Assembly (NCBI GenBank): GCA_003280965.1
Contig: QCDI01000003.1
Span: 64,001 to 128,000 of the forward strand
Origin: Prochlorococcus sp. AG-355-B18
GTDB lineage: Bacteria; Cyanobacteriota; Cyanobacteriia; PCC-6307; Cyanobiaceae
Reading direction: 5' to 3'
DNA length: 64,000 nucleotides
Part shown: positions 1-64,000 of the stretch, piece after piece
How positions within the stretch are numbered: the stretch's first letter is position 1
Layout: every line of letters begins with the position of its first letter
The notes under the pieces: model-generated
Told to the model about the DNA's origin: nothing
Seen by the model: the letters and a program-made list of their open reading frames with translations, nothing else
The model's database searches: none
Program-made: the position numbers and the translations under genes

Positions 1-785
1 AACTAACTACGAATGAAGAACAGTTTAAAAAGTTAGAGAAATTTGTTTATGAAAGTGGCAATCTAAACTTACAAATTCTAAAAAGAGACTCAATAATTAT
101 CAATAAAATAAATCAAGCATTCCAAACAAAAAATATAAAAGGTATGATTTCCTTCGATGATGGAAGAATAAATGCTAAATCGTTACTTAAGACATTAGAT
201 AAATATCTAAAATATAAAAAAATAAATTTTGTAAATGAAGAAATAATAAAAATCAGAAAAGCAAACAATCAATGGTTTTCTACAACAAAAAACAATGGAG
301 ATATCAAATCTGACATAGTTATTTTGTGTAATTCTCTGCAAGCGGTTGACTTAATAGATGGCCTATCTCACAACATCAAATTAAAACCTGTTTTAGGTCA
401 AGCTATAGAAGTTGGCATAAATGATGCAGAAGTCGATTTATTAACACTTCCAAAACAATTCAATATAAATGGCAAAAATATCATTCCAGTATCAAAAAAC
501 AAACTTATTATTGGTTCAACAGACGAATATAGTACAAAGCCAGAAAAAAATATTTTTGAGAAAATTACAAATTTTTTAGATAAACAACCAACTTGGCTTA
601 TCAACGGTCGAGTTACAAAAAAATGGTTTGGCGTAAGGTCTAGGCCTGAAGGTGAACCTTCACCAATAATAAAAAATCTAGAAGATGGACTGATTATATG
701 TACAGGTTTTTATAAAAATGGTATTCTACTCGCACCAGCTTGTTCTAAATGGGTTGCTAGGGAAATTAAAAAATACTTCTCCTAA
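1..785 (+). CDS. FAD-dependent oxidoreductase, glycine oxidase/D-amino acid oxidase-like (5' end outside window)
   Basis: C-terminal motifs GVRSRP and [14 protein letters not shown] of the DAO/ThiO family; the frame is open to the window edge. Confidence 0.75.
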
Positions 786-2689
786 TCTTTTGATTCAGTA
801 AAGTCTGCATCAATTACATCATCTCCACTTTTATCATTTGATTCAGTCTGATCAGGACCACTCGCTGAACCAGGTGTCGGAGGCTGGTTACCTGGTTGCT
901 GATAAACAGATGAACCGACTGCATATAGTTCTTGTTGAAGCTCTTCAAGGAGTTTTTTCATTGACTCATAGTCCTCTTTTGAGGTGGCCTCTTTTAAAGC
1001 ATTGCTTTTTTCTTCAACCTTAGACTTTGCTGCAGCTTCAATTTTATCTCCCAATTCACCAAGTTGCTTTTCTGTCTGATAGACAAGTGTTTCAGCTTGA
1101 TTCTTTAAATCAATTTTCTCTCTTTTTTCTTTATCTGCTGATGCATTTGATTCTGCATCTTTAACCATTTTTTCAACCTCATTATCGGATAAAGTAGAAG
1201 CACCAGTGATAGAAATACTTTGCTCTTTTCCACTACCTTTATCTTTAGCTGTAACACTAAGAATACCGTTTGCATCGATATCAAATGTCACTTCAATTTG
1301 GGGGACACCTCTTGGTGCTGATGGAATACCATCTAATCTAAAAGTTCCCAAACTTTTATTATCAGATGCCATTTCTCTTTCACCCTGTAATACATGTATT
1401 TCTACATTGGTTTGTCCGTCGACAGCAGTTGAATATGTCTCAGATTTCTTTGTAGGTACAGTAGTATTTCTATTTATCATTTTTGTCATAACCCCACCTA
1501 AAGTTTCTACACCTAAAGAAAGTGGAGTAACATCAAGCAACAATATATCTTTAACTTCACCAGCTAAAACTCCTCCCTGAATAGCTGCTCCAACAGCAAC
1601 AACTTCGTCAGGATTAACAGTTTGATTTGGTTCCTTGCCTATTATTTTTTTAACTAAATCTAAAACTGCAGGTATCCTGGATGAACCTCCTACCATAACA
1701 ACTTCATCAATTTCACTAGTAGAAATTTTGGCATCACTTATAGCTCTCTCAACTGGGGTTTTGCACCTATCAATTAAAGAGGCTGCTAATTCCTCAAATT
1801 TTGCTCTAGTTAAGTTCAAATCCAAATGTTTTGGACCTTCAGGAGTTGCCGTTATAAAGGGCAAATTTATTTCACTTTGAGTAGCATTTGAAAGCTCAAT
1901 TTTTGCTTTTTCTGCTGCTTCAGTAAGTCTTTGTAAAGCCTGTTTATCTTGTCTAAGGTCGATTCCCTCATTTGATTTAAAAGTACTTGCTAAATGATCT
2001 ACGATACACCTATCAAAATCGTCACCGCCTAAATGCGTATCTCCAGATGTAGATAGAACTTCAGTTACTCCGTCACCAGCTTCAATAACTGACACGTCGA
2101 ATGTTCCTCCACCTAAATCAAATACAAGAATTTTTTCATTTTCTTTATCCAAACCATATGCTAGAGCTGCAGCAGTTGGCTCATTGACAATTCTGAGAAC
2201 TTCTAAACCTGCAATCTTGCCTGCATCTTTTGTCGCTTGTCTCTGAGAGTCGTTAAAATAAGCTGGAACAGTAATTACAGCCTGTGTAACTTTTTCACCA
2301 AGGTATTTACCAGCGTCATCTGCTAACTTTCTTAAAACTTGAGAGCTAACCTCTTCAGGGGAAAACTGCTTATCCAAAATAGGACACTTTAATTTAACGC
2401 TAGAACCAGATTTTTCAACAGAATAACTAACTTCTTTAGATTCTTCATTTACTTCATCAACTCTTCTGCCAACAAAACGCTTTGCAGAATAAAAAGTGTT
2501 TTCAGGGTTCATAACAGCTTGTCTCTTTGCGATTTGGCCAACGAGCTGATCTTGATTTTTTGTATATGCAACAACTGATGGAGTAGTTCTGAAACCCTCA
2601 GCATTTGCTATTACAGTAGGTTTACCACCTTCCATAACAGCGACACAACTATTAGTTGTTCCTAAATCAATTCCTACAACCTTACCCAT
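782..2689 (-). CDS. dnaK: Chaperone DnaK (Hsp70, DnaK2 type)
   Basis: [27 protein letters not shown]; start set at MGKVVG (2689) rather than the ORF-track start. Confidence 0.98.
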
Positions 2690-2758
2690 GGGTAAATTCT
2701 CATATTTAATATTCTCCATAATCGGTCATCGGCGTCATTATTGTTACTCAAAGACGAG

Positions 2759-2773
2759 GTGTGGTTCCCGAAC
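2759..2773 (-). promoter_or_regulatory. K-box-like element upstream of dnaK
   Basis: Minus strand reads GTTCGGGAACCACAC about 70 bp upstream of dnaK; resembles the cyanobacterial K-box (GTTCGG-N4-CCNNAC) with a spacer 1 nt shorter. Confidence 0.45.
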
Positions 2774-2806
2774 AGATCGTTATTTTTTAAGAAAAAAATT
2801 CTAAAC

Positions 2807-3676
2807 ATGATTTCAAGTAAGACATCTTTTATTGCATTAATCGGCAATCCAGTAAGCCATTCCTTGTCACCGATTATGCAAAATGCTGCCCTTCAATATT
2901 TAGGCCTAGATTTAATTTATATCGCTATACCTTGCAAAGATGAAGATCTAGAATTAGTTCTGAATTCTTTGAAAACAATTAATTGCAAAGGTTTAAACAT
3001 TACAATTCCCTTTAAAGAAAAAGTATTTAACCTCTGTAGTGAAATTTCCCCTGTTGCAAGCAAACTGAAAGCAATTAATACCCTAAAATTAAATTCTGAA
3101 AAAGAATGGAGCGCAACTAACACAGATGTAGAAGGATTTATTTATCCTTTAAAAACATTAAACTTAATAAAAAAAGAATCTATTGTTCTTGGCTCCGGGG
3201 GTGCAGCACGATCTGTTATTCAGGGATTAATAAATCTTAATTTCTCAACTATTTCAGTAATATCAAGGAATAAATCATCACTAGATGAATTAATAAAAAA
3301 TTTTAGGAGTCAAATTGAAATTCAAGGTTTGCTGAATAATGATAATTGGGCTCAAAATTTAATTGAAGAAGCAGATTTAATTGTAAATACAACACCAGTA
3401 GGAATGAAAACAACAAAAAATGACGAAAATTTATTGCCATTTGGAGAGAATTTCTGGAGATCTCTTAACTCGAAATCAATTATTTACGATCTAATCTACA
3501 ATCCTGCTCCGACTTCTTTATTAAAATTTAGTGCCAAAAAAGGATGCATGACTATCGACGGTTTGCAAATGCTTATTGCTCAGGGATTGAAATCATTATC
3601 ATTTTGGACAGATGGTTTAGAAGTGCCTTTTCACATTATGGATGACGCACTCAAAAATTATCTTAAAAATAAATGA
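2807..3676 (+). CDS. aroE: Shikimate dehydrogenase
   Basis: [33 protein letters not shown] at 2807. Confidence 0.96.
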
Positions 3677-3725
3677 TGCTAATTTTCAGGGAATTTGCAC
3701 ATCATGTTGTATCGTTAAAGATGAA

Positions 3726-3768
3726 CAGACGCTCATCGCATTAATTTATGAGCCAAAGACCTTGTCTG
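3726..3768 (+). promoter_or_regulatory. Structured rpsF 5' leader (candidate S6:S18-type autoregulatory RNA)
   Basis: CAGAC-GCTCAT...ATGAGC-CAAAGACCTT-GTCTG nested stems ending 5 nt before the rpsF ATG. Confidence 0.35.
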
Positions 3769-3773
3769 AAACT

Positions 3774-4232
3774 ATGAACGAACAATCTTATTACGAAACC
3801 ATGTACATCCTCCGTCCAGATATTGCGGAAGATGAAGTAACTAGCCACATTGATAAATACAATAAGCTTTTAAAAGATTTTGGCGGTACTATCCTCGATA
3901 GTCAAATGAGGGGTAAAAGAAGATTAGCTTATCAAATAGCAAAACATAGAGAAGGTATTTACGTCCAACTAAGTCATCAAGGTGATGGACAACATATTTT
4001 CAAAATTGAAAAAGCAATGAGACTGAGTGAAGATGTTATAAGATATATGACCGTTAAACAAGAAGGACCGTTGCCAACTCCAAGACCCTCTACTAAGAAT
4101 TCAACTCAAGTAGATGATAAAGAGAATTCAGAACCTAAAGTTGAATCTAAGGAAAAACAACCAGTAATTAGCGCAGATACTTCAACTTCGAAAAAAGATG
4201 ATTCTGAAACCAAAGACAATGCAGAGTCTTAA
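3774..4232 (+). CDS. rpsF: 30S ribosomal protein S6 with charged C-terminal extension
   Basis: [29 protein letters not shown] at 3774. Confidence 0.96.
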
Positions 4233-4235
4233 GTA

Positions 4236-5450
4236 TTAATCTTTTGTTTTTGAATTTAATTCAGCCCATATTTTATTAGACATACCCCACATATAGATAA
4301 AACCCTTTGCTAAAGAGTGATTAAATACATCATCTTGACTATAAGTTGCCAAATCTTCTCTATAAAGTGAATTGTTTTCCGACATTCTTCCAACTACAAT
4401 TGCGTTCCCCTTATGAAGTCTAATCTTTACTCTTCCATTAACTGAAGTTTGAGTCGATGAAATGAAAGCATCTAAACTATCTTTTAGAGGTCCGAACCAA
4501 AACCCCTGATAAACCAATTGACTCCATTTTTTTTCCACCCTTCCTTTAAAGTCAATAACATCTGGGTTTAAAGTTATACTTTCTAATTCCTTGTGAGCTT
4601 TGATTAGAAGTAAAAGTCCAGGTGTTTCGTAAATCTCTCTGCTTTTGATCCCTACAACTCGATCTTCAATCATATCTATTCTTCCAAAACCATGTTCACC
4701 TGCAAGATCATTAGCTTTTTGAATAATCTCCACTGGAGTTAACATTTCATTATTAATTCCAACTGGCAGCCCATTTTTAAAAACAATTTCAATATCTTGA
4801 GGAACATCAGGTGAATTATCAATTGATGATGTTATTGCAAAAATATTTTCAGGTGCCTCATGCATTGGGTCCTCTAATATACCCGCTTCAATACTCCTAC
4901 CTAGAAGGTTAACATCTATTGAATATGGTGATTTTTTTGATACTGGTGCAGGAATACCAAATTTTTCTCCATACAATATTGCCTCTTCCCTGCTCATATT
5001 CCACTCTCTTGCAGGAGTAATAATTTTCAAATCAGGACCTAAAGCATTAATTGCTAAATCAAAGCGAACTTGATCATTTCCTTTACCGGTGCATCCATGT
5101 GCTACTGCATCGGCATTTATCTCTCTCGCAGTATTAACAAGATTTTCAGCAATTAAAGGCCGAGCAAGAGCCGTAGATAATGGATATTTATCTAAATATA
5201 ATGCATTTGCTCTAATAGCTGGAAAAGCATATTTCTCGACAAAACTATCAACTAAATTACCAACGATTGATTTAGATGCACCAGAATTTAAAGCTTTTTG
5301 TCTAACAAGTTCTAAATCTTCACCTTGTCCAAGATCTGCCACAAAAGTAACCACTTCTGAAATACCATATTCATTCTTTAAATATGGAATACAAACGCTC
5401 GTATCAACGCCACCAGAATAAGCTAGTACAACTTTTTTTACCTGCTGCAT
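4236..5450 (-). CDS. argG: Argininosuccinate synthase
   Basis: [34 protein letters not shown]. Confidence 0.97.
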
Positions 5451-5483
5451 TTCAATTTGTTCCATAAATTTTTTTTAACGTGA

Positions 5484-5678
5484 TTAAGAATTTGATAACT
5501 TATTAAAAACTAATATCATTGTAACTAAAAGAGCTGGACCAAAAACTAGTAATACGAGAAGAAAGTTATTAATTATTAAAACATTGGGATTCAAGTATCC
5601 GCCAAGCTTAAATAATCCAGACAACAACAATGAGATTAGCCAGATTAAAAAATATTTTAAATTTCCTTTATCAAACAA
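5484..5678 (-). CDS. Small hypothetical membrane protein
   Basis: 64-aa ORF with two hydrophobic segments, fills the intergenic gap. Confidence 0.55.
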   Translation of the reverse strand: MFDKGNLKYFLIWLISLLLSGLFKLGGYLNPNVLIINNFLLVLLVFGPALLVTMILVFNKLSNS

Positions 5679-5730
5679 AGTTTTTCATGCGCATTATTAT
5701 GTATTATCTTATATATAGAACATAAACTAA

Positions 5731-6009
5731 ATGGACTCAAATAAATTAAAACTTAGATTAGACGATATTTCTGAAGTTAACCCTGCTTTAACTTGCTACC
5801 ACAGAGATGATCAGGCTCCTGTTTTGCCACTAAGAGATGAGCCAGATTTACTATCTTGGCTTGAAAATACAGGTAGACTTGTTACTGAAAGCGAGGGAGA
5901 TTCACAAGAGATTAGTACAATTGAAGAAGAAGAACTATCAGCGCTAATGGGAGAAAAAGAAGATTACAAGACTGAAGAAGACCCTTCAGATGATGATTGG
6001 GAAGATTAA
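5731..6009 (+). CDS. Conserved cyanobacterial acidic protein (DUF3134-like)
   Basis: NPAL...PVLPL..EPDLLSWLENTGRL motif, directly upstream of mraY. Confidence 0.75.
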   Translation: MDSNKLKLRLDDISEVNPALTCYHRDDQAPVLPLRDEPDLLSWLENTGRLVTESEGDSQEISTIEEEELSALMGEKEDYKTEEDPSDDDWED

Positions 6010-7069
6010 ACAGTTTAACTTTAAATCGTTATTAATATTAAATACCTTTGCTTTAATAGTTACCTCGTATTTTTTTAAAAATTTTATTTGTTTAGGAGTC
6101 TATACATTATTTTTTTTTATTTCTTTATTCACAACAAAGAATGGTCTAAAAACAATAAAAAAATTAAATTTACTTCAAAATATTAGGACTGAAGGTCCTT
6201 CTAATCACTTTAAAAAAAGTAATACCCCAACAATGGGTGGAATTTTTATGATAATTCCATTTTTGATTTTACTTTTAATAATAACTATAAATTTAGGATC
6301 TCTTAAATTATTGCTTTTATTATTTACTATTTTTGGTTTCTTTTTTACAGGCTTTTTAGATGATTATTTAAGCATTAAAAACAGAAAAAATACAGGATTA
6401 AAGTCAAAAGAAAAATTCATTCTACAGAGTATTATCTCAATAATTTTTATATTTATAGCCTATGAAAACGATTTAATAAATCCATTAATTAAAATTTCTG
6501 AATCTTGGGAAATAGATACAAGTATTTTTATATTTCCCATTTCTTTTTTAGTACTAGTTGGCATAAGTAATTCAGTAAATTTGACTGATGGACTAGATGG
6601 ATTAGCAGCTGGATGCAGTGGAATTGTTTTTTATGGATTAGGAACAGAGATATTAATGAAAGAACAAAAAGAGCTTTTTGTTTTTAGTCTCTTATGTTTT
6701 TCAATGTCTGGCATATGTTTAGGATTTCTAAAATACAATAACTATCCTGCAAAAATATTTATGGGTGACACAGGATCATTAAGTATTGGGGCTATCTTGG
6801 GTTCTATAGCGTTATTAACTAATAGCGTTTTTACCCTATCTATATTCTCAGGAATATTTATTGTTGAATCTTTATCAGTAATGATTCAAGTAGGGATTTT
6901 TAAAATTACAAAAAAATTATTTTACAAAGGTAAACGCATATTTTTAATGGCTCCACTTCACCACCATTTTGAACTTAAAGGTGTTAAGGAACAAAAAATA
7001 GTTGAAAATTTTTGGAAAATCAACATTTTACTTGTAATTTTAGGTATAGTTTTAAAAATCAATCTCTAA
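5990..7069 (+). CDS. mraY: Phospho-N-acetylmuramoyl-pentapeptide transferase
   Basis: TPTMGG, GFLDDY, NSVNLTDGLDGLA, FMGDTGS, MAPLHHHFE. Confidence 0.97.
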   Translation: MMIGKIKQFNFKSLLILNTFALIVTSYFFKNFICLGVYTLFFFISLFTTKNGLKTIKKLNLLQNIRTEGPSNHFKKSNTPTMGGIFMIIPFLILLLIITINLGSLKLLLLLFTIFGFFFTGFLDDYLSIKNRKNTGLKSKEKFILQSIISIIFIFIAYENDLINPLIKISESWEIDTSIFIFPISFLVLVGISNSVNLTDGLDGLAAGCSGIVFYGLGTEILMKEQKELFVFSLLCFSMSGICLGFLKYNNYPAKIFMGDTGSLSIGAILGSIALLTNSVFTLSIFSGIFIVESLSVMIQVGIFKITKKLFYKGKRIFLMAPLHHHFELKGVKEQKIVENFWKINILLVILGIVLKINL

Positions 7070-7079
7070 AAAATTTGTT

Positions 7080-7325
7080 ATGAATTTTTTTACATGGAAA
7101 GATAATGGATTAACAAGTGACTGCTCAAGTCTTGATGCAATGGCATCAAGGTTTGAAGAAACTGCTAACTTAATGAAAAAACTATCTAAGAAAGGCTTCA
7201 AACTTAAGAAAACTCACAATAATCAACTAATTCTTCACCCTGATCCTAAAGTTTTTGATCAATGGGGTTTTATAAGTGAAGAACTCCCTTTTAAACAACT
7301 TTGTTTAATATCAGATGAAGAATAA
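7080..7325 (+). CDS. Small hypothetical protein
   Basis: 81-aa ORF 10 bp after mraY; its 3' end overlaps the convergent sps gene. Confidence 0.6.
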   Translation: MNFFTWKDNGLTSDCSSLDAMASRFEETANLMKKLSKKGFKLKKTHNNQLILHPDPKVFDQWGFISEELPFKQLCLISDEE

Positions 7326-8668
7326 TTATTTGAACTTGAAAATTCTTTTAACAGAATTGATAAATAGTTATGTACATGAGTGTCCCAACTAAAGTGCCTA
7401 TTAACACCCTCAATTCCATTTCTACTCCATAATTTCCACTGATCATTATTGGAAATTCCTTTCTCAAGAATAACTTTTAGCTTATTAATATCAGTAACAT
7501 CTACTAAAAGTCCGTTTTCACATTTTGAGCAAATTTCTTTTGGTCCCCCATCATTTGTTGATATTATAGGCAATCCACATGAGGAAGCTTCAAGAAGAGT
7601 TAAACCAAAAGGCTCTGTTAAAGCTGGATTTACGAAAACACCCCCTCTGCTAGCAGCCCACCTATATAAAGCAGGAATTTGACTTGGAAGATGCTTTTTC
7701 GGATAAGCTACCTTCCCGTACAAATTATATTTATCAATCATTTCAAAAATATTATGGAATACGTCTTTTTGTTGAGGGTCAAGTTTTGAAGTACTATCTC
7801 GACAACCTAAAATCAAAATTAAATTAGTTTTTCTTTTTAATTTTTCAGATCTTCCGTATGCCTCAATCAAAGAAGGAATATTTTTTCTTCGAACAGCCCT
7901 AGAAATAGCCAATAATGGAGGTTTAGCAGAATCCTTGAGAAAAGGTTTCATCATATTGTCAATTTCAGCAGTTTCTGTTGTCGAGTGAATATGGTGAAAC
8001 TTGTTATGATCAACACCAGGTGGAATGACTTTTGCTTTTTGAGTTATAAAAGAAGTATATTGAGAATATTGATAAACTGATTCTTGTTTAGTGCTTGTAA
8101 CAACAATATCTGCCGACTTTAAAGCTTTTTCTTCTGCCTCAATTCTTTTACTTATAGAATAAAGCTTTTCTATTTGATTAGTTTTTAAACCAGTATCGAG
8201 CAATTTCCTCTGTTTTTCTCTTCCTAAGGAATGGCCAGTAAAAATAAGTGGAACATTTAAGGATTTACTTAGTTGGACACCTACATATCCAGCATCTGCA
8301 TAATGAGCATGAATAAAATGAGGTTTTTTATTTTTTTTATAAAAACAGATAAGACTTTCAGTTAAATGATCTAAATAGGGCCAAAGCAATTCCTTTCTTA
8401 AGTATTTATTAGGTCCAAATTTAAATCTTAAAATTCTAACTCCAGGTTCTACAAATTCTTCTTCTTGTGCATAGTCATTATCTACTTTAGTGTCGTTGAT
8501 TAAACGAGTGACTAGATCTACTTGGTCAACTTCTGAAGTATTAGCCAAACTTTTAACTAACTCTAAAACATATTGAGTTTGACCTCCTGTATCTGCATCC
8601 CTTCCTAATTCAAGGTTTTTAGAACGTATAAGACCATGTAAATGTAAATGTAAAAATTTAAGCCTCAT
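7259..8668 (-). CDS. sps: Sucrose-phosphate synthase, glycosyltransferase domain only
   Basis: HGLIR, ELGRDADTGGQ, HAHYADAG, FTGHSLG, NPALTEPFGLTLLEA. Confidence 0.92.
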   Translation of the reverse strand: MRLKFLHLHLHGLIRSKNLELGRDADTGGQTQYVLELVKSLANTSEVDQVDLVTRLINDTKVDNDYAQEEEFVEPGVRILRFKFGPNKYLRKELLWPYLDHLTESLICFYKKNKKPHFIHAHYADAGYVGVQLSKSLNVPLIFTGHSLGREKQRKLLDTGLKTNQIEKLYSISKRIEAEEKALKSADIVVTSTKQESVYQYSQYTSFITQKAKVIPPGVDHNKFHHIHSTTETAEIDNMMKPFLKDSAKPPLLAISRAVRRKNIPSLIEAYGRSEKLKRKTNLILILGCRDSTSKLDPQQKDVFHNIFEMIDKYNLYGKVAYPKKHLPSQIPALYRWAASRGGVFVNPALTEPFGLTLLEASSCGLPIISTNDGGPKEICSKCENGLLVDVTDINKLKVILEKGISNNDQWKLWSRNGIEGVNRHFSWDTHVHNYLSILLKEFSSSNNYSSSDIKQSCLKGSSSLIKPH

Positions 8669-8870
8669 TCAGCTAATCCTCCGTTCAAGAGCCTTTAATA
8701 CAAATAAGCTGGATTTCTACAGGAAATATTAAGAAACCATTATGATTTTAAATTTTTTAAATTCCAAAATTTTTTAAAAAAGCATATGTGGACTTAAGTT
8801 ATGCCTTTCTAAAGATGAATTTCGTTTAGCTCAGATAATTTAAAATACAAAGAAATACAACAAAGATTTC

Positions 8871-11774
8871 TTATTTGAGAACTTTTTTAAGATATTTTGC
8901 TGTATGGCTTGTAGGGTGTTTTGCTACATCTTCAGGAATTCCTTCTGCAATAATTTCGCCGCCTTTATCTCCTCCGTCAGGTCCTAAATCTATGATCCAA
9001 TCAGAGCATCTAATTACGTCTAAGTTATGTTCGATAACAACTACAGAATTCCCTTTATCTACCAAACGTTGTATAACATCCATTAGTTTATGAACATCAT
9101 AAAAACTGAGACCTGTAGTTGGTTCATCAATCAAATATAAAGTTTTTCCAGTAGCTCTTTTAGATAATTCTGTAGCTAACTTAACTCTTTGAGCCTCTCC
9201 ACCAGATAGAGTAGGAGCAGGTTGGCCTAATTTGACATATCCTAAGCCAACATCTACTAGTGTAGATAATCTATCAGCAGCTTGAGGTATAGCAGAAAAG
9301 GTTTCTGCAGCTTGTTCAACAGTCATTTCCAAAACATCAGATATATTAAAACCTTTGTATTTAACTTGAAGAGTTTCCCTGTTAAAGCGAGCTCCTTTGC
9401 ATACTTCACATTGAACATAAACATCAGGTAAAAAATTCATTTCTATGACATTAACTCCCTGGCCTTTACAAGCTTCGCATCTTCCTCCTTTAACATTAAA
9501 ACTAAACTGACCAGCCTGGTAACCCCTTGCTTTTGCTTCCACAGTGGCAGTAAATATTTGCCTTATAGGATCAAAAGCACCTGTATAAGTAGCAGGATTA
9601 GATCTTGGTGTTCTCCCTATTGGAGATTGATCAATAACGATAACTTTATCTATTGCCTTGATACCTTTTAACTCTTTTACTCCTTGAGGAAAAGGAACTT
9701 TTAATCCTAGAGAATGACACAAAGCAGGGTGTAGCAATTCATTTATCAAAGTACTTTTCCCACTGCCGCTTACTCCAGTTACGGAGACTAATCTTCCTAA
9801 TGGAAATTCTACAGATATATTCTTTAAATTATTTTTTGAGCAATTATTTAAAATTAAACTTTTTTTAACTGATGATCTACGTTCTTTTGGAGTAGGAATC
9901 GACTTCCTACCACTGAGATAAGCCCCAGTTAATGACCTCTCTGATTTTAAGACATCTTGATATGATCCCTTAGCAATAATTTCCCCACCGTAAACACCTG
10001 CACCTGGACCAATATCTACTAGATAATCTGCAGATTTCATAGTATCTTCATCATGTTCAACAACAACTAAAGTATTACCAAGGTCTCTCAAGCTTTTTAA
10101 GGTTTCTAATAATCTGTCATTATCTCTCTGATGTAAACCAATACTGGGTTCATCTAATACATATAGAACACCAGTAAGGCCTGCGCCTATTTGCGTAGCC
10201 AATCTAATACGCTGAGCTTCTCCACCAGACAAAGTCATAGCTGGTCTATCTAAAGTTAAATAATCTAGACCAACATTAATTAAAAACTTTAAACGTAAAC
10301 GAATCTCTTTTAAAACCAATTCACCTATCTGCTTTTGTTTTTCTGATAAAGATATATTTTCCTTTTTAGTCTTACCTAATCCCATGATGCGCTCAATATG
10401 AGTTAAGGTTTCAGAAACGCTTATAGAAGTTAAATCAGTAATATTGTATGGACCAATTCTAACTGCCAACGCCTCTGGTCTTAATCTTTTTCCAGAACAT
10501 GTCTTACAAGGAACTAACTCTTGGTACTTTTCTAATTTTTGTTTAACTAATTCTCCATTAGCTTCATTCAATTGCCTTTCTAATATTGGTAAAATTCCTT
10601 CAAAGGGTCTTTCAAAACCACTAGAAGTTTTAAAACGACTATCAGCTTGAATTAATATTGGTTTATCTGATCCTAAAAGTAGAACTTTTTTTTGCAAATC
10701 ACTTAAATCTTTCCAAGGAGTTTTTAACTCAAAACCATAAGCTTGTCCTACAGAATAAAGTAAAGAAAAGTAATAAGTATTATCTTTTTCGCTCCAAGGC
10801 GCTATTGCAGCATAAACCGGTAATGTTTTATCTGGGATAACTCTATCCGCAGTAAATTTTTTTAAATAACCAATTCCATGACAGTCTGGACAAGCTCCAT
10901 ATGGACTATTAAAGGAAAATAATCGTGGAGACAGTTCATCTACAATTGAACCATGAACAGGACATGCATAATTTTCTGAGTAAAGTTTTTCTCTCTCTAG
11001 GTTAGGAGGTAAAGTTTCTCCTTTTTTTGGAACAACCTCTACTACTGCTAAACCATCGCCTCTTTTAAGGCAAGTTTGTAGAGAGTCATTTAATCTTTCT
11101 TGTATTCCTTCTCTTGCAATTAATCTATCAACTACTACCTCAATAGTATGAATTTGATTTTTATCTAATTCAATACTATCAGCAAGTTCTCTTACCTCGC
11201 CATTGATTCTTACTCTAGCGAATCCCTCGGCAGCTAATCCACTTATTAATTTTGTGTGTGTTCCCTTCTTCCCTCTTACAACAGGAGCCAACAACTGATA
11301 CCTTGTTCCTTCTGGCAATAGAAGAATTTGGTCAACCATTTCATCAATTGTTTGAGGCGCAATTGGAATCCCACAGTGATGACAATGTGGTTCACCAGCA
11401 CGACCAAACAATAATCTTAAATAATCTTGTATCTCTGTTACGGTTCCAACTGTTGATCGAGGATTATGACTTGTAGATTTTTGATCAATTGAAATAGCTG
11501 GTGATAAACCCTCAATATTGTCAACATCAGGTTTATCTACTTGACCCAAAAATTGTCTAGCATATGCCGAAAGACTCTCAACATATCTTCTTTGACCTTC
11601 AGCAAAAATTGTATCAAAAGCTAAAGAACTTTTTCCGCTTCCACTAACACCTGTAAAAACTATAAATTTATTCCTAGGTAAAGAGAGGTCAATATTTTTT
11701 AAATTATGCTGACGAGCTCCTCTAATATTAATTGAATTATCTTCTTCAAAAGTATTATTAATCTTTTTAACCAT
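8871..11774 (-). CDS. uvrA: Excinuclease ABC subunit A
   Basis: Two ABC domains (GVSGSGKS, LSGGEAQR) and zinc fingers. Confidence 0.98.
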   Translation of the reverse strand: MVKKINNTFEEDNSINIRGARQHNLKNIDLSLPRNKFIVFTGVSGSGKSSLAFDTIFAEGQRRYVESLSAYARQFLGQVDKPDVDNIEGLSPAISIDQKSTSHNPRSTVGTVTEIQDYLRLLFGRAGEPHCHHCGIPIAPQTIDEMVDQILLLPEGTRYQLLAPVVRGKKGTHTKLISGLAAEGFARVRINGEVRELADSIELDKNQIHTIEVVVDRLIAREGIQERLNDSLQTCLKRGDGLAVVEVVPKKGETLPPNLEREKLYSENYACPVHGSIVDELSPRLFSFNSPYGACPDCHGIGYLKKFTADRVIPDKTLPVYAAIAPWSEKDNTYYFSLLYSVGQAYGFELKTPWKDLSDLQKKVLLLGSDKPILIQADSRFKTSSGFERPFEGILPILERQLNEANGELVKQKLEKYQELVPCKTCSGKRLRPEALAVRIGPYNITDLTSISVSETLTHIERIMGLGKTKKENISLSEKQKQIGELVLKEIRLRLKFLINVGLDYLTLDRPAMTLSGGEAQRIRLATQIGAGLTGVLYVLDEPSIGLHQRDNDRLLETLKSLRDLGNTLVVVEHDEDTMKSADYLVDIGPGAGVYGGEIIAKGSYQDVLKSERSLTGAYLSGRKSIPTPKERRSSVKKSLILNNCSKNNLKNISVEFPLGRLVSVTGVSGSGKSTLINELLHPALCHSLGLKVPFPQGVKELKGIKAIDKVIVIDQSPIGRTPRSNPATYTGAFDPIRQIFTATVEAKARGYQAGQFSFNVKGGRCEACKGQGVNVIEMNFLPDVYVQCEVCKGARFNRETLQVKYKGFNISDVLEMTVEQAAETFSAIPQAADRLSTLVDVGLGYVKLGQPAPTLSGGEAQRVKLATELSKRATGKTLYLIDEPTTGLSFYDVHKLMDVIQRLVDKGNSVVVIEHNLDVIRCSDWIIDLGPDGGDKGGEIIAEGIPEDVAKHPTSHTAKYLKKVLK

Positions 11775-11826
11775 GTTTAATCTTTCTATGGTTTAAAAAA
11801 AATATTATAGAGGAATTTTTTCTGTT

Positions 11827-13506
11827 TTATGCAGCTGCTCGTTCGAGAAGTCTAGAAGCGTAATCATTTGCTTCGCTAGAACCTCCCCCAATCATTTCAA
11901 TTAATTCATTTTTTCTTTCTTTTTTTGTCGATAATTTTGATATGGAAGTATAAGTTAATCCATCTCTTACATCTTTATACACCTTAAAGTGAGCATATCC
12001 TCTAGCAGCTAAAAAAGGCTGATGAGTAATACATAAAACCTGTTGGGCTTTAGATATTTCTTTAATTAATTGAACCAAAGCAAATAAAGATTTACCACTC
12101 AAACCATTATCAATTTCGTCTAAAAAGAAAGTATTAGGTTTTTTTGAAATACTAGATTTAATCGCCAATAAGAATCTTGACATTTCTCCACCAGAAATAA
12201 CACTTGATAAAGGAGCTAGCCTCTGATCAGGATTAGCAGAAAATAAAAATTGTATATCATCAATACCATCACCAGAAGGCTTACATTCGGAAAATTGAAT
12301 TAAAAAATTTGCATTTTCTAATCCTAAATCTCTTAAAATAGAGATTACTGAATCTTGTAACTGTTTAGCAATTTTTTTTCTTTCAATAGACTTAGTGAGA
12401 AATAAAGAATTCAACTTACTTTGTAAGTTTTTGAATTGATTTTCCATATTACGAATTTCATTATCTTGGCCGCTTTCTGAGCAATATGCCCTTAATTGAT
12501 CTCGCTTTTCAATTAGTTGAGGTATGTCCAGTGAAAATTTTCTTTCCAAGTTTTTTAAAAAAAATAATCTTTTTTGTATTTCTGATAGATTTGATTCATT
12601 ATTATCTATGTCATTTAAATAGGAGCTTAAAGCAAAAATTAAATCTTCAACACAAGTCTGGATATGTAATAAATTTTCTCTAAACTTATGAATTTCTAAA
12701 TCAAAATCTGCTGTTTTATTTAAATTTTTTATAGATTGATTTATCAATGAAGCAACTGATTGTTCATCATGACTGAAATTATTTAAGTTATTTAAAGATG
12801 ATTGAATTGAATTATTAATTTCGAGATTATTTACAAGTTTATTTTCTAATACCTCTAATTCTAAGATTTCCTCATTAGAATCTAAGTTAGCTTCCTCTAA
12901 AGTCTTCAACATTTGTTGGATTACTAAGTTACTTTCTTCTTTCTTCCTTGAGGATTCTATTTTTTCAGTCATTAATCCTTTTAAAATTTGACTTTCACCC
13001 CATATATTTTTAATCTTTACGCTATTGTCTCTAAATTCTTGCGAACATAAATCATCAATAATTAATCTTCTCTGATCTTGAGAATCAAATATAAAAGTAT
13101 CAGATTGACCTGCAAAATCTATTAATAATCTTCCAAGTTCTTCTAAAGATTTTTTATTAATTGATAAATTGTTCAGGCTATATTTAGATAAAACTTTATT
13201 ATTTTTTCTATAGGATATTCTTTTAATATTGAGTTCTGAAGAGCTACTTTTAAAACCATTACTAGTTAGCCAGTTATTGATTTGAAAAGAAGAAGAAAAC
13301 TTTGCCTCGATAACACAATTATCTTTTCCTGGACGTATTAAGTGCTTTAAAGGTATATTGGTTCCACCAAATAAAACATTTAAGGAATCTAAAATCAACG
13401 ATTTTCCCGAACCAGAATCCCCAGTAATGATATTCAAACCTTTTTCGAAATTAATTTCTATAATTTCTATTAGAGCAATATTTTCTAACTTTAATTTTAT
13501 TAGCAT
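11827..13506 (-). CDS. recN: DNA repair protein RecN
   Basis: ITGDSGSGKS, coiled coil, FSANP, ISGGEMSRF, DEID, LCITHQP. Confidence 0.95.
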   Translation of the reverse strand: MLIKLKLENIALIEIIEINFEKGLNIITGDSGSGKSLILDSLNVLFGGTNIPLKHLIRPGKDNCVIEAKFSSSFQINNWLTSNGFKSSSSELNIKRISYRKNNKVLSKYSLNNLSINKKSLEELGRLLIDFAGQSDTFIFDSQDQRRLIIDDLCSQEFRDNSVKIKNIWGESQILKGLMTEKIESSRKKEESNLVIQQMLKTLEEANLDSNEEILELEVLENKLVNNLEINNSIQSSLNNLNNFSHDEQSVASLINQSIKNLNKTADFDLEIHKFRENLLHIQTCVEDLIFALSSYLNDIDNNESNLSEIQKRLFFLKNLERKFSLDIPQLIEKRDQLRAYCSESGQDNEIRNMENQFKNLQSKLNSLFLTKSIERKKIAKQLQDSVISILRDLGLENANFLIQFSECKPSGDGIDDIQFLFSANPDQRLAPLSSVISGGEMSRFLLAIKSSISKKPNTFFLDEIDNGLSGKSLFALVQLIKEISKAQQVLCITHQPFLAARGYAHFKVYKDVRDGLTYTSISKLSTKKERKNELIEMIGGGSSEANDYASRLLERAAA

Positions 13507-13574
13507 GATAAAACTTCCTTATAAAAAAAATAACTTCTTTTTTAGAAAAATAAAGGTTTTAAATATATAAAGTT

Positions 13575-15431
13575 ATGAAAGAAGATTTTACTGATTTTAT
13601 TGAAGTGTCTGGCCTGTTGGAATATGATCCAGATACAATATCAAAAATATACCAAAAAAACCCGAAAAGGCTTTTAAAAAGACTTTGGCAAACGCTTATA
13701 CCTATTTTTGCTTATATATTTTCTGTTGGTTGGGATAAATTAACTGGAAGACTGAAAAATGAAGCCAAAGCAAGATTTAGGGCAAAGGAATTAACAAATT
13801 TATTAGTAGAACTTGGGCCAGCATTTGTGAAAGCAGGTCAAGCTTTATCAACAAGACCAGATATCATTCCGGCGATACTTCTTGAAGAGTTATCTGAATT
13901 GCAAGATCAACTTCCAGGCTTTGACGGAGATAAAGCTATGGAATTAATAGAAGAAGATTTAGGATCCAAAATAGATGAAATTTTTTTAGAAATTGATAAA
14001 GAGCCCATTTCTGCAGCTTCTTTAGGACAAGTGCATAAAGCCAAACTAAAGAATGAGGAAGTTGTTGCAGTTAAAGTACAACGACCAGGTTTAAGAGAAC
14101 AAATTACTTTAGATCTTTACATTGTAAGAAATATTGCTTATTGGCTTAAAAATAATATTGGATTGATAAGAAGCGATCTCGTTGCATTAATTGATGAATT
14201 AGGAAAAAGGGTTTTCGAAGAAATGGATTATTTAAATGAAGCCGAAAATGCTGAAAAATTTAGAAATATGCATAAACATAACCAAATGATTGCGGTGCCA
14301 AAAATATTTAAAGAAATAACTTCAAGAAGGGTTTTAACTATGGAATGGATCGATGGTACAAAATTAACTAATTTAGAAGATGTAAAAAAATTAGGTATCG
14401 ACCCAGACAAAATGATTGACATTGGAGTGCAATGCAGTTTAGAACAACTTTTAGAACATGGTTTTTTTCATGCTGACCCTCATCCAGGGAATTTATTAGC
14501 TCTGAAAGATGGAAGACTTTGTTATCTAGATTTTGGAATGATGAGTGAGGTTTCCAGAGACTCTAGATCTGGTTTAATACAAGCAGTTGTACATTTGGTG
14601 AATAAAAACTTCGATAAACTTTCTCAAGATTTCGTAAAATTAGGATTCTTATCAGAAGAAGTAAATCTAGAGCCAATAGTTCCAGCATTTCAAGATGTTT
14701 TTATTAACGCGGTTGAGCAAGGTGTTTCAAAAATGGATTTCAAAAGCGTTACAGACGATATGTCTGGTGTGATGTATAAATTCCCATTTAAATTGCCTCC
14801 ATATTACGCGCTTATTATTAGGTCATTACTTACATTAGAAGGAATTGCTTTAAGCGTAGACCCAAAATTTAAAATACTTGGTGCAGCTTATCCATATTTC
14901 GCGAGAAGGTTGATGGAAGATCCTGATCCACAATTAAGAGAAAGCTTGAAAGAAATGCTTTTTGATAATAAAAAATTTAAATGGGACCGATTAGAAGATT
15001 TATTATCTAATGCTGCAAAACAAACAAATCTCGATTTAGAAAAACTTTTGGATGAAGTTATAAATCTTCTTTTTTCTTCAAAAGGGGGATTTCTCAGAGA
15101 TGAAATAATTGAAGGATTAACAAACCAAATAGATTTATTTAGTCTGAGAATATTAAAAAATTTAAATAACTACCTTCCAAGCTCCATCAAATTAAATACA
15201 ACTGATGAAACCAATAACTTGAATGATCTTATAATACAAATAGAGCCATTAAGAAACTTTTTAGAAATTATACAAAAAGTTCCTGGCTACTCAATTGATA
15301 TTTTTATAAAAAGAGTTCCTCGACTTATAAATGAACCTTATACAAAAGAAATGGGTATAAAAATTGCAAAAAAGGTAACAGAAAAAGGAGTTGTTAGACT
15401 TGTAAAAATTGCTGCTGGTGCAAATATTTGA
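13575..15431 (+). CDS. ABC1/UbiB (AarF) family atypical kinase
   Basis: LGPAFVKAGQALSTRPD, AASLGQVH, VAVKVQRP, FFHADPHPGN, LDFGMM. Confidence 0.93.
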   Translation: MKEDFTDFIEVSGLLEYDPDTISKIYQKNPKRLLKRLWQTLIPIFAYIFSVGWDKLTGRLKNEAKARFRAKELTNLLVELGPAFVKAGQALSTRPDIIPAILLEELSELQDQLPGFDGDKAMELIEEDLGSKIDEIFLEIDKEPISAASLGQVHKAKLKNEEVVAVKVQRPGLREQITLDLYIVRNIAYWLKNNIGLIRSDLVALIDELGKRVFEEMDYLNEAENAEKFRNMHKHNQMIAVPKIFKEITSRRVLTMEWIDGTKLTNLEDVKKLGIDPDKMIDIGVQCSLEQLLEHGFFHADPHPGNLLALKDGRLCYLDFGMMSEVSRDSRSGLIQAVVHLVNKNFDKLSQDFVKLGFLSEEVNLEPIVPAFQDVFINAVEQGVSKMDFKSVTDDMSGVMYKFPFKLPPYYALIIRSLLTLEGIALSVDPKFKILGAAYPYFARRLMEDPDPQLRESLKEMLFDNKKFKWDRLEDLLSNAAKQTNLDLEKLLDEVINLLFSSKGGFLRDEIIEGLTNQIDLFSLRILKNLNNYLPSSIKLNTTDETNNLNDLIIQIEPLRNFLEIIQKVPGYSIDIFIKRVPRLINEPYTKEMGIKIAKKVTEKGVVRLVKIAAGANI

Positions 15432-15432
15432 A

Positions 15433-16005
15433 ATGAAGTTAAGTAAATTTTTAATAGTTAAAATAATTTTTATATTTATTAGTTCTCAATTAATTTTTAG
15501 TGTTTCAAAAGTTAAAGCTGCTGAAGAAATTAAAATTGTATACAGCCTATTTTCTAGAACCATTAAAGTAAGTTCATTAAAAAGTTTTGCTGAAGGAGGT
15601 AATTCAACAAAAACACTTAAAAAAATTTTAAAAGCAACAGGTTCTGCTGATAAAGAGATTAAATCAGTACTAAATAAAAAATTTGAAATCCCTATAACAA
15701 TTGCAAGCAAATTAGTATATTCAGAAATAGGAAATATTTTTCTAACAAGACTTTCATCTATTATTCATCCCCCCAATACAGATGACGCAAGAACCGGTAT
15801 GTTAGCCCTAAGAGCAAGTGTTGTTCAAGGAATTAAGATTGGAAATGGAAAAATAAATCTTATAAATTTTTTTGAAGGATATCCAACTAAAACTGTTATT
15901 TTAGATGTAAATGCTTTGAGCAAAGTTATGAATAAAGTAGAATCAATTTCAGAATTATTAGATTTTTTTACCAATTCACCCTTAGAAAAAATTAAAACAA
16001 ACTAA
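15433..16005 (+). CDS. DUF1400-like cyanobacterial exported protein
   Basis: Signal peptide ending KAAEEI, ALRASVV, YPTKTV; ATG at 15433. Confidence 0.7.
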   Translation: MKLSKFLIVKIIFIFISSQLIFSVSKVKAAEEIKIVYSLFSRTIKVSSLKSFAEGGNSTKTLKKILKATGSADKEIKSVLNKKFEIPITIASKLVYSEIGNIFLTRLSSIIHPPNTDDARTGMLALRASVVQGIKIGNGKINLINFFEGYPTKTVILDVNALSKVMNKVESISELLDFFTNSPLEKIKTN

Positions 16006-16011
16006 ACAGTT

Positions 16012-17115
16012 ATGGTGCTATTAAATAAAATTAAAAATAAACTGGGTATTAACTATAGAAAAAAAAGATGGCCCGGTTTAATCGAAGCTTACAAACAATA
16101 TCTTCCAGTTACAAAAAAAACCCCTATTATCTCACTAAATGAAGGAAATACACCATTAATTCTCAGTGACTCACTTGGAAAATTAATTGGAAATGGAACA
16201 AAAGTTTTTTTAAAATATGATGGTCTAAATCCCACAGGATCTTTTAAAGATCGCGGGATGACCATGGCTATAAGCAAAGCAAAAGAAGAAGGTCGTGAAG
16301 CAGTTATTTGTGCCAGTACTGGAAACACCTCTGCTGCTGCTGCTGCATATGCTTCTAGGGGAGGATTAAAACCGTATGTTTTAATCCCAGAGGGATTTGT
16401 TGCACAAGGAAAACTCGCACAAGCTTTAATGTATGGAGCTGAGATCATATCAATAAATGGAAACTTTGATAAAGCTCTAGAAATTGTGAGAGATTTATCT
16501 TCAGAACATCCAATAGAACTTGTTAATTCTGTTAATCCATATCGAATAGAAGGCCAAAAAACAGCCGCCTTTGAAATTGTTGATGATTTAGGTTTTGCAC
16601 CTGATTGGCTTTGTATTCCAATGGGAAATGCGGGAAATATAACTGCTTATTGGTTAGGTTTTAAAGAATATTCAAAAATAAAAAGGAATTTGAGGTTGCC
16701 AACTATGATGGGTTTTCAATCTGAAGGATCGGCACCATTAGTTAAAAATATAATTGTTAAAGACCCTGAGACAATTGCAACTGCTATAAGAATCGGGAAC
16801 CCTGTTAATAGAGAAAAGGCAAAGAAAGTAAAAAAAGAAAGTAAAGGAGATTTTCAGTCAGTTACAGATGAAGAAATAATTAATGCTTATAAGATCCTCG
16901 CAAAAGAAGGAGTATTTTGTGAACCTGCTAGTGCTGCTTCAGTTGCTGGACTCATAAAAAATAAAAATAGAATTCAAAAAGGTTCGAAAATCGTTTGTGT
17001 CCTTACTGGAAATGGATTGAAAGATCCTGATTGCGCTATTAAAAATAATGATGCTATTTTCAGAAAAAACATTGAGCCTTCGTTAAAAAATATAACCAAA
17101 ATCTTAGGATATTAG
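16012..17115 (+). CDS. thrC: Threonine synthase
   Basis: [32 protein letters not shown]. Confidence 0.96.
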
Positions 17116-17452
17116 TATCCAAAAAAATTAGTGTCTGTGGAAATCAGTAATAAACAAGCTTAAATTGTTGAAAAACAAAATAAAAGTAATTCGTTTTGTT
17201 AATTAAAGAAAGAACTAGTTTAAAAATTTAAATTTATTCAACAAATAGAAAAATTTTTCCACCTTTTTAAATATTGAAAAACAAAGCAAGGTAGGTGAAT
17301 AAATTCAAAATTCCACAATTTCCACAATTACTACTACTACTAAATTTATTTATTTTTTATTTATTTTTATATTAGAAAAGTAAATAAAGTAAGTTATTGA
17401 ATTTAATTTACGAAAAAAGTATATTGTATTTGTAAAAAAGTTCCAAAGTCCG
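17116..17452. other. oriC: Chromosomal replication origin oriC
   Basis: DnaA-box-like 9-mers at 17136-17144, 17166-17174, 17255-17263, 17309-17317 and 17318-17326; (TAC)4 at 17329-17340; AT-only tract after it; lies upstream of dnaN. Confidence 0.8.
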
Positions 17453-18610
17453 ATGGAGATTATTTGTAATCAAAATGAGTTAAATAATGCTATTCAATTA
17501 GTCAATAAAGCAGTTTCTTCAAGACCAACTCATCCAATTCTTGCAAATATACTTTTAACAGCCGATCAAGGAACAAATAAAATTAGCTTAACGGGATTTG
17601 ATCTCAACTTAGGAATTCAAACTTCTTTTGATGGAACTGTTACAAATAGCGGGGCTATTACGATACCTTCAAAACTTTTATCAGAAATAGTTAATAAATT
17701 ACCCAGTGAAACTCCTGTTTCCTTAGAAGTAGATGAGAATTCTGAAAGTATTTTAATTAAAAGTGATAGAGGTTCTTTTAATATAAAAGGTATTCCCTCT
17801 GATGATTATCCAAAATTACCATTTGTTGAAAGTGGAACTTCTTTAAATATTGAACCTAGTTCTTTTTTAAAATCTTTAAAATCTACGATTTTTGCTAGTA
17901 GTAATGATGATTCAAAGCAATTACTTACAGGAGTCAATTTTAGCTTTAAACAAAATTATTTAGAGTCTGCTTCCACAGATGGTCATAGATTGGCTGTAGC
18001 GTTAATAGGTAACGAAGAATATATAGAAAATAAAGATAACTCACTTTTAAATGAAGGTGATCTATCAGTTACTATTCCAACTAGATCATTGAGAGAAATA
18101 GAAAAACTAGTTTCTTTAAAAAGCTCAGAAAAATCAATAAAGCTTTTTTACGATAAAGGTCAGGTAGTGTTTATTTCTTCTAATCAAATAATTACAACTA
18201 GAACTCTCGAAGGTACTTACCCGAATTATTCGCAATTAATTCCTGATACTTTTTCTAAGATTTTTAATTTTAATACTAAAAGATTAATTGATGCATTAGA
18301 AAGAATTGCTGTTTTGGCAGATCAGCAGAGTAATGTTGTGAAGATTAAATTAGATAATACAGATTCAGCTTCAATCAGTGCAGATGCAAAAGATATTGGA
18401 AATGCTAACGAAACTGTTCCTGTTTCATACTCTGGAGAAAATTTTGATATTGCATTTAATGTTAGATATCTTTTAGAAGGTTTAAGAGTTATTTCTTCAG
18501 AAAATGTACTTTTAAAATGTAATCTTTCAACTACTCCAGCTGTTTTTGTACCAGAAGATAATCTGAATTCTTTTACTTATTTAGTTATGCCTGTACAGGT
18601 TCGTTCTTAA
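17453..18610 (+). CDS. dnaN: DNA polymerase III beta sliding clamp
   Basis: PILANILL, STDGHRLA, LEGTYPNY, IAFNVRYL, YLVMPVQ. Confidence 0.97.
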   Translation: MEIICNQNELNNAIQLVNKAVSSRPTHPILANILLTADQGTNKISLTGFDLNLGIQTSFDGTVTNSGAITIPSKLLSEIVNKLPSETPVSLEVDENSESILIKSDRGSFNIKGIPSDDYPKLPFVESGTSLNIEPSSFLKSLKSTIFASSNDDSKQLLTGVNFSFKQNYLESASTDGHRLAVALIGNEEYIENKDNSLLNEGDLSVTIPTRSLREIEKLVSLKSSEKSIKLFYDKGQVVFISSNQIITTRTLEGTYPNYSQLIPDTFSKIFNFNTKRLIDALERIAVLADQQSNVVKIKLDNTDSASISADAKDIGNANETVPVSYSGENFDIAFNVRYLLEGLRVISSENVLLKCNLSTTPAVFVPEDNLNSFTYLVMPVQVRS

Positions 18611-18611
18611 T

Positions 18612-19319
18612 TTGAAACTACCTAAAGAAATTTTATTAAGTGAATTACTAAATTACAGTGTTAAGGGCAATTTGGCTCTTAATTACGGAAATGGTGAAAA
18701 TGTTTGGATGCATCCTCCAGTGCATAGAATTTTAGGATGGTACTCTCGTCCTTCAAATTTTGATTTAAAACGTAATGTCTGGCGATTAAATCAAATTATT
18801 CAAATAATAGATAATGAAATTTATGTGAAAGGTGAGCCAGCGATTTCTGATTTGGCAACTTTAAACAGGTTCCCAACTTTAATAGAAGCTAATCTGATAA
18901 ATATTAATGGTTCAAAAATAGGAGTTATTGCTGACTTTTTATTCGAAATAAAAACTGGAAAAATTAAATATTATTTGGTTTCTAGATCTAATCCTAAGAT
19001 TCCAGGTTCTAGCAGATGGAAATTAAATATTGAAAATATTAATGATCAACAACCAGGTTTAGTTTTTTGTGAAAGTAGTTCTTTAGATGATTTATTTTTA
19101 ATAAAATCAAGTTTTAAAAATGAATTTTTGCAAAAAGGAAAAAAAATTTTTACTAGATTTGATGATATGAAAAATATAGCTGCTAATAGATTAGAGGATT
19201 GGCTTGAAGAAGATGAAGATATAAACCAAAAGTTAGATTTTGAAGAAAAAAGTTTTTATAATGATGATAAAACATCAAGATCTTTTAGTGATAAAAAAGA
19301 AGATGACCCTTGGATTTAA
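18612..19319 (+). CDS. Conserved hypothetical PRC-barrel domain protein
   Basis: GSKIGVIADFLFEIKTGKIKYYLVS PRC-like segment; acidic DDPWI tail. Confidence 0.7.
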   Translation: MKLPKEILLSELLNYSVKGNLALNYGNGENVWMHPPVHRILGWYSRPSNFDLKRNVWRLNQIIQIIDNEIYVKGEPAISDLATLNRFPTLIEANLININGSKIGVIADFLFEIKTGKIKYYLVSRSNPKIPGSSRWKLNIENINDQQPGLVFCESSSLDDLFLIKSSFKNEFLQKGKKIFTRFDDMKNIAANRLEDWLEEDEDINQKLDFEEKSFYNDDKTSRSFSDKKEDDPWI

Positions 19320-19322
19320 AGA

Positions 19323-21662
19323 ATGATAAATTTTGAAAATAATGATCTATATGATCTTAATGAAGTATTGAAAATTGAAAATTTAACAATTAATGATTAT
19401 GAAGAAATTTGTAAAAGATTAAATAGAAAACCAAATAGGACTGAACTAGGAATGTTTGGCGTTATGTGGTCTGAACATTGTTGTTATAGAAATTCAAAAC
19501 CTTTATTAACTAAGTTTCCCACTAAAGGAAAAAATATTTTAGTAGGTCCTGGAGAAAATGCTGGTGTTATTGATGTAGGAAATAATCAAAAACTTGTTTT
19601 TAAAATAGAAAGTCATAATCATCCTTCAGCAATTGAACCTTTTCAAGGAGCGGCAACAGGAGTAGGAGGAATATTAAGAGATATTTTTACAATGGGAGCA
19701 AGGCCAATCGCAGTATTGAACTCACTTAGATTCGGAAATCTTGATAAGCAATCAAATATTGATTTGCTTCGAGGAGTTGTATCAGGTATTGCACATTATG
19801 GAAATTGCGTAGGTGTACCCACTGTTGGAGGTGAAATTGATTTCGATGATAGTTACTCTGGTAATCCTTTAGTCAATGTTATGGCTTTAGGACTTTTAGA
19901 GACTGATGAAATTGTTTGTTCCGGAGCAAAAAATGTAGGATCACCTGTGCTATATGTTGGTAACACTACAGGCAGAGATGGAGTTGGAGGTGCTAGCTTT
20001 GCAAGTTCTGAATTAACTACTGCATCATTAGATGACAGACCTGCAGTACAAGTAGGAGATCCATTTATTGAGAAAAGTCTTATAGAAGCTTGTTTAGATG
20101 CTTTTAAGACAGGAGATGTAATTGCAGCTCAAGATATGGGTGCAGCAGGTTTAACTTGTAGTAGTGCAGAAATGGCTGCCAACGGAAATTTAGGTATATC
20201 TATTGATTTAGATTTGGTTCCTTCCAGAGAAGATAATATGTCGTCATATCAATATTTACTATCTGAATCGCAAGAAAGAATGTTATTCGTAGTGAAGGAA
20301 GAAAAAATTAAAACTCTTATTGAAAAATTTAATAAATGGGGATTATACGCCAATGTTATTGGTGAAGTAATAGCTAGTAATGAGGTAATTATTTCCCATA
20401 AAAGTAAAATCGTTGCTCAAATACCTACTTCTGCTTTGTCTGAAGACACCCCTGTGAATGTCCATAATGTGATAAGAACCCCACCTGATTATTTGCTAAA
20501 GAAATGGGAATGGAAAGAAAGTAATTTACCAGAAATAAATGAGCAAAAAATATTTTCATTGAAAGAAAATAAAACTTACTCTTATTCAGAAATCATTTTA
20601 AAACTTCTCTCTAATCCTTCAATAGCTTCTAAAAGATGGATTTTTAAACAATATGACTCTCAAGTTCAAGCAAATACAGTTTTTAAACCAGGAGAATCAG
20701 ATGCAGCGGTAATAAGACTTAGAGAACAAAATGAAAAAAATAAAAATAAAGTATTTTCTGGTGTTGCTGCCTCTGTTGATTGTAATAGTAGATGGGTTTT
20801 TCTTGACCCTTTTAGAGGAACTATCGCCGCTGTTGCAGAATCTGCAAGAAACGTGAGTTGTGTTGGAGCAGAACCAGTTGCTATTACAAATAACTTGAAT
20901 TTTCCTTCTCCTGAAACTGATATAGGATATTGGCAACTTTCATCTTCATGTAATGGAATTTCTGAAGCATGTAAAGCTTTTGAAACTCCTGTAACAGGAG
21001 GAAATGTTTCCCTTTACAATGAATCCAAAAATAAAGAAAACGAAATTACTCCAATTAATCCCACTCCAGTTATTGGAATGGTTGGGAAAATAGATAATGT
21101 TGAAAAAGCTATTAGCAGTGAATGGAAAAATATTCATGATCAAATATGGTTAATTGGTTCTTATAAATCAGAAACAACAATTTCAGCTAGCTCTTACTTG
21201 GAATATTTTCATGGAGAAATTACAGGTCGTCCTCCAAAGTTGGATTTGGGAGATGAAAAATTTTGCCAGGGTTTTTTAAGGAATGCTATTTTAAAAAGTC
21301 TTGTAGTTTCTTCTCACGATGTTAGCGATGGGGGTTTATGCATAGCTCTAGCAGAGTGTTGTATTTTGTCAGGAAAAGGTGCAACTATAGATCTTAATAA
21401 AGATTTTAATAGAGATGATAATTTATTATTTGGAGAAGGCGGTTCTAGGATTATTTTTTCAATAGACAAAATGAAAGAAAATGAATGGTTAAATTATCTA
21501 AAAGAAAATCAAATCAATTTTCAACAAAGTATATATGTAAAAAAAATAGGAAATGTTTCTAGTAAAAATCTCAATATAAAAATTAGAGATAAAGATATTT
21601 GCAATATTAGGGTTGAGGAATTAACCGAAAAATTTAATAATAGTATCTCAGGTCACTTGTAA
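19323..21662 (+). CDS. purL: Phosphoribosylformylglycinamidine synthase subunit PurL
   Basis: MWSEHCCY, ESHNHPS, QDMGAAGL, SESQERM, GGNVSLYN. Confidence 0.97.
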   Translation: MINFENNDLYDLNEVLKIENLTINDYEEICKRLNRKPNRTELGMFGVMWSEHCCYRNSKPLLTKFPTKGKNILVGPGENAGVIDVGNNQKLVFKIESHNHPSAIEPFQGAATGVGGILRDIFTMGARPIAVLNSLRFGNLDKQSNIDLLRGVVSGIAHYGNCVGVPTVGGEIDFDDSYSGNPLVNVMALGLLETDEIVCSGAKNVGSPVLYVGNTTGRDGVGGASFASSELTTASLDDRPAVQVGDPFIEKSLIEACLDAFKTGDVIAAQDMGAAGLTCSSAEMAANGNLGISIDLDLVPSREDNMSSYQYLLSESQERMLFVVKEEKIKTLIEKFNKWGLYANVIGEVIASNEVIISHKSKIVAQIPTSALSEDTPVNVHNVIRTPPDYLLKKWEWKESNLPEINEQKIFSLKENKTYSYSEIILKLLSNPSIASKRWIFKQYDSQVQANTVFKPGESDAAVIRLREQNEKNKNKVFSGVAASVDCNSRWVFLDPFRGTIAAVAESARNVSCVGAEPVAITNNLNFPSPETDIGYWQLSSSCNGISEACKAFETPVTGGNVSLYNESKNKENEITPINPTPVIGMVGKIDNVEKAISSEWKNIHDQIWLIGSYKSETTISASSYLEYFHGEITGRPPKLDLGDEKFCQGFLRNAILKSLVVSSHDVSDGGLCIALAECCILSGKGATIDLNKDFNRDDNLLFGEGGSRIIFSIDKMKENEWLNYLKENQINFQQSIYVKKIGNVSSKNLNIKIRDKDICNIRVEELTEKFNNSISGHL

Positions 21663-21709
21663 ATATGAAAAACATTTTTCAACTAATAAAATTTTTACGA
21701 AATTAAGTT

Positions 21710-23170
21710 ATGTGCGGAATAGTTGGAATCGTTTCTTCAGATGATGTAAATCAACAAATTTATGACAGTCTCTTGCTTTTACAGCATAGAGGTCAAGATT
21801 CAACAGGTATAGCTACAATGGAAAATACTGTTTTCCATATACATAAGGCCAAAGGGCAGGTTAATACTGCATATAGAACTAGAGATATGAGGAATTTAAT
21901 CGGTAAAATAGGACTTGGTCATGTTAGATATGCAACAAAGGGGTCAGCAGAAAGTGTAGAGGAAGCCCAACCTTTTTACGTTAATGCACCTTATGGAATT
22001 GTTTTAATACATAATGGCAATTTGACTAATACTAGAGATTTAGAAAAACAACTATTTAATATTGATAAGCGTCATACAAATTCTTCAAGCGATACAGAAA
22101 TGCTATTAAATGTGTTTGCTACAGAATTGCAAGAACAAACTAATAAGCAAGAATTAGAACCTGATATTATTTTTGATGCTATCAAATCTTTGCATAAGAG
22201 AATTCAAGGATCATATGCTGCAATTGCATTAATTTCAGGTCATGGTTTATTAGCCTTTAGAGATCCTTTTGGTATTAGACCTTTAGTAATAGGAAAAAGA
22301 TTTTCATTAACTACAAAAAAAGAAGAGTGGATGGTAGCTAGCGAATCTTTAGTGCTCGAGAATAATGATTACCAAGTAGTGAGAGATGTAGATCCTGGAG
22401 AAGCTATTTACATAAATCTTAATGGCGAGTTTTTTTCTAAGCAATGTTCTGAAAATCCAATATTATGTCCTTGTGCTTTTGAATATGTTTATTTAGCTAG
22501 GCCAGATTCAATTATGAATGGAATTTCCGTTTATAAAGCTCGTTTGAAAATGGGAGATTATTTATCTGAAACAATAAAGGAAACAATTACTTCTGGAAAT
22601 GTTGATGTCGTAATGCCTATTCCTGATTCTTCTCGACCTGCCGCTATGCAAGTTGCAAGACAGTTAGGAATTGAGTATAGAGAAGGGTTTTTTAAAAATA
22701 GATATGTTGGCAGAACATTTATTATGCCTGGTCAACAGAAACGTAAGAAATCCGTAAGACAAAAGTTAAATGCTATGAGTGCAGAGTTTAAAAATAAAAA
22801 TGTATTAATAGTTGATGATTCGATAGTAAGAGGTACTACTTCAAAAGAAATTGTACAGATGGCTAAAGATGCAGGAGCAAATAAAGTTTTTTTTACATCA
22901 GCGGCTCCTCCAGTTCGTTTTCCTCATGTTTATGGAATTAATATGCCTAACAGAGATGAATTAATAGCCCATGATAGAACAATAAGAGAAATTGCTGATA
23001 AACTCGAAATTGATAATCTCGTTTATCAAAGTGTTGATAATTTACGTAAATCTATAATAAGTGATTCTATTGTCGAACATTTGGAGATGAGCTGTTTTAC
23101 GGGTACTTATGTAACAGGAACAGTAAATCAAGAGTATTTAAATTGGGTTGAAAATGAATATAAATCTTAG
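21710..23170 (+). CDS. purF: Amidophosphoribosyltransferase
   Basis: N-terminal [29 protein letters not shown]. Confidence 0.97.
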
Positions 23171-25608
23171 GCGAGAAAGTTTTCTAGTCGAAAACAATTT
23201 TCAAGATATTCGTCTTTATCTAATTTTAAAAAGTCAATTAAAAAATTTGTTTTATTAGATTTAAAATTTAATTTATTGAGGTCTAATCTCGCAGATTTAT
23301 TTTTATTAGTTTCAATATCAAGATAATAGTTACTCGGTAAAATTTTGAGGAAATAATCGTTTTTAATTTGGGTTTTTTCATTTAAATATCCCAAACTGTA
23401 TTCATTTGCAAAATAAATTTCATTACTATTCAAACAAAAGATTTTTCCTTGCTTAGAAACTAAATAAATATTTTCTTCATTTTGATATGAACAACAAGAA
23501 ACAATTTCTTCAGTGGGAAAAAGTTTTGCAATCATTAAACCTTGAGATTGTTTCGTTGTAGGCGCCATAATTTTATTTGATAAGCTAAATTTAAATAATC
23601 TTCCAATAGAGGTTAATATTAGTAAATTTTTTTCTTCACTAGACACAAATGAATCAATGGTTTTTATATTATTTTTTAATTTTGTTATTCCAAAAGATCT
23701 ATTACTTTTTATCATATCCTCATCAAATAAAACTTTTTTAAACCTCCCATCTGAATTCAATATGCATAAGTAATTTTTAATTTCTTTTTTAATTGAATGA
23801 AAATTTATTATTTCATTAGGATCAATATTTCCAAGGATTTTATTATCTAATTTATAGTCATTATTAATATTTGATTCCCAATCAATATGAAAAACTTTTC
23901 CTGTATTAGTTATTCCAATTATTTTTAGATTTTTTTCAACATTACATATAAATTTTTGAATATTTTTATTATCTATAACTTTATTTACATCTTCAAACGA
24001 TTTCTTATAATTACTTAAAATCACTCTTTTTAAATATAATCTATTATCTATACATAATTTAGTTTTTTTATTTATTAAGTCTTCTAATATTTGATTATTA
24101 ATTGTTTCTAATTCTTCGTTTTGATCAATATTTTTACGCAGTTTTGTTTTTCTATTGACATTATATGTTTTCTTGAGTTTTAATAATTCTTCTATAAGTA
24201 ATTCAAGTAATAATTTTCTTTCATTCAATAATTTCATAAAATAATTCTTTTTTTCTTTTAATTTTTTTATATCATCATCTATTAGATTTTTTTCCAGATT
24301 TGTTAGTTTTTTTAGCGGCATATCCAAAACTGAATTTGCTTGTTTTTCATTTAAGGAAAATTTTTCAATCAATTTTAATTTAGCTTCTCCAGTATTTTTT
24401 GAGGCTTCAATAACCTCAATAACTCTTTTAATATCTTTTGTTGCTTTAGACAAACCTTCTAATATTTCTAGTTTCTCAAGAGTATTTTTTAGAAAATAAC
24501 TGGTTCTTTTTCTAATAGTCTCTTCCCGGAATTTAAGAAAATAGTCAAGATATTGTTTTAAGTTTAGTTGAACAGGTTTACCTTTAATTAACGTTAAAAA
24601 TATTGCCCCAAAGTTGGTTTGGAGTGTTGTTTTTTTATATAAATTCGAAATTACAAGTTCAGTATTAGAATCTTTTTTTAACTCTATTACAATTCTCATA
24701 CCATCTCTATCGCTTTCATCTCTAATATCAGCGATCCCATTAATTTTGTTTGAATTAACAAGTTCAGCCAGTTTTTCAATCCAACCTGCTTTACTAATTT
24801 GATAAGGAAGTTCTGTAATTATTAATGCATTTCTTTTATGTTTACCTTTGCCTAAATTTATTTCCTCTTTATTTAATATCCCTCTAATTATTATTGATCC
24901 TTTTCCCGTTTCGTAAAGTTCTTCTATAGCTTGGTTATAAATTAATTCTCCGCCAGTAGGGAAATCAGGTCCTTTAATAATTTTAGATAGTTTTTTGTTA
25001 CTTATATCTTTATTTTCTATTAACGCAATTAAACCATCCACTATTTCTCCGAGGTTGTGAGGGGGAATGTTTGTTGCCATTCCAACAGCAATTCCAGATG
25101 ATCCGTTCAGCAATAAAAAAGGAAGTTGAGCTGGAAGAACATCTGGTTCTTTTTGTGAACCGTCAAAATTATTCGAGAAGTTTACTGTGTCTGAACCAAT
25201 TTCTTCCAGAAATCCAGTGTAAGCTATTGGAGCTAACCGGGTTTCAGTGTACCTCATTGCAGCTGGTGGATCATTATCCACAGATCCAAAATTTCCATGG
25301 CCGTCTAGGGTCGGATACTTAGTTGAAAAATTTTGAACTTGCCTCACCAATGCATCATATACTGCTTGATCTCCATGTGGATGGTACTTTCCGAGAACAT
25401 CTCCAACTACCCTCGCGCACTTTCTAAATGGCCTATCTGGTGTTAAGCCTAGTTCGTACATTGCAAATAGTATTCTTCTCTGTACAGGCTTGAGGCCATC
25501 TCTTGCGTCGGGTAAGGCACGTCCAACAATTACACTCATTGCATACTCAAGATAAGAACGTTGCATTTCTTCTTGGAGTGAGATAGAAGTGAAGTTTTTC
25601 TTATCCAT
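23167..25608 (-). CDS. Type IIA topoisomerase subunit A (GyrA/ParC-like paralog)
   Basis: [31 protein letters not shown]; divergent C-terminal domain. Confidence 0.9.
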
Positions 25609-25690
25609 TAGAGTCAAAAATTGAATATGTGATTTATGAATTAACTAAATTAAGACTAATAGGTAAACAAATATTTACCAGTATCGAAAT

Positions 25691-26554
25691 TTAAGAAGAT
25701 GCTTCAATTTTGGATTTTGCTAATAATACATAGTCTTGTAATTGTTTATTTTGTAAAAGAATTTCTGTTGAAGCTTGCAGTTTTTCTCCCCACAATTGTT
25801 CTTTTCTATAATTGTAATTAACATAATTAGGATCTTTTGCTAAAGATTTTTTTGCAAGTTCAAGAGCGAATTTAATATCTTTTAACCTTAAACATGAGGC
25901 AAGTCCTAGTAATGGTTCAGCGTTATCTTCAATCGAGATAGCTTTTTCAAAAAGTTTGATTGATGAAGTTATCTCATCTTTTTCGAAATAAGCTAAACCT
26001 TGATTATTGAATGCTTGCCAGAAATCAGGTTTAATTTTTATAGATCTATCAAATAACTTAATAGCTTCATAGTAATTTTTTTCCATTAATAAAATATTCC
26101 CTAATTGAAAAATAGCTTTATGGTTATTTGGCTCAATACTTAATCCTTTTTTCAAAGCATGTTTTGCCTTGTTTTGTTTTGAAATTTGAAAGTAAATATT
26201 ACTTTTGGCAAAATATATTTCGCTAATATTTGGATTAATTTCTTGAGCTTTATCTAATGACTTTAAAGCGTTTTTATATAGACTGTTAGCTACCTGAGCT
26301 TCAGATAATATTAGCCATAGTTTTTCATCTTTTGCATTAATCTTCACAGCTAATTTTGCTAAGTTAAGACTGTCTTCGTATTGTCCAAAAAATAAAAGTT
26401 GATATGCATTTTTGCCAATAGATAAGCCTTCCTTTTCTAAATTTTTTATCGTTGGAAAATAATAATAGGGAATTATAGATTGAACTTTTTCTATTCTAAA
26501 AAAGCAAAAACTCAATAAATAGAAACATAGTATATTTTTTAAAAACTTTCTCAT
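25691..26554 (-). CDS. Tetratricopeptide repeat protein
   Basis: Repeated TPR patterns (AIFQLGNILL, AFNNQGLAYF); N-terminal signal-like segment. Confidence 0.85.
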   Translation of the reverse strand: MRKFLKNILCFYLLSFCFFRIEKVQSIIPYYYFPTIKNLEKEGLSIGKNAYQLLFFGQYEDSLNLAKLAVKINAKDEKLWLILSEAQVANSLYKNALKSLDKAQEINPNISEIYFAKSNIYFQISKQNKAKHALKKGLSIEPNNHKAIFQLGNILLMEKNYYEAIKLFDRSIKIKPDFWQAFNNQGLAYFEKDEITSSIKLFEKAISIEDNAEPLLGLASCLRLKDIKFALELAKKSLAKDPNYVNYNYRKEQLWGEKLQASTEILLQNKQLQDYVLLAKSKIEASS

Positions 26555-27507
26555 AATTTAAGTTTGTTATTTTTTAGATTTGCTTCTATGTTTCTTTTCC
26601 ACATCCATGGTTTAATTCTTTTTAAAGTGGTTCCTTTTAGATTTTCTTCCCAAGTTTTATCATCCCAATTTAAAGAATCAATCCCAAGATTTTTCATCCA
26701 TTCTTTGGGAGTAGTTTCAAAAGTATTATTGTATGGTACGGACTTATTCCAAGGGCATACATCTTGACAAATATCACATCCTGCAACCCATCCATTCAAA
26801 TTTTTTTCTATTTTTTTTGGAATAGTTTTTTCTCTGTTTTCTATTGTGTGATATGCAATGCACAGATCTGATTGTATAACGAAGGGCTCTACTATTGCTT
26901 GCGTCGGACAACTTTCAATACAAATATCACATTTTCCACAAAGAGATTGATGAGGTTTATCTGGGATTAAATCTTTTGTAAGGATTATAAAACCCAACGT
27001 AAACCAAGAACCATTTTTCTTACTTATTAAATTACTATTTTTCCCTATCCAACCAAGACCTGATTCCTCAGCCCATGCTTTTTCAAGAAGCGGTGAAGTA
27101 TCTACACATATTTTCCATTTACAATCAGGAATTTCAAGGTTAATCCATTTACCAACATTCTTTAATTTTTTATAAATCACTTTATGATAATCTTCTCCTT
27201 GGCTAAATTTTCCTATTTTGAAACGGTTGTTGTTATTGTTGTTTGAACTTATGTAAGTAAATCCAACGCTTAGAATACTTTTTGCATCTTTAAGAAGTGT
27301 GTTTATGTTTTTTCTTCTTTCTGCTTCCATCCATCTCATATCAGCATGGTGGTTATTTGATAACCATCTTTCTAATGCACTAGTTCTTAATTTTAAGCGC
27401 GAACTACCAGGTATTGAAGCAATTCCAGCTATGGTAAAACCTTCATAAATCGCTCTTTCTTTTAATTTTTTACTTATTTCTAGTTTGTCTTTAATGGAAT
27501 TGATCAT
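26551..27507 (-). CDS. queG: Epoxyqueuosine reductase
   Basis: DYHKV, VDTSPLLEK, GLGWIGKN, CGKCDICIESCPT, GCDICQDVCPWN. Confidence 0.93.
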   Translation of the reverse strand: MINSIKDKLEISKKLKERAIYEGFTIAGIASIPGSSRLKLRTSALERWLSNNHHADMRWMEAERRKNINTLLKDAKSILSVGFTYISSNNNNNNRFKIGKFSQGEDYHKVIYKKLKNVGKWINLEIPDCKWKICVDTSPLLEKAWAEESGLGWIGKNSNLISKKNGSWFTLGFIILTKDLIPDKPHQSLCGKCDICIESCPTQAIVEPFVIQSDLCIAYHTIENREKTIPKKIEKNLNGWVAGCDICQDVCPWNKSVPYNNTFETTPKEWMKNLGIDSLNWDDKTWEENLKGTTLKRIKPWMWKRNIEANLKNNKLKL

Positions 27508-27653
27508 TTCTTTATTATGCATAGCTTTTTTTAAAAGTTATTTGTTTAGCTAAGAAACTAATAAATAATTTAAATTTATTAAAAAAAAATATATCCTAAC
27601 TTAGAAAAAACAGTTAAATTATTAGTAAAGTAAATATAGTAAGAAACATTATT

Positions 27654-28388
27654 TTGGTTGAATCTAATCAAAACCAAGATTCGAACCTAGGATCTAGGCT
27701 TCAACAGGATCTAAAAAATGATCTTATAGCTGGTTTGTTGGTTGTAATACCTCTTGCAACAACAATCTGGCTTTCATCATTAGTTAGTAAATTTGTTTTA
27801 ACATTAGTCACTTCTGTCCCGAAGCAATTAAATCCTTTTATTAATTTAAATCCTTTATTACAAGATTTAATTAATCTTACTCTGGGTTTAACTGTTCCTT
27901 TGTTAGCTATTTTGCTAATAGGCTTAATGGCGAGAAATTTTGTAGGAAGATGGCTATTAGAATTTGGAGAAGGTACGTTATCAAAAATTCCTGTAGCAGG
28001 AGCAGTTTATAAAACTCTTAAACAATTGCTAGAAACTTTTTTAAGTAATAAATCTAACCGGTTTAGAAGGGTTGTTTTAGTTGAATATCCACGCGAAGGT
28101 TTATATAGTGTAGGCTTTGTAACTGGTGATGTTGGCCCTTCTTTGCAGCCAGAATTGGAACAAAAGTTGCTAAGTGTTTTTATACCTACTGCGCCAAACC
28201 CAACTACTGGTTGGTACACTTTGGTCCCCGAGTCTTCTGTTAAAGATTTGGATATTTCTGTCGAAGATGCTTTTAGAACCATTATCTCAGCGGGGATAGT
28301 TAATCCAGATGAAAAGAATAACATCACAAATCCAACATTTTCAAAATTATTTTCTCAATTACGCGCTTCCACTAATACTTCTTCTTAG
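27654..28388 (+). CDS. DUF502 family membrane protein
   Basis: AGLLVVIPLATT, VVLVEYPR, VFIPTAPNPTTG. Confidence 0.88.
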   Translation: MVESNQNQDSNLGSRLQQDLKNDLIAGLLVVIPLATTIWLSSLVSKFVLTLVTSVPKQLNPFINLNPLLQDLINLTLGLTVPLLAILLIGLMARNFVGRWLLEFGEGTLSKIPVAGAVYKTLKQLLETFLSNKSNRFRRVVLVEYPREGLYSVGFVTGDVGPSLQPELEQKLLSVFIPTAPNPTTGWYTLVPESSVKDLDISVEDAFRTIISAGIVNPDEKNNITNPTFSKLFSQLRASTNTSS

Positions 28389-28391
28389 TTG

Positions 28392-29018
28392 ATGCATAAT
28401 AGATCCCTATCCAGAGAATTATCCTTAATTTCTTTAGGTTTGATAAAAGATAAAGGTGATTTGAAATTAAATAAATCCCAGATAGAAGAGATTTTTGAAT
28501 CTGCTCTGGATTCTTTAATCAACCATTGCAGAGACGAATTAGATAATTGCGAATCAAATTTAGAAAATGCATCACAAAAAATATTAGAGAGTGAATTACA
28601 AGAAGGTATTGATTCTTCTTTTTCAAATGTTAGAGAGGAGTTAATAAAATCTATTAAAAAAATTGAGACTGTAATGAATACACTCTCAATAACTTTAGAT
28701 TTTCCTAAATTAATAGTATCTAGTGGACAAATTGATATCAGAGAGGATGTGAATCAGAGGATCAGTAATATTATTAATAATCTTACGACTATAGATTCTG
28801 AGATTGATCAATCAATGGATGGTTGGAGATTAAAAAGATTGCCTAAAATTGATCGTGATATTTTGCGTTTAGCATATGTAGATATTAATTTTCTGGATAC
28901 ACCTATTGCTGTTGCTTGTGATGAGGCAGTAAATTTAGCTAATAAATATAGTGATATGCAAGGAAGAAAATTTATTAATGGAGTTTTAAGGAGATTACAA
29001 ACAGTTAAATTGCAATAA
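28392..29018 (+). CDS. nusB: Transcription antitermination factor NusB
   Basis: WRLKRLPKIDRDILRLA, EAVNLANKY, FINGVLRR. Confidence 0.93.
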   Translation: MHNRSLSRELSLISLGLIKDKGDLKLNKSQIEEIFESALDSLINHCRDELDNCESNLENASQKILESELQEGIDSSFSNVREELIKSIKKIETVMNTLSITLDFPKLIVSSGQIDIREDVNQRISNIINNLTTIDSEIDQSMDGWRLKRLPKIDRDILRLAYVDINFLDTPIAVACDEAVNLANKYSDMQGRKFINGVLRRLQTVKLQ

Positions 29019-29076
29019 TTATTTGATATAAATAAATAATATTTTAAAATTTATTAAATACGAATTATAAATATCA

Positions 29077-30336
29077 ATGACTAATACTAATTCTGATAAT
29101 TCTCGAGAATGGGCTGCGCAAGCTTATGCACTTTTAAAAAAAAAGCAGGAAGAGCAGAAGCAAGAACTAATTAAGCAGGAAGAGCAGAAGCAAGAATTAA
29201 TTAAGCAGGAAGAGCAGAAGCAAGAATTAACTAAGCAGGAAGAGCAGAAGCAATCTTTGATTGATAGTTTTAACACAGAAAATGTTCAAGGACCTACTAA
29301 AACTATTGATGAAACTGAATTAGGAGAATTCGATGATAATTTTACTTGGTCTGCAATGGTATTAGCAGCCCAAGGAAAAGAAATAAACCAAATATCGATA
29401 GATGAAATTGATTGGTTAACTAAATTAAGAAGAGGTTTAGAAGAAACTAGAAAAGGATTTGTTACTGAATTATTGGACAAATTAGGAGATGATCCTCTTA
29501 CACCAGAATCTCTTGATGATTTAGAAACCTTACTAATAAGAGCTGATGTCGGGATTGATTCAACAGATAAAGTTATTAGTTCCCTTAGAAAAAAATTAAA
29601 CGAAGAAGTCGTAGGTGGAGAAGCAGGAATAAAATTTTTAAAGAAGGAATTAAAATTGATTATCGATAAACCTATAAAAAATTCAGGCATTGATCTTTTA
29701 GTGCCTCAAAAGGGTAAGTTAAATGTTTGGTTATTAGTAGGAGTTAATGGCGTTGGCAAAACTACTACATTAGGAAAATTAGCTTATTTATCATCAAGGA
29801 GTAATTATAAAACCTTGATAGCTGCAGCTGACACTTTTAGAGCTGCCGCAGTAGATCAATTAAAAGTATGGGGTGAGAGGAGTAATGTTGATGTCATATC
29901 TAATCAATCAAAAAATGCTGATCCAGCGGCTGTGGTTTTTGATGCGATTAATTCTGCAAAAAAAAGAAATGTTGACTTATTACTAGTTGATACAGCCGGA
30001 AGATTGCAAACAAAAAATAATTTGATGGATGAATTAGCCAAAATAAAAAAAATTATTGATAAAAAGGTTCCTGATGCAATTGTTGAATCATTATTAGTTT
30101 TAGATGCAAGTCAAGGTCAAAATGGGTTAAAGCAAGCTAAAAGTTTTGCCAAATCGGCAAATTTAAGTGGAGCAATCATTACTAAATTAGATGGAACTTC
30201 TCGAGGAGGTGTTTCTTTAGCAGTTTCTGAAGAAGTTAATTTGCCTATAAGATTCATTGGGGCTGGAGAAGGCATAAAGGATTTGAGACCATTTAATAGT
30301 TATGAATTTGTTGAGGCTTTGCTTGCAGATAAATAA
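29077..30336 (+). CDS. ftsY: Signal recognition particle receptor FtsY
   Basis: GVNGVGKTTT, DTFRAAA, DTAGR, TKLDGTSRGG. Confidence 0.97.
   Translation: MTNTNSDNSREWAAQAYALLKKKQEEQKQELIKQEEQKQELIKQEEQKQELTKQEEQKQSLIDSFNTENVQGPTKTIDETELGEFDDNFTWSAMVLAAQGKEINQISIDEIDWLTKLRRGLEETRKGFVTELLDKLGDDPLTPESLDDLETLLIRADVGIDSTDKVISSLRKKLNEEVVGGEAGIKFLKKELKLIIDKPIKNSGIDLLVPQKGKLNVWLLVGVNGVGKTTTLGKLAYLSSRSNYKTLIAAADTFRAAAVDQLKVWGERSNVDVISNQSKNADPAAVVFDAINSAKKRNVDLLLVDTAGRLQTKNNLMDELAKIKKIIDKKVPDAIVESLLVLDASQGQNGLKQAKSFAKSANLSGAIITKLDGTSRGGVSLAVSEEVNLPIRFIGAGEGIKDLRPFNSYEFVEALLADK
29143..29253 (+). repeat. In-frame 30-bp tandem repeat (3.7 copies) in the ftsY N-terminus
   Basis: Unit AAGCAGGAAGAGCAGAAGCAAGAAYTAAYT encoding KQEEQKQEL(I/T). 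Confidence 0.95.
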
Positions 30337-30403
30337 ATATTTAATGAAATTTTATTAAAAATTTAAATTTAATGTTAAAACATACTTATTTATTAAATTT
30401 GTT

Positions 30404-31747
30404 GTGACAAATAATCAGCAAGAAAAATTATTTTCAAACAAACTTATACAAAACTTTTTAGATAATGAACCTACATCGTCCTTAGAAAACAAATATAAAT
30501 TTGCTGAAATTGCATCTTCTTTAGCATATTATTTAAAAACTTTTTCCAACATAAATAAACTACTTGATTACATATGCTTAATTTTCAAACATGTCTTTAA
30601 TGAAAAAATAATTTTTATTATTCCTTTAAATTACGAAGGAGAAATATGGTTTGAAAACATTAAAATTTCTGCTAATGATAAATCTTTTAAAATTCAAGAA
30701 GAAATTAAAAGTTGTTTTAATCAATTTAATTTTTCTAAAAATTTCAAAATTAAAGAAATTCTTATTTTTGAAAATGTTTTAAAAAAAATTTTTAAAAATT
30801 ATAGAATTGAAACAGAAAAAATATTATCTAGAGGTAAATGTAGAGGATTTATTTACATTTTAAGCAAAGATTTGACTGGTAATTCTATTAGAGATGATCG
30901 TAATTTTAATTTTATTCAAAATTCTCTTGCTGTTGGATTAGAAAATTACTGCTTAATAAAAGAAAAGAAAAAGCATGAGAACGTTGATAGAGAGATTTCT
31001 ACAGGGGCTGAGATACAATCTCAATTACTCCCAGATTATTGTCCATCTATTTATGGTGTTGACCTCGCAGCACATTGTAGACCAGCTCTCCAATTAGGAG
31101 GCGATTACTATGACTTTATGTGTCTAAAGACGAATATTTCAGAAAAAAGAAAAGAAAAAGCTAGATGGGCCTTAGTTATAGGTGATGTTATGGGTAAAGG
31201 TATTCCTGCCGGTCTTTTGATGACTATGCTACGAGGAATGCTGCGTGCAGAGGTTCTTACAGGGTTACCTCCGGATAGAATTTTGCATGATTTGAATCAA
31301 CTAGCAATAAATGATTTAGATCAATCACATAGATTCGTTACATTATTTTATTCAGATTATGATCCTAGGACTAGAAAATTGAGATTTGCAAATGCGGCTC
31401 ATAATCCTCCGTTGCTTTGGAAAAGCTCAGATCAGAAAATTATAAAATTAGATGCTGAAGGATTTGTACTCGGACTACAAAAAGAAGCTGAATATCAATG
31501 TAGTGAAATCAAGCTTAGTGAAAATGATTTAGTGCTTTATTATACTGACGGAGTAATAGATACCTCTAATTCTTTAGGAGAAAGATTTGATGAAAAAAGG
31601 TTAATTAAAATTTTTACAAGATTATGCAAGCAATCTTTTACATCTCAAGAAATTTTAAATAAAATATTTAAAAAGTTAGATGATTTCACAGGACAAAATA
31701 GACATCTTGAGGATGATGCATCTATGGTTATTTTTCAATTGAAATAG
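30404..31747 (+). CDS. PP2C/SpoIIE-family (RsbU-like) phosphatase
   Basis: GGDYYDF, IGDVMGKG, YTDGV, DDASMV. Confidence 0.9.
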   Translation: MTNNQQEKLFSNKLIQNFLDNEPTSSLENKYKFAEIASSLAYYLKTFSNINKLLDYICLIFKHVFNEKIIFIIPLNYEGEIWFENIKISANDKSFKIQEEIKSCFNQFNFSKNFKIKEILIFENVLKKIFKNYRIETEKILSRGKCRGFIYILSKDLTGNSIRDDRNFNFIQNSLAVGLENYCLIKEKKKHENVDREISTGAEIQSQLLPDYCPSIYGVDLAAHCRPALQLGGDYYDFMCLKTNISEKRKEKARWALVIGDVMGKGIPAGLLMTMLRGMLRAEVLTGLPPDRILHDLNQLAINDLDQSHRFVTLFYSDYDPRTRKLRFANAAHNPPLLWKSSDQKIIKLDAEGFVLGLQKEAEYQCSEIKLSENDLVLYYTDGVIDTSNSLGERFDEKRLIKIFTRLCKQSFTSQEILNKIFKKLDDFTGQNRHLEDDASMVIFQLK

Positions 31748-31807
31748 ATATTTTTTGTCACCTATATAAAAAAATGCTTTATTAGATATATAAAGTTATT
31801 AATTGAT

Positions 31808-33187
31808 ATGGCAAAAGTTTGGAGTAAAAGATTTGATAATACACTTAATCCTTTCATTGAAAAGTTTAATGCTTCAATTGGTTTTGATAGAAAGCTTATT
31901 TTAGAAGATTTAGATTGTTCGATTGCCCATGCAAAAATGCTTGGTAAAACGCAAGTTTTATCCTCTTCTGAAACTTTGCAAATACTAAATGGTTTAGAGA
32001 CAATTAAAGTTGAATATTTGGAAGGCAAATTTTTTCCTGGTCCTCCCTCTGAAGATATTCATTATTGTATAGAAGAAAAACTAATTAGTTTAATTGGAGA
32101 AACAGGAAAAAAATTACACACAGGTAGAAGTAGAAATGATCAAGTTGGCACAGATATAAGATTATGGCTAAGGAAAGAGATTGATAATCTCGAAATTTTA
32201 CTAACTGATTTGCAAAAATCGTTTCTAAATCTTGCTAAAGCAAATATTCATACCTTAATTCCTGGATATACACATATGCAAAGAGCGCAACCATTATCTT
32301 TAGCGCATCATTTATTGGCTTATTTGGAGATGTTTCAAAGAGACCGAGAAAGGTTTAAAGAAGTAAGATCAAGAGTTAATACTTCACCATTAGGAGCTGC
32401 AGCATTAGCTGGAACAAAAATAAAAATAGATAGGAACTTTACAGCTTCAGAATTGGGTTTTGAAAAGATATATCACAATAGTATTGATGCAGTTAGTGAT
32501 AGAGATTTTTGTATAGAGTTTGCTTCTGCATCAGCTTTAGTAATGTCTCATTTGAGTAAAATTTCGGAGGAAATAATTTTATGGGTAACTGATGAATTTT
32601 CTTTTGCAAAATTAACAGACAAATGTGCTACTGGTAGTAGCTTAATGCCTCAGAAAAAAAATCCTGATGTTCCAGAATTGATAAGAGGTAAAACAGGAAG
32701 AGTGTATGGACATCTTCAAGCATTGTTAACAATGGTAAAAGGGGTTCCACTTGCATATAATAAGGATTTTCAAGAGGATAAAGAACCAATATTTGATACC
32801 GCAGAGACTATATCATCTTGTATTAAAGCAATGACTATTTTAATCAATGAGGGCATAGAATTTAATATTGAAAATTTATCTGCATCGGTAAACAATGATT
32901 TTTCTAATGCCACTGATTTGGCTGATTATTTAGTTGAAAAAAATGTTCCTTTTAGGACCGCATATCAAGTTGTGGGTGAACTTGTTAAGTATTGTTCTGA
33001 GCAAAAAATCTTATTTAAAAATCTTAAAATTGAGGATTTTAAAAAATTTCATCCTAAATTTGAAGAAGATGTTTTTGTAGATCTTGAACCTCTTAATGTC
33101 GTTAAATCAAGAACTAGTGAAGGTGGTACAGGTTTTACCCAAGTTGAAAAGGAGGTTAATAATTGGCAGAAAAAATTGTTACTTTGA
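31808..33187 (+). CDS. argH: Argininosuccinate lyase
   Basis: [33 protein letters not shown]. Confidence 0.97.
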
Positions 33188-33298
33188 GTCTCAATTATTT
33201 TTCTACAACAAGGGTATGCTTTGAAGTAGAATAATAGAGTATTGTAATTAACTACATTTGTAGTTTTTTAATTTTGTAAATTTTTTGTTGAGTTTAAA

Positions 33299-33772
33299 GT
33301 GAGTATTTTTGTTGGCAATTTGCCTTTCCGCGCGGAGCGTGAAGATGTTTTACAGTTATTTTCTCCTTTTGGTGAAGTTATAAATTGTTCTCTTCCTCTT
33401 GAAAGAGATACAGGAAGAAAAAGAGGATTTGCATTTGTTGAAATGGCAGATGAAGCAATTGAAGCTACGGCTATTGATGGTTTGCAAGGTACAGAGCTTA
33501 TGGGTAGGCCATTAAGAATAAATAAAGCAGAGCCAAGAGGATCCGGAGGACCTAGAAGAGGAGGAAGAGGTGGTTTCGGCGGCAATAACGGCGGTTACGG
33601 CGGCGGCAATTCTGAATCTAATACCTCTTATACCAATAAATCCTCTGGTGCAGAAGGTTGGGAAGATAGAAGTTATGGGAACTCTTCTGAGAATTCTGAA
33701 TATGAAAGTGGCAGGAGTCGGAGAAAAAGGGGAGTTTCAAATGGAGGTAATGCTTCTAATGATGAAAATTAG
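33299..33772 (+). CDS. RRM-type RNA-binding protein with Gly-rich tail
   Basis: RNP2 IFVGNL, RNP1 RGFAFVEM, GGRGGFGG tail. Confidence 0.93.
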   Translation: MSIFVGNLPFRAEREDVLQLFSPFGEVINCSLPLERDTGRKRGFAFVEMADEAIEATAIDGLQGTELMGRPLRINKAEPRGSGGPRRGGRGGFGGNNGGYGGGNSESNTSYTNKSSGAEGWEDRSYGNSSENSEYESGRSRRKRGVSNGGNASNDEN

Positions 33773-34773
33773 TAACCCATTTCTTTAAGCATAGATGTTA
33801 ATTTGAGAAGATACTCAATATCTAACTCTTTATTTATAGATTTTATCGAAATTTGATTTCTCCAAATTTTTGCTTTTGGAATACCCTCGACCAAATTTAT
33901 AAGATGTTTACAAATATCCCAGGAGTTTCCTCCTTCACTTAAATGATTATCTATATAAGGAATTAAAGAGAAGATAATATCTGAAGCTGATTTTGGTTTT
34001 GTTTTAATTCCATAAACCTTTTTATCAATTTCAGACCATCTTAGGGGATGTTTATACACTGATCGTCCTACCATTACACCATCAAAATCAATTAGAGCAT
34101 TTAATGATTCATCGATATTTGTTAACCCCCCATTGATTTCTATTAATAATTCTGGATTTAACTTTTTTAATTTTTTTACTACATCGTATTTAAGTGGTGG
34201 AATAGTTCTGTTTTGTTTTGGATTTAGCCCTTTCAAGATGGCTTTCCTGGCGTGAACTGTAAATCTGTCTGCACCAGCTTTTGCGATACATCTTACGAAA
34301 TTATTTAAATTCGTAAAACTATCATCGTCGTCTACTCCAATTCTGTGTTTAATGGTGACTGGTAAGTTGCAATTATTTTTTAAAGTATCTATGCATTTTG
34401 CAACTTTTTCAGGATCCTTCATAAGCGAAGCACCAAAATTTCCAGAACAGACTCTTGGACTTGGACAACCAACATTAAAGTTTATTTCGTCATAACCCCA
34501 ATCCTGTGCCATTTGGGCAACCTCTTTTAGAACTTTGGGATTGTCTCCGCCAAATTGAATTGATATGGGGTGTTCTTCATGATTAAAATCTAAAAATTTT
34601 TCTTTTTTATCTGTATGAAATAAACTTTGAGCTACAATCATTTCGGTATATAAGAGAGCTTTAGAACTTATTTTTCTCATTATCATTCTGAAATGTTTAT
34701 CAGTACAATCCATCATTGGAGCAATACTTAATTTATGAATATTTTTAATAGAATTAGGACGAATGTAATTCAT
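33769..34773 (-). CDS. dusA: tRNA-dihydrouridine synthase A
   Basis: IAPMMDCTD, NVGCPS, VTIKHRIG, VHARKA, INGG. Confidence 0.92.
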   Translation of the reverse strand: MNYIRPNSIKNIHKLSIAPMMDCTDKHFRMIMRKISSKALLYTEMIVAQSLFHTDKKEKFLDFNHEEHPISIQFGGDNPKVLKEVAQMAQDWGYDEINFNVGCPSPRVCSGNFGASLMKDPEKVAKCIDTLKNNCNLPVTIKHRIGVDDDDSFTNLNNFVRCIAKAGADRFTVHARKAILKGLNPKQNRTIPPLKYDVVKKLKKLNPELLIEINGGLTNIDESLNALIDFDGVMVGRSVYKHPLRWSEIDKKVYGIKTKPKSASDIIFSLIPYIDNHLSEGGNSWDICKHLINLVEGIPKAKIWRNQISIKSINKELDIEYLLKLTSMLKEMGY

Positions 34774-34796
34774 TATTTTTTATGTGAATTAAGTAT

Positions 34797-35291
34797 ATGA
34801 ATCGATTTCTATCAAGAAGAACCTTTATTCTAATTCCTTCCATGTCAATACTTAAAACAATTTTTAAGCCTATGCAAGTTTTAGCTTCTTCACTAGCTTC
34901 TAAAGAAGAGTGGAATTTATCTAAAGAAGATTGGAAATCAAAGCTCAGCCCAGAATCCTATTATATTTTGAGGGAGGAAGGAACTGAAAGAGCTTTTAGC
35001 AGCAAATTAAATAATGAAAAAAGAAAAGGAGTTTTCCATTGTGCAGGGTGTGATTTGCCGCTTTTTCTCTCAGATAAAAAGTATGATAGTGGAACAGGAT
35101 GGCCAAGTTTTTGGGATTCTATTCAAGGATCAATTGATACGAAGGTTGATTTTAAGTTGATTGTTCCAAGAACTGAATATCATTGTTCTAGATGCGGAGG
35201 TCATCAAGGTCATGTATTTAACGATGGGCCACCTCCCACAGGAAAAAGATACTGTAATAACGGCCTCGCATTAAGGTTTGTTCCTGATTAA
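34797..35291 (+). CDS. msrB: Peptide-methionine (R)-S-oxide reductase with Tat-like leader
   Basis: GTERAF, SGTGWPSF, GHVFNDGP, RYCNNG; N-terminal SRRTFI. Confidence 0.94.
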   Translation: MNRFLSRRTFILIPSMSILKTIFKPMQVLASSLASKEEWNLSKEDWKSKLSPESYYILREEGTERAFSSKLNNEKRKGVFHCAGCDLPLFLSDKKYDSGTGWPSFWDSIQGSIDTKVDFKLIVPRTEYHCSRCGGHQGHVFNDGPPPTGKRYCNNGLALRFVPD

Positions 35292-35297
35292 AAATTT

Positions 35298-35314
35298 GTG
35301 CGGCCTTCCGCAAC
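35298..35314. promoter_or_regulatory. GC-rich palindrome between msrB and grpE (K-box-like site or msrB terminator)
   Basis: GTGCGGCCTTCCGCAAC: TGCGG/CCGCA stem followed by a T-rich run. Confidence 0.35.
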
Positions 35315-35366
35315 TTGTTTTGTGCATCATTTTAATGGAAAATAGTCTTATTAAATTATTAGGAAA

Positions 35367-36086
35367 ATGATTGAAAATCAATCAGACAATATTGATATTA
35401 AAGAAAGTGATATTTCTGATCTGGATAATCCTCCCGAAGATACTTCACCTCAAGAAGATCAAATAGTTGAAAATGATGAATCATCATCCCAAAAAACAGC
35501 AGAAATAAATACTGAAGAATTAAAAAATACTATTTCCAATAATGATGCAAGATTAGAACAGTTAGAAAAAGAACATGAAACATTAAAAAATCAATATTTA
35601 AGAATTTCAGCAGATTTTGAAAATTTTAGGAAAAGGCAGTCTAGAGATCAGGATGATTTGAAAATTCAACTTGTTTCTAAGTCTTTAACCGCAATACTTC
35701 CTATTGTTGATAATTTTGAAAGAGCAAGACAACAACTTAAACCAGAAAGTGAAGAGGCTCAAGCTCTTCATAGAAGTTATCAAGGATTGTATAAACAACT
35801 AGTAGAAGTTTTAAAACAACAAGGAGTTGCCCCCATGAGAGTTGTTGGTCAGCAATTTGATCCAAATTTGCATGAAGCTGTATTAAGAGAGCCAAGTGAA
35901 GAGCTTAAAGAAGATTTGATTATCGAAGAATTGCAGCGAGGATATCATTTAGAAGGAAAGGTTTTAAGACATGCTTTAGTTAAAGTTTCTATGGGACCTG
36001 GAAAACAAAATTCACAAGAAGAAGTAGAAAAGGATACAGTTGAAGTGGATATTGATTCAGAGGAAAGTACTTCTGAGGATGTATAA
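35367..36086 (+). CDS. grpE: Nucleotide exchange factor GrpE
   Basis: [34 protein letters not shown]. Confidence 0.96.
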
Positions 36087-36115
36087 ATTCCAAATTTTTA
36101 CTTGAGCATTATTTA

Positions 36116-37240
36116 ATGGCTGATTTTTATCAAATACTTGGAGTTTCAAGAGATGCTGATGCTGATACCTTAAAAAGGGCTTATAGAAAATTAGCAAGAC
36201 AATATCATCCTGACGTTAATAAAGAACCAGGAGCTGAAGATAAATTCAAAGAAATTGGCAAGGCTTATGAAGCATTAGCTGATCCTGAAACGAGAGCTAG
36301 ATATGACCAGTTTGGAGAGGCTGGTCTTGGAGGCGCAGCTGGAATGCCTGATATGGGTGATATGGGTGGCTTTGCAGATTTATTTGAAACCTTTTTTAAT
36401 GGCTTTGGTGGACAAAATCCACAGGGAGGAAGAACTCAAAGAAGAGGTCCTCAACAAGGAGATGATTTAAGGTATGACCTTAATGTTGATTTTAAAGATG
36501 CAATATTTGGTCAACAAAGAGAAATTAAAATTCCTCATCTTGAGACATGTGAAGTCTGTAGCGGAACAGGTGCAAAGCCTGGAACTGGACCAAAAAATTG
36601 TTCAACATGTGGAGGCAGTGGACAAGTTAGAAGAGCAACGAGAACGCCTTTTGGTAATTTCACACAAGTAGCTGAATGTCCCTCATGCAATGGAGCTGGT
36701 CAGATAATTGCAGATCCATGTTTAAGTTGCGGTGGTAATGGAGTAAAGCAAGTTAGAAAAAAATTAAGAATTAATATTCCTGCAGGAGTTGATACTGGTA
36801 CTAAATTAAGAGTTTCAGGCGAGGGAAATGTTGGATTGAAAGGGGGTCCACCTGGAGATCTTTATGTTTTTATTAAGGTTAAGAATGATTCAAAACTTAA
36901 AAGAGATGGTGTGACTATTTACTCAGAAATAGCTGTGAGTTATTTACAGGCTATTTTAGGAGACACTGTTGAAATTACTACAGTTGATGGAAATGTTAAT
37001 TTAACAATTCCAAGTGGTACTCAACCAAATACAACTCTGTCACTTGAGAATAAAGGTGTACCTAGACTTGGCAATCCAGTTGCTAGAGGTAATCATGAAG
37101 TTCTAGTAAAAGTAAAATTGCCAACTCTTATAAATGACGAAGAACGAAAGCTTCTAGAGGATTTAGCTTCTCAATATTCAGATAAAAATATTAATTCCAG
37201 TAATGGACTATTTAGTAAATTATTTGGTAAAGAATCTTAA
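36116..37240 (+). CDS. dnaJ: Chaperone DnaJ
   Basis: J domain with HPD, G/F region, four CxxCxGxG repeats. Confidence 0.97.
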
Positions 37241-37470
37241 TGAGTTTTTTAAAGCATTTGGATCTTAAATCTGTTCCATGCCCTTTAAATGTCGTCAAAA
37301 TTAAATTGGCTTTAGAGAAGTTATCCACAAATGAACAACTTATAGTTGAACTAGATAAAGGTGAACCAGAAGAAATGGTATTAAATAACTTAAAAGAGAT
37401 GGGATGTTTGTTTAAACAAATCAAAGAAAATGAAAAATTTATAAAAATAAAAATATTGAATGAAAACTAA
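37240..37470 (+). CDS. TusA/SirA-family sulfur carrier-like protein
   Basis: LDLKSVPCPLN motif; 1-bp overlap with the dnaJ stop. Confidence 0.8.
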   Translation: MSFLKHLDLKSVPCPLNVVKIKLALEKLSTNEQLIVELDKGEPEEMVLNNLKEMGCLFKQIKENEKFIKIKILNEN

Positions 37471-38377
37471 TAGTAAATATTTAGGTTTAGTTACGAAAAA
37501 ATTTAATGATTTTTTTTTAGTTGATTTAAAAAATCAAGAAAACTCTGGAAATAGCCAGAAATTTTTATGTAAGGTTAAGAAGTCTATAAATTTCAAGGAT
37601 CAATTAATTTATGTTGGAGACGAAGTAGCGATTGAAAAAATTGATTTTAAAAGTAAACGTGCAATAATAACAAATCTAAAAAAAAGAAAAAATCTTTTAG
37701 TTAGACCCTCAGTTGCAAATATTTCTAACATATACGTTACTTTTTCCGTTGAAGAACCAGAGTTAAATTTATCTCAAGTTAATAGGTTTTTGATATCAGC
37801 AGAATCAATGGGAGTTGAAGTCTCATTAGTTTTGACAAAGTGTGATTTAATTTCTGATAAAAGAAGATCATATCTATTTGATAAATTTGAAAAATGGGGT
37901 TACCAATTAATAACTTTAAATTTACAGAAATCTGATTGCTTTAAAAATTTGTTAGCCGAGCTAAAGCAAAAAGAATGTTCAATTTTTATGGGTCCATCCG
38001 GAGTTGGCAAAACTACTTTGCTAAATATGATTATTCCAGGTCTTCAAAATAGTACTTCTCCAGTTTCCAATAAAATTAAAAGAGGAAAAAATACTACTCG
38101 AAACGTTGAGTTATTTGCTATTTCGAATCAAAGTTACATTGTGGATACTCCTGGTTTTAATATGCAACCTCTGGAGGTTGATATTAAGTTGTTACCAAAT
38201 CTTTATTCAGAAATATATAAACAGGTAATCGAAGAGGGAATTAAGTGTAAATTTCGTAACTGCTTACACTTAAACGATGAGGGATGTAATTTAAATAAAT
38301 CCTTTGAAAGATATTCTTTTTATAAAGAAATGATTGAGTCTTCTAAGAATCACTATTATCAAAACCAGGAAGATTGA
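37460..38377 (+). CDS. rsgA: Ribosome small subunit-dependent GTPase A
   Basis: [27 protein letters not shown]...GC. Confidence 0.94.
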
Positions 38378-38693
38378 GATTTAATCCACCAGTCAAATCA
38401 TTCATCCTTTCTTTCATAGTTGTAGTTGATAATTCATGAGCTTTTTGAATAGCTTGTAGAATATTTTGCTGTATTTGTTCTTTATTTGAATTTAAGATAT
38501 TTTCTTGTACTTCTACCTTTAAAGGAAGTTGGTTTCCACTAATCCAAACCTTTATCATCTCATCATCACTTTTGCCTTCAATTTCCATATTTTCAAGTTC
38601 ATCTTGTAATTTTTGAGCATCTTGCTGAATTTGTTTAGCTTTTTTAAAAGCTTCTGTAAGTTGTCCAAAGTTAGGAAGTCCAAAACCCGCCAT
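38343..38693 (-). CDS. YbaB/EbfC family nucleoid-associated protein
   Basis: [27 protein letters not shown]. Confidence 0.9.
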
Positions 38694-38710
38694 TTTGTAA
38701 AAAAGTTTCT

Positions 38711-39604
38711 TTAGTTAGGATAGTCAAAACCGATCATTCTTACTTCCGGTTGCAAAAAAATCCCTTTGTTTTGTAGTACTTTTTGTTGAATTACTGTTAT
38801 TAATTCATAAATATCTTTTGAACTTGCTGAAGAAGTGTTAATTATAAAATTTGAATGCATTGTAGAAATTTCAGCACCGCCAATTTTAAAACCCTTTAAA
38901 CCCATATCATCAATTAATTTTGCTGCATAATTATTTTCAGGATTTTTAAAAACACTACCAAAACTTGGTTGATGATATGGTTGTGTTTCTGTTTTTAACT
39001 TAAGGTTATTTTTGGTTGTTTTAATTAATTTTTCTAGATTTCCATTAGGTTCAAAATGTAATCTTGCACTAATAATTGTTAAATCATCTCTTTGTAAAGA
39101 ACTAAATCTATACTCAAAATTGATATCTTTTTTTTCAATTTCAAGTTTTTCAAGAGTTTTATTATTAATAACTTTTACGGAAATAAGATTTTTTGCTAGC
39201 GATAAATTACCTGTGCCAGCATTCATATAAATTGCTCCTCCTAATGTTCCTGGAATTCCGACAGCCCATTCCCCTCCTTGTAATCCATTTTTAGCAAGAG
39301 AATTAGATAATGTTGGGAGCATTACACCTGCTTCCGCTTCAATAATTCCTGAATATGGTTCTATCTTTATTGATTTCAATTTTTTTGTACAAACAACTAA
39401 GCCTTTTATGAAAATATTATTTATTAAAAGATTTGAACCTGCGCCAATTATTTGACATCTTTGTTTATTTAAATTAGCCCATTTTATTAGATATGAAAGT
39501 TCTTCAACGCTTCTTGGCTCAGCAAAATATTCAGCTACTCCTCCCACTTTTATAGTTGTATAACTACTTAAATTACAGTTTTCAGAAAAAATTTTTTTAT
39601 TCAT
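38711..39604 (-). CDS. murB: UDP-N-acetylenolpyruvoylglucosamine reductase
   Basis: [36 protein letters not shown]. Confidence 0.96.
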
Positions 39605-39621
39605 AAATTAGTTTATTTATT

Positions 39622-41031
39622 TTAATTATTTTTTTTATTTAAAATTGACCAGAAATTATGACAGTCACCAGCTCCCATATTCAAAATTAAATCCCCTTTT
39701 TGAGTTAATTCGTAAAAATTCTTTGTAACTTCATAATAATTATTTATGTAACTAACATTTTTATTTTTTTTATAAATCAGATCAGTAATAATTTTCGAAG
39801 TAATTTTATCTTCGTTTCCTTCTCCTGCTCCATAAATACTTGTCACATAAATCACATCTGCTTTTGATAATTCTTCAGCGAATTCTTTATTAAATTGCTT
39901 TACTCGAGAATATCTATGGGGTTGAAATAAAGCAATTAATCTATTTTTTTGAAATTCATTATTATGATTTTGCTTAATAAATAATCTTCCTAATTTAATC
40001 GTCTCTTTTATTTCGTTTGGGTGATGTGCATAATCATCATATAAACTTCTTTCATCTATTTGGCCTCTAAATTCAAATCTTTTTTTTGGCAGTTTCAAAT
40101 ATTTTAAATTTTTCTTAATTTCTATAAAATCTACTCCTATCATTCTGGAAGCTGCTATTGCTGCGGTGATATTGGATAGATTGTGTAGACCTGGAATTGG
40201 AATATTTAAATTACTGATAAAATTTCCATTTTCATAATATTTTCCAATTGTATACTTTGAATTAATTTCAATCGGGATTATTGCATATGCTACGTTTTTA
40301 AACGTAGAGTTTGACCACTTAAAATTAGAATAAAAATTTTTTCTTGAGGTTTTACAATCAAAATTAAGTAATAATTTTTTAGAGTTTTCAGCGAAACTTT
40401 TAAAAGAAGATATGACTTCAGTTAAATTAGAAAAGTGATCGCAATGATCAAAATCAATATTATTGATTATTCCAATATCAGATTTATATTTATCAATAGT
40501 CCCATCAGATTCATCAACTTCAGCTACTAAGTATTTTGTATTTTCTAAATGACAATTAGAGTTGTAAATAGGAATTATTCCTCCAGTTATTGAAGAAGAA
40601 TTACGTGTACATAACTCAAGTATCGTAGAAAGAAATGTACTAGTTGATGTTTTTCCGTGGCTGCCTGCTATCGCCAATGCAGTATAAGTACGCATTAGCA
40701 TTGCAAGTATCTCTGAACGATGTTTTATTGATAAATGTTTTTCTTTGCAATACGAAAATTCTTCATTTTCTGGCTTTATCGCGGAGCTTACAACAAAATT
40801 AATTAATCTGTTGGTAAATTTTGAAGTAACAAATTCAATATTTTGTCGAACTTGAGAAGTAAAGATGACTGCACCTAGTTTCTCCAATTTATTAGTTTCA
40901 TCGTTTTTAACTAAATCAGATCCTGAGACCGAACAACCGTTCTTAAGTAAACCCATTGCTAATGCTGACATCCCAATACCTCCGATCCCAATAAAATGAA
41001 AATGACTTTTCAAAAGTAATTTTTTATCCAA
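39622..41031 (-). CDS. murC: UDP-N-acetylmuramate--L-alanine ligase
   Basis: HFIGIGGIGMS, GSHGKTSTS, EVDESD, DDYAHHP, FQPHRYSR. Confidence 0.96.
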   Translation of the reverse strand: MDKKLLLKSHFHFIGIGGIGMSALAMGLLKNGCSVSGSDLVKNDETNKLEKLGAVIFTSQVRQNIEFVTSKFTNRLINFVVSSAIKPENEEFSYCKEKHLSIKHRSEILAMLMRTYTALAIAGSHGKTSTSTFLSTILELCTRNSSSITGGIIPIYNSNCHLENTKYLVAEVDESDGTIDKYKSDIGIINNIDFDHCDHFSNLTEVISSFKSFAENSKKLLLNFDCKTSRKNFYSNFKWSNSTFKNVAYAIIPIEINSKYTIGKYYENGNFISNLNIPIPGLHNLSNITAAIAASRMIGVDFIEIKKNLKYLKLPKKRFEFRGQIDERSLYDDYAHHPNEIKETIKLGRLFIKQNHNNEFQKNRLIALFQPHRYSRVKQFNKEFAEELSKADVIYVTSIYGAGEGNEDKITSKIITDLIYKKNKNVSYINNYYEVTKNFYELTQKGDLILNMGAGDCHNFWSILNKKNN

Positions 41032-41224
41032 TGTTTATCTTTCACTTAAATCAAAATAACTTCTAGGTAAAAATTTGCTATTTTTTCTTAAAAAAAAATG
41101 TTATTTTTTCTTGAATTAATACAAAACTAGACTTATTTGCTTAATAAATCAAAAAAACCTTACGTTATTGCACAAAATTCAGTATGATCAGCAACTTAGG
41201 TTAATCATTTAGAAATTATTAGTT

Positions 41225-42247
41225 ATGACTTTGCGTGTTGCAATTAACGGCTTTGGCAGAATTGGTCGAAACTTTATGCGTTGTTGGCTTAGTAGAGGGG
41301 CTTACACCAATATTGAAGTAGTCGGAATTAACGTTACTTCAGATCCTAAGACTAATGCTCATTTATTAAAATATGACTCAGTCCTTGGTCAACTTGATGG
41401 TGTTGATATTCAATATACTGATGATACTTTTGTAATTAATAACAAGACAATTAAATGTTTCTCAGATAGAAACCCAATGAATCTCCCTTGGAAAGACTGG
41501 GGTGTAGATTTGGTTATTGAATCTACTGGAGTATTTAATACAGACGTAGGTGCAAGTAAGCACTTAGAGGTAGGAGCAAAAAAAGTTATCTTAACTGCGC
41601 CTGGTAAAGGCGATGGCGTTGGTACTTATGTAGTTGGAGTTAATGCAGATACATATAAACACAAAGATTACGATATTTTGAGTAATGCTAGTTGTACAAC
41701 GAACTGTTTAGCTCCAGTAGTCAAAGTTTTAGATCAAACTTTTGGGATTAATAAAGGTTTGATGACTACAATTCATAGTTATACAGGTGATCAAAGAATT
41801 TTAGATAATAGTCATAGGGATCTAAGAAGGGCTAGAGCCGCTGCTACAAACATCGTTCCTACTTCTACAGGAGCTGCAAAAGCAGTTGCTCTTGTATACC
41901 CAGAAATGAAAGGCAAATTAACTGGAATTGCAATGAGAGTTCCAACTCCTAACGTTTCAGCAGTAGATTTTGTTTTTGAATCTTCTAAATCTGTCACAGC
42001 TGAAGAAGTCAATAATGCTCTCAAGGAAGCATCTCTAAGTACAATGAAAGGCATTATTAAATATGGAGATGAACCATTAGTTTCAAGCGATTATGCAGGT
42101 ACCAATGAATCATCAATTGTAGATAGTGATCTTACTATGTGTATAGGAGATAACCTTGTAAAGGTGCTTGCATGGTATGACAATGAGTGGGGTTATAGTC
42201 AGAGAGTTGTAGATTTAGCCGAGATTGTTGCTAAAAATTGGGAGTAA
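41225..42247 (+). CDS. gap2: Glyceraldehyde-3-phosphate dehydrogenase (Calvin-cycle type)
   Basis: [38 protein letters not shown]. Confidence 0.96.
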
Positions 42248-43234
42248 TTAAAAGTGTTTGAAAGGTGTATTATTAAATAATTTGTTTTTTTTATTATCTT
42301 TAAATTCTATTGATGGTTCACCAACAGTAAAAAAACCAATCTCGTTAATATCTTTATCAAGATTAGATAAATTTTCTGCCCATTTTTTGGGCAATGAGAA
42401 AACTAATTCATAATCTTCTCCTCCAAAAAAATAGTATTCGTCCCATTTATCTCCTTTAGGCCAATACTCATCTTTAGGTATTTTTTCATAGTTTATGATC
42501 GCTTTGCAGTTGCTAGCTATTGCTAAATCTTGTAAGGCTTGAAATAGGCCATCACTGCTATCAGTACATCCTATTCTCCTAATATTTTTATTGGAGCGAG
42601 TTTTGAGGAGATTATTTAGAAAATTCGGGTAAACTCTTGGGCGACAAAAATGTTCAATAGACTTAATGATTAATCTTTCATTAAGTGAAAATTCATTATC
42701 GAAATTAATTTTATTTTGTATTAAAAATCCCAGTTTGCTAAGACCATGAATTCCAGTAGTTAAGATTATATCTCCTGGTTTACATGCATTTCTTCTTAAT
42801 TCAAGCTCACCTTGAATTCCAAAGGCCGTAATTGAAATGATTTTTTCATTCCCCTTTGAGCAATCTCCCCCTAGAATCAATCCGCCATATTCTTTTAATG
42901 CTTTATTTATTCCTTTGTATACTTCTTCAACCCAAATCCACTCAGTTCTAACAGGTAGAACTAGGCTTATTGTAATACCAATAGTTTTCTCGCTTCCACT
43001 AGATAATAAGTCAGAGATGTTGCTTACAACTGCTTTCCACCCAAGGTCTTGAGGGCAAATACTATTGTCGTTGAAATGAACATTTTCCACTAAAGAATCA
43101 GTATTAACAAGTAAATTTTTATTTTTAGTTTTGATTAAAGCGCAATCATCTGAAACTTGATTTTTAGGCATAAATTTTCCTAGCCTATTTATTAATTCTT
43201 TTTCTCCTATATCTTCTAATATTTCTTTATGCAT
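42248..43234 (-). CDS. thiL: Thiamine-monophosphate kinase
   Basis: GEKELI, DDCA, NISDL, GGDC, DSSDGL, GGEDYEL. Confidence 0.93.
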   Translation of the reverse strand: MHKEILEDIGEKELINRLGKFMPKNQVSDDCALIKTKNKNLLVNTDSLVENVHFNDNSICPQDLGWKAVVSNISDLLSSGSEKTIGITISLVLPVRTEWIWVEEVYKGINKALKEYGGLILGGDCSKGNEKIISITAFGIQGELELRRNACKPGDIILTTGIHGLSKLGFLIQNKINFDNEFSLNERLIIKSIEHFCRPRVYPNFLNNLLKTRSNKNIRRIGCTDSSDGLFQALQDLAIASNCKAIINYEKIPKDEYWPKGDKWDEYYFFGGEDYELVFSLPKKWAENLSNLDKDINEIGFFTVGEPSIEFKDNKKNKLFNNTPFKHF

Positions 43235-44318
43235 TTAATTTGAGGTTTTTAATCCCGTCTAAAACATCAATCGAAATTATTGTGTCATCTTTAGTAAGCT
43301 CTTCTAATACATCAAATCCATCTACAACGTAACCAAAGGCAGCATTCCTCCCGTCAATTAAATTGCGACCCGCTGGATTTAATTCTGCTTCATATAAAAA
43401 AAAGAAAAATTGCGATGACCCATCATCAACTGCGGCATTTGAATGGGACCATCCTAGAGTTCCAAGTGTTGCAAAAGGTAATGTTGGCGTCTCTGTGTAA
43501 AGACCTAAATCTTCAAAAGTTTGATTGTAAAAAGTATCTTGTTCATCAGGAATTCTTATTTCTAAGGGAACGTGACGTTCTTCATTTGTTTCAGGATCTA
43601 TGTAACCAATATCATCACCAATTGGATCGCCTGTTTGCAGTACAAAAAATTCTTCTGCTCTGTTAATGGGTAAATCTTTATAGAAGTTTTTTGAAGATAA
43701 ATCTATAAATGCTCCTGCTGTGAGTGGGGCGTTAAATCCATCCACAATTGCTTGCATATCTCCTTTGGAGGTTTTTATATTGACTTTTGCTCTGCCCAGT
43801 AATCTTGGTAAATTATCAAATTCCTGGGGAATAGAGTATGGAAATTCTTTTGGTAGAAAATATTCTTCTAAACCACCTATTTTATCTAAAGCATTTTTTC
43901 GAGTCGCTATAAATGAGTATTTATCCTTTGATTTAGAGTAATCTTGAAGGCTATCAAAATTTTCTTTGAGTTCTAAAAATGTTTTTTCAGCAATCTTCTT
44001 TTTATCTTTTGGTAATTCTTGAATAATTTTACTTTGGTATTTTTTTAGCAAAGATTGACATTTTGTAACAGTTTTCGTAAGAGCGGGCCATCTTCCTCCT
44101 CTTACAAGGTCACTAGTTTCTTCCAATTTGTGTTGAATTTCTTGTAACTCAACTTGCTTGATAGGGAGTGCGTTTCTGAGGATTGCATTAGGGTCTTTTA
44201 CTGCATTTCCAGTGGGTAAATCAGCTAATACTTGAATAGGTTTTAAAAGAAAAACCTGTAAAATTACAACCGATAGAATTAAGAAAAGTTTGTTCTGATT
44301 TGATAAGAATTTTTGCAT
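43227..44318 (-). CDS. Cyclophilin-type peptidyl-prolyl isomerase (TLP40/CYP38-like)
   Basis: DGFNAPLTAGAF, VLQTGDP, SSQFFFFL, FGYVVDG; signal peptide. Confidence 0.88.
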   Translation of the reverse strand: MQKFLSNQNKLFLILSVVILQVFLLKPIQVLADLPTGNAVKDPNAILRNALPIKQVELQEIQHKLEETSDLVRGGRWPALTKTVTKCQSLLKKYQSKIIQELPKDKKKIAEKTFLELKENFDSLQDYSKSKDKYSFIATRKNALDKIGGLEEYFLPKEFPYSIPQEFDNLPRLLGRAKVNIKTSKGDMQAIVDGFNAPLTAGAFIDLSSKNFYKDLPINRAEEFFVLQTGDPIGDDIGYIDPETNEERHVPLEIRIPDEQDTFYNQTFEDLGLYTETPTLPFATLGTLGWSHSNAAVDDGSSQFFFFLYEAELNPAGRNLIDGRNAAFGYVVDGFDVLEELTKDDTIISIDVLDGIKNLKLNA

Positions 44319-44362
44319 AGCACTCTTGCAGGTTTATGATCCTTGGGGGATGTAATACAGGA

Positions 44363-44923
44363 ATGATTTCCAGTAACGATTTTCGCACAGGAACTACCAT
44401 CGAATTGGATGGACAAGTTTGGCGTGTTGTAGAATTTCTACATGTCAAGCCTGGTAAGGGTTCTGCTTTCGTACGAACAAAATTAAAATCAGTTCAAAGC
44501 GGCAACGTTGTTGAAAAAACTTTTCGAGCCGGAGAATCAGTACAGCAGGCTATCCTTGAGAAGTCTAACCTGCAGCATACTTATGTGGAGTCTGGTGATT
44601 ATGTTTTTATGGACATGACTAGTTTTGAAGAGACAAGACTCACCTCTGAACAAATTGGTAAAGGCTCAAAGTATTTGAAAGAGGGAATGGAGGTTAATGT
44701 AATTTTCCATAATGGTAAAGTTTTAGAAGTAGAACTTCCAATATCTATTACTTTGAAAGTTACAGAAACTGATCCAGGAGTTAAAGGTGACACTGCTAGT
44801 GGGGGCACGAAACCAGCTATTCTAGAAACAGGTGCTCAAGTTATGGTTCCTTTATTTATTTCTGTGGGAGAAATGATTAAAATCGATACTCGAAATGACA
44901 CTTATCTTGGACGTGAAAATTAA
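44363..44923 (+). CDS. efp: Elongation factor P
   Basis: [30 protein letters not shown] at 44363. Confidence 0.97.
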
Positions 44924-45429
44924 TGGCTATGAAATTAGATCATGATGACTTAGATCGCTTAATAGAGAAAATCTCTACTAGCGATATTCAAGAATTTCTA
45001 CTTGAGGGAGAAGATTTTAAACTCGAAATAAAACGTAATTTATTTGATCAAAACCAAGGTACCAAAAATTTAGTTTCCAATGGCACATATGAAAGCCAAG
45101 CAATTACCAATCAAAAACCCATTAATGATAATGTCTCAGTAGCTAATGAGTCTGAGACGCCACAGGTAGCCCCTCCTGGACGCTCAGATCTTACTGAAAT
45201 TACTTCTCCTATGGTTGGAACCTTTTATAGGGCTGCAGCGCCTGGGGAGGAGCCATTTGTCGAAGTAGGAAACAATATTAAGGTCGGTCAAACTATTTGT
45301 ATTTTGGAAGCTATGAAGTTAATGAATGAAATTGAATCTGAATTTAATGCTGAAATAGTTGAGATTCTTGTTGAAAACGGAACGCCAGTTGAATTTGGTC
45401 AAGTTTTAATGCGTGTTAAGCAGTCTTGA
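44923..45429 (+). CDS. accB: Acetyl-CoA carboxylase biotin carboxyl carrier protein
   Basis: SPMVGTFY, EAMKLMNEI. Confidence 0.97.
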   Translation: MAMKLDHDDLDRLIEKISTSDIQEFLLEGEDFKLEIKRNLFDQNQGTKNLVSNGTYESQAITNQKPINDNVSVANESETPQVAPPGRSDLTEITSPMVGTFYRAAAPGEEPFVEVGNNIKVGQTICILEAMKLMNEIESEFNAEIVEILVENGTPVEFGQVLMRVKQS

Positions 45430-46440
45430 ATTTTTATTCATTTCTATGGCAGCTTTTATAGCCTCAATCATGCTTTGGCATTGAGCTATTCCTCGTCCAG
45501 CAATATCAAAACCCGTTCCATGATCTGGAGATGTTCTTATAAAAGGCAAACCTATTGTTGTATTTACTGAGTAATTAAGGGCTATAACTTTCATTGGTAT
45601 TAGACCCTGATCATGATACATAGCAAGGATGCCGTCATGTCTTTCAGCATCTTTGTTTAGCCAAGCTTTTGCCGAAGAATTCCAGCAACTATCTGGTGAC
45701 AAAGGGCCAAATAATTGAATATCTCTATTTTTTTTATTCCAAGCAATCAATGCACTATTGAGCCAATCTTTCTCTTCATTACCCAAAATCCCTTCTTCGC
45801 CAGCATGAGGATTTAATCCAGCAACTTTTAAAATAGGTTTATCAATATAGGTATTACAAAAATTTTTTAAAAGATCTAACTTAGAGTGAACCAATTGTGT
45901 AGTCAATTTCTTGGGCACCTCACGAAGTGCTATGTGAGTTGTAGCTAGTAACGTATTGAATCTCCAGCCTGTAATTGGTGATTTTGCTGTAAATAACATT
46001 CCAAAATTTTTTACTCCACATGATTTTGCTAATACTTCAGTTTGACCAGAGAAATGATGACCTGCTAGTGACCATGATTTCTTACAAATTGGTCCAGTTA
46101 CCAATGCAGAATTAGGATATTGTTTTACGATTTCAATTGCTTTCTTTAAATAAAAAAAACTTGAATTTCCATAACTTGATTTGGATTCATCACTAGATGA
46201 AGATATTTCGAGATCATGAATTTTGAGATTTTTAGGATTTGCAAGATTTTCGATTCCTAAAGATCTTAATTGTTCATATGTTTTTTGAAGATTTTTTTTG
46301 GAACCAACTAATATAAAATCAATATTTTCTGGTATCTCGTTTGAACAAAGAGCTTTTAAAGTTATTTCAGGTCCAATGCCAGATTCATCTCCAACACTTA
46401 GTACTATTTTTAATCTATTATCAGTATTCTGAAAATTCAT
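45406..46440 (-). CDS. pdxA: 4-hydroxythreonine-4-phosphate dehydrogenase
   Basis: GDESGIGPE, GLNPHAGE, AMYHDQG, RTSPDHGT. Confidence 0.95.
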   Translation of the reverse strand: MNFQNTDNRLKIVLSVGDESGIGPEITLKALCSNEIPENIDFILVGSKKNLQKTYEQLRSLGIENLANPKNLKIHDLEISSSSDESKSSYGNSSFFYLKKAIEIVKQYPNSALVTGPICKKSWSLAGHHFSGQTEVLAKSCGVKNFGMLFTAKSPITGWRFNTLLATTHIALREVPKKLTTQLVHSKLDLLKNFCNTYIDKPILKVAGLNPHAGEEGILGNEEKDWLNSALIAWNKKNRDIQLFGPLSPDSCWNSSAKAWLNKDAERHDGILAMYHDQGLIPMKVIALNYSVNTTIGLPFIRTSPDHGTGFDIAGRGIAQCQSMIEAIKAAIEMNKNSRLLNTH

Positions 46441-46453
46441 AAATTTTTTTAAT

Positions 46454-47338
46454 TTATTTTTTAAAGTTTAAGAAGCAATTTTTTAAGCCTAATTTATAGT
46501 TTTTATAAATTAGTTTATATCCAAGTGTTTCGCATAAAAGTTTATTAGAAATTCTTCTATTTTCCATCCAAAAAGATTGAGCGATGGGCGATAATTCCTT
46601 TTTTGCTTCCTCAAATAATATTGGCTTTGGCATTTTTAAATCAAGTAAATTATAGCAATATTGAATAACTTCTATTTGAGAACAGGGTTCATCATCTGCA
46701 AGGTTAATAATCTGGTGAAACTTTAAAGAATCTTTATTTTGTAATAGAAAGATAATTGCATTTGTGATATCAGCAACATGGATTCTCGAAAAAACCTGAT
46801 TTTTTTTGGAAATAACGCGAATTTTTTTGTTTTTTATTGCTTCAAAGGTGGATCTCCCAGGCCCATAAATACCTGGTAACCTGAAAATTTGTACAGGTAA
46901 ACCCGATTCAATCCATTCTTTTTCGCAATTTAATCTTCTGTGACTTCTATTTTGAAGAGGGTTGGGTGGGTCAAGCTCAGAAACCCAATCGCCTTTCGTG
47001 TCCCCATATACTCCTGTGGTAGATAAATATCCAACCCATTCAAGGGATAAAATTTTTAGCTTATTTTTAAGACTTTTTAATACTGGATCGTTTCCATTTT
47101 TGTCGGGAGGTATGCAACTAAGAATATGAGTGACTCCATCAAAAAATTTTTCATTTGGAACTTTTCTATTTTCACTGTTAAAAACAAAACTATTTGGATC
47201 TTTGTTTTCAGATCTCGAACTTGTTAAAGCAGTACAGCCTAATTGCCTTATGGTTTTTGCAAAGAAACTACCGCTAAAACCGCTCCCTAAGATTAAAAAT
47301 TTTTTTTTAATATTCAGTGAACTTGCAGGATTTTTCAT
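46454..47338 (-). CDS. NAD-dependent epimerase/dehydratase (extended SDR)
   Basis: GSGFSG, YLSTTGVYG, RLPGIYGPGR, SRIHVADI. Confidence 0.88.
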   Translation of the reverse strand: MKNPASSLNIKKKFLILGSGFSGSFFAKTIRQLGCTALTSSRSENKDPNSFVFNSENRKVPNEKFFDGVTHILSCIPPDKNGNDPVLKSLKNKLKILSLEWVGYLSTTGVYGDTKGDWVSELDPPNPLQNRSHRRLNCEKEWIESGLPVQIFRLPGIYGPGRSTFEAIKNKKIRVISKKNQVFSRIHVADITNAIIFLLQNKDSLKFHQIINLADDEPCSQIEVIQYCYNLLDLKMPKPILFEEAKKELSPIAQSFWMENRRISNKLLCETLGYKLIYKNYKLGLKNCFLNFKK

Positions 47339-47371
47339 GCGATGCTAAAGTAGTACATATGTATTATTTTA

Positions 47372-47602
47372 GTGATGAAGACAACTGTTAAACCTATTTT
47401 AAAATCAAAAACTGTTTGCATCAGCAAAAGTTATACTCGATTAATAGAAAAAGAAATCAGTTTAGTTAGTTTTAAATTCTACCAAAAATTATTAATTCTC
47501 CTCATTTCATTTTCTACATTTTTAATATTCCCAGATTCGCCAAGAGAATTGGGAAATATTTGTGAGAGTTATAATTCGAGCAAAATATGTAATGTTTGGT
47601 AG
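47372..47602 (+). CDS. Small hypothetical protein
   Basis: 76-aa ORF with hydrophobic segment and C-terminal C..YNS...CNVW; abuts the HNH gene. Confidence 0.6.
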   Translation: MMKTTVKPILKSKTVCISKSYTRLIEKEISLVSFKFYQKLLILLISFSTFLIFPDSPRELGNICESYNSSKICNVW

Positions 47603-48004
47603 TTAGGCTGCTTTGTATTTTGATTTATCTGTTTCGTAATTATTTTTACTTGCCTTAAAATTAGGATTTGCCCACTGCAATAATCTTATAGCTAATCTTA
47701 AATCTCCTTCTAACCAGGCTCTTATAGCCATTGCTCTTCTCGGATCATAAAATTTTTGTCTTCTGTACCAGTACAAAGCATTTGCATCTGATTTATCGCC
47801 ATTACAAGAAAGACATGCTGGAACGCAGTTTTCCGTGGTACTCAAGCCACCTTGGCTACGAGGTAAAACATGGTCAATAGATTCAGATGGTTTTCCGCAA
47901 TATATACAACTTTTTCCCGTAAATCTATGAATTGATTTTCGCCATTGTCTTAATCTAAACTTAGGACATAAATCCTCTAAAAACACCGCATCATTGATAT
48001 GCAT
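47603..48004 (-). CDS. HNH endonuclease family protein
   Basis: CIYCG...IDHVLPRSQGG...NCVPACLSCNGDK. Confidence 0.9.
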   Translation of the reverse strand: MHINDAVFLEDLCPKFRLRQWRKSIHRFTGKSCIYCGKPSESIDHVLPRSQGGLSTTENCVPACLSCNGDKSDANALYWYRRQKFYDPRRAMAIRAWLEGDLRLAIRLLQWANPNFKASKNNYETDKSKYKAA

Positions 48005-48167
48005 TCAGACTATTTAGTTAAGTAAATAATGGCTTGAATATGTTAAAAGTCAATGTTGATTTATCGTGTTTTACCTAAAATTTGTCTGTAAAATTTAATT
48101 TAGTGTATATAGATACAAAAAAAAATATTGCAGAACAATTTAAAATTGAAAAAATTAAAAGGTTAAA

Positions 48168-48620
48168 TTAATAGCTATATCGATCAATGGTTTCATCTGT
48201 AAAAACTTCATTAGTTTCTTCTAATTCTTTTTCTAATCTTTGTCTTTTCTTTTCTCTATCTTTTGCTTCTTTTTCTTTTCTTTTTTCTTCTTTTTGTAAA
48301 TCTCTTTCAAGTTTCCTATTTGGATGAAGATTATCTAAATATTCAACACAATACCTATATTTTTCATTTTCTCTTATGACCGTTTCAGTAATTTGTGATG
48401 CAGCTTGTTTAGGTGAGACTTTGAAAAATCCTCCTTTTTGCTTTTTTATGTAGGTATATGCTGCCTCCCAACTGCTTTCATGATCGTTTCCGCCATCTCT
48501 CATGGTACAAAATATTTCTGCTCCAAATGAACTGGCATTAACATTTGAATTAGTAAGAAATAATGGAGTAAAAATTCCTACAGTTATTAATATTAGTTTT
48601 TTCTGCTTTAATCTTTGCAT
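48168..48620 (-). CDS. Conserved picocyanobacterial exported protein with charged tail
   Basis: Signal peptide, GAEIFCTMRDGGNDHESSW, K/E-rich C-terminus. Confidence 0.7.
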   Translation of the reverse strand: MQRLKQKKLILITVGIFTPLFLTNSNVNASSFGAEIFCTMRDGGNDHESSWEAAYTYIKKQKGGFFKVSPKQAASQITETVIRENEKYRYCVEYLDNLHPNRKLERDLQKEEKRKEKEAKDREKKRQRLEKELEETNEVFTDETIDRYSY

Positions 48621-48676
48621 TAAATTTTTTGTTCCTATTTAAAAATATCTTTTATGGAGAATATGTCTATAGAAGT

Positions 48677-49189
48677 TTAAGATTTTATCACTCCAAATAA
48701 GTTCAAACATTTAACAACTAAGGGGAGAATCAGAAGCACAGTGATCAACCTTACAGCGTGTAGAGTTGCTACTGCTGCGCCTACTCCATATTCAGAACCG
48801 ACAAGACTCATGCCGCTAATACCACCTGGTGCAGCACCTAGGATTGTTGTTATTACATCTATATTTAGTAATCTGCTTGTCCATAATCCAATCGCTAATC
48901 CTGTAATTACTAAAGTAAAAGTTATTAGGATAGCTGGCCTCCATAAGCTTTGAAGGTCAACTAATGAGTCTCTAGTTAAAGATGTGCCAATAACTGTCCC
49001 AATCCCAATCTCTAATATTGTTCTTGTCCCAATTGGCCAATCTGCTATGTCCACTTTGCCACTGATACTTAGGATGCTTGAACCTATTAAGGCTCCAGCA
49101 AGAGGAGCTGCGGGTATACCTGTTTTTAGAGCCAAAGCCCCAAAAATTCCTCCTGCAATTAGATAATAGATGAGATTTATGTTTGGCAT
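48677..49189 (-). CDS. AbrB-family (membrane regulator type) protein
   Basis: Hydrophobic helices, APGGISGM, VATLHAVRL. Confidence 0.8.
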   Translation of the reverse strand: MPNINLIYYLIAGGIFGALALKTGIPAAPLAGALIGSSILSISGKVDIADWPIGTRTILEIGIGTVIGTSLTRDSLVDLQSLWRPAILITFTLVITGLAIGLWTSRLLNIDVITTILGAAPGGISGMSLVGSEYGVGAAVATLHAVRLITVLLILPLVVKCLNLFGVIKS

Positions 49190-49322
49190 AAATTTTAGAG
49201 ATGTTTGGACATAATATTAGAAAGATTTTTTTTTTCTTGGGTTTATATTCAAATTATATTTTTGTTTTTCTCTCATAATGTCCCCATTTTTTGGCATAAT
49301 ATTAAACAAAGCATGAATTTTT

Positions 49323-49520
49323 ATGTCTTCACAAGTTTCATTAAAATCTAATAAAAACCTTATAAAGAAAAAGTTATCCTTTTTTGAGGGTGGTCATCAG
49401 CTTGAAAAATTAGAGTTTGCTCTAGCAATAGCTCAAACTAAGGGAGATGAAAAAAAATCAATCACTCTTAGAAAAAAGATTGTTGAATTAGGTGGAAATG
49501 TTGAAGAGCCAGGGACTTAA
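49323..49520 (+). CDS. Small conserved hypothetical protein
   Basis: 65-aa ORF FFEGGHQLEKLEFALA...EEPGT. Confidence 0.7.
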   Translation: MSSQVSLKSNKNLIKKKLSFFEGGHQLEKLEFALAIAQTKGDEKKSITLRKKIVELGGNVEEPGT

Positions 49521-49527
49521 ATTAATT

Positions 49528-50685
49528 TTATTCAAGATATTTAGATGCTATTACTAATGCTTCGCCAGCTTGTTGAGCATTTATTTTTCCTAAATCAAGG
49601 AGTGTATTACTAATAGCAGAAATTACTGTAATTATATCTCTGTCATTTACATAACCTAAGTGGCCGACTCTAAATATTTTTCCTTTTAAATGATCTTGTC
49701 CACCTGCAAGTAAGATATCAAACTTATTTTTTATAGTTTTTCTGAATTCTTCAGCATCTATTCCTCCAGTCTCTATTGCCGTAATTGAAGGGCTTAGATA
49801 CTTTTCATCTGCAAACAATTTTAGATTTAAAGCTTTTGCAGCACTGCTCATCGCTAATTTATGTTTTTCATGTCTAAGGAAAATATTTTCTAATCCTTCT
49901 TCTCGCATCATTTTTAAAGATTCATCTAAAGCAAAAACCAAATTTACTGCGGGAGTATATGGGTTACTGTTACTCAAAAGACTTTTTTTGTAGGATTTTA
50001 AATTTAAATAAAATTTTGGTAAATTAGATTTTTCTGTAGCTTCCCATGCTTTTTGACTCATCGATATAAAGCTGAGTCCTGGCGGTATCATATATCCTTT
50101 TTGTGATCCTGAAGCAACGATATCTAATTGCCATTCATCTACCGGTACATTACAAGCTCCAAGACTTGTGACGCAGTCAACAATAGACAATGCTTTTTTA
50201 TGTTCACGTATATATGAACTGATAGATTTGAGATCATTTATGGTACCTGTTGAAGTTTCAGAATGAGTCAAAATTACTGCTTTTATTTCTTTTTTTTGAT
50301 CTTCTTCTAATATTTTTTTAAATTCTTCTGGATTAAGAGGAGTCCCCCATTCGGAGTCAATTTTTATGACTTCTAGCCCAAATTCTTTAGCAACTTTTAC
50401 CCATCTTTCACCAAATTTTCCATTTTCCCCACAGATAACTTTATCACCTTTACTTAAAGTATTTATTATTCCAGCTTCCATTGCGGCAGTTCCACTACCA
50501 GTAATTGTTAGAACTTCATTTTGAGTTTGATGAAGCCATTGTAAATTTTTCGTAGTACTTTCTACGAGATCTTGGAATTCTTTGCTGCGATGTCCTATTG
50601 GATGCTTACTTAATGCTTGTAAAACTTTTTCTGGAACTGGTGTCGGTCCAGGAATCATCAATGATAATTTTTGTTGTATGGCCAC
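49528..50685 (-). CDS. Class V PLP-dependent aminotransferase (serine/alanine-glyoxylate type)
   Basis: LMIPGPT, GSGTAAME, HSETSTG, SGSQKG, FRVGHLG. Confidence 0.92.
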   Translation of the reverse strand: MAIQQKLSLMIPGPTPVPEKVLQALSKHPIGHRSKEFQDLVESTTKNLQWLHQTQNEVLTITGSGTAAMEAGIINTLSKGDKVICGENGKFGERWVKVAKEFGLEVIKIDSEWGTPLNPEEFKKILEEDQKKEIKAVILTHSETSTGTINDLKSISSYIREHKKALSIVDCVTSLGACNVPVDEWQLDIVASGSQKGYMIPPGLSFISMSQKAWEATEKSNLPKFYLNLKSYKKSLLSNSNPYTPAVNLVFALDESLKMMREEGLENIFLRHEKHKLAMSSAAKALNLKLFADEKYLSPSITAIETGGIDAEEFRKTIKNKFDILLAGGQDHLKGKIFRVGHLGYVNDRDIITVISAISNTLLDLGKINAQQAGEALVIASKYLE

Positions 50686-50745
50686 TTTTTGTTAAATAGG
50701 TCATTCTTAGATTAGTTCTCATTATATATTTTTCAATTACTTGAT

Positions 50746-51864
50746 TTGAAAAAAGGATTTTCTTTACCTTTGTGGGTTGCAGGAGCCGCTAGGTCGGCAT
50801 TAAAAAAACTTGTAGGTTTGCCATTTGATAATTATGAAATACTAAAAATTCCTAATGAAAAAAAAGAAGTAAAACTCAAGATTCATTCAGTTGGTTTACT
50901 TAAAGGTGATTCGCATTCATTAGGAATTTCCTTTGCAAACTCTGGCCTAGATCTTGACATAACACAAAACTTAGAAATATGGACAATAGTTTCCTTAGAA
51001 AAAATCCCCTTAGATAATACTTCTCCAACAAATCCAATCAATATTATTCCAGGATCTGGTGTAGGTATCTATGAGAATACATCAGCTATATGTATTTCTG
51101 ATTTTGCTGAAAAAGTTTTATATGAAAATTTATTCGATATCATTCCGAAAGGTTTTATTTTGAATTTAGAAATTGTTTTTCCAAATGGGGAGTTTTTAGC
51201 AGAAAGAACTAGTAATAAGTCTTTTGGTATTGTTGATGGATTATCTATTATTGGAACTTCTGCAGAAACTTATTCGAGTGCTTCACCTGATCAATTAGAG
51301 GAAGCGAAAGTAAAGCTAGCGAATCTGACTAAAAATGATTTTAAAGGGAAAGTTGTCTTTGTTATTGGTGAAAATGGTTTAAATTTGGCAAAAACTTCTA
51401 ATGTTAAGTTGCCAATTATAAAAGTTGGTAATTGGATAGGACCCCTAATAGTTGATGCTGCAATAAAAAATGTTAAAACTGTAATTCTTTTTGGTTATCA
51501 TGGAAAATTAATTAAATTAGCAGGCGGAATTTTTCATACACATAATCATTTAGCCGATGGAAGGATAGAAATTCTCGTTTATTTAGCCGTTAAAGAAAAA
51601 GTACCATCTGAAATAATATTTAAATTATCTAAATTAAAAACTCTGGAAGATGCCTTATTATTTCTTGAAAGATTTAATAAATCTATAGCCGAGAAATTAT
51701 TCCAAAATTTATCAAATACTATTGAAAAACGCTCTTATGATTATGTTAATAGGTATGTAAAAACCGATATGGAAATCGCATCAATTATTTTTGACAAAAA
51801 AAGGAAAGTAAGGTGGTCAGGAACTAAGGGAAATAATTATATCTCTTATTTTCAAGGAGATTAA
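50746..51864 (+). CDS. cbiD: Cobalt-precorrin-5B C1-methyltransferase
   Basis: LDITQNL, RTSNKSFGIVDGLSIIGT, GYHGKLIKLAGGIFHTH. Confidence 0.93.
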   Translation: MKKGFSLPLWVAGAARSALKKLVGLPFDNYEILKIPNEKKEVKLKIHSVGLLKGDSHSLGISFANSGLDLDITQNLEIWTIVSLEKIPLDNTSPTNPINIIPGSGVGIYENTSAICISDFAEKVLYENLFDIIPKGFILNLEIVFPNGEFLAERTSNKSFGIVDGLSIIGTSAETYSSASPDQLEEAKVKLANLTKNDFKGKVVFVIGENGLNLAKTSNVKLPIIKVGNWIGPLIVDAAIKNVKTVILFGYHGKLIKLAGGIFHTHNHLADGRIEILVYLAVKEKVPSEIIFKLSKLKTLEDALLFLERFNKSIAEKLFQNLSNTIEKRSYDYVNRYVKTDMEIASIIFDKKRKVRWSGTKGNNYISYFQGD

Positions 51865-51912
51865 TTTTTGATTGATTATGCTTTTGTAAATAAATTGAGC
51901 TAACTTTTAAAC

Positions 51913-53499
51913 ATGAGTCAAACATCTTTAAAAAAAGAACGAGATCCCTCAATATTAATTTTAGATTTTGGATCTCAATATTCTGAATTGATTGCAAGAA
52001 GAATAAGAGAAACTAATGTTTTTTCTCTTGTAGTAAGTAACTGTATTTCAATTGAGGACATTCTTAAAATTAATCCTAAAGGGATAATTTTAAGTGGGGG
52101 CCCAAATTCTGTATATGACCAAAATTCTCCTAAATGCGATGAAAAAATTTTTGATTTAGGAATTCCTATTCTTGGTATATGCTACGGAATGCAATTAATG
52201 GTTAAAGAACTTGGAGGCTCTGTCTCTTCAGCCACAAAAAAAGCTGAATATGGGAGGGCACCAATAAATATAGATTCAGAGTGTGACCTATTCTGCGATG
52301 TAGAAGATAAATCAATAATGTGGATGAGTCATGGTGATTCAATTAATTGTTTGCCGGATGGATTTAATAAAATTGCTCATACAGAGAACACACTCCATGC
52401 TGCGATTGCAAATGATAGAAAAAAATTATTTGGCGTACAATTTCATCCTGAAGTTATTCATTCAGAGTATGGGATGACGGTAATTAAAAATTTTGTTTAT
52501 AAAATCTCAACTTGTGTTGCTGATTGGACAACAGAAACCTTTTTAGAAGAAACAATTCCCAGGATAAAAGAACAAGTTGGCAATAAGAAAGTTTTGCTTG
52601 CCTTGTCAGGCGGAGTTGATTCTTCAACTCTTGCTTTTTTACTTAATGAAGCAGTTGGAAATCAGCTTACATGCATGTTTATTGACCAAGGCTTCATGAG
52701 AAAAGGTGAACCAGAATTTTTGATGAACTTTTTTGACAAGAAGTTTCATATAAAGGTTGAATATATTAATGCTAGGGAAAGGTTTATTGCCAAATTAAGG
52801 GGGATTACTGATCCAGAACAGAAAAGGAAAATTATTGGTGAAGAATTTATAAGAGTATTTGAAGAAGAAAGTAATAGATTAGGACCTTTTCATTACCTAG
52901 CGCAAGGCACTCTTTATCCTGATGTTATTGAAAGTGCTGGTACTAATATTGATCCCAAAACGGGAGAAAGAATAGCTGTAAAAATAAAGAGTCATCATAA
53001 TGTGGGGGGATTACCAAAAGATTTGCAATTTAAATTAGTTGAGCCATTAAGAAAACTTTTTAAGGACGAAGTCCGAAAATTAGGAGCTGCATTAGGTTTG
53101 CCAGATGAAATTATAAAAAGACATCCATTCCCAGGACCAGGGTTAGCGATAAGAATTTTGGGAGAAGTGACTAATGAAAAACTCGATTGTTTAAGAGATG
53201 CAGATTTGATTGTGAGAGAGGAAATAAAAAAAGCTGGTCTTTATGATGATATTTGGCAAGCATTTGCAGTTTTGCTACCGGTTAAAACTGTAGGAGTTAT
53301 GGGTGATAAAAGAACTTATTCATGGCCAATTGTTTTACGTTGTGTATCTAGTGAAGATGGTATGACAGCAGATTGGTCAAAAATTCCCTTTCAGGTTTTG
53401 GAGAGAATTTCAAATAGAATAGTAAATGAAGTAATTTTAGTAAATAGAGTTGTTTTTGATATTACAAGCAAACCTCCTGGAACTATTGAGTGGGAGTAA
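51913..53499 (+). CDS. guaA: GMP synthase (glutamine-hydrolysing)
   Basis: [37 protein letters not shown]. Confidence 0.98.
53482..53499 (+). repeat. attL core: 18-bp direct repeat formed by the guaA 3' end
   Basis: ACTATTGAGTGGGAGTAA, identical to 59942-59959. Confidence 0.93.
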
Positions 53500-53535
53500 A
53501 AAAATTAGCTAAAACCTTGTTATAGTCTAAAAAAA

Positions 53536-53559
53536 TAGGTTTCACGTAGGTTTCACGTG
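53536..53559 (+). repeat. Left subterminal repeat pair 1
   Basis: TAGGTTTCACG-TAGGTTTCACG-TG. Confidence 0.92.
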
Positions 53560-53596
53560 GAATATTGGTAACCTATTTGCAACGCTTTTTGATGGC

Positions 53597-53620
53597 TAGG
53601 TTTCACGTAGGTTTCACGTG
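53597..53620 (+). repeat. Left subterminal repeat pair 2
   Basis: Exact 24-bp copy of 53536-53559, 61 bp downstream. Confidence 0.92.
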
Positions 53621-53766
53621 ACGCTATAAGCACTTCTCTACAGAGAAATCAAGGAATGAATTTTTCTCTACACTTTTATTTCTCTGAAAGTACCGAAATA
53701 TAATGTAAAAAAAACTTCTTTATTAGTAATATAGTTTCTAAAGACGGTACATAGCCAATTTTACCG

Positions 53767-56256
53767 ATGCTCGATAAAGAATGTATTAGGTCAATAAAGC
53801 GTTTTCAAGATCCTTTTATTCGTAGTTTCATTTTTGATTCGAATTCTTGGTATGAGTTTGCAAGTAAAGTCAATCAACTTGGTAATGGAAGAGAACAAAA
53901 TAAAACAAAAGGAGATATCTTTGAATTATTTACTTGTTTATATCTTGCATCAGATCCAATTTTTTCATCCAAACTGGAAAGTATTTGGCATCATTCAAAT
54001 GTTCCATATCCCATAGTTGAAAAACTTGATTTACAACTTCCTGAAATTGGAATTGATTTAATTACAAAATCAAAAGATGGAGATATTTGGGCGTTTCAAT
54101 GTAAATATCATTCTGATATTAGTAAAAATGTTTCATACGAGGAGGTCTCCACTTTTTTCTCAATTACAAATAGACCTCAAACATTTAATAATATTACTCA
54201 TAGGATAATTTGTTCTTCAACATACGAGGTTAGTAAAAAAATAAGAAATGCTGAAAAAAATAAACTAGGTTATTTAACTTTTTGTGAATTTAGTCAACTT
54301 GGTAAAGAAGAGTTCTATGGTTTTCATTCCCTTTTGAAAAATGAAAAGATTAGTCTTGAGAGTTATGAACCAAGAAATCATCAGATAAATGCTATTGAAA
54401 AATCAATAAGATATTTTTCTACTGAATCAAGGGGTAAATTAGTTCATCCTTGTGGTGCTGGCAAAAGTTTAACTGGGTACTGGATATTTCGACATTTAAG
54501 CGTAAATAACACATTGATTGTTGTTCCTAGTCTTCAATTAGTCAGACAGACTCTAAAAGCATGGGCAAGAGAATTATTGTGTGATGGTGTAGAAATCGAT
54601 TGGATAGCGATATGTAGCGACGACGATGTTAGAAATGTAGATGATCCGGCGATGAATATTTCAGATATAGGAATTGAAGTTAATACAGATGTAGAGGTTA
54701 TAAGTAAATTTTTAACAAAAAAAACTAATAATAAAAAAATCGTAATTACCACATATCAAAGTGGAAAAGCGTTAATCAATGCAGCACAATTCACTAATTT
54801 CAATTTTGAACTAGGAATTTTTGATGAAGCTCATAAAACTGCAGGAAATAAAAATAAGCTCTTTGCTCAACTTCTTTATGATGAAAATATTTTTATAAAG
54901 AAAAGATTATTTATGACAGCTACTGAGAGGGTATTTAGAGGTGATTCAGATGAAACTATATCTATGGATGATGAAGTTATTTATGGAAGAATAGTTGATG
55001 AATTTTCTTTTAAATCTGCTCTAGAGCAGAAACCAAAAATTCTTTCTGATTATCAAATATCAACGACAGCTACATTTAAAAATGAAATTAAAGAATTGAT
55101 AGAAAATAATGAACTTCTGAAAGCAGGAAATAAACAATGGACATTTGAGGCAGATGCATCAACTTTTGCAGCTTTAATTACATTAAGAAAAGCAGTTCAG
55201 GAATTAAAAGTAAAACATGTAATTTCATTTCATCGAAGTATTTCAAGAGCTAGAGAATTTCAACAATTAAATGATGCAGTCAATAATTTTGGTACTAAAT
55301 TTGGGTATATTCATTCTTATCATATTAATGGAAAAAAAGGCACAGGAAAAAGGTCTGAAATAATTAATAGATTTATTTCTGAAGAACCAAGTTTAATTAC
55401 TAATGCTCGATGTTTGACGGAAGGAGTTGATATTCCTGAAGTCGATGCAGTTCTTTTTGCTGATCCAAAGGATAGTACAGTTGATATTGTACAGGCGGCA
55501 GGAAGAGCAATGAGAGTAAGTGATAATAAGGAATTAGGTTATATTCTTTTACCTGTGATGCTTGATGAAGAAGAAAATAATTCAATCGAGGATAGTGCCT
55601 TTAAACAAATTATTAAGGTGGTTTCAGCTTTAGGTATGAGCGATGAAAGGATTGTTGCAGAATTTCAAGAAATTGCTCAAGGTAATAATCCAACAGGGAG
55701 AAGAATTGTTGATATTGAGGAAGTTTTTAGTTCAATAAATTTAGAAAGCTTGTATTCGAATATAAACTTTAGAATTTGGAACAGATTGAGTTTCGCATCG
55801 AAATTTATAAATTTAAATCAAGAGATATTAATTGCTGAAATAGGAAAATCTGGTGATAGATGGAAGCAAGCTAATTTTCCACTCAAAATATGGGAAAATT
55901 ACTTTGGAGGAGATTTAAAACTTGAGAAATATATCCACTTGTATGAAGTCAATAGAAACGGTTCTCTCAACAAAAAAGTCAGTACAAAGATAGTAAAGGT
56001 TAAAAGTCAAAACTATAGAGTTGAATTAGGAGCAGTTGCAGGAATTAATTATCCTGATTCAGGTAGACCTATAGGTATCTTTAAAAAAATTTCCCAAAGT
56101 GAATTTAGATATCATATATTTATGCCAGACGATCCCATGCATCCAAATTTACTTGGTTATTTAAATATTAGGGGTAAAGGTTATGCGACATCTCTTAAAG
56201 GAGCTTTAGTTTTTTTAAATCAACTTGAATCACTTTGGCCAGATTGTCCTGTTTAG
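53767..56256 (+). CDS. Mrr-like PD-(D/E)XK nuclease-SF2 helicase fusion (Type ISP-like motor) with an uncharacterised C-terminal domain
   Basis: KGDIFE, GIDL...FQCKY nuclease; PRNHQ, PCGAGKS, DEAH, MTATER, CLTEGVDIP, DIVQAAGRAMR helicase motifs; no MTase motifs. Confidence 0.85.
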   Translation: MLDKECIRSIKRFQDPFIRSFIFDSNSWYEFASKVNQLGNGREQNKTKGDIFELFTCLYLASDPIFSSKLESIWHHSNVPYPIVEKLDLQLPEIGIDLITKSKDGDIWAFQCKYHSDISKNVSYEEVSTFFSITNRPQTFNNITHRIICSSTYEVSKKIRNAEKNKLGYLTFCEFSQLGKEEFYGFHSLLKNEKISLESYEPRNHQINAIEKSIRYFSTESRGKLVHPCGAGKSLTGYWIFRHLSVNNTLIVVPSLQLVRQTLKAWARELLCDGVEIDWIAICSDDDVRNVDDPAMNISDIGIEVNTDVEVISKFLTKKTNNKKIVITTYQSGKALINAAQFTNFNFELGIFDEAHKTAGNKNKLFAQLLYDENIFIKKRLFMTATERVFRGDSDETISMDDEVIYGRIVDEFSFKSALEQKPKILSDYQISTTATFKNEIKELIENNELLKAGNKQWTFEADASTFAALITLRKAVQELKVKHVISFHRSISRAREFQQLNDAVNNFGTKFGYIHSYHINGKKGTGKRSEIINRFISEEPSLITNARCLTEGVDIPEVDAVLFADPKDSTVDIVQAAGRAMRVSDNKELGYILLPVMLDEEENNSIEDSAFKQIIKVVSALGMSDERIVAEFQEIAQGNNPTGRRIVDIEEVFSSINLESLYSNINFRIWNRLSFASKFINLNQEILIAEIGKSGDRWKQANFPLKIWENYFGGDLKLEKYIHLYEVNRNGSLNKKVSTKIVKVKSQNYRVELGAVAGINYPDSGRPIGIFKKISQSEFRYHIFMPDDPMHPNLLGYLNIRGKGYATSLKGALVFLNQLESLWPDCPV

Positions 56257-56257
56257 G

Positions 56258-57622
56258 TTATCTACAAATAAAAAGATATTCTGAATCAAACGATATTTCT
56301 TTATTGAGAGCAGTGCGGTTAAGTTTACTATGAGAAAATTTCCCCACGGAATCTATGTCGACTTTTGAAAAAAAATTTAAAGCAATCTCTCTGATTTGAT
56401 CAATCGTCATAACTCTTGGATGTGCATTTTTCTCTGATGCATATGGTGAGTAAGAGAGGACAAGAGGTAACTTTTTTTCAGATATTTTCGAAAATAGTAA
56501 TTGGAATGCTTTTGGAGCTTGATTGCGAATACAAAAAGGTGATTGATGACGATTCTTTCTATATATCCCACGACTAAGCATGGTTTCCCCATGTGCTTTG
56601 TTTGATGAAATTTCTGGATCATCTCTCAAAGATAGAGTTTCAAGAACATGATAAAAACGACTGTAATGATCTCTTGTGTATGGAGGATCTGCGTAAATAA
56701 TGCTTTCATTGCACTCTTTAGATGAAAGGTAATCTAAGTAATCAGATCTAATTGCTTCGTGATTAAAATTTGCTGAATAATTTAAGCAAAATTTTTCAAG
56801 TGAATATAAAAAAATCTTAGTTATTGATTTATTTCTATCTTTTGATGTTTGATTGTATAAAGACTTTTTCACTTTACCTTCTTTATCACGAGGTCTTAAG
56901 GGTTGGGCAAAGTGTTTGCCGACAGTATTAACGACTTCACTTGCAGTTGCTAAAATAGCAGCAGTGAATAAATCTTTTTCTAATCCTATATAGTTTTCAG
57001 CCATATCTAATAAAGCATCAATTTCTGCAGCTTGTTTGAAAGAGAAATAAATACCACCAAAATGTCTTAATGTCATCGTAGATAAATAATTTTCTTTAGG
57101 AAATTTTTCAATTTGTTTCCAACAATTATTCATTGCTATTTGAAAATCATTTTTAATATCGTTTTTTGCGGTCATTAATGATCCGCTTTCAATCATCATT
57201 GCAAGTTGTTCTGTATCCCCATTTTTAGCCTGACTCATCAAATTTTCCTCAATTTCAATTAATGGTTCAGCTACGATTAATGATTTATGCTTATGGATAT
57301 TTTTAAGTTGATTTTCTAACTTATTTTTATTTTTTTTTATAAAAATTTTGTTATCACTTAGTAGTGCTGTGCACAATATGCGAGAGTATTCTTGGATATC
57401 AATAGCAGTTACTTTGCGCGTTTTTCCTAGCCAAGAGGAGACAGTACCTGATCCAGCAAACAAATCACATACAGGGGCATCTTTAGAGGTAATTTGATTT
57501 AAGTTAGATTCTATTTTTTCTAAAATTCTTAATTTACTTCCAAGATAATGAATAGGTCGCCATGGCTCTTGATCCTGAATTAATTTTGTTTTCCCTTTAT
57601 TAGATAAATGTTTATATGACAC
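56258..57622 (-). CDS. Alpha-class (D12-like) DNA adenine methyltransferase
   Basis: IHYLGSK, DLFAGSGTV (motif I) before IYADPPY (motif IV), YSRFYHVLETL; GTG start. Confidence 0.88.
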   Translation of the reverse strand: MSYKHLSNKGKTKLIQDQEPWRPIHYLGSKLRILEKIESNLNQITSKDAPVCDLFAGSGTVSSWLGKTRKVTAIDIQEYSRILCTALLSDNKIFIKKNKNKLENQLKNIHKHKSLIVAEPLIEIEENLMSQAKNGDTEQLAMMIESGSLMTAKNDIKNDFQIAMNNCWKQIEKFPKENYLSTMTLRHFGGIYFSFKQAAEIDALLDMAENYIGLEKDLFTAAILATASEVVNTVGKHFAQPLRPRDKEGKVKKSLYNQTSKDRNKSITKIFLYSLEKFCLNYSANFNHEAIRSDYLDYLSSKECNESIIYADPPYTRDHYSRFYHVLETLSLRDDPEISSNKAHGETMLSRGIYRKNRHQSPFCIRNQAPKAFQLLFSKISEKKLPLVLSYSPYASEKNAHPRVMTIDQIREIALNFFSKVDIDSVGKFSHSKLNRTALNKEISFDSEYLFICR

Positions 57623-57666
57623 TATTTTTTACTTTCCCAAAGTTAATGTTGCCCAATTTTAATACC

Positions 57667-57713
57667 TAATTAATATTCTTATATTAATTACTTTTTTAAA
57701 TAAATTAAAAAAG
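57667..57713. promoter_or_regulatory. Two adjacent perfect inverted repeats in the divergent MTase promoter region
   Basis: TAATTAATAT-tctt-ATATTAATTA (57667-57690) and CTTTTTTAA-ataaa-TTAAAAAAG (57691-57713). Confidence 0.4.
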
Positions 57714-57739
57714 ATTTATAAACTAAAAATATCTTTCAA

Positions 57740-58873
57740 GTGCACGATCCCATACAACAATTAGGTTTAATAAATCATGAGAAATATTCTCTGAAAGAGA
57801 ACGATAAATTATTTTTAGGGGAAGGTAGTCAATTATCTGCTCTAATACATGGAGATAATGATGCAGTAATTGATATAGCTAGTGAATATTTGAAAAATCA
57901 AGTTAGGTGCATTTATATTGATCCACCTTATAACAACCTTGAAGTTTATGAACATTATGAAGATCGCGATTCATATGCTGTGTGGATTAAAAAGTTGACT
58001 AATCATATTGCCCGACTTTATAAGTTATTACGTGATGACGGCAGTCTTTGGATATCTATAGATGATCGACAAATGCACTATCTCAAAGTAGCTATGGATG
58101 AGATTTTTGGTAGAAATAATTTCATTTCAACTATAGTTTGGGAGCATAGAAAAACAAGAGAAAATAGAAAGGTTTTTTCAAATAATCATGAATATATTCT
58201 TGTATACGCAAAGGATGCTGAAATTTTTAAAAAGTGTATGAATAAACTTCCTTATAATGATGAGATAAAAAAAAGATTTAAAAATCCTGATAATGATTAT
58301 CGCGGTCCATGGCAGTCAATATCTTTAAATGTACAGGCAGGACATGCTACAAAAAGTCAGTTTTATGATCTTATTGCACCAAATAGCAATATTCATAAAC
58401 CTCCCGCTGGTAGATGTTGGGTTTATTCAAAACTCAAAATTCAAAAATTAATTAGTGATAATCGCATTTGGTTTGGGCAAGATGGTAATGGAGTTCCGAG
58501 ATTAAAGAGATTCCTCAACGAAATAGATACATCCTTAACTCCGCATACTTTATGGAGAGCTGATGAAGTGGGAACTACTGAAAATGCAAAGAAAGAAATA
58601 TTAAAATTGTTTCCAGAAGAGCCGGTATTCGATACACCGAAACCTTTTCAATTGATTGATAAAATTCTCAAAATTGCTGCTAATCCTGGTGATCTAATCT
58701 TAGATAGTTTTTTAGGTTCTGGAACAACTTCCTCAGTTGCGATTCAAAATAGAATGAGATTTGTTGGAATTGAGAGAGGAAACCATATATATTCTCACTG
58801 TCATAAACGTCTTAAGCAAATTTTAAAAGAATATGATGCGCAAGTAAAATTCTTCGAACTTGTAGAAGAATAA
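57740..58873 (+). CDS. Beta-class N6/N4 DNA methyltransferase, Type III Mod-like but short
   Basis: IYIDPPYN (motif IV) before TPKP and DSFLGSGTT (motif I); FKNPDNDYRGPW segment; GTG start. Confidence 0.88.
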   Translation: MHDPIQQLGLINHEKYSLKENDKLFLGEGSQLSALIHGDNDAVIDIASEYLKNQVRCIYIDPPYNNLEVYEHYEDRDSYAVWIKKLTNHIARLYKLLRDDGSLWISIDDRQMHYLKVAMDEIFGRNNFISTIVWEHRKTRENRKVFSNNHEYILVYAKDAEIFKKCMNKLPYNDEIKKRFKNPDNDYRGPWQSISLNVQAGHATKSQFYDLIAPNSNIHKPPAGRCWVYSKLKIQKLISDNRIWFGQDGNGVPRLKRFLNEIDTSLTPHTLWRADEVGTTENAKKEILKLFPEEPVFDTPKPFQLIDKILKIAANPGDLILDSFLGSGTTSSVAIQNRMRFVGIERGNHIYSHCHKRLKQILKEYDAQVKFFELVEE

Positions 58874-58874
58874 A

Positions 58875-59426
58875 TTATTCCCAGCCATAAGGAAAGAACT
58901 TTCTACATCCACCCGAATCAACAAAGAATCCTTCTGTAGCATCTATAATAGTTTTCATTTCTTTTGATAATTTTTGTCTTCCAAATTCACTATCTTTAGT
59001 AAAAGGAATCGAATAATAATAACCTTGTGAAAGTGATGGCATTAATGCTCTTAATTTGCCAGATTTCCTATCTTTTTTTGAAGTTGCTCTCCCTAATTGA
59101 TTCCCCACAAAATTCATAAAAGGTCCTGTCCTTATCTCCTTTGTATTTTTTGTTCTTTCCTGATAGGTTTTTTCTTCGTTTAACAATTCAGGTGAATATG
59201 ATCTTGCGGTGTAATACTGACCACCATATCCATTCCAGATACCTACATAGAAACCTAAAGAAGGTTGATTTTTATAATTTAGAGATCCTATACCACCACC
59301 GGAACCAGTATATTTCAAAGTTATAGTTACATCTGGTTCTACTTCACTTGTAAGTGTGCAAATTGAGTCTGCTTTAACTAAAGGAATAACACCTAATAAA
59401 AGTGGCAAAAGTAGTAAGAGTTTCAT
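58875..59426 (-). CDS. Hypothetical secreted protein
   Basis: Signal peptide MKLLLLLPLLLGVIPLVKA; two Cys. Confidence 0.75.
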   Translation of the reverse strand: MKLLLLLPLLLGVIPLVKADSICTLTSEVEPDVTITLKYTGSGGGIGSLNYKNQPSLGFYVGIWNGYGGQYYTARSYSPELLNEEKTYQERTKNTKEIRTGPFMNFVGNQLGRATSKKDRKSGKLRALMPSLSQGYYYSIPFTKDSEFGRQKLSKEMKTIIDATEGFFVDSGGCRKFFPYGWE

Positions 59427-59785
59427 TACCTACGACGACCTAAATCAATTAACTTAGTTGTTCTTTTGCAAATATCAACTTCTATCCATTCCATATTTGC
59501 AGTATGAGTTGGCATATCCTCTTTTGACGCAACTGTATATTTACACTCATTGAAGATATCTGTTTGATAAACCCAATACCAAGGATATTTGTAATGAGTA
59601 TTACGTTCAATCCTTTTTGTAAGCATTTCCCAATAGGTGTCATTAACTAATTTAATTGCTGCTCTTTCGCCTTCAGTACATTCACCTTGCGATTCTGGGC
59701 AGGTATATTTGTGCCTTTTATATTGTTCTGTATTAGCAGGAGTACTAAAACCAAATATCAAAAACAGAAGAAATAGTTTTTTCAA
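59426..59785 (-). CDS. Hypothetical secreted Cys-containing protein
   Basis: TTG start, signal peptide MKKLFLLFLIFGFSTPANT, four Cys; TAATG coupling to the next gene. Confidence 0.7.
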   Translation of the reverse strand: MKKLFLLFLIFGFSTPANTEQYKRHKYTCPESQGECTEGERAAIKLVNDTYWEMLTKRIERNTHYKYPWYWVYQTDIFNECKYTVASKEDMPTHTANMEWIEVDICKRTTKLIDLGRRR

Positions 59786-59847
59786 AATTATTTTTTATAT
59801 TAATTTTAATTATCCTGTCAATATGACAAATATTACTCCTCAAACTA

Positions 59848-59872
59848 TAGGTTTCACGTGGGTTTCACGTAG
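59848..59872 (+). repeat. Right subterminal repeat pair
   Basis: TAGGTTTCACG-TGGGTTTCACG-TAG, same orientation as the left pairs. Confidence 0.92.
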
Positions 59873-59881
59873 AAAAATTTG

Positions 59882-59890
59882 TGTTATAAT
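59882..59890 (+). promoter_or_regulatory. Extended -10 promoter element pointing across attR
   Basis: TGTTATAAT equals the TGnTATAAT consensus. Confidence 0.45.
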
Positions 59891-59941
59891 CAGGTCAAAC
59901 CCATTGATATAACTGTCTTTTTTATTCACCTCTTTGGAGGG

Positions 59942-59959
59942 ACTATTGAGTGGGAGTAA
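59942..59959 (+). repeat. attR core: duplicate of the guaA 3' end
   Basis: ACTATTGAGTGGGAGTAA; extends to 21 bp with one mismatch (GGG vs GGA). Confidence 0.93.
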
Positions 59960-60031
59960 GTTATCAAAATTTCTAAAAACTAGAGGATTTTAATTTATAC
60001 AAGAAATGTTTTTAAATTAGATTGAAACATA

Positions 60032-60745
60032 ATGAGCGAGATTATTAAACTAAGTCGATCTACTGTTGAGAAATATCTTAGTTGTCCAAGATGTTGTGTA
60101 CTTGATAAAAAATATCAAATAAAACCGCCCTCATTACCATTTACTTTAAATATAGCTGTCGATAATTTATGTAAAAATGAATTTGATCACTACAGAAGAA
60201 TTCAGGAGCCACATCCATTATTTATTGAACATGGCATTGATGCAGTTCCTTTTAAACACAAAAATTTAGAACGTTGGAGAAGTAATTTTCAAGGAATAAG
60301 ATATAAGTCAATTGAACATAATTATGATTTTGGTGGAGCTGTGGATGATATTTGGCAGAAAAAAAATGGTGATCTTATCATTATTGATGTAAAAGCAACA
60401 TCTAGAAATAATTTTGATTGGTCTGAGACTTTTAATAAGTACGAATATGCAAAAGCTTATAAGAGACAATTAGAAATGTATCAGTGGTTATTTAAAAAGA
60501 ACGGATTTAAAGTTGCCAAAGAAGCTTATCTCTTATACTTTAATGGAAAAAAAAATGAAGAGGTTTTTAATAATCAATTAAATTTTGATGTACATTTAAT
60601 TAGATTAGATTGTTCTACATCATGGGTAGAAAATAAGATAATTGATACGGTCAAATTATTGCGTTCTGATATTTTTCCCAAACCGTCATTAAATTGCGAA
60701 TACTGCAATTATTTAAAAAAACGTTGGAAATTATCAATAACTTAA
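60032..60745 (+). CDS. PD-(D/E)XK superfamily nuclease (RecB/Cas4-like) with terminal CxxC pairs
   Basis: LSRS...CPRC, GAVDDI, IIDVKAT, QLEMY, CEYC. Confidence 0.82.
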   Translation: MSEIIKLSRSTVEKYLSCPRCCVLDKKYQIKPPSLPFTLNIAVDNLCKNEFDHYRRIQEPHPLFIEHGIDAVPFKHKNLERWRSNFQGIRYKSIEHNYDFGGAVDDIWQKKNGDLIIIDVKATSRNNFDWSETFNKYEYAKAYKRQLEMYQWLFKKNGFKVAKEAYLLYFNGKKNEEVFNNQLNFDVHLIRLDCSTSWVENKIIDTVKLLRSDIFPKPSLNCEYCNYLKKRWKLSIT

Positions 60746-60825
60746 TTATTATCGAGAATTATTGGCTATCTCTGGAAAAATAGTAAATTAAAGATAATCT
60801 TTACTTAGATAATTTATTTAGACTT

Positions 60826-61434
60826 TTGATAAATTCGAAAAATTCTGAGAGCAAGATAACTAATCATCTTCAGCAAGATGTAGTAAAGGTATCTGGTAAA
60901 ACAATTTTTATTAATCCTTTTTTGTATTGGCGAAGGTTTGACGAGAATACAAATAGATGGCTTAGAGAACCTGGTCAAATGTCTGAGGATCAAATTAATC
61001 CAAATAGGAACCGTTTTTATCCAGAAATAGAGTGGACTGATTTAAGCCATGAGCAAAAGCTTATAAAAGATGCAACCGTAGAGATGTTTCTAAAAACTCT
61101 TGAATTGATTAGTACATTTCATCCGTACCTTAGTGCTGGACAGCTATTAGAAGTTGAGAGAAAAATGGCCATCATAAAAAAAGTTCCTTTTGAAAAGTGG
61201 GTCACAAAATCTTTCGCTAAAAAAGCTAAATTATTAGAAAATGAAAAAAGAAAATATCAGAGAGAAAGGTTTTTTAGTAGCTGGAAGGAATGGTTTAGTC
61301 TTGAAAATACTCAGCAAGCTATTATGCCATTGATCGTCATTATATTTTTATCAACATTCATTGGTTGGTCCTTAGGCATATCTAAAAATAGTTGTAATCC
61401 TTATTTTGAACAAAATTTAGATCAGTCAAATTAA
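60826..61434 (+). CDS. Conserved hypothetical protein with C-terminal TM helix
   Basis: FINPFLYWRRFDENTNRWLREPGQ; C-terminal hydrophobic segment. Confidence 0.72.
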   Translation: MINSKNSESKITNHLQQDVVKVSGKTIFINPFLYWRRFDENTNRWLREPGQMSEDQINPNRNRFYPEIEWTDLSHEQKLIKDATVEMFLKTLELISTFHPYLSAGQLLEVERKMAIIKKVPFEKWVTKSFAKKAKLLENEKRKYQRERFFSSWKEWFSLENTQQAIMPLIVIIFLSTFIGWSLGISKNSCNPYFEQNLDQSN

Positions 61435-61534
61435 TTTTTCATATTTTTTTGGTACCGAACTTAATATTATTTTGAAAAAATAAATTTTTTATTTAACATT
61501 GGTATGAATGAAAAAATTTTAAAAATATAAGTAT

Positions 61535-61684
61535 ATGAATGAAAAATTTACTTCAAATAATTATGAAAATGATGAGTTAAATCTTAATACTGAAGAGAGT
61601 GATTATAAAAATTTAGTTACTAGACTTAGAGAGATAAGCTCAAAAATTGCGTTACTGGAAAAACGATATTTGGATAAATTTTAA
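61535..61684 (+). CDS. Small hypothetical protein (49 aa), absent from the ORF track
   Basis: ATG..TAA frame MNEKFTSNNY...LLEKRYLDKF ending 4 bp before the likely TTG start of the PBP2 gene. Confidence 0.5.
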   Translation: MNEKFTSNNYENDELNLNTEESDYKNLVTRLREISSKIALLEKRYLDKF

Positions 61685-61688
61685 ACTT

Positions 61689-63479
61689 TTGATAAAAAGT
61701 AATTCTAATAAAAAACTGATTTCATTAACGAGACAACCTTTAGTCTTACTGATCTTTTCATCTATTTCGTTTTTATTGATTTTATTGAGATTAATTTTTT
61801 TGCAACTATTGAATTATGAATCTTTTAAGCAAATGTCTGATGAAAACAGGATTAGACTTATTGCTTCTCAACCAATACGCGGAAGAATACTGGATAGAAA
61901 TGGTAATGTCTTAGCAGATAGTAGAGTCAAATACTCCTTAATAATAAAGCCCCAATCTGTAAATGATATCAATTGGGAAAAACATAAATTGATTGTGTCT
62001 GATTTGTTAAATGTTGATAGTAATTTAATTGAAAAAAAATATTTTGATGGTTTAAAAAATAAGCAACTTTCAGTTACTATTCTTGATGATTTAGATGAGG
62101 GTCAAATAATAAAATTTAAAGAAAATGAAGATAATTTATCTAGTTTTGAAATAGCTACGAAATTAATTAGAAATTATCCCTATAAATCTCTTGCTGCTCA
62201 TGTTATTGGTTATACTCAACCAATCACTGATCCGGAATATAAATTTTTATCTAAAAAGGGTTATAAATTAAATGATTTAATAGGAAGAACTGGAATTGAA
62301 TATGTCTATGAAGACTTTATAAGAGGTGAATGGGGTGGAGAGATGGTTGAAGTAAATTCTTTAGGCAACTTTCAAAAATCATTGGGTATTAAACCTTCAA
62401 TAAAAGGTAATGATATTGAATTGACAATTGATATAAATTTGCAATTAGTTGCGGAAGAAGTACTTAAAGATAAAAAAGCTGGAGCAATAATAGTGATGGA
62501 TCCAAGAGATGGTGCAATAAGAGCAATGGCTAGCAAGCCTACTTTTGATTTGAATTTTTTTTCAAAGGATTTTAAGCCTGAAAAAGAATATAATAATATA
62601 TTTAATTCATCTCAAAAACCTCTTTTTAATAGAGCACTAAATGCTTATGATCCGGGAAGTGTTTGGAAAATTGTAACTGCTTTAGCTGGCTTAGAAAGTG
62701 GTAAATTCCCTAAGGATACTTTGCTAGATACAAAACCATGTATCATTTATGGAAGTCAATGTTTTAGGGAACATAATGATTTAGGTTTTGGGAAGATAGG
62801 TTATGAAGATGCTTTAAGAGTTTCAAGCAATACATTTTTTTATCAAGTCGGATATGGAGTAGGCGTTGATGAAATTTACGAGGTATCCAAAAAGTTAGGT
62901 TTTAATTCCTTATCCGGGATTGAAATTTCTGAACAAGAAAATACAGGATTTGTAGCAAGTAGTGAATGGGCTAAAGAAGGTAGAGGATGGGGCCAACCAG
63001 GAAGAACTCCATGGGTTCCGGAAGATATTGCGAGCATGTCTATTGGACAATTTGTTGTTCAAGTTACTCCTATTCAAATAGCTAGAGCATATTCCGCGAT
63101 TGCAAATGGAGGTTATCTAGTCACTCCCCATTTAGCTAAAAAAGGTGGGAAATATCTGTTAGATAAAAAAAGAATAAAAATAGATATTGATCAAAATAAT
63201 ATTCAGTTGATAAAACGCGGGTTGAGGAAAGTTGTTGAGTCTGGCACAGGTGTATCAATTAATTATGGCGTTTCAAATTTACCTCCAGTTTCAGGTAAAA
63301 CAGGAACTGCTGAAGATGGTGAAGGTGGCTTAGATCATGCTTGGTTCGTTTGCTTTACTCCTTCTGAAAAGAGTGAGTTGCTTGTAGTTGCTTTTGCACA
63401 AAATACTCCTGGTGGTGGATCTGTACATGCACTTCCTATGGCTAGAGAAATTTTGAAAGTTTGGAATGAAAAAAAATGA
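61689..63479 (+). CDS. mrdA: Penicillin-binding protein 2
   Basis: RGRILDRNG, PGSVWK (SxxK), SSNTFFY (SxN), GKTGTAE (KTG); likely TTG start at 61689. Confidence 0.93.
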   Translation: MIKSNSNKKLISLTRQPLVLLIFSSISFLLILLRLIFLQLLNYESFKQMSDENRIRLIASQPIRGRILDRNGNVLADSRVKYSLIIKPQSVNDINWEKHKLIVSDLLNVDSNLIEKKYFDGLKNKQLSVTILDDLDEGQIIKFKENEDNLSSFEIATKLIRNYPYKSLAAHVIGYTQPITDPEYKFLSKKGYKLNDLIGRTGIEYVYEDFIRGEWGGEMVEVNSLGNFQKSLGIKPSIKGNDIELTIDINLQLVAEEVLKDKKAGAIIVMDPRDGAIRAMASKPTFDLNFFSKDFKPEKEYNNIFNSSQKPLFNRALNAYDPGSVWKIVTALAGLESGKFPKDTLLDTKPCIIYGSQCFREHNDLGFGKIGYEDALRVSSNTFFYQVGYGVGVDEIYEVSKKLGFNSLSGIEISEQENTGFVASSEWAKEGRGWGQPGRTPWVPEDIASMSIGQFVVQVTPIQIARAYSAIANGGYLVTPHLAKKGGKYLLDKKRIKIDIDQNNIQLIKRGLRKVVESGTGVSINYGVSNLPPVSGKTGTAEDGEGGLDHAWFVCFTPSEKSELLVVAFAQNTPGGGSVHALPMAREILKVWNEKK

Positions 63480-63500
63480 AATTCTTTTAGGTTTAAAAGT

Positions 63501-64000
63501 TTATGTTTTTAATTTTTTCATTTGTAAAAGTCTTTGAATAATATCTTCAATAGTTTTCGTATCTATTGGTTTACTATATGAGGACAAAAGTTGTCTTCCT
63601 AATACCTGACTTCCTAAATGAGCTAATTGTATGCGTAACGAAGTAAGAAGTTCTAATCCTACCCCACCAGAGAATGTAGCAATTGCGATTGGTTGACCAT
63701 TAAATAAATTCCTAAAGTCATCTCCCGAAATAGAAAGCCAAGCTATGAAGTTTGAGAGAATAGGAGGTATTGATCCATTATATTCAGGAGCACAAATCAC
63801 CCACTTTTCTATTGCGAAAAGTTTTTTTTTTAATTCTTCTATTACAACCGGGATATTATCTTTGCTATGAATTCTTGGATTAAATAATGGAATGTCAAGA
63901 GTCGTAAGATCTAATATCTCAGAACTTATTTTCAATTCATTACTTTTTTCAAGGAATTTTTCAGAAAGTTCTAAATTTTTTCCACAACTAGCAGTAATGA
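63501..64000 (-). CDS. NADPH-dependent FMN reductase family protein (5' end outside window)
   Basis: APEYNGSIPPIL motif; the frame continues to the window edge. Confidence 0.85.
   Translation of the reverse strand, partial: ITASCGKNLELSEKFLEKSNELKISSEILDLTTLDIPLFNPRIHSKDNIPVVIEELKKKLFAIEKWVICAPEYNGSIPPILSNFIAWLSISGDDFRNLFNGQPIAIATFSGGVGLELLTSLRIQLAHLGSQVLGRQLLSSYSKPIDTKTIEDIIQRLLQMKKLKT

Follow-up and report, generated by a model that had tools for sequence, protein, structure and literature searches.

An integrase-less cassette between copies of the guaA end in Prochlorococcus, with repeats that are likely arm-type integrase sites

According to the accessible portions of the cited reports, cis-mobilizable elements (CIMEs) of the ICESt1/ICESt3 family have lost their integration genes, have kept attL and attR, and accrete in tandem at one site (PMC5704250). 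Islands associated with guaA are represented by GIsul2 (PMC9376610), ICERspD18B (PMC7775301), and Song et al. 2012 as cited therein; those of proteobacteria are often of the P4 type with AlpA (PMC9376610, PMC7775301), and CR2-sul2, a sub-unit without an integrase that is bounded by att sites, is likewise moved by the integrase of GIsul2 (PMC9376610). Tycheposons comprise a tyrosine integrase, replication genes, a small serine recombinase, and cargo; their targets are seven tRNA/tmRNA genes, and the integrase serves as the marker for finding them (Hackl et al., bioRxiv 10.1101/2020.12.28.424599). The accessible part of the main text of that study contains no mention of guaA, GMP synthase, or arm, and a literature search that excluded subscription papers and bioRxiv supplements found no guaA island described from either Prochlorococcus or Synechococcus.

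The locus described here can be compared with each of these systems, as well as with the integrase-bearing elements at the same site, referred to below as helpers. By analogy, the cassette may work like a CIME at a known integration site: it carries no integration or transfer genes, keeps both attL and attR (exact cores, arm-like repeats), and guaA cassettes form tandem stacks with their relatives at a single site. In contrast to the CIME case, where the helper is an ICE, here it is small, replicates, and is non-conjugative; cassettes without an integrase are far more numerous than helpers (an integrase is encoded in just 4 of 73 filled guaA loci), and cassette ends fall into several arm types that are matched within each cassette. 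With the guaA-associated islands the cassette shares the guaA 3' end as target and the duplicated GAGTGGGA core, but it lacks an integrase of its own, whereas helpers have one, of a distinct 457-aa family set apart from the P4 type by description. The helper has the layout of a tycheposon, with the newest element adjoining the target gene and with tandem copies; the differences are that the target is guaA and not a tRNA/tmRNA gene, and that the cassette is devoid of integrase and replication module. Direct repeats flanking the core, with an N-terminal integrase domain as their putative reader, recall lambda-type arm sites (KplE1/lambda, accessible part of PMC2951348), whereas the guaA-cassette repeats all run in one direction as perfect tandem pairs. 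Unlike in an integron, guaA heads the array, no resident IntI or other integrase lies nearby, and direct copies of the core delimit the cassettes.

The window, i.e., the whole stretch of 64,000 nucleotides of Prochlorococcus sp. AG-355-B18 that was analyzed, contains the target gene, the two cores, and the right flank as follows.

51913..53499, forward strand: guaA (GMP synthase), a whole 528-aa ORF (Pfam GATase and GMP_synt_C) whose final 18 bases form the left core
53482..53499, forward strand: left core (attL), including the GAGTGGGA consensus of guaA islands (PMC9376610, PMC7775301)
59942..59959, forward strand: right core (attR), an exact 18-mer copy
60032..60745, forward strand: host PD-(D/E)XK nuclease gene, flank and not cargo, located 48–81 bp after guaA at empty sites

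The original prediction placed here an island that leaves guaA intact and ends in an exact duplicate of its last 18 bp, 6,460 bp downstream. Both points were borne out, as positions 53482–53499 are identical to 59942–59959 and the complete 528-aa ORF ends in TIEWE*. Extended 3 bases leftward, the two copies match at 20 of 21 positions, and the bases 3' of the right core are similar to those 3' of guaA in empty sites. No other copy of the 18-mer with up to three mismatches was detected in the 1.58-Mb genome, and the expectation for such a duplication by chance was about 6e-5 per genome. The predicted distance of about 36 kb from oriC also held, with dnaN starting at 17453 and the core 36.0 kb further on; we take oriC to lie just ahead of dnaN in the genus Prochlorococcus. 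As expected from the first reading, Pfam and NCBIfam yielded no tyrosine or serine recombinase match for any of the five internal ORFs, and none of the five helper backbone proteins gave a tblastn match inside the island.

Both ends of the cassette contain further conserved sequence.

53537..53558, forward strand: first tandem pair at the left end, made of 11-bp repeats and lying 55 bp from where the core starts; likely arm sites for an integrase
53598..53619, forward strand: likely further arm sites, the second tandem 11-bp pair of the left end, 61 bp downstream of the first pair
53634..53671, no strand assigned: palindrome of TCTCTAYAGAGAA type with an extra half-site; putative accessory-protein or regulator site
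59849..59870, forward strand: the 11-bp repeat again, as a tandem pair at the right end, oriented like the left pairs and 93 bp short of the right core
59880..59890, forward strand: extended -10-like sequence toward the right core, visually conserved across the majority of the aligned right ends; candidate promoter

These three tandem pairs are the sole such pairs in the genome. They had been overlooked in the first reading of the sequence. Each of the six repeats is at most one base from the consensus, while the intervening spacers drift, and the first left pair recurs with identical motif and spacing beside integrase genes in L101, L117, and L190. Throughout the guaA cassettes, repeats occupy both ends in a single orientation and at fixed distances (about +55, +116; -72, -84, -93, -105). 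Within a single cassette, the left-end and right-end repeats agreed at no fewer than 10 of 11 bases in 33 of the 40 cassettes scored. Shuffling gave an expectation of 10.6 such cassettes (maximum 19 in 2,000), and neighboring ends across a core agreed in 1 of 7 cases. The score covered 40 of 103 intervals, the other 63 being 9 mini-cassettes and 54 intervals with no clear tandem at both ends, partly because of false internal cores. Of 74 left ends scored, 47 had the TCTCTAYAGAGAA-type palindrome, which was near-invariant in 13 aligned left ends, three of them with integrase. The sigma-70 scan did not detect the -10-like sequence, and both sigma-70 and terminator scans remained at chance level.

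The helper family is defined by a 457-aa lambda-like integrase on tycheposon-like elements, located directly behind guaA in 14 of the 15 genomes with it; the members retrieved by the searches belong to Cyanobiaceae, the cyanobacterial family concerned, and to metagenomes. Each integrase-bearing guaA element has its own repeat motif. The TTTCACGT motif adjoins the integrase in L101, L103, L117, L164, L190, and L193, a group that the integrase tree did not resolve as a single clade. Within the genus, 5 of 285 genomes carry the helper integrase, all five with other motifs; no integrase with the island's exact arm motif was found in a same-genus genome, the matching ones belonging to other genera or metagenome contigs. 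A site-specific integrase and a replication module were present in helpers L060, L070, and L117, and tandems of helper and cassette in L060, L070, and L170.

PF00589 was the only Pfam match of the helper integrase. Its structural model (pLDDT 85.8) has an N-terminal domain of three strands plus a helix, and the whole model, not this domain by itself, was compared with full-length lambda Int, aligning residues 8–432 to 7–356 (Z 18.2, rmsd 7.1). A helper within the same genome was considered and rejected: its four other tyrosine integrases show only weak similarity to the guaA family, and none is near the motif. A phage helper was likewise rejected: no family member turned up when viral contigs and annotated phages were searched for the integrase, and the arm pattern gave three matches in viral contigs, all unrelated. 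The helper is a tycheposon-like element of cells, and phages yielded none.

Empty sites and alternative cargo, which the original prediction had anticipated, were both encountered. Among the 108 loci with both flanks, the guaA site was empty in 35 and filled in 73, mostly with one to five core-bounded inserts, and cargo varied among relatives. The cargo classes were TPR enzymes, mreB/murA copies, metabolic genes, and defense genes; of the proposed small defense hotspot, the defense genes stood as one class, while the site itself is a general cargo hotspot. New cargo was attached to unchanged cassette ends at fixed points. The same integrase-less cassette occurred at another array position in the divergent hosts L065 and L176 (98.5% identity versus 89.1% in the guaA flank) and in L045 and L062 (97.4% versus 79.3% in the right flank), these being among 14 rows of shared-cassette pairs, 11 of which fit plain inheritance or have no flank for comparison. 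Many arrays contained degenerate cores and arms together with 140-bp scars. Arrays could alternatively spread by homologous recombination through guaA.

The interior of the island encodes five proteins.

53767..56256, forward strand: likely restriction enzyme, 829 aa, with Mrr-like nuclease (62–166), SF2 helicase (200–584; Pfam), and B3-fold recognition domain (680–829)
56258..57622, reverse strand: D12-class adenine methyltransferase, 454 aa, with FAGSG and DPPY motifs
57740..58873, forward strand: N6/N4 methyltransferase (Mod-like), 377 aa, divergent from the 454-aa gene
58875..59426, reverse strand: 183-aa protein with hydrophobic N-terminus, in a shared right-end module also present in L037, L041, and L073
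59426..59785, reverse strand: 119-aa protein with hydrophobic N-terminus, in the shared right-end module; weak DUF6678 match under the cut-off

The cargo is likely a restriction system composed of two methyltransferases and a rare nuclease-helicase fused to a BfiI-like domain. Walker A, DEAH, and motif VI are all intact in the 829-aa protein. Its C-terminal model resembled the BfiI recognition domain (3zi5; Z 12.7, rmsd 3.2, 140 aligned), and the structure matches after 3zi5 were B3 domains too. Most carriers of the BfiI-like recognition domain were proteins of 350–440 aa (70 short hits), among which a PLD match was frequent; long clusters numbered only two, both with the Mrr-helicase-B3 fusion, a rarity based on word-based searches. 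A C-terminal B3-fold recognition domain and two separate methyltransferases are features shared with BfiI and NgoFVII-like PLD systems, whereas an Mrr_cat_2 nuclease and a helicase replace the PLD nuclease. Type ISP enzymes combine nuclease, helicase, methyltransferase, and recognition domain in a single chain. The 829-aa protein has an ISP-like front of Mrr nuclease and SF2 motor but no fused methyltransferase, and its PADLOC match to the 1,600-aa Type ISP profiles covered residues 35–638 only.

The 454-aa methyltransferase was 39% identical to an Acinetobacter plasmid gene and the 377-aa methyltransferase 50% identical over 332 aa to the partner gene; that plasmid carries three restriction genes in a layout identical to the island's. 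No cyanobacterial relatives of the restriction genes were found at E 1e-40 in 400 other genomes, and a scan of genome contigs with the 829-aa protein gave a single weak match. Base composition of the cargo was host-like (GC 30–33%, GC3 16–23%). The 49 variants listed for the restriction genes comprised 31 synonymous, 18 non-synonymous, and 0 stop changes, with 20% synonymous expected. The 183-aa protein had zero matches in Pfam, NCBIfam, PADLOC, and PHROG and fell only into unnamed Atlas clusters; Pfam, PHROGs, and Atlas gave no explanation for the 119-aa protein either.

In the metagenomes, near-identical contigs (~99% identity) covered the island interior in all eight runs examined, representing seven studies. 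No contig in these eight runs extended across the whole island; a left-junction contig reached just 29 bases on the guaA side, and an empty-site joint was found in run X1. A joint of the right end to the left end, as in a circle of the cassette, was absent among the joints listed for 8 of 24 runs, in a search of contigs, which drop rare forms. Right end-core-left end junctions in L101, L123, and L145, and two 99.9% copies in tandem in L142, were rejected as circle candidates, being indistinguishable from chromosomal tandems.

The most probable explanation, to which a probability of about 0.72 was assigned, is an integrase-less cassette between guaA-end copies, whose repeats are likely arm-type sites of a guaA-specific tyrosine integrase and which a matching visiting integrase could excise and move. 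The original alternatives of a non-autonomous cassette or an element that lost its integrase fit, because same-site, same-end integrase-bearing elements occur elsewhere and none in this genome. Since no excised circle was seen, we infer the mobilization. The cassette would have descended from a helper through loss of the integrase, replication, and resolvase genes, keeping ~200 bp of the helper's left end and 100 bp of its right end. It could be mobilized in trans, the integrase of a helper arriving at guaA acting on the cassette's own ends, or equally in cis through a tandem helper, the newcomer excising the cassette along with itself. Between helper visits, the cassette would be inherited passively, its cargo likely paying its way as a restriction-modification system. 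Between them, the methyltransferases would mark both strands of an asymmetric site, to which the 829-aa protein would bind via its B3 domain, cutting foreign DNA with ATP-driven help.

A dead remnant was judged unlikely, i.e., a single delivery by an autonomous element that then lost its integrase, leaving an immobile insert whose ends are decaying scars and whose spread, if any, relies on homologous recombination via guaA and the gene next to it. The lack of a helper in this genome and its scarcity in the genus, the zero cassette circles among the joints listed in eight metagenome runs, the degenerate cores, arms, and scars of many arrays, and the host-like GC and GC3 of the cargo are all consistent with it. 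It is countered by the conservation of the six repeats amid drifting spacers, by the occurrence of one and the same cassette at differing array positions in hosts that have diverged, and by new cargo that meets constant ends at fixed joints.

It is considerably less probable that the repeats are operators, or sites of an excisionase, repressor, or host bending protein, so that the core alone suffices and any guaA integrase would serve. The left pairs do sit at the expected integrase promoter of the helpers, att sites and promoter overlap likewise in KplE1 (accessible part of PMC2951348), and the arm role of the repeats is putative; however, same-orientation repeats at both ends and at fixed distances, a motif that varies along with the integrase, and the arm-binding-like N-terminal domain predicted in the integrase model speak for arm sites. 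An assembly artefact or chance duplication is close to refuted already: although the whole island was unspanned by any contig from the eight metagenome runs, the chance expectation is minute, the same architecture recurs in many independent genomes, and the interior was recovered in every run. The repeat had been presented as genuine, and this evidence upheld it.

A wider reading than that of the mobilizable cassette was held more tentatively, at somewhat less than even odds. The guaA site may be an addressed cassette library in picocyanobacteria, with hundreds of integrase-less cassettes bar-coded by arm motif, rare replicating helpers of diverged arm specificity moving one type at a time, and cargo swapped at fixed joints behind constant ends. 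The present cargo may be a natural chimera that defines a restriction subtype of its own, in which an Mrr nuclease, an SF2 motor, and a BfiI-like recognition domain are combined with two free methyltransferases.

In an integrase-based survey of Prochlorococcus, active elements made up 3.6% of island DNA and the rest was mostly ascribed to imprecise excision (accessible part of bioRxiv 10.1101/2020.12.28.424599). At guaA, a hotspot outside the tRNA genes, some two thirds of the loci examined are filled, and most inserts are precisely bounded, with intact ends and without an integrase. The cargo adds a domain-swapped, putative restriction enzyme that is open to testing. If helpers move these cassettes, part of the unexplained island material would itself be mobile, and the integrases with their matched arm motifs would form a natural series for testing the evolution of arm specificity.

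The cassette behind guaA is real, precisely bounded and integrase-less. As originally predicted, the 18 bp at the 3' end of guaA (53482-53499) were exactly duplicated at 59942-59959, for which the chance expectation is about 6e-5; a genome search allowing up to three mismatches returned no third copy. guaA itself was confirmed to be whole, none of the five internal ORFs (0/5) encoded a recombinase, and the dnaN start lay 36.0 kb before, in line with the predicted distance of about 36 kb from the origin region. In size, GC and gene content the genome is Prochlorococcus-like. As to the repeats at the island ends, the exact cores were upheld, but an 11-bp repeat had been overlooked that forms three tandem pairs (likely arm sites), two within the left end and one within the right. 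All three pairs were in one orientation, and no other such pairs were observed in the genome. Downstream of the right core, the bases resembled those behind guaA at empty sites.

The core was matched in 122 of 157 genomes. Of 120 genomes from the genus, 31 had the repeat pattern, versus 0 of 80 others. The guaA regions sampled came from most core-matching genomes and from some picked for arms, so the sample was not random. The expectation of empty sites and alternative cargo was confirmed among the 108 loci having both flanks: 35 were empty, defined by a PD-(D/E)XK gene 48-81 bp behind guaA, and 73 were filled, mostly with 1-5 core-bounded units. Cargo varied across relatives and comprised restriction systems, TPR enzymes and metabolic genes. 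The conserved gene behind the site, a Cas4-like PD-(D/E)XK nuclease (60032-60745 in the window), was also present at empty sites.

Several individual cassettes were recorded. A 7-kb cassette bearing the window's arm motif (oriented loci L042:2548-9474, L046, L050, L066, L043; 95-99% identity among five genomes) carried extra mreB and murA-like gene copies as well as an RHH regulator. Another cassette type with this motif (L053, oriented 159-5818, and L178) carried an OTCase-like, asparagine-synthase-like and M20 peptidase cluster, and a stand-alone DnaB C-terminal domain was encoded in cassettes of L041, L056, L038 and L071. Core-arm-core scars of about 140 bp, found among units at filled sites, occurred at L090, L048, L052, L212, L217 and L242, and as a joint of window positions 53502-59850 in metagenome runs X1, X2, X7 and X13; their form suggests that the cargo was lost from between the arm repeats of the two ends.

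The arm motif varied from cassette to cassette, yet the left and right ends of one cassette agreed. A match of at least 10 of 11 bases was observed in 33 of 40 scored cassettes, compared with 10.6 expected on shuffling (these 40 remained of 103 intervals after 63 had been excluded; related loci are not independent). Across a core, arms matched in only one of seven cases.

Integrases at the same core, which the original prediction had proposed to look for, were found elsewhere. A tyrosine integrase of 450-490 aa was encoded in 4 of the 73 filled loci, always in the guaA-adjacent unit. Members of this integrase family occurred in 5/285 genomes of the genus and 11/401 of the cyanobacterial family, 15 distinct genomes in all, and lay directly behind guaA in 14 of these; no member was found in the window's genome or in the phage collections searched. 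The predicted structure had three domains and aligned to full-length lambda integrase, including the arm-binding part. Complete elements of this putative helper family (6.5-8.6 kb) also carried a Rep-like gene; the majority encoded a primase-helicase together with a small serine recombinase. This gene layout is shared with tycheposons. Left-end alignment revealed a core, arm spacing and a palindrome common to helpers and cassettes.

Each helper carried a repeat motif of its own. An integrase of this family adjoined the window's motif in four metagenome contigs and in two genomes, both from other genera. Among the 15 integrase sequences compared, residue 49 (L117 numbering) was Gln wherever the arms were of the TTTCAC or TCTCAC type and Tyr or Phe in the others, making it a candidate specificity residue. 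At L142 (whole) and L164, two 99.9% identical 8.1-kb helper copies stood in tandem before a related third unit, representing either a concatemer or a tandem array. A different tyrosine integrase was located upstream of psaA with a resolvase and no tRNA nearby (G000:C4:4589-7000, L001); it is accompanied by distinct tandem repeats of 12 bp, at 6754 and 6973.

Mobility of the cassette receives indirect support from arms that stay perfect while the spacers between them drift, and from two integrase-less cassettes that each recur, nearly identical, at differing positions in divergent hosts. Against this, shared cassette pairs were mostly compatible with inheritance, no circle joint was present among the joints listed in eight metagenome runs, and the genus yielded no helper with the window's motif. 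According to PMC9376610, the guaA integrase of GIsul2 is able to move an integrase-less sub-unit.

The three front genes were arranged as in an Acinetobacter plasmid locus, with divergent methyltransferases (50% and 39% identical to their counterparts) and a convergent nuclease, whose similarity to the window's 829-aa protein was limited to the last 140 residues (43%). The predicted fold of this C-terminal domain resembles that of the recognition domain of BfiI (Z 12.7), and the domain is usually carried by PLD nucleases. In the word-based searches, only two long clusters had such a domain, both Mrr-helicase fusions, one with swapped first 349 residues. Other guaA cassettes, at L038 and L041 (oriented 7894-11193), encode Mrr-helicase proteins with HA repeats that share 33% identity with residues 1-636 of the 829-aa protein; the fusion may have drawn on this family as donor. 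Given synonymous bias and no stops among the listed subset of variants, and metagenome contigs that reach 4.1 kb with about 99% identity, the restriction system is probably genuine and functional. Depth over these genes was about 1/1000 of that over guaA, which suggests that the cassette is rare, although depth is no measure of the share of cells.

Bases 58874-59941, which hold both small genes as well as the right end, were 85-91% identical to cassettes L037, L041 and L073, in which other genes precede this module. The break in similarity coincided with the stop codon of the second methyltransferase gene, where contig depth also rose.

No description of picocyanobacterial guaA cassettes was found in the literature searched, the Cell version of the tycheposon paper and its supplements being outside this scope. 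The cassette falls outside both tycheposons and P4-type guaA islands as strictly defined. It works like a CIME, a class that exemplifies the cis route of mobilisation (PMC5704250), at a known kind of integration site; tycheposon-like guaA elements, a family not linked with such cassettes before, would serve it.

Follow-up and report, generated by a model that had tools for sequence, protein, structure and literature searches.

Results

A three-gene locus in an island at guaA

The window analysed here is a 64,000-nt stretch of contig QCDI01000003.1 of Prochlorococcus sp. AG-355-B18, and all coordinates are positions within it. An 829-residue putative restriction enzyme, a fusion of an Mrr nuclease, an SF2 ATPase and a predicted B3 domain, is encoded on the forward strand (53767..56256). 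It converges on an alpha-class, N6-adenine-type methyltransferase (MTase) of the D12 family with a DPPY motif (454 aa; 56258..57622, reverse strand), which is in turn divergent from a Mod-like, beta-class N6/N4 MTase, also with DPPY (377 aa; 57740..58873, forward strand). The stop codons of the first two genes lie 1 bp apart, and the starts of the MTase genes are separated by 117 bp. Open reading frames and Pfam matches confirmed this three-gene description, which had been given in an earlier note. Two features had been missed there: the B3 recognition domain (residues 677-829) and a 21-bp direct repeat bounding the island.

The three genes sit in a 6.5-kb island at the 3' end of guaA. The last 21 bp of guaA form the left attachment-like repeat (53479..53499, forward strand), a 21-nt direct repeat that is 95% identical to its right partner (59939..59959, forward strand). 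In 3 of 16 same-genus loci (L139, L141, L143), guaA is directly joined to the sequence that begins at 59939 in the window. Two copies of a tandem GGTTTCACGT box (repeat family D1) are located at 53527..53623 and a third at 59839-59874; the box also occurs 3' of guaA in another genome (L144), and these tandem boxes are possible integrase arm sites. The island encodes no integrase; elsewhere in the genome there are four phage-integrase matches, two of them over the cut-off. Two small passenger ORFs with hydrophobic N-termini (183 and 119 aa; 58875..59785, reverse strand) are not part of the system, and their stretch is found at 85-88% identity in L114 and L120, there without the MTases.

Searches of the locus proteins against PADLOC-DB 2.0.0 gave partial matches only, and Pfam matched no PLD domain in the seven proteins scanned. 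A promoter scan returned 25 matches compared with 36 ± 7 expected by chance. Short contigs from the RNA run X15 cover all three genes. Such contigs reveal no strand or level, and the run may contain DNA, so they were discounted as expression.

The nuclease and motor are intact and stem from a family of stand-alone proteins

The Mrr-family nuclease domain covers about residues 32-190 (53860..54336, forward strand; Pfam PF13156, E 3.3e-16). It is followed by an SF2 ATPase/translocase with a helical region, which extends over residues 200-676 up to a W-N-R-L-S-F junction (54364..55794, forward strand). Pfam placed Mrr_cat_2 at residues 62-166, ResIII at 200-386 and Helicase_C at 473-584, and LlaBIII aligned to residues 32-638 (E 4.6e-48). 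The earlier note had described an N-terminal Mrr-type nuclease together with complete SF2 helicase motifs, as both the Pfam matches and the LlaBIII alignment indicate. Motifs I-III of the nuclease are intact. The Mrr motif residues are E53, E93/D97 and Q111-x-K113. E53, E93, D97, Q111 and K113 align with LlaBIII positions 38, 74, 78, 92 and 94, whose LlaGI equivalents were mutated in PMC2790908. Position 93 carries glutamate instead of aspartate, as it does in 118 of 120 family members. The SF2 motifs comprise a Q-motif (206), the Walker A sequence GAGKS (230-234), DEAH (353-356) and QAAGRAMR (576-583). Within residues 357-676, 86 of the 88 columns that are at least 95% conserved in 61 relatives are kept.

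The front 676 residues derive from a family of stand-alone Mrr-SF2 proteins, whose tails are swapped at a conserved W-x-R-L-S-F junction: beyond this shared junction, other relatives carry helical, HA or INT-repeat tails. DNA matches within the genus end at 55797, and a stand-alone relative with a helical tail, P0126, is 94-100% identical over residues 1-350. Orphan Mrr-SF2 proteins are present in 27 of 284 same-genus genomes, and next to the stand-alone proteins (40 loci) an amino-MTase motif IV occurs in 2 of 137 flanking ORFs.

A predicted B3 recognition domain at the C-terminus

Profile, structure prediction and fold search all indicate that residues 677-829 (55795..56253, forward strand) form a B3 DNA-recognition domain of the BfiI type, with a PLD nuclease as its source. 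A profile built from the C-termini of PLD proteins matched this region at 1e-50. The predicted structure has a pLDDT of 87 and superposes on BfiI-C (3zi5) with Z 12.0 and rmsd 3.4 over 139 aligned residues. In a fold search against 48,161 chains, the top 13 were all B3-fold with BfiI-C first. Foldseek agreed on the fold, with the N-domain of LlaJI.R1 as best match. Neither a PLD relative nor the B3 alignment matched anything when the PDB was searched by sequence; the B3 fold was seen by fold search only.

The predicted recognition-arm residues R698, W699, Q701, N703, S747, N749, R751 and E753 are kept. Position 812 is glycine in 13 of 13 fused variants and arginine in 80 of 85 B3 relatives, the three closest included. 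Only about 10 residues past the W-N-R-L-S-F junction tether the domain. Its GC3 of 0.18 compares with 0.20 for guaA and 0.16 for the helicase part. A near-identical B3 was not found on any PLD protein, the next match being 53%, and a genome profile search detected the B3 domain in 0 of 400 other genomes of the family.

Both MTases and the B3 domain come from a PLD-nuclease trio

The assignment of one MTase to the alpha and one to the beta class, as made before, agrees with Pfam and with motif order. The 454-aa protein matches MethyltransfD12 and has motif I at 53 before DPPY at 312 (alpha order); the 377-aa protein matches N6_N4_Mtase, has DPPY at 61 before FLGSGT at 324 (beta order) and, among PADLOC models, scores highest with MTase_III. 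Both MTases are intact, and the alpha enzyme keeps 108 of 112 columns that are at least 95% conserved in 27 relatives.

A widespread trio, consisting of a PLD nuclease-B3 protein, an alpha MTase and a beta MTase, is the source of the B3 domain and of both MTases. Among 80 alpha-MTase loci, alpha, beta and B3 were all found in 78, PLD and B3 in a single ORF in 75, and an Mrr or helicase match in none. An alignment-based scan of GTDB gave 272 matches for the trio; a scan with the alpha MTase as a single protein gave nothing, and the alpha MTase was found in 0 of 284 other same-genus genomes. In midpoint-rooted trees, the B3, alpha and beta sequences of the window each cluster with L002, L003 and L005 (SH-like support 99-100), three loci with the same gene layout as the window. 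The beta MTase is 68% identical to that of the L002 trio. Over 78 loci, similarity in B3 follows that in alpha (rho 0.43) and not that in beta (rho 0.12, p 0.31).

Words shared by the regions upstream of alpha in the window and in 29 loci of divergent layout yielded no clear motif for a recognition site. When 78 loci were compared with synonymous-codon shuffles, CATCTC was the asymmetric 6-mer with the strongest depletion (O/E 0.47 versus 0.94 in control genes). We rejected it as the recognition site, since the test covered some 2,000 words, the genes are homologous and thus not independent, and the island has two copies.

The fusion recurs as a single rare lineage

In the restriction gene, the Mrr nuclease and SF2 motor of the stand-alone family, both intact, are combined with the B3 domain of a PLD enzyme, and the gene occupies the exact place of the PLD restriction enzyme in the three-gene system, the two MTases being retained. 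As B3 domain and MTases come from the PLD trio and the front from the stand-alone family, the locus is a domain-swap chimera. The fusion is not an artefact, since its junction is bridged by contigs in metagenome runs X1, X3 and X7 (three studies) and is also present in L132 and in two protein clusters (29 and 5 members). The three genes likewise occur together in independent assemblies and in the metagenomes of the three studies, as the earlier note had expected of a genuine system. The fusion is a single rare lineage.

All 13 full-length fused alleles are in frame at 829 aa, and in the 12 other than the window all 20 checked catalytic and recognition-arm residues are kept. For the one allele pair compared, window and L132, synonymous differences were in excess, with small counts throughout: synonymous versus non-synonymous differences were 11:5 in the whole fusion (binomial p 4e-5), 10:9 in the alpha gene (p 0.002), 14:5 in the beta gene (p 6e-7) and 5:1 in the B3 region (p 0.002); the Mrr domain alone had 0 synonymous and 2 non-synonymous differences. 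In the helicase's C-terminal half, the stem of the fused lineage measures 0.28 substitutions/site with motifs intact. N-terminal halves have been exchanged between fused and stand-alone alleles.

Discussion

Feature by feature, the locus falls outside the classical Type I, ISP, II and III layouts, as had been suspected. It resembles the Type ISP enzymes LlaGI and LlaBIII in its homologous N-terminal Mrr nuclease and SF2 ATPase with catalytic residues kept. Those enzymes, however, carry a gamma-MTase together with a target recognition domain (TRD) in the same chain of 1578 aa, whereas in the 829-aa protein the ISP-model match ends at residue 638 and B3 follows, and protection would fall to two separate MTases of the alpha and beta class. 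The label of a "split" Type ISP system given before does not hold: these MTases stem from the PLD-nuclease trio, and the motor from a stand-alone family mostly without an MTase nearby. With BfiI-type Type IIS PLD enzymes the protein shares the C-terminal B3 recognition fold, and with the trio the same two MTases and the layout of its nearest loci, but the PLD (HxK) nuclease of both is absent here and replaced by a metal-dependent Mrr nuclease and an ATP motor. In Type III systems, recognition runs via Mod and the nuclease is C-terminal on Res; the present locus has a ResIII-type ATPase and a beta MTase scoring best with a Type III model, yet its nuclease is N-terminal, B3 is its own and a second, alpha MTase is present. 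Type I systems differ in HsdS and HsdM, for which Pfam, PADLOC and NCBIfam gave no match among the seven locus proteins.

The best reading is a putative restriction system that depends on ATP and has two separate MTases. The case for it is better than the earlier note could show, as the chain carries its own predicted B3 domain. In such a system, the B3 domain would bind an unmethylated, probably asymmetric site of 5-6 bp, and the two DPPY MTases would each methylate an adenine on one strand and keep the enzyme from binding host DNA; that each strand of an asymmetric site would have its own MTase is likely. Site binding would turn on the ATPase, the enzyme would translocate along double-stranded DNA, and, as in Type ISP, a collision between two enzymes would make Mrr cut at a distance from the site. 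The role may be defence against cyanophage or other incoming DNA, self-maintenance of the island, or both. In Type ISP the ATPase is activated via the MTase-TRD and a coupler, as described in PMC7049714. Both are largely absent from the 829-aa protein, so that the way in which a B3 domain of small size would be linked to the motor is a proposal.

That a natural domain swap made a working and undescribed restriction-modification architecture, namely a single-chain putative Mrr nuclease, SF2 translocase and B3 domain with protection outsourced to two stand-alone MTases, is the view we lean towards slightly. To the fuller statement of a chimeric, putative ATP-dependent and site-specific system in a guaA-integrated island, which acts by translocation and protects an asymmetric site with two m6A MTases, we assign an even chance.

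The same system with the same site-specificity might use ATP for activation or short-range movement and cut near the site, as CglI/NgoAVII or Type III enzymes do. The predicted B3 domain would bind tightly and has only a short tether past the junction, and in CglI, the known case of B3 combined with an SF2 ATPase, the cuts fall 7 and 6/7 nt away from the recognised sequence. Nuclease and motor, on the other hand, are homologues of those of Type ISP, which cuts at random after collision, and we consider cutting near the site unlikely, if the least unlikely of the alternatives.

Slightly more doubtful is that the fusion acts like its stand-alone relatives and answers to a trigger other than a methylation-controlled site, with B3 as a generic DNA-binding tail and the MTases hitchhiking or shielding the host from incoming restriction enzymes. 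Those relatives work, or are at any rate maintained, although their tails are unrelated and the flanking ORFs rarely have an MTase motif; their N-terminal halves have been exchanged with fused alleles; and the conserved B3 arginine is replaced by G812. Against this stand the retained predicted recognition-arm residues, the synonymous excess in both MTases (in one allele pair) and the linkage of the three genes across independent assemblies.

A further alternative deals with nothing but the MTases and can go together with the favoured explanation. In DpnII, an alpha enzyme acting on double-stranded DNA (DpnM) is paired with a beta enzyme acting on single-stranded DNA (DpnA), and the present alpha and beta pair, which resembles them, might split its labour in the same way at a palindromic site. 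The B3 domain of EcoRII-N reads a pseudo-palindrome, CCTGG. Since the nearest folds come from BfiI (ACTGGG) and LlaJI (GACGC), both with asymmetric sites, we judge a palindromic site improbable. An inert relic, in which helicase insertion destroyed a PLD restriction gene and fused in frame by accident, would suit a rare locus in an island without integrase and is very improbable given the fused stem of 0.28 substitutions/site with motifs intact, 13 of 13 full-length alleles in frame, the 5:1 synonymous excess in B3 and its GC3 resembling guaA and the helicase part.

If active, the locus would represent a new restriction architecture traceable to one domain swap, with both parent families known and the breakpoint mapped. 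As it lacks the MTase-TRD to which motor activation is ascribed, it would also provide a minimal setting in which to test how recognition of a site turns on a motor of the ISP type. A 150-aa recognition domain could then aim such a motor without MTase-TRD, and the widespread orphan Mrr-SF2 proteins would be a defence chassis whose sensors can be swapped at a defined junction. The locus would also be a way into two families that are large and little described, the PLD-B3/alpha/beta trio and the orphan Mrr-SF2 proteins, whose tails are of the HA, INT-repeat or helical kind.

The novelty is limited by the single rare lineage and by LlaJI, in which the logic of B3, motor and two MTases already exists. 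No precedent for a single-chain Mrr-SF2-B3 fusion was found in the literature searched, which covered few subscription journals. The logic of B3 plus a motor does have precedents in LlaJI and CglI. In CglI and NgoAVII, B3 recognition is combined with an SF2-type ATPase required for cleavage, but there PLD sits on the B3 chain, the ATPase is a separate subunit (N) and one MTase is present, in contrast to a single chain and two MTases here. LlaJI has B3 fused to an NTP motor, two separate MTases and an asymmetric unmethylated site, a case overlooked in the earlier statement that paired-MTase systems lack a motor. It differs in that B3 sits at the N-terminus of an McrB-like AAA+ GTPase and the McrC-like nuclease is a protein of its own, instead of a single SF2 chain, and in that its MTases are 5mC enzymes. 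A relative of the alpha MTase (36%) lies beside a LlaJI-family nuclease and an AAA ATPase on a plasmid.

Results

Identity of the three-gene locus

We predict from sequence that the locus encodes a variant form of ATP-dependent restriction-modification. Its three genes and their arrangement, as described in an earlier note, were borne out by the open reading frames in the window, in a genome of 1.58 Mb and 31% GC: an 829-aa fusion protein (53767-56256, forward strand), an alpha-class methyltransferase (MTase) of 454 aa (56258-57622, reverse strand) and a beta-class MTase of 377 aa (57740-58873, forward strand). The note's view that the locus fits none of the classes it considered also stands, as membership of Type I, Type ISP and Type III failed, each on a tested feature; the same applied to BfiI-type, LlaJI-type and CglI-type membership. 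Its description as a 'split' Type ISP system is not supported, since the nearest relatives of the fusion front half among the 120 best matches are not ISP enzymes and the MTases group with a trio in which a PLD-B3 nuclease accompanies one alpha and one beta MTase.

The Mrr-SF2 front half belongs to a stand-alone family

The fusion contains a complete set of helicase motifs, and an alignment with LlaBIII, a Type ISP enzyme, spans its residues 32-638 (E 4.6e-48). LlaBIII and LlaGI are reported to be >95% alike across the nuclease and helicase domains aligned here (PMC3553950). Residues E53, E93, D97, Q111 and K113 of the fusion are equivalent to LlaGI E38, D74, D78, Q92 and K94, of which D74, D78 and K94 were described as critical (PMC2790908). 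The closest named relatives of the helicase are Prochlorococcus records, which suggests a Prochlorococcus host. The whole query was covered by just two of the 120 best matches, both 829-aa forms of the fusion, whereas the remaining best matches share the W-x-R-L-S-F junction (aa 671-676) and diverge after it. A helical tail of ~105 aa follows in 76/120 aligned rows (regex count) and HA repeats in most others; INT-repeat tails occur in more distant loci of the family.

Motif scans of 88 Mrr-SF2 family loci yielded no match for B3, PLD or the alpha MTase and two weak matches for the beta MTase. Motif scanning also found a C5 motif in a single ORF across all 88 loci and amino-MTase motif IV in 2/137 flanking ORFs (40 loci whose flanks reach 2.5 kb or more on both sides). 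Of 284 other genomes in the genus, 27 contain Mrr-SF2 relatives, and the DNA match of the five closest of these to the window ends at 55797. Overall, the stand-alone family (L163-L250, P0126-P0243) is large: its junction is fixed, its tails fall into four or more types (helical, HA repeats, INT repeats, B3), most members lack an MTase neighbour and a few are on viral contigs. The helical tail (P0128 aa 680-778; L168:5519-5839) resembles the SAM-like domains of phage integrases only weakly (Pfam E 0.038; Atlas 0.91). Large, defence-like gene sets, which by eye we take to resemble Type III mod/res, BREX and a C5 MTase cluster, adjoin stand-alone helicase relatives at L114:11814-16705, L116:10352-17911 and L127:755-14203.

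The C-terminal tail is a B3 domain of PLD-B3 type

A search with fusion residues 676-829 returned 422 matches among 1.84 billion representatives. Within the best 150 of these, 110 have lengths of 340-450 aa, and HxK and GSxN both occur in 109 of that subset; PLD-type Pfam matches were obtained for 12/14 tail relatives scanned, many below the curated cut-off. A profile made without the window sequence matched aa 677-829 at 1e-50. The AlphaFold2 model of the tail (pLDDT 87, pTM 0.85) superimposed on the BfiI recognition domain with Z 12.0 and rmsd 3.4 over 139 aligned residues. Rows 1-13 of the fold search were all B3-fold chains, row 14 reaching only Z 3.1, and Foldseek returned LlaJI.R1-N and BfiI.

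The window B3 domain keeps 32/39 consensus columns. The other seven differ: three of these changes recur in two of the closest relatives, another three sit at positions that are conservative or variable, and the last, R812G, is a clear loss. In BfiI, bases are reportedly read by the N-arm and C-arm, and the C-loop contacts phosphate (PMC3973309). We infer that R-W-x-Q-A-N-F and S-x-N-Y-R-x-E are probably the corresponding recognition arms and that position 812 probably falls within the C-loop. Near-identical B3 copies were found only on the fusion, the next match being 53% identical (proteins >268 aa; 22 matches of 280 candidates). The same domain ends P0339 (943 aa) and P0360 (1260 aa), neither with a PLD match and one with a weak SLOG match.

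The MTases and B3 domain group with the PLD-B3 trio

An alignment scan of GTDB gave 272 alpha MTase relatives, and the best 80 loci were analyzed. Alpha MTase, beta MTase and B3 occur together in 78/80 (one lacks an adjacent beta MTase, one is truncated by a contig end), PLD and B3 share a single ORF in 75/80, and Mrr or helicase matches are absent from all 80. The gene layout of the window recurs in 29 of the 80, including L002, L003 and L005, the trio loci with which the window B3, alpha and beta sequences each grouped at support 99-100 (FastTree, 20 of the trio loci). Identity to L002 is 54% for B3, 59% for alpha and 68% for beta. The similarity of B3 follows that of alpha (rho 0.43), not that of beta (rho 0.12), in a comparison of 78 loci.

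The trio (L002-L081) is widespread over several phyla and takes three layouts; its B3 arm motifs hardly vary. In the annotation of an Acinetobacter plasmid, it appears as a phospholipase D family protein with two MTases; PADLOC restriction models gave no match for six PLD relatives beyond weak PLD-domain matches. The beta MTase is longer by ~190 aa, with open frames of 559-578 aa, in a set of Bacteroidales loci that includes L046, L048-L050, L054, L056 and L057. On a conjugative plasmid (L324:3863-9341), a 36% alpha-MTase relative and a second D12 MTase lie beside a LlaJI-family nuclease and an AAA ATPase, so the alpha-MTase family also serves motor-dependent systems.

Origin of the fusion

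A stand-alone Mrr-SF2 gene may have recombined, at its own junction, with the linker of a PLD-B3 gene, which would have replaced the PLD domain by the Mrr-SF2 part. In midpoint-rooted trees of the helicase halves (29-34 chosen rows), the C-half is nested within helical-tail members (support 99/98), on a stem of 0.28 to its sister group (98/98), and the N-half is placed with P0126, another of the stand-alone alleles (100/100). In P0125, the second cluster of fused proteins, the N-half is different again: 161 differences from the window precede aa 350 and three follow it; front halves are therefore still exchanged near motif II. Mosaic alleles (window 53767-54830 versus P0125 and P0126) have N-terminal halves up to motif II swapped between fused and stand-alone genes.

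Evidence that the chimera is rare and maintained

The earlier note had asked whether the trio of genes recurs elsewhere, and it does: L132 is a 98.8% identical copy of the locus, and contigs bridge the fusion point in 3/3 DNA runs examined, from three studies, one of which may be the source sample. One contig runs from the helicase through to the beta MTase. Fourteen DNA runs, from seven studies, contained half or more of the words sampled. Summed contig depth, which is not a share of cells, was mostly 5-30 for the three genes versus 12,000-35,000 for the flanks, suggesting that the locus is rare. No match to the alpha MTase was obtained in 284 other same-genus genomes and none to B3 in 400 other family genomes, many of these genomes being incomplete.

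The alpha and beta MTase protein clusters had 82 members each, and the two fusion clusters 29 and 5. Synonymous to non-synonymous differences between window and L132 were 0:2 for Mrr, 6:2 for the helicase, 5:1 for B3, 10:9 for alpha and 14:5 for beta, with a synonymous excess (p ≤0.002) in the helicase, B3, alpha and beta regions. Checked residues are kept in 13/13 full-length fusion alleles, and both motifs in 15/15 listed members of each MTase cluster. A maintained chimera is thus well supported, its enzyme activity being predicted.

Proposed mechanism

The DPPY motif indicates m6A, and alpha and beta MTases divide their labour in DpnII. It is most likely that the B3 domain would bind an unmethylated asymmetric site, that the two DPPY MTases would mark one adenine on each strand, and that the motor would translocate and cut on collision, as reported for Type ISP enzymes (PMC4666363). 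Coupling is the weak step, because the MTase-TRD and coupler through which Type ISP activation is described to proceed (PMC7049714) are missing here. The main alternative is cutting near the site, as described for CglI (PMC5737866, PMC4267654). In operation, the fusion would amount to an ISP-like motor aimed in LlaJI fashion (PMC1459862, PMC12707154). Sensor-tail swapping, HA and pseudobarrel domains included, is reported for PLD nucleases (PMC12191111), and modularity is a theme more generally (10.1101/2025.09.30.679545). An Mrr-SF2-B3 fusion was not found in the literature searched.

The guaA insertion site

The three genes lie on a 6.46-kb island whose two borders carry the last 21 bp of guaA as a direct repeat, with no integrase among its ORFs. 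Of 16 same-genus guaA loci, three join guaA directly to sequence matching window 59939 onward, two via ~50 bp and one via ~400 bp; ten have other sequence downstream. In two other genomes (L120, L121), the insert at guaA is a different one and includes distant Mrr/helicase relatives. Within the genus, the 3' end of guaA serves as a variable insertion site (window 53479-59959; L120, L121, L134-L149), and its inserts contain tandem GGTTTCACGT boxes. Two small ORFs with hydrophobic N-termini (58875-59785) recur in other islands and have a contig depth far above that of the three genes. Immediately past the island, a stand-alone PD-(D/E)XK / Cas4-like gene (60032-60745) is core at the locus and also present at empty sites.

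Follow-up and report, generated by a model that had tools for sequence, protein, structure and literature searches.

Type ISP restriction enzymes such as LlaGI and LlaBIII (5ffj, 4xqk) carry an N-terminal Mrr-type nuclease, an SF2 motor and, C-terminal to the motor, a recognition module, all on a single chain. As described in PMC5737866, these enzymes translocate in one direction driven by ATP, cut when activated by collision and modify one strand of the DNA. Sequence recognition by B3-like domains occurs in other restriction systems: in BfiI, a PLD-type Type IIS enzyme acting as a homodimer that depends on neither metal nor ATP (PMC4081073); in CglI and NgoAVII, where an SF2 helicase-like ATPase is required for cleavage in addition to the B3-like recognition domain (PMC4267653, PMC4267654, PMC5737866), the B3 domain lying on the PLD R-subunit and the DEAD-Z1 motor on a separate H/N-subunit (PMC5737866); and in LlaJI, where the NTP-driven restriction motor carries a fused, site-specific B3 domain (PMC7680126). 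Our literature queries for a Type ISP enzyme with a B3 domain, or for restriction by a B3-like domain together with a helicase and an Mrr nuclease, returned work on CglI for the former and unrelated work for the latter, and not the architecture described below.

We analyzed a stretch of 64,000 nucleotides (the window) from Prochlorococcus sp. AG-355-B18, in which a gene for an Mrr-type nuclease fused to an SF2 motor and a predicted B3-like domain is followed by two free-standing methyltransferase (MTase) genes. The encoded protein resembles LlaGI and LlaBIII in the order of nuclease and motor and, as predicted, in the position of its recognition module. It resembles CglI and NgoAVII in combining a B3-like domain with an SF2 motor, but its motor is of the Type ISP kind, its nuclease is Mrr-type and all three parts are fused. 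The locus likely encodes a hybrid ATP-driven restriction system of new build.

The 829-residue protein and its C-terminal domain

The nuclease-motor gene (53767..56256, + strand) is an intact reading frame of 829 codons in which Pfam detects Mrr_cat_2, ResIII and Helicase_C. The Mrr_cat_2 PD-(D/E)xK nuclease domain (PF13156, 3.3e-16) spans residues 62-166 (53950..54264, +) and contains the motif D97...Q111-x-K113, found by regular expression, whose residues are invariant in an alignment with the closest helicase-nuclease relatives. The SF2 helicase-like motor (residues 200-638; 54364..55680, +; ResIII 1.1e-18, Helicase_C 3.1e-12) retains all catalytic motifs, namely GAGKS at residue 230, DEAH at 353, TAT at 384 and QAAGRAMR at 576. 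A preliminary description of this DNA had likened this part of the chain to Type ISP enzymes, and indeed residues 32-638 align with residues 19-657 of LlaBIII (4xqk, E = 4.6e-48), with a further match to LlaGI (5ffj, 4.1e-39). The PADLOC profile REase_MTase_IIG is matched at 5.4e-79 over residues 44-638, a match that covers positions 18-652 of the 1646 in the profile and nothing beyond. Pfam revealed no MTase, PLD or Z1 domain in the chain, and neither a coupler nor the gamma-class MTase and TRD of Type ISP enzymes follows the motor. Thus, the protein is by definition not a Type ISP enzyme, and recognition would instead fall to its last 143 residues.

These residues (687-829; 55825..56253, +) come after a post-helicase linker (55681..55824, +) that is conserved across aligned family members and ends in ...IWNRLSFASKF, followed by a six-residue junction, INLNQE. 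Codon 687 (ILIAEIGK...) starts at 55825, and the stop codon ends at 56256. The preliminary description had proposed a separate domain of about this size, and all the motifs it quoted are present in the translation. A HMMER search with residues 655-829 against 1.84 billion representatives yielded 422 matches at E <= 1e-3, of which 264 reach E <= 1e-10 (best 4.9e-29). The matches begin at around residues 680-687 (query positions ~26-33) and extend to the C-terminus. Compared with the closest helicase-nuclease relatives, by contrast, homology is kept up to ...IW(D/N)RLSFA(K/S)(S/K)F (residues ~671-680) and is gone beyond it, so the domain start proposed earlier lies within about six residues of the junction. 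The domain is therefore a real, bounded homology unit.

The homologues of this unit are mostly PLD/HKD nucleases rather than helicases. Among the best 150 of the 422 matches, the homology covers some 145 C-terminal residues of proteins with a median length of 371 residues; 116 of these 150 proteins are at least 300 residues long, an HKD-like motif was found by regular expression in 111 of the 116, and none of the 150 has a Walker A motif together with DExH. Pfam assigned PLDc_2 and/or RE_NgoFVII to 34 of the 45 homologues scanned. The previously suspected resemblance to the C-terminal part of PLD-family nucleases is thus borne out, and the domain is not confined to the helicase family. A word-index search found it in 12 shorter proteins, named 'phospholipase D family protein' or 'HKD family nuclease', and among proteins of 455-1451 residues in two near-identical 829-residue proteins only; no named restriction enzyme carrying it emerged from that search. 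A profile of the PLD-B3 family matches the PLD domains of BfiI (3e-6), SauUSI and R.NgoAVII, and with NCBIfam and PADLOC the family members gave weak matches to their PLD half only.

Searched in isolation, the C-terminal domain matched nothing in Pfam even at E <= 10; PADLOC gave no B3-type model either, and its predicted relation to B3-type domains is visible at the level of fold only. An AF2 model (pLDDT 90.6, pTM 0.85) compared by Foldseek, the comparison with B3-like folds that had been suggested for this domain, matched LlaJI.R1-N (3.5e-6) and BfiI-C with DNA (1.4e-5). VIA gave Z-scores of 12.2 for LlaJI.R1-N (6c5d), 12.1 for the BfiI recognition domain, and then 11.4, 9.0 and 8.6; the 28 highest-ranking entries all belong to the B3 type, after which Z falls to 3.3. 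Matches from the two programs include UbaLAI, EcoRII-N (Z 8.6) and plant B3 domains; the B3 domain of NgoAVII resembles the model less closely (Z 5.3). The model therefore predicts that residues 687-829 are a B3-like DNA-binding pseudobarrel. The likeness to the BfiI recognition domain (2c1l, 3zi5) extends over 140 residues at a sequence identity of just ~10%, and differs in context, since the window protein has an Mrr nuclease and an ATP motor where BfiI/BmrI-type enzymes have a PLD nuclease. Likewise, LlaJI provides the best structural match but consists of McrB-like R1 and McrC-like R2, with a GTP-specific AAA+ motor, an N-terminal B3 domain and the nuclease on a separate subunit. Of 39 positions with at least 80% conservation in the domain family, the window's domain retains the consensus residue at 34; in one of the five departures, G812 stands where 94% of relatives have Arg. 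The motifs RWKQANF and SQNYR belong to the conserved surface of the modeled domain.

Replacement of the helical tail in a mosaic gene

The preliminary description had proposed a domain swap in the helicase-nuclease. Consistent with this, thousands of relatives of the N-terminal part, proteins of ~780 residues, end at the same place in an unrelated, all-helical tail of ~95 residues, which the B3-like domain replaces in the window protein. Foldseek found no match for this tail at E <= 1e-3, and a wide VIA search returned the XerD N-domain (Z 8.9) and, also in its top rows, numerous core-binding domains of tyrosine recombinases; as the fold is helical, a kinship of the modeled tail to these domains is only suggestive. 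The ~780-residue relatives adjoin unrelated systems (Type III RM, BREX) or stand alone, and have no dedicated MTase. Given these varied neighbors, the native trigger of the family may be something other than site recognition.

The 829-residue gene is itself mosaic, the breakpoint lying close to the DEAH motif: one C-half (residues 361-829), with only three differences, occurs behind two different N-halves, which share ~55% identity. The fusion occurs in one of 285 genomes of the genus. Its proteins fall into two clusters of 29 and 5 members from several contigs, and a metagenome scan, whose patterns were taken from one protein and detect close relatives only, found it on a single contig. Compared with a metagenome contig of 98.8% identity, pN/pS is 0.05 for the B3 domain (1 nonsynonymous and 5 synonymous differences) and 0.17 for the N-terminal part, small counts in both cases.

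Companion methylases, parent cassette and island

Immediately downstream of the nuclease gene and convergent with it lies M1 (56258..57622, -), encoding an N6-adenine-type MTase of 454 residues of the D12 class with alpha motif order (Pfam MethyltransfD12, 1.4e-15; FAGSG at residue 55, DPPY at 312). It is followed by M2 (57740..58873, +), encoding a beta-class N6_N4 MTase of 377 residues (Pfam N6_N4_Mtase, 1.3e-45; DPPY at 61, FLGSG at 324). M2 resembles the Mod-type MTases of Type III RM systems (PADLOC MTase_III, 1.3e-91), but in those systems the Res nuclease is C-terminal and the TRD resides on the Mod subunit, whereas the window nuclease is N-terminal. Unlike in Type ISP enzymes, methylation would rest with these two separate MTases, one D12/alpha and one beta, which would probably modify both strands. 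LlaJI has two MTases as well.

The preliminary description had also linked the domain to MTase pairs. Using a 13-row alignment, we collected 41 loci, each from a species-level genome, with a gene encoding a PLD nuclease plus the domain. Orthologues of M1 and of M2, detected at E-values of 1e-80 to 1e-178, were each adjacent at 37 of the 41 loci, and both were adjacent at 36. In the best of these loci, L002 of a Jannaschia strain, the genes are arranged as R(+) M1(-) M2(+), the order and orientation seen in the window, and identity to the window reaches 54% for B3, 59% for M1 and 68% for M2. The trio is also present on an annotated Acinetobacter plasmid and on a viral contig, and M2 orthologues accompany PLD nucleases that have no helicase. 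Bit scores of the B3 gene, M1 and M2 co-vary over the loci (Spearman 0.46-0.68, n = 34), although related loci are not independent. The domain, M1 and M2 are thus orthologous to, and syntenic with, a widespread PLD-B3 nuclease cassette, the window protein lacking the N-terminal HKD/PLD nuclease; evidently, B3, M1 and M2 were acquired here as a single block. With the domain present outside the helicase family, linked to MTase genes and modeled as a DNA-binding fold, all three grounds on which, by the preliminary description, its proposal would fail are absent. The parent cassette would be a BfiI-like Type IIS RM system with an asymmetric site and one MTase per strand.

The cassette is part of an insertion of 6.46 kb at the guaA 3' terminus. 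The insertion is flanked by a 21-nt direct repeat (repeat family D6, read from the sequence), the left copy (53479..53499, +) being the guaA 3' end including the stop codon and the right copy (59939..59959, +), identical at 20 of 21 positions, marking the right edge; synteny with two other genomes (G021 and G015) resumes at ~59933-60044. Just inside the left border are two copies of a tandem decamer, GGTTTCACGT-A-GGTTTCACGT (53538..53619, +; repeat family D1), and a repeat search located a third just inside the right border (59850..59870, +). These three are the only occurrences in the 1.58-Mb genome, in which a reversed control pattern had none. The island carries two more ORFs, of 183 and 119 residues (58875..59785, -), for which Pfam and NCBIfam returned nothing save a weak DUF6678 match; in another genome (G076), their homologues (91% and 80% identity) adjoin a 776-residue helicase-nuclease relative. 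We considered whether the island is a tycheposon and rejected this assignment, since tycheposons use tRNA genes as attachment sites and the main text of the tycheposon preprint contains neither 'guaA' nor 'restriction'.

Candidate functions of the hybrid

Based on this organization, we consider it probable that the B3-like domain is a recognition module that loads the ISP-like translocase-nuclease onto unmethylated sites, with the two adenine-type methylases protecting the host. Recombination at the domain border would have set B3 behind the Mrr nuclease and SF2 motor, displacing the PLD nuclease. The B3 domain of the chimera would then bind its unmethylated site and thereby set the target specificity of the motor-nuclease, which would translocate on double-stranded DNA by ATP hydrolysis and cut away from the site, a predicted mode of action like that of Type ISP enzymes after collision; M1 and M2 would act in trans on host DNA. 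Counting against such a graft, recognition in the solved Type ISP enzymes is coupled to the motor by the coupler together with the MTase-TRD. The rarity of the fusion, the five departures of the domain from its family consensus and the absence of dedicated MTases beside the ~780-residue relatives also weigh against this reading.

The B3-like domain might instead be an accessory tether or an allosteric effector, the enzyme being triggered as in its ~780-residue relatives and M1 and M2 not defining its targets. The relatives function with neither a B3 domain nor MTase genes next to them, and the EcoRII N-domain, which is among the structural matches, is itself a B3-like domain with such a role. 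Speaking against this reading are the joint occurrence of B3, M1 and M2 at most of the PLD-B3 loci and a block laid out in the window as in L002, and Pfam shows no other candidate sequence-reading domain in the 829-residue chain. We regard an accessory role as unlikely. A little less likely still is that accidental recombination recently inactivated a PLD-B3 RM system, leaving two methylases orphaned and the motor-nuclease with a functionless appendage. The rarity of the fusion in the genus, the Gly at the otherwise conserved Arg position and the proneness of the gene family to recombination would fit such an accident. Against it stand the intact frame with all its motifs, the near-identical C-half found on two divergent N-halves, the two protein clusters from several contigs and pN/pS values well under 1, small as the counts are. 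Finally, it is very improbable that the protein is a modification-dependent, Type IV-like enzyme whose B3 domain reads a methylated site. In favor of this, many stand-alone nuclease-NTPase defense proteins are modification-dependent and PADLOC mREase_IV profiles match weakly (1.4e-7). Against it, such an enzyme would turn on the host genome, which the M1 and M2 inherited with it presumably methylate, and B3, M1 and M2 are also found together with a PLD nuclease, arranged as in a classical RM system.

There is about an even chance that the locus represents a new ATP-dependent restriction class, in which a single-chain nuclease-translocase is aimed by a plug-in B3 domain and two free-standing methylases provide protection, made by a C-terminal swap in a very large family whose C-terminal slot is a general socket for DNA-targeting modules (the integrase core-binding-like tail, HA repeats and B3). 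If the proposal is true, the window holds a natural case of a Type ISP motor-nuclease that is no longer coupled to its own MTase-TRD and is directed to its targets by a 143-residue B3 domain, raising the question of how target recognition turns on translocation in Type ISP-like machines. It would join lines of work kept apart so far, those on Type ISP enzymes, on BfiI-type PLD enzymes and on the systems that pair B3 with a motor (CglI/NgoAVII and LlaJI). The analysis also reveals an uncharacterized, widespread three-gene cassette, present within the collections searched in 41 species-level genomes, on a plasmid and on a viral contig, as well as a very large family of ~780-residue helicase-nucleases, and it would illustrate how restriction systems evolve by exchanging whole modules at domain borders.

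Predicted fold and relatives of the C-terminal domain

The 829-residue helicase-nuclease (53767-56256, forward strand, by translation) ends in a domain that the preliminary description had singled out as a swapped-in candidate target-recognition module; the interval it gave, 55825-56256, corresponds exactly to residues 687-829 plus the stop codon. Pfam returned no match to these residues even at E<=10. A model of residues 675-829, built from an alignment of 72 rows, reached pLDDT 90.6 and pTM 0.85. Its first Foldseek matches in the PDB were the N-domain of LlaJI.R1 (3.5e-6) and the DNA-bound recognition domain of BfiI (1.4e-5), followed by plant B3 domains, UbaLAI and EcoRII-N. VIA-align superimposed the model on 6c5d (Z 12.2, 117 residues aligned, rmsd 2.7), 3zi5 (Z 12.1, 140 aligned, rmsd 3.4), 2c1l (Z 11.4), UbaLAI (Z 9.0), EcoRII-N (Z 8.6) and the NgoAVII B3 domain (Z 5.3). 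The first 28 entries in this ranking are all of B3 type, and the 29th drops to Z 3.3. Thus, residues 687-829 are predicted to form a B3-like DNA-binding pseudobarrel, recognizable by fold and not by a curated sequence model.

We searched a database of 1.84 billion representatives for sequence relatives, using HMMER with residues 655-829 as query. At E<=1e-3 there were 422 matches, of which 264 reached E<=1e-10; the best had 4.9e-29, so that no match passed E<=1e-30. Query residues ~30 to 175 match the C-terminal end of the proteins found. Among the best 150 of the 422, 116 are at least 300 residues long (median 371), and 111 of these 116 bear an HKD-like motif upstream of the domain by regular expression; none of the 150 contains Walker A and DExH motifs together. 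In a Pfam scan covering 45 of the 150, 34 matched PLDc_2 and/or RE_NgoFVII and 11 had no match at all. A profile of the domain family reached the PLD domains of BfiI (3e-6), SauUSI (5.2e-6) and R.NgoAVII (2e-4). The likeness to PLD-family nucleases given in the preliminary description is therefore correct. These PLD-B3 proteins, PLD/HKD nucleases of ~370 residues ending in the same domain, are named in their sources only as "phospholipase D family protein" or "HKD family nuclease", and a model for the whole-length protein is absent from both PADLOC and NCBIfam. The domain also ends two longer proteins, P0103 (943 residues) and P0125 (1260 residues), neither with a PLD or helicase domain; both show weak SLOG-family matches, and one is named "SAV_2336 N-terminal domain-related" in its source. 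The B3-like domain therefore also serves outside PLD and helicase proteins, in architectures that are probably conflict-related.

Methyltransferases that accompany the domain

Two methyltransferase genes lie downstream of the helicase-nuclease gene: M1 (56258-57622, reverse strand), a D12-class enzyme convergent with the nuclease gene, with FAGSG preceding DPPY, and M2 (57740-58873, forward strand), a beta-class enzyme with DPPY preceding FLGSG. A genome scan with the domain alignment, taking one genome per species, gave 41 loci, and we compared the window proteins with every ORF of these loci by phmmer. Orthologues of M1 and of M2 each adjoin the PLD-B3 gene in 37 of the 41 loci, and both do so in 36, with E-values from 1e-80 to 1e-178; the helicase-nuclease part is absent from all 41. 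The remaining five loci are L021 (contig of 1981 bp), L003, L023, L038 and L041 (match at contig edge). In the best locus, from Jannaschia helgolandensis, the order R(+) M1(-) M2(+) is as in the window, with identities of 54% (B3), 59% (M1) and 68% (M2). The PLD-B3, M1 and M2 trio is also annotated on an Acinetobacter pittii plasmid and was found on a viral contig. The M2 orthologue ORF is ~560-595 residues long, against ~380, in eight loci, mostly of Bacteroidales (L019, L026-L028, L030, L032, L035 and L037), and therefore carries an extra region.

The exchanged C-terminus, the mosaic gene and the island at guaA

Upstream of the B3-like domain, Pfam recognizes Mrr_cat_2 (residues 62-166), ResIII (residues 200-386) and Helicase_C (residues 473-584), and the chain has both the motif of the nuclease (D97, Q111-x-K113) and motifs I, II, III and VI of the helicase. 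Residues 32-638 match residues 19-657 of the Type ISP enzyme LlaBIII (4xqk; E 4.6e-48), LlaGI is a further Type ISP match, and only the first 652 of 1646 positions of the PADLOC model of Type ISP-like enzymes are covered. With residues 1-650, 4807 of 7991 candidates scored are relatives at E<=1e-3, mostly 750-785 residues long, with HA domains in others; within the genus, 20 of 151 genomes encode such relatives. Conservation among them extends to ...IW(D/N)RLSFA(K/S)(S/K)F, at about residue 680, beyond which the ~780-residue proteins have a common, unrelated tail of ~95 residues. This tail was modelled as six helices (pLDDT 85.8); Foldseek found no match for it, and a wide VIA search ranked the N-terminal domain of XerD top (Z 8.9 over 82 aligned residues), with many tyrosine-recombinase core-binding domains in the top rows. 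The resemblance of the modelled helical domain to these is only suggestive. It thus appears that the B3-like domain took the place of another probable DNA-binding module, exactly at a domain border.

The ~780-residue family (Mrr-nuclease, SF2 motor and helical tail) is very large and includes P0159-P0276. Its loci include L055 8631-10961, L056 7864-10194 and L057 7724-10060. Of three relatives examined in the genus, one neighbours a Type III RM system (G076), another the BREX genes brxL/pglZ/pglX (G105), and the last stands alone (G128); no dedicated methyltransferase was found for the ~780-residue relatives. Judged by sequence comparison, the helicase-nuclease gene is itself a mosaic. Against P0159, a 780-residue protein without the B3 domain, identity is 97% over residues 1-360 and 50-80% thereafter; against P0008, another B3-bearing variant, it is ~55% over residues 1-350, and only three positions differ over residues 361-829. 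The change in identity falls close to the DEAH motif, with a breakpoint at about residue 350-365 (53767-54850 versus 54850-56256), and recombination seems to occur at this conserved region.

An insertion of 6.46 kb at the guaA 3' end comprises the three RM genes and two small ORFs. In two same-genus genomes guaA is followed directly by a gene for a Cas4-like PD-(D/E)xK protein of 237 residues (60032-60745, forward strand, in the window), from which it is separated by ~6.46 kb in the window; in a third, this spot is taken by an acyltransferase. Two direct copies of a 21-nt sequence from the end of guaA flank the insertion (53479-53499 and 59939-59959; 20/21 identical), and just inside both borders lies a tandem decamer, GGTTTCACGT twice (53538-53558, 53599-53619 and 59850-59870), whose only three occurrences in the 1.58-Mb genome are at the island. 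The "empty" site of G021 (L059 3550-3701) retains a degenerate second repeat copy and a related tandem motif. No integrase was found within the island. The guaA 3' end resembles a hotspot for site-specific integration, one outside tRNA genes, and the Cas4-like gene, which keeps its position in relatives whether or not they have the island, is a core gene bordering it. The small ORFs (58875-59426, 183 residues, and 59426-59785, 119 residues, both on the reverse strand) have no family assignment; their homologues (91% and 80% identity) adjoin the 776-residue relative in G076, on its other side, and the two may be a module travelling with the helicase-nuclease family. A small HNH endonuclease ORF of 133 residues (47603-48004, reverse strand) lies upstream of the region studied.

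Among 285 genomes of the genus, the B3 domain was found only in that of the window; the three genes recur together, at 98.8% identity, on a metagenome contig. Between contig and window, pN/pS is 0.17 for the N-part, 0.05 for B3, 0.23 for M1 and 0.09 for M2, on few changes. At 30-32% GC, the cassette matches its host, which genome size and GC content suggest to be a marine picocyanobacterium.

A proposed mechanism and its nearest counterparts

In BfiI, described as a homodimer, an asymmetric site is recognized by the C-terminal B3-like domains (PMC4081073); Type ISP enzymes are described as starting from an asymmetric site, translocating in a single direction and cutting after collision (PMC5737866). 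We therefore propose, by analogy, that the B3 domain would bind an unmethylated site, the motor would translocate along dsDNA and the Mrr nuclease would cut at a distance from the site; the host would be protected by methylation of one site strand by M1 and of the other by M2. Two observations count against this mechanism: an Arg conserved at 94% is Gly in the window domain (G812), one mark of a sequence that departs at 5 of 39 conserved positions, and the helicase-B3 fusion is rare.

The protein falls outside the Type ISP definition because its chain has no MTase or TRD. Nor is it a BfiI-type enzyme, since it has no PLD domain, and it differs from the CglI/NgoAVII type in being fused and in using another motor and nuclease. 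LlaJI and CglI, in which according to published accounts a B3 domain is likewise combined with a motor driven by NTP, are its nearest counterparts in spirit. The literature searched on Type ISP, B3-like domains, Mrr and restriction did not describe this architecture.
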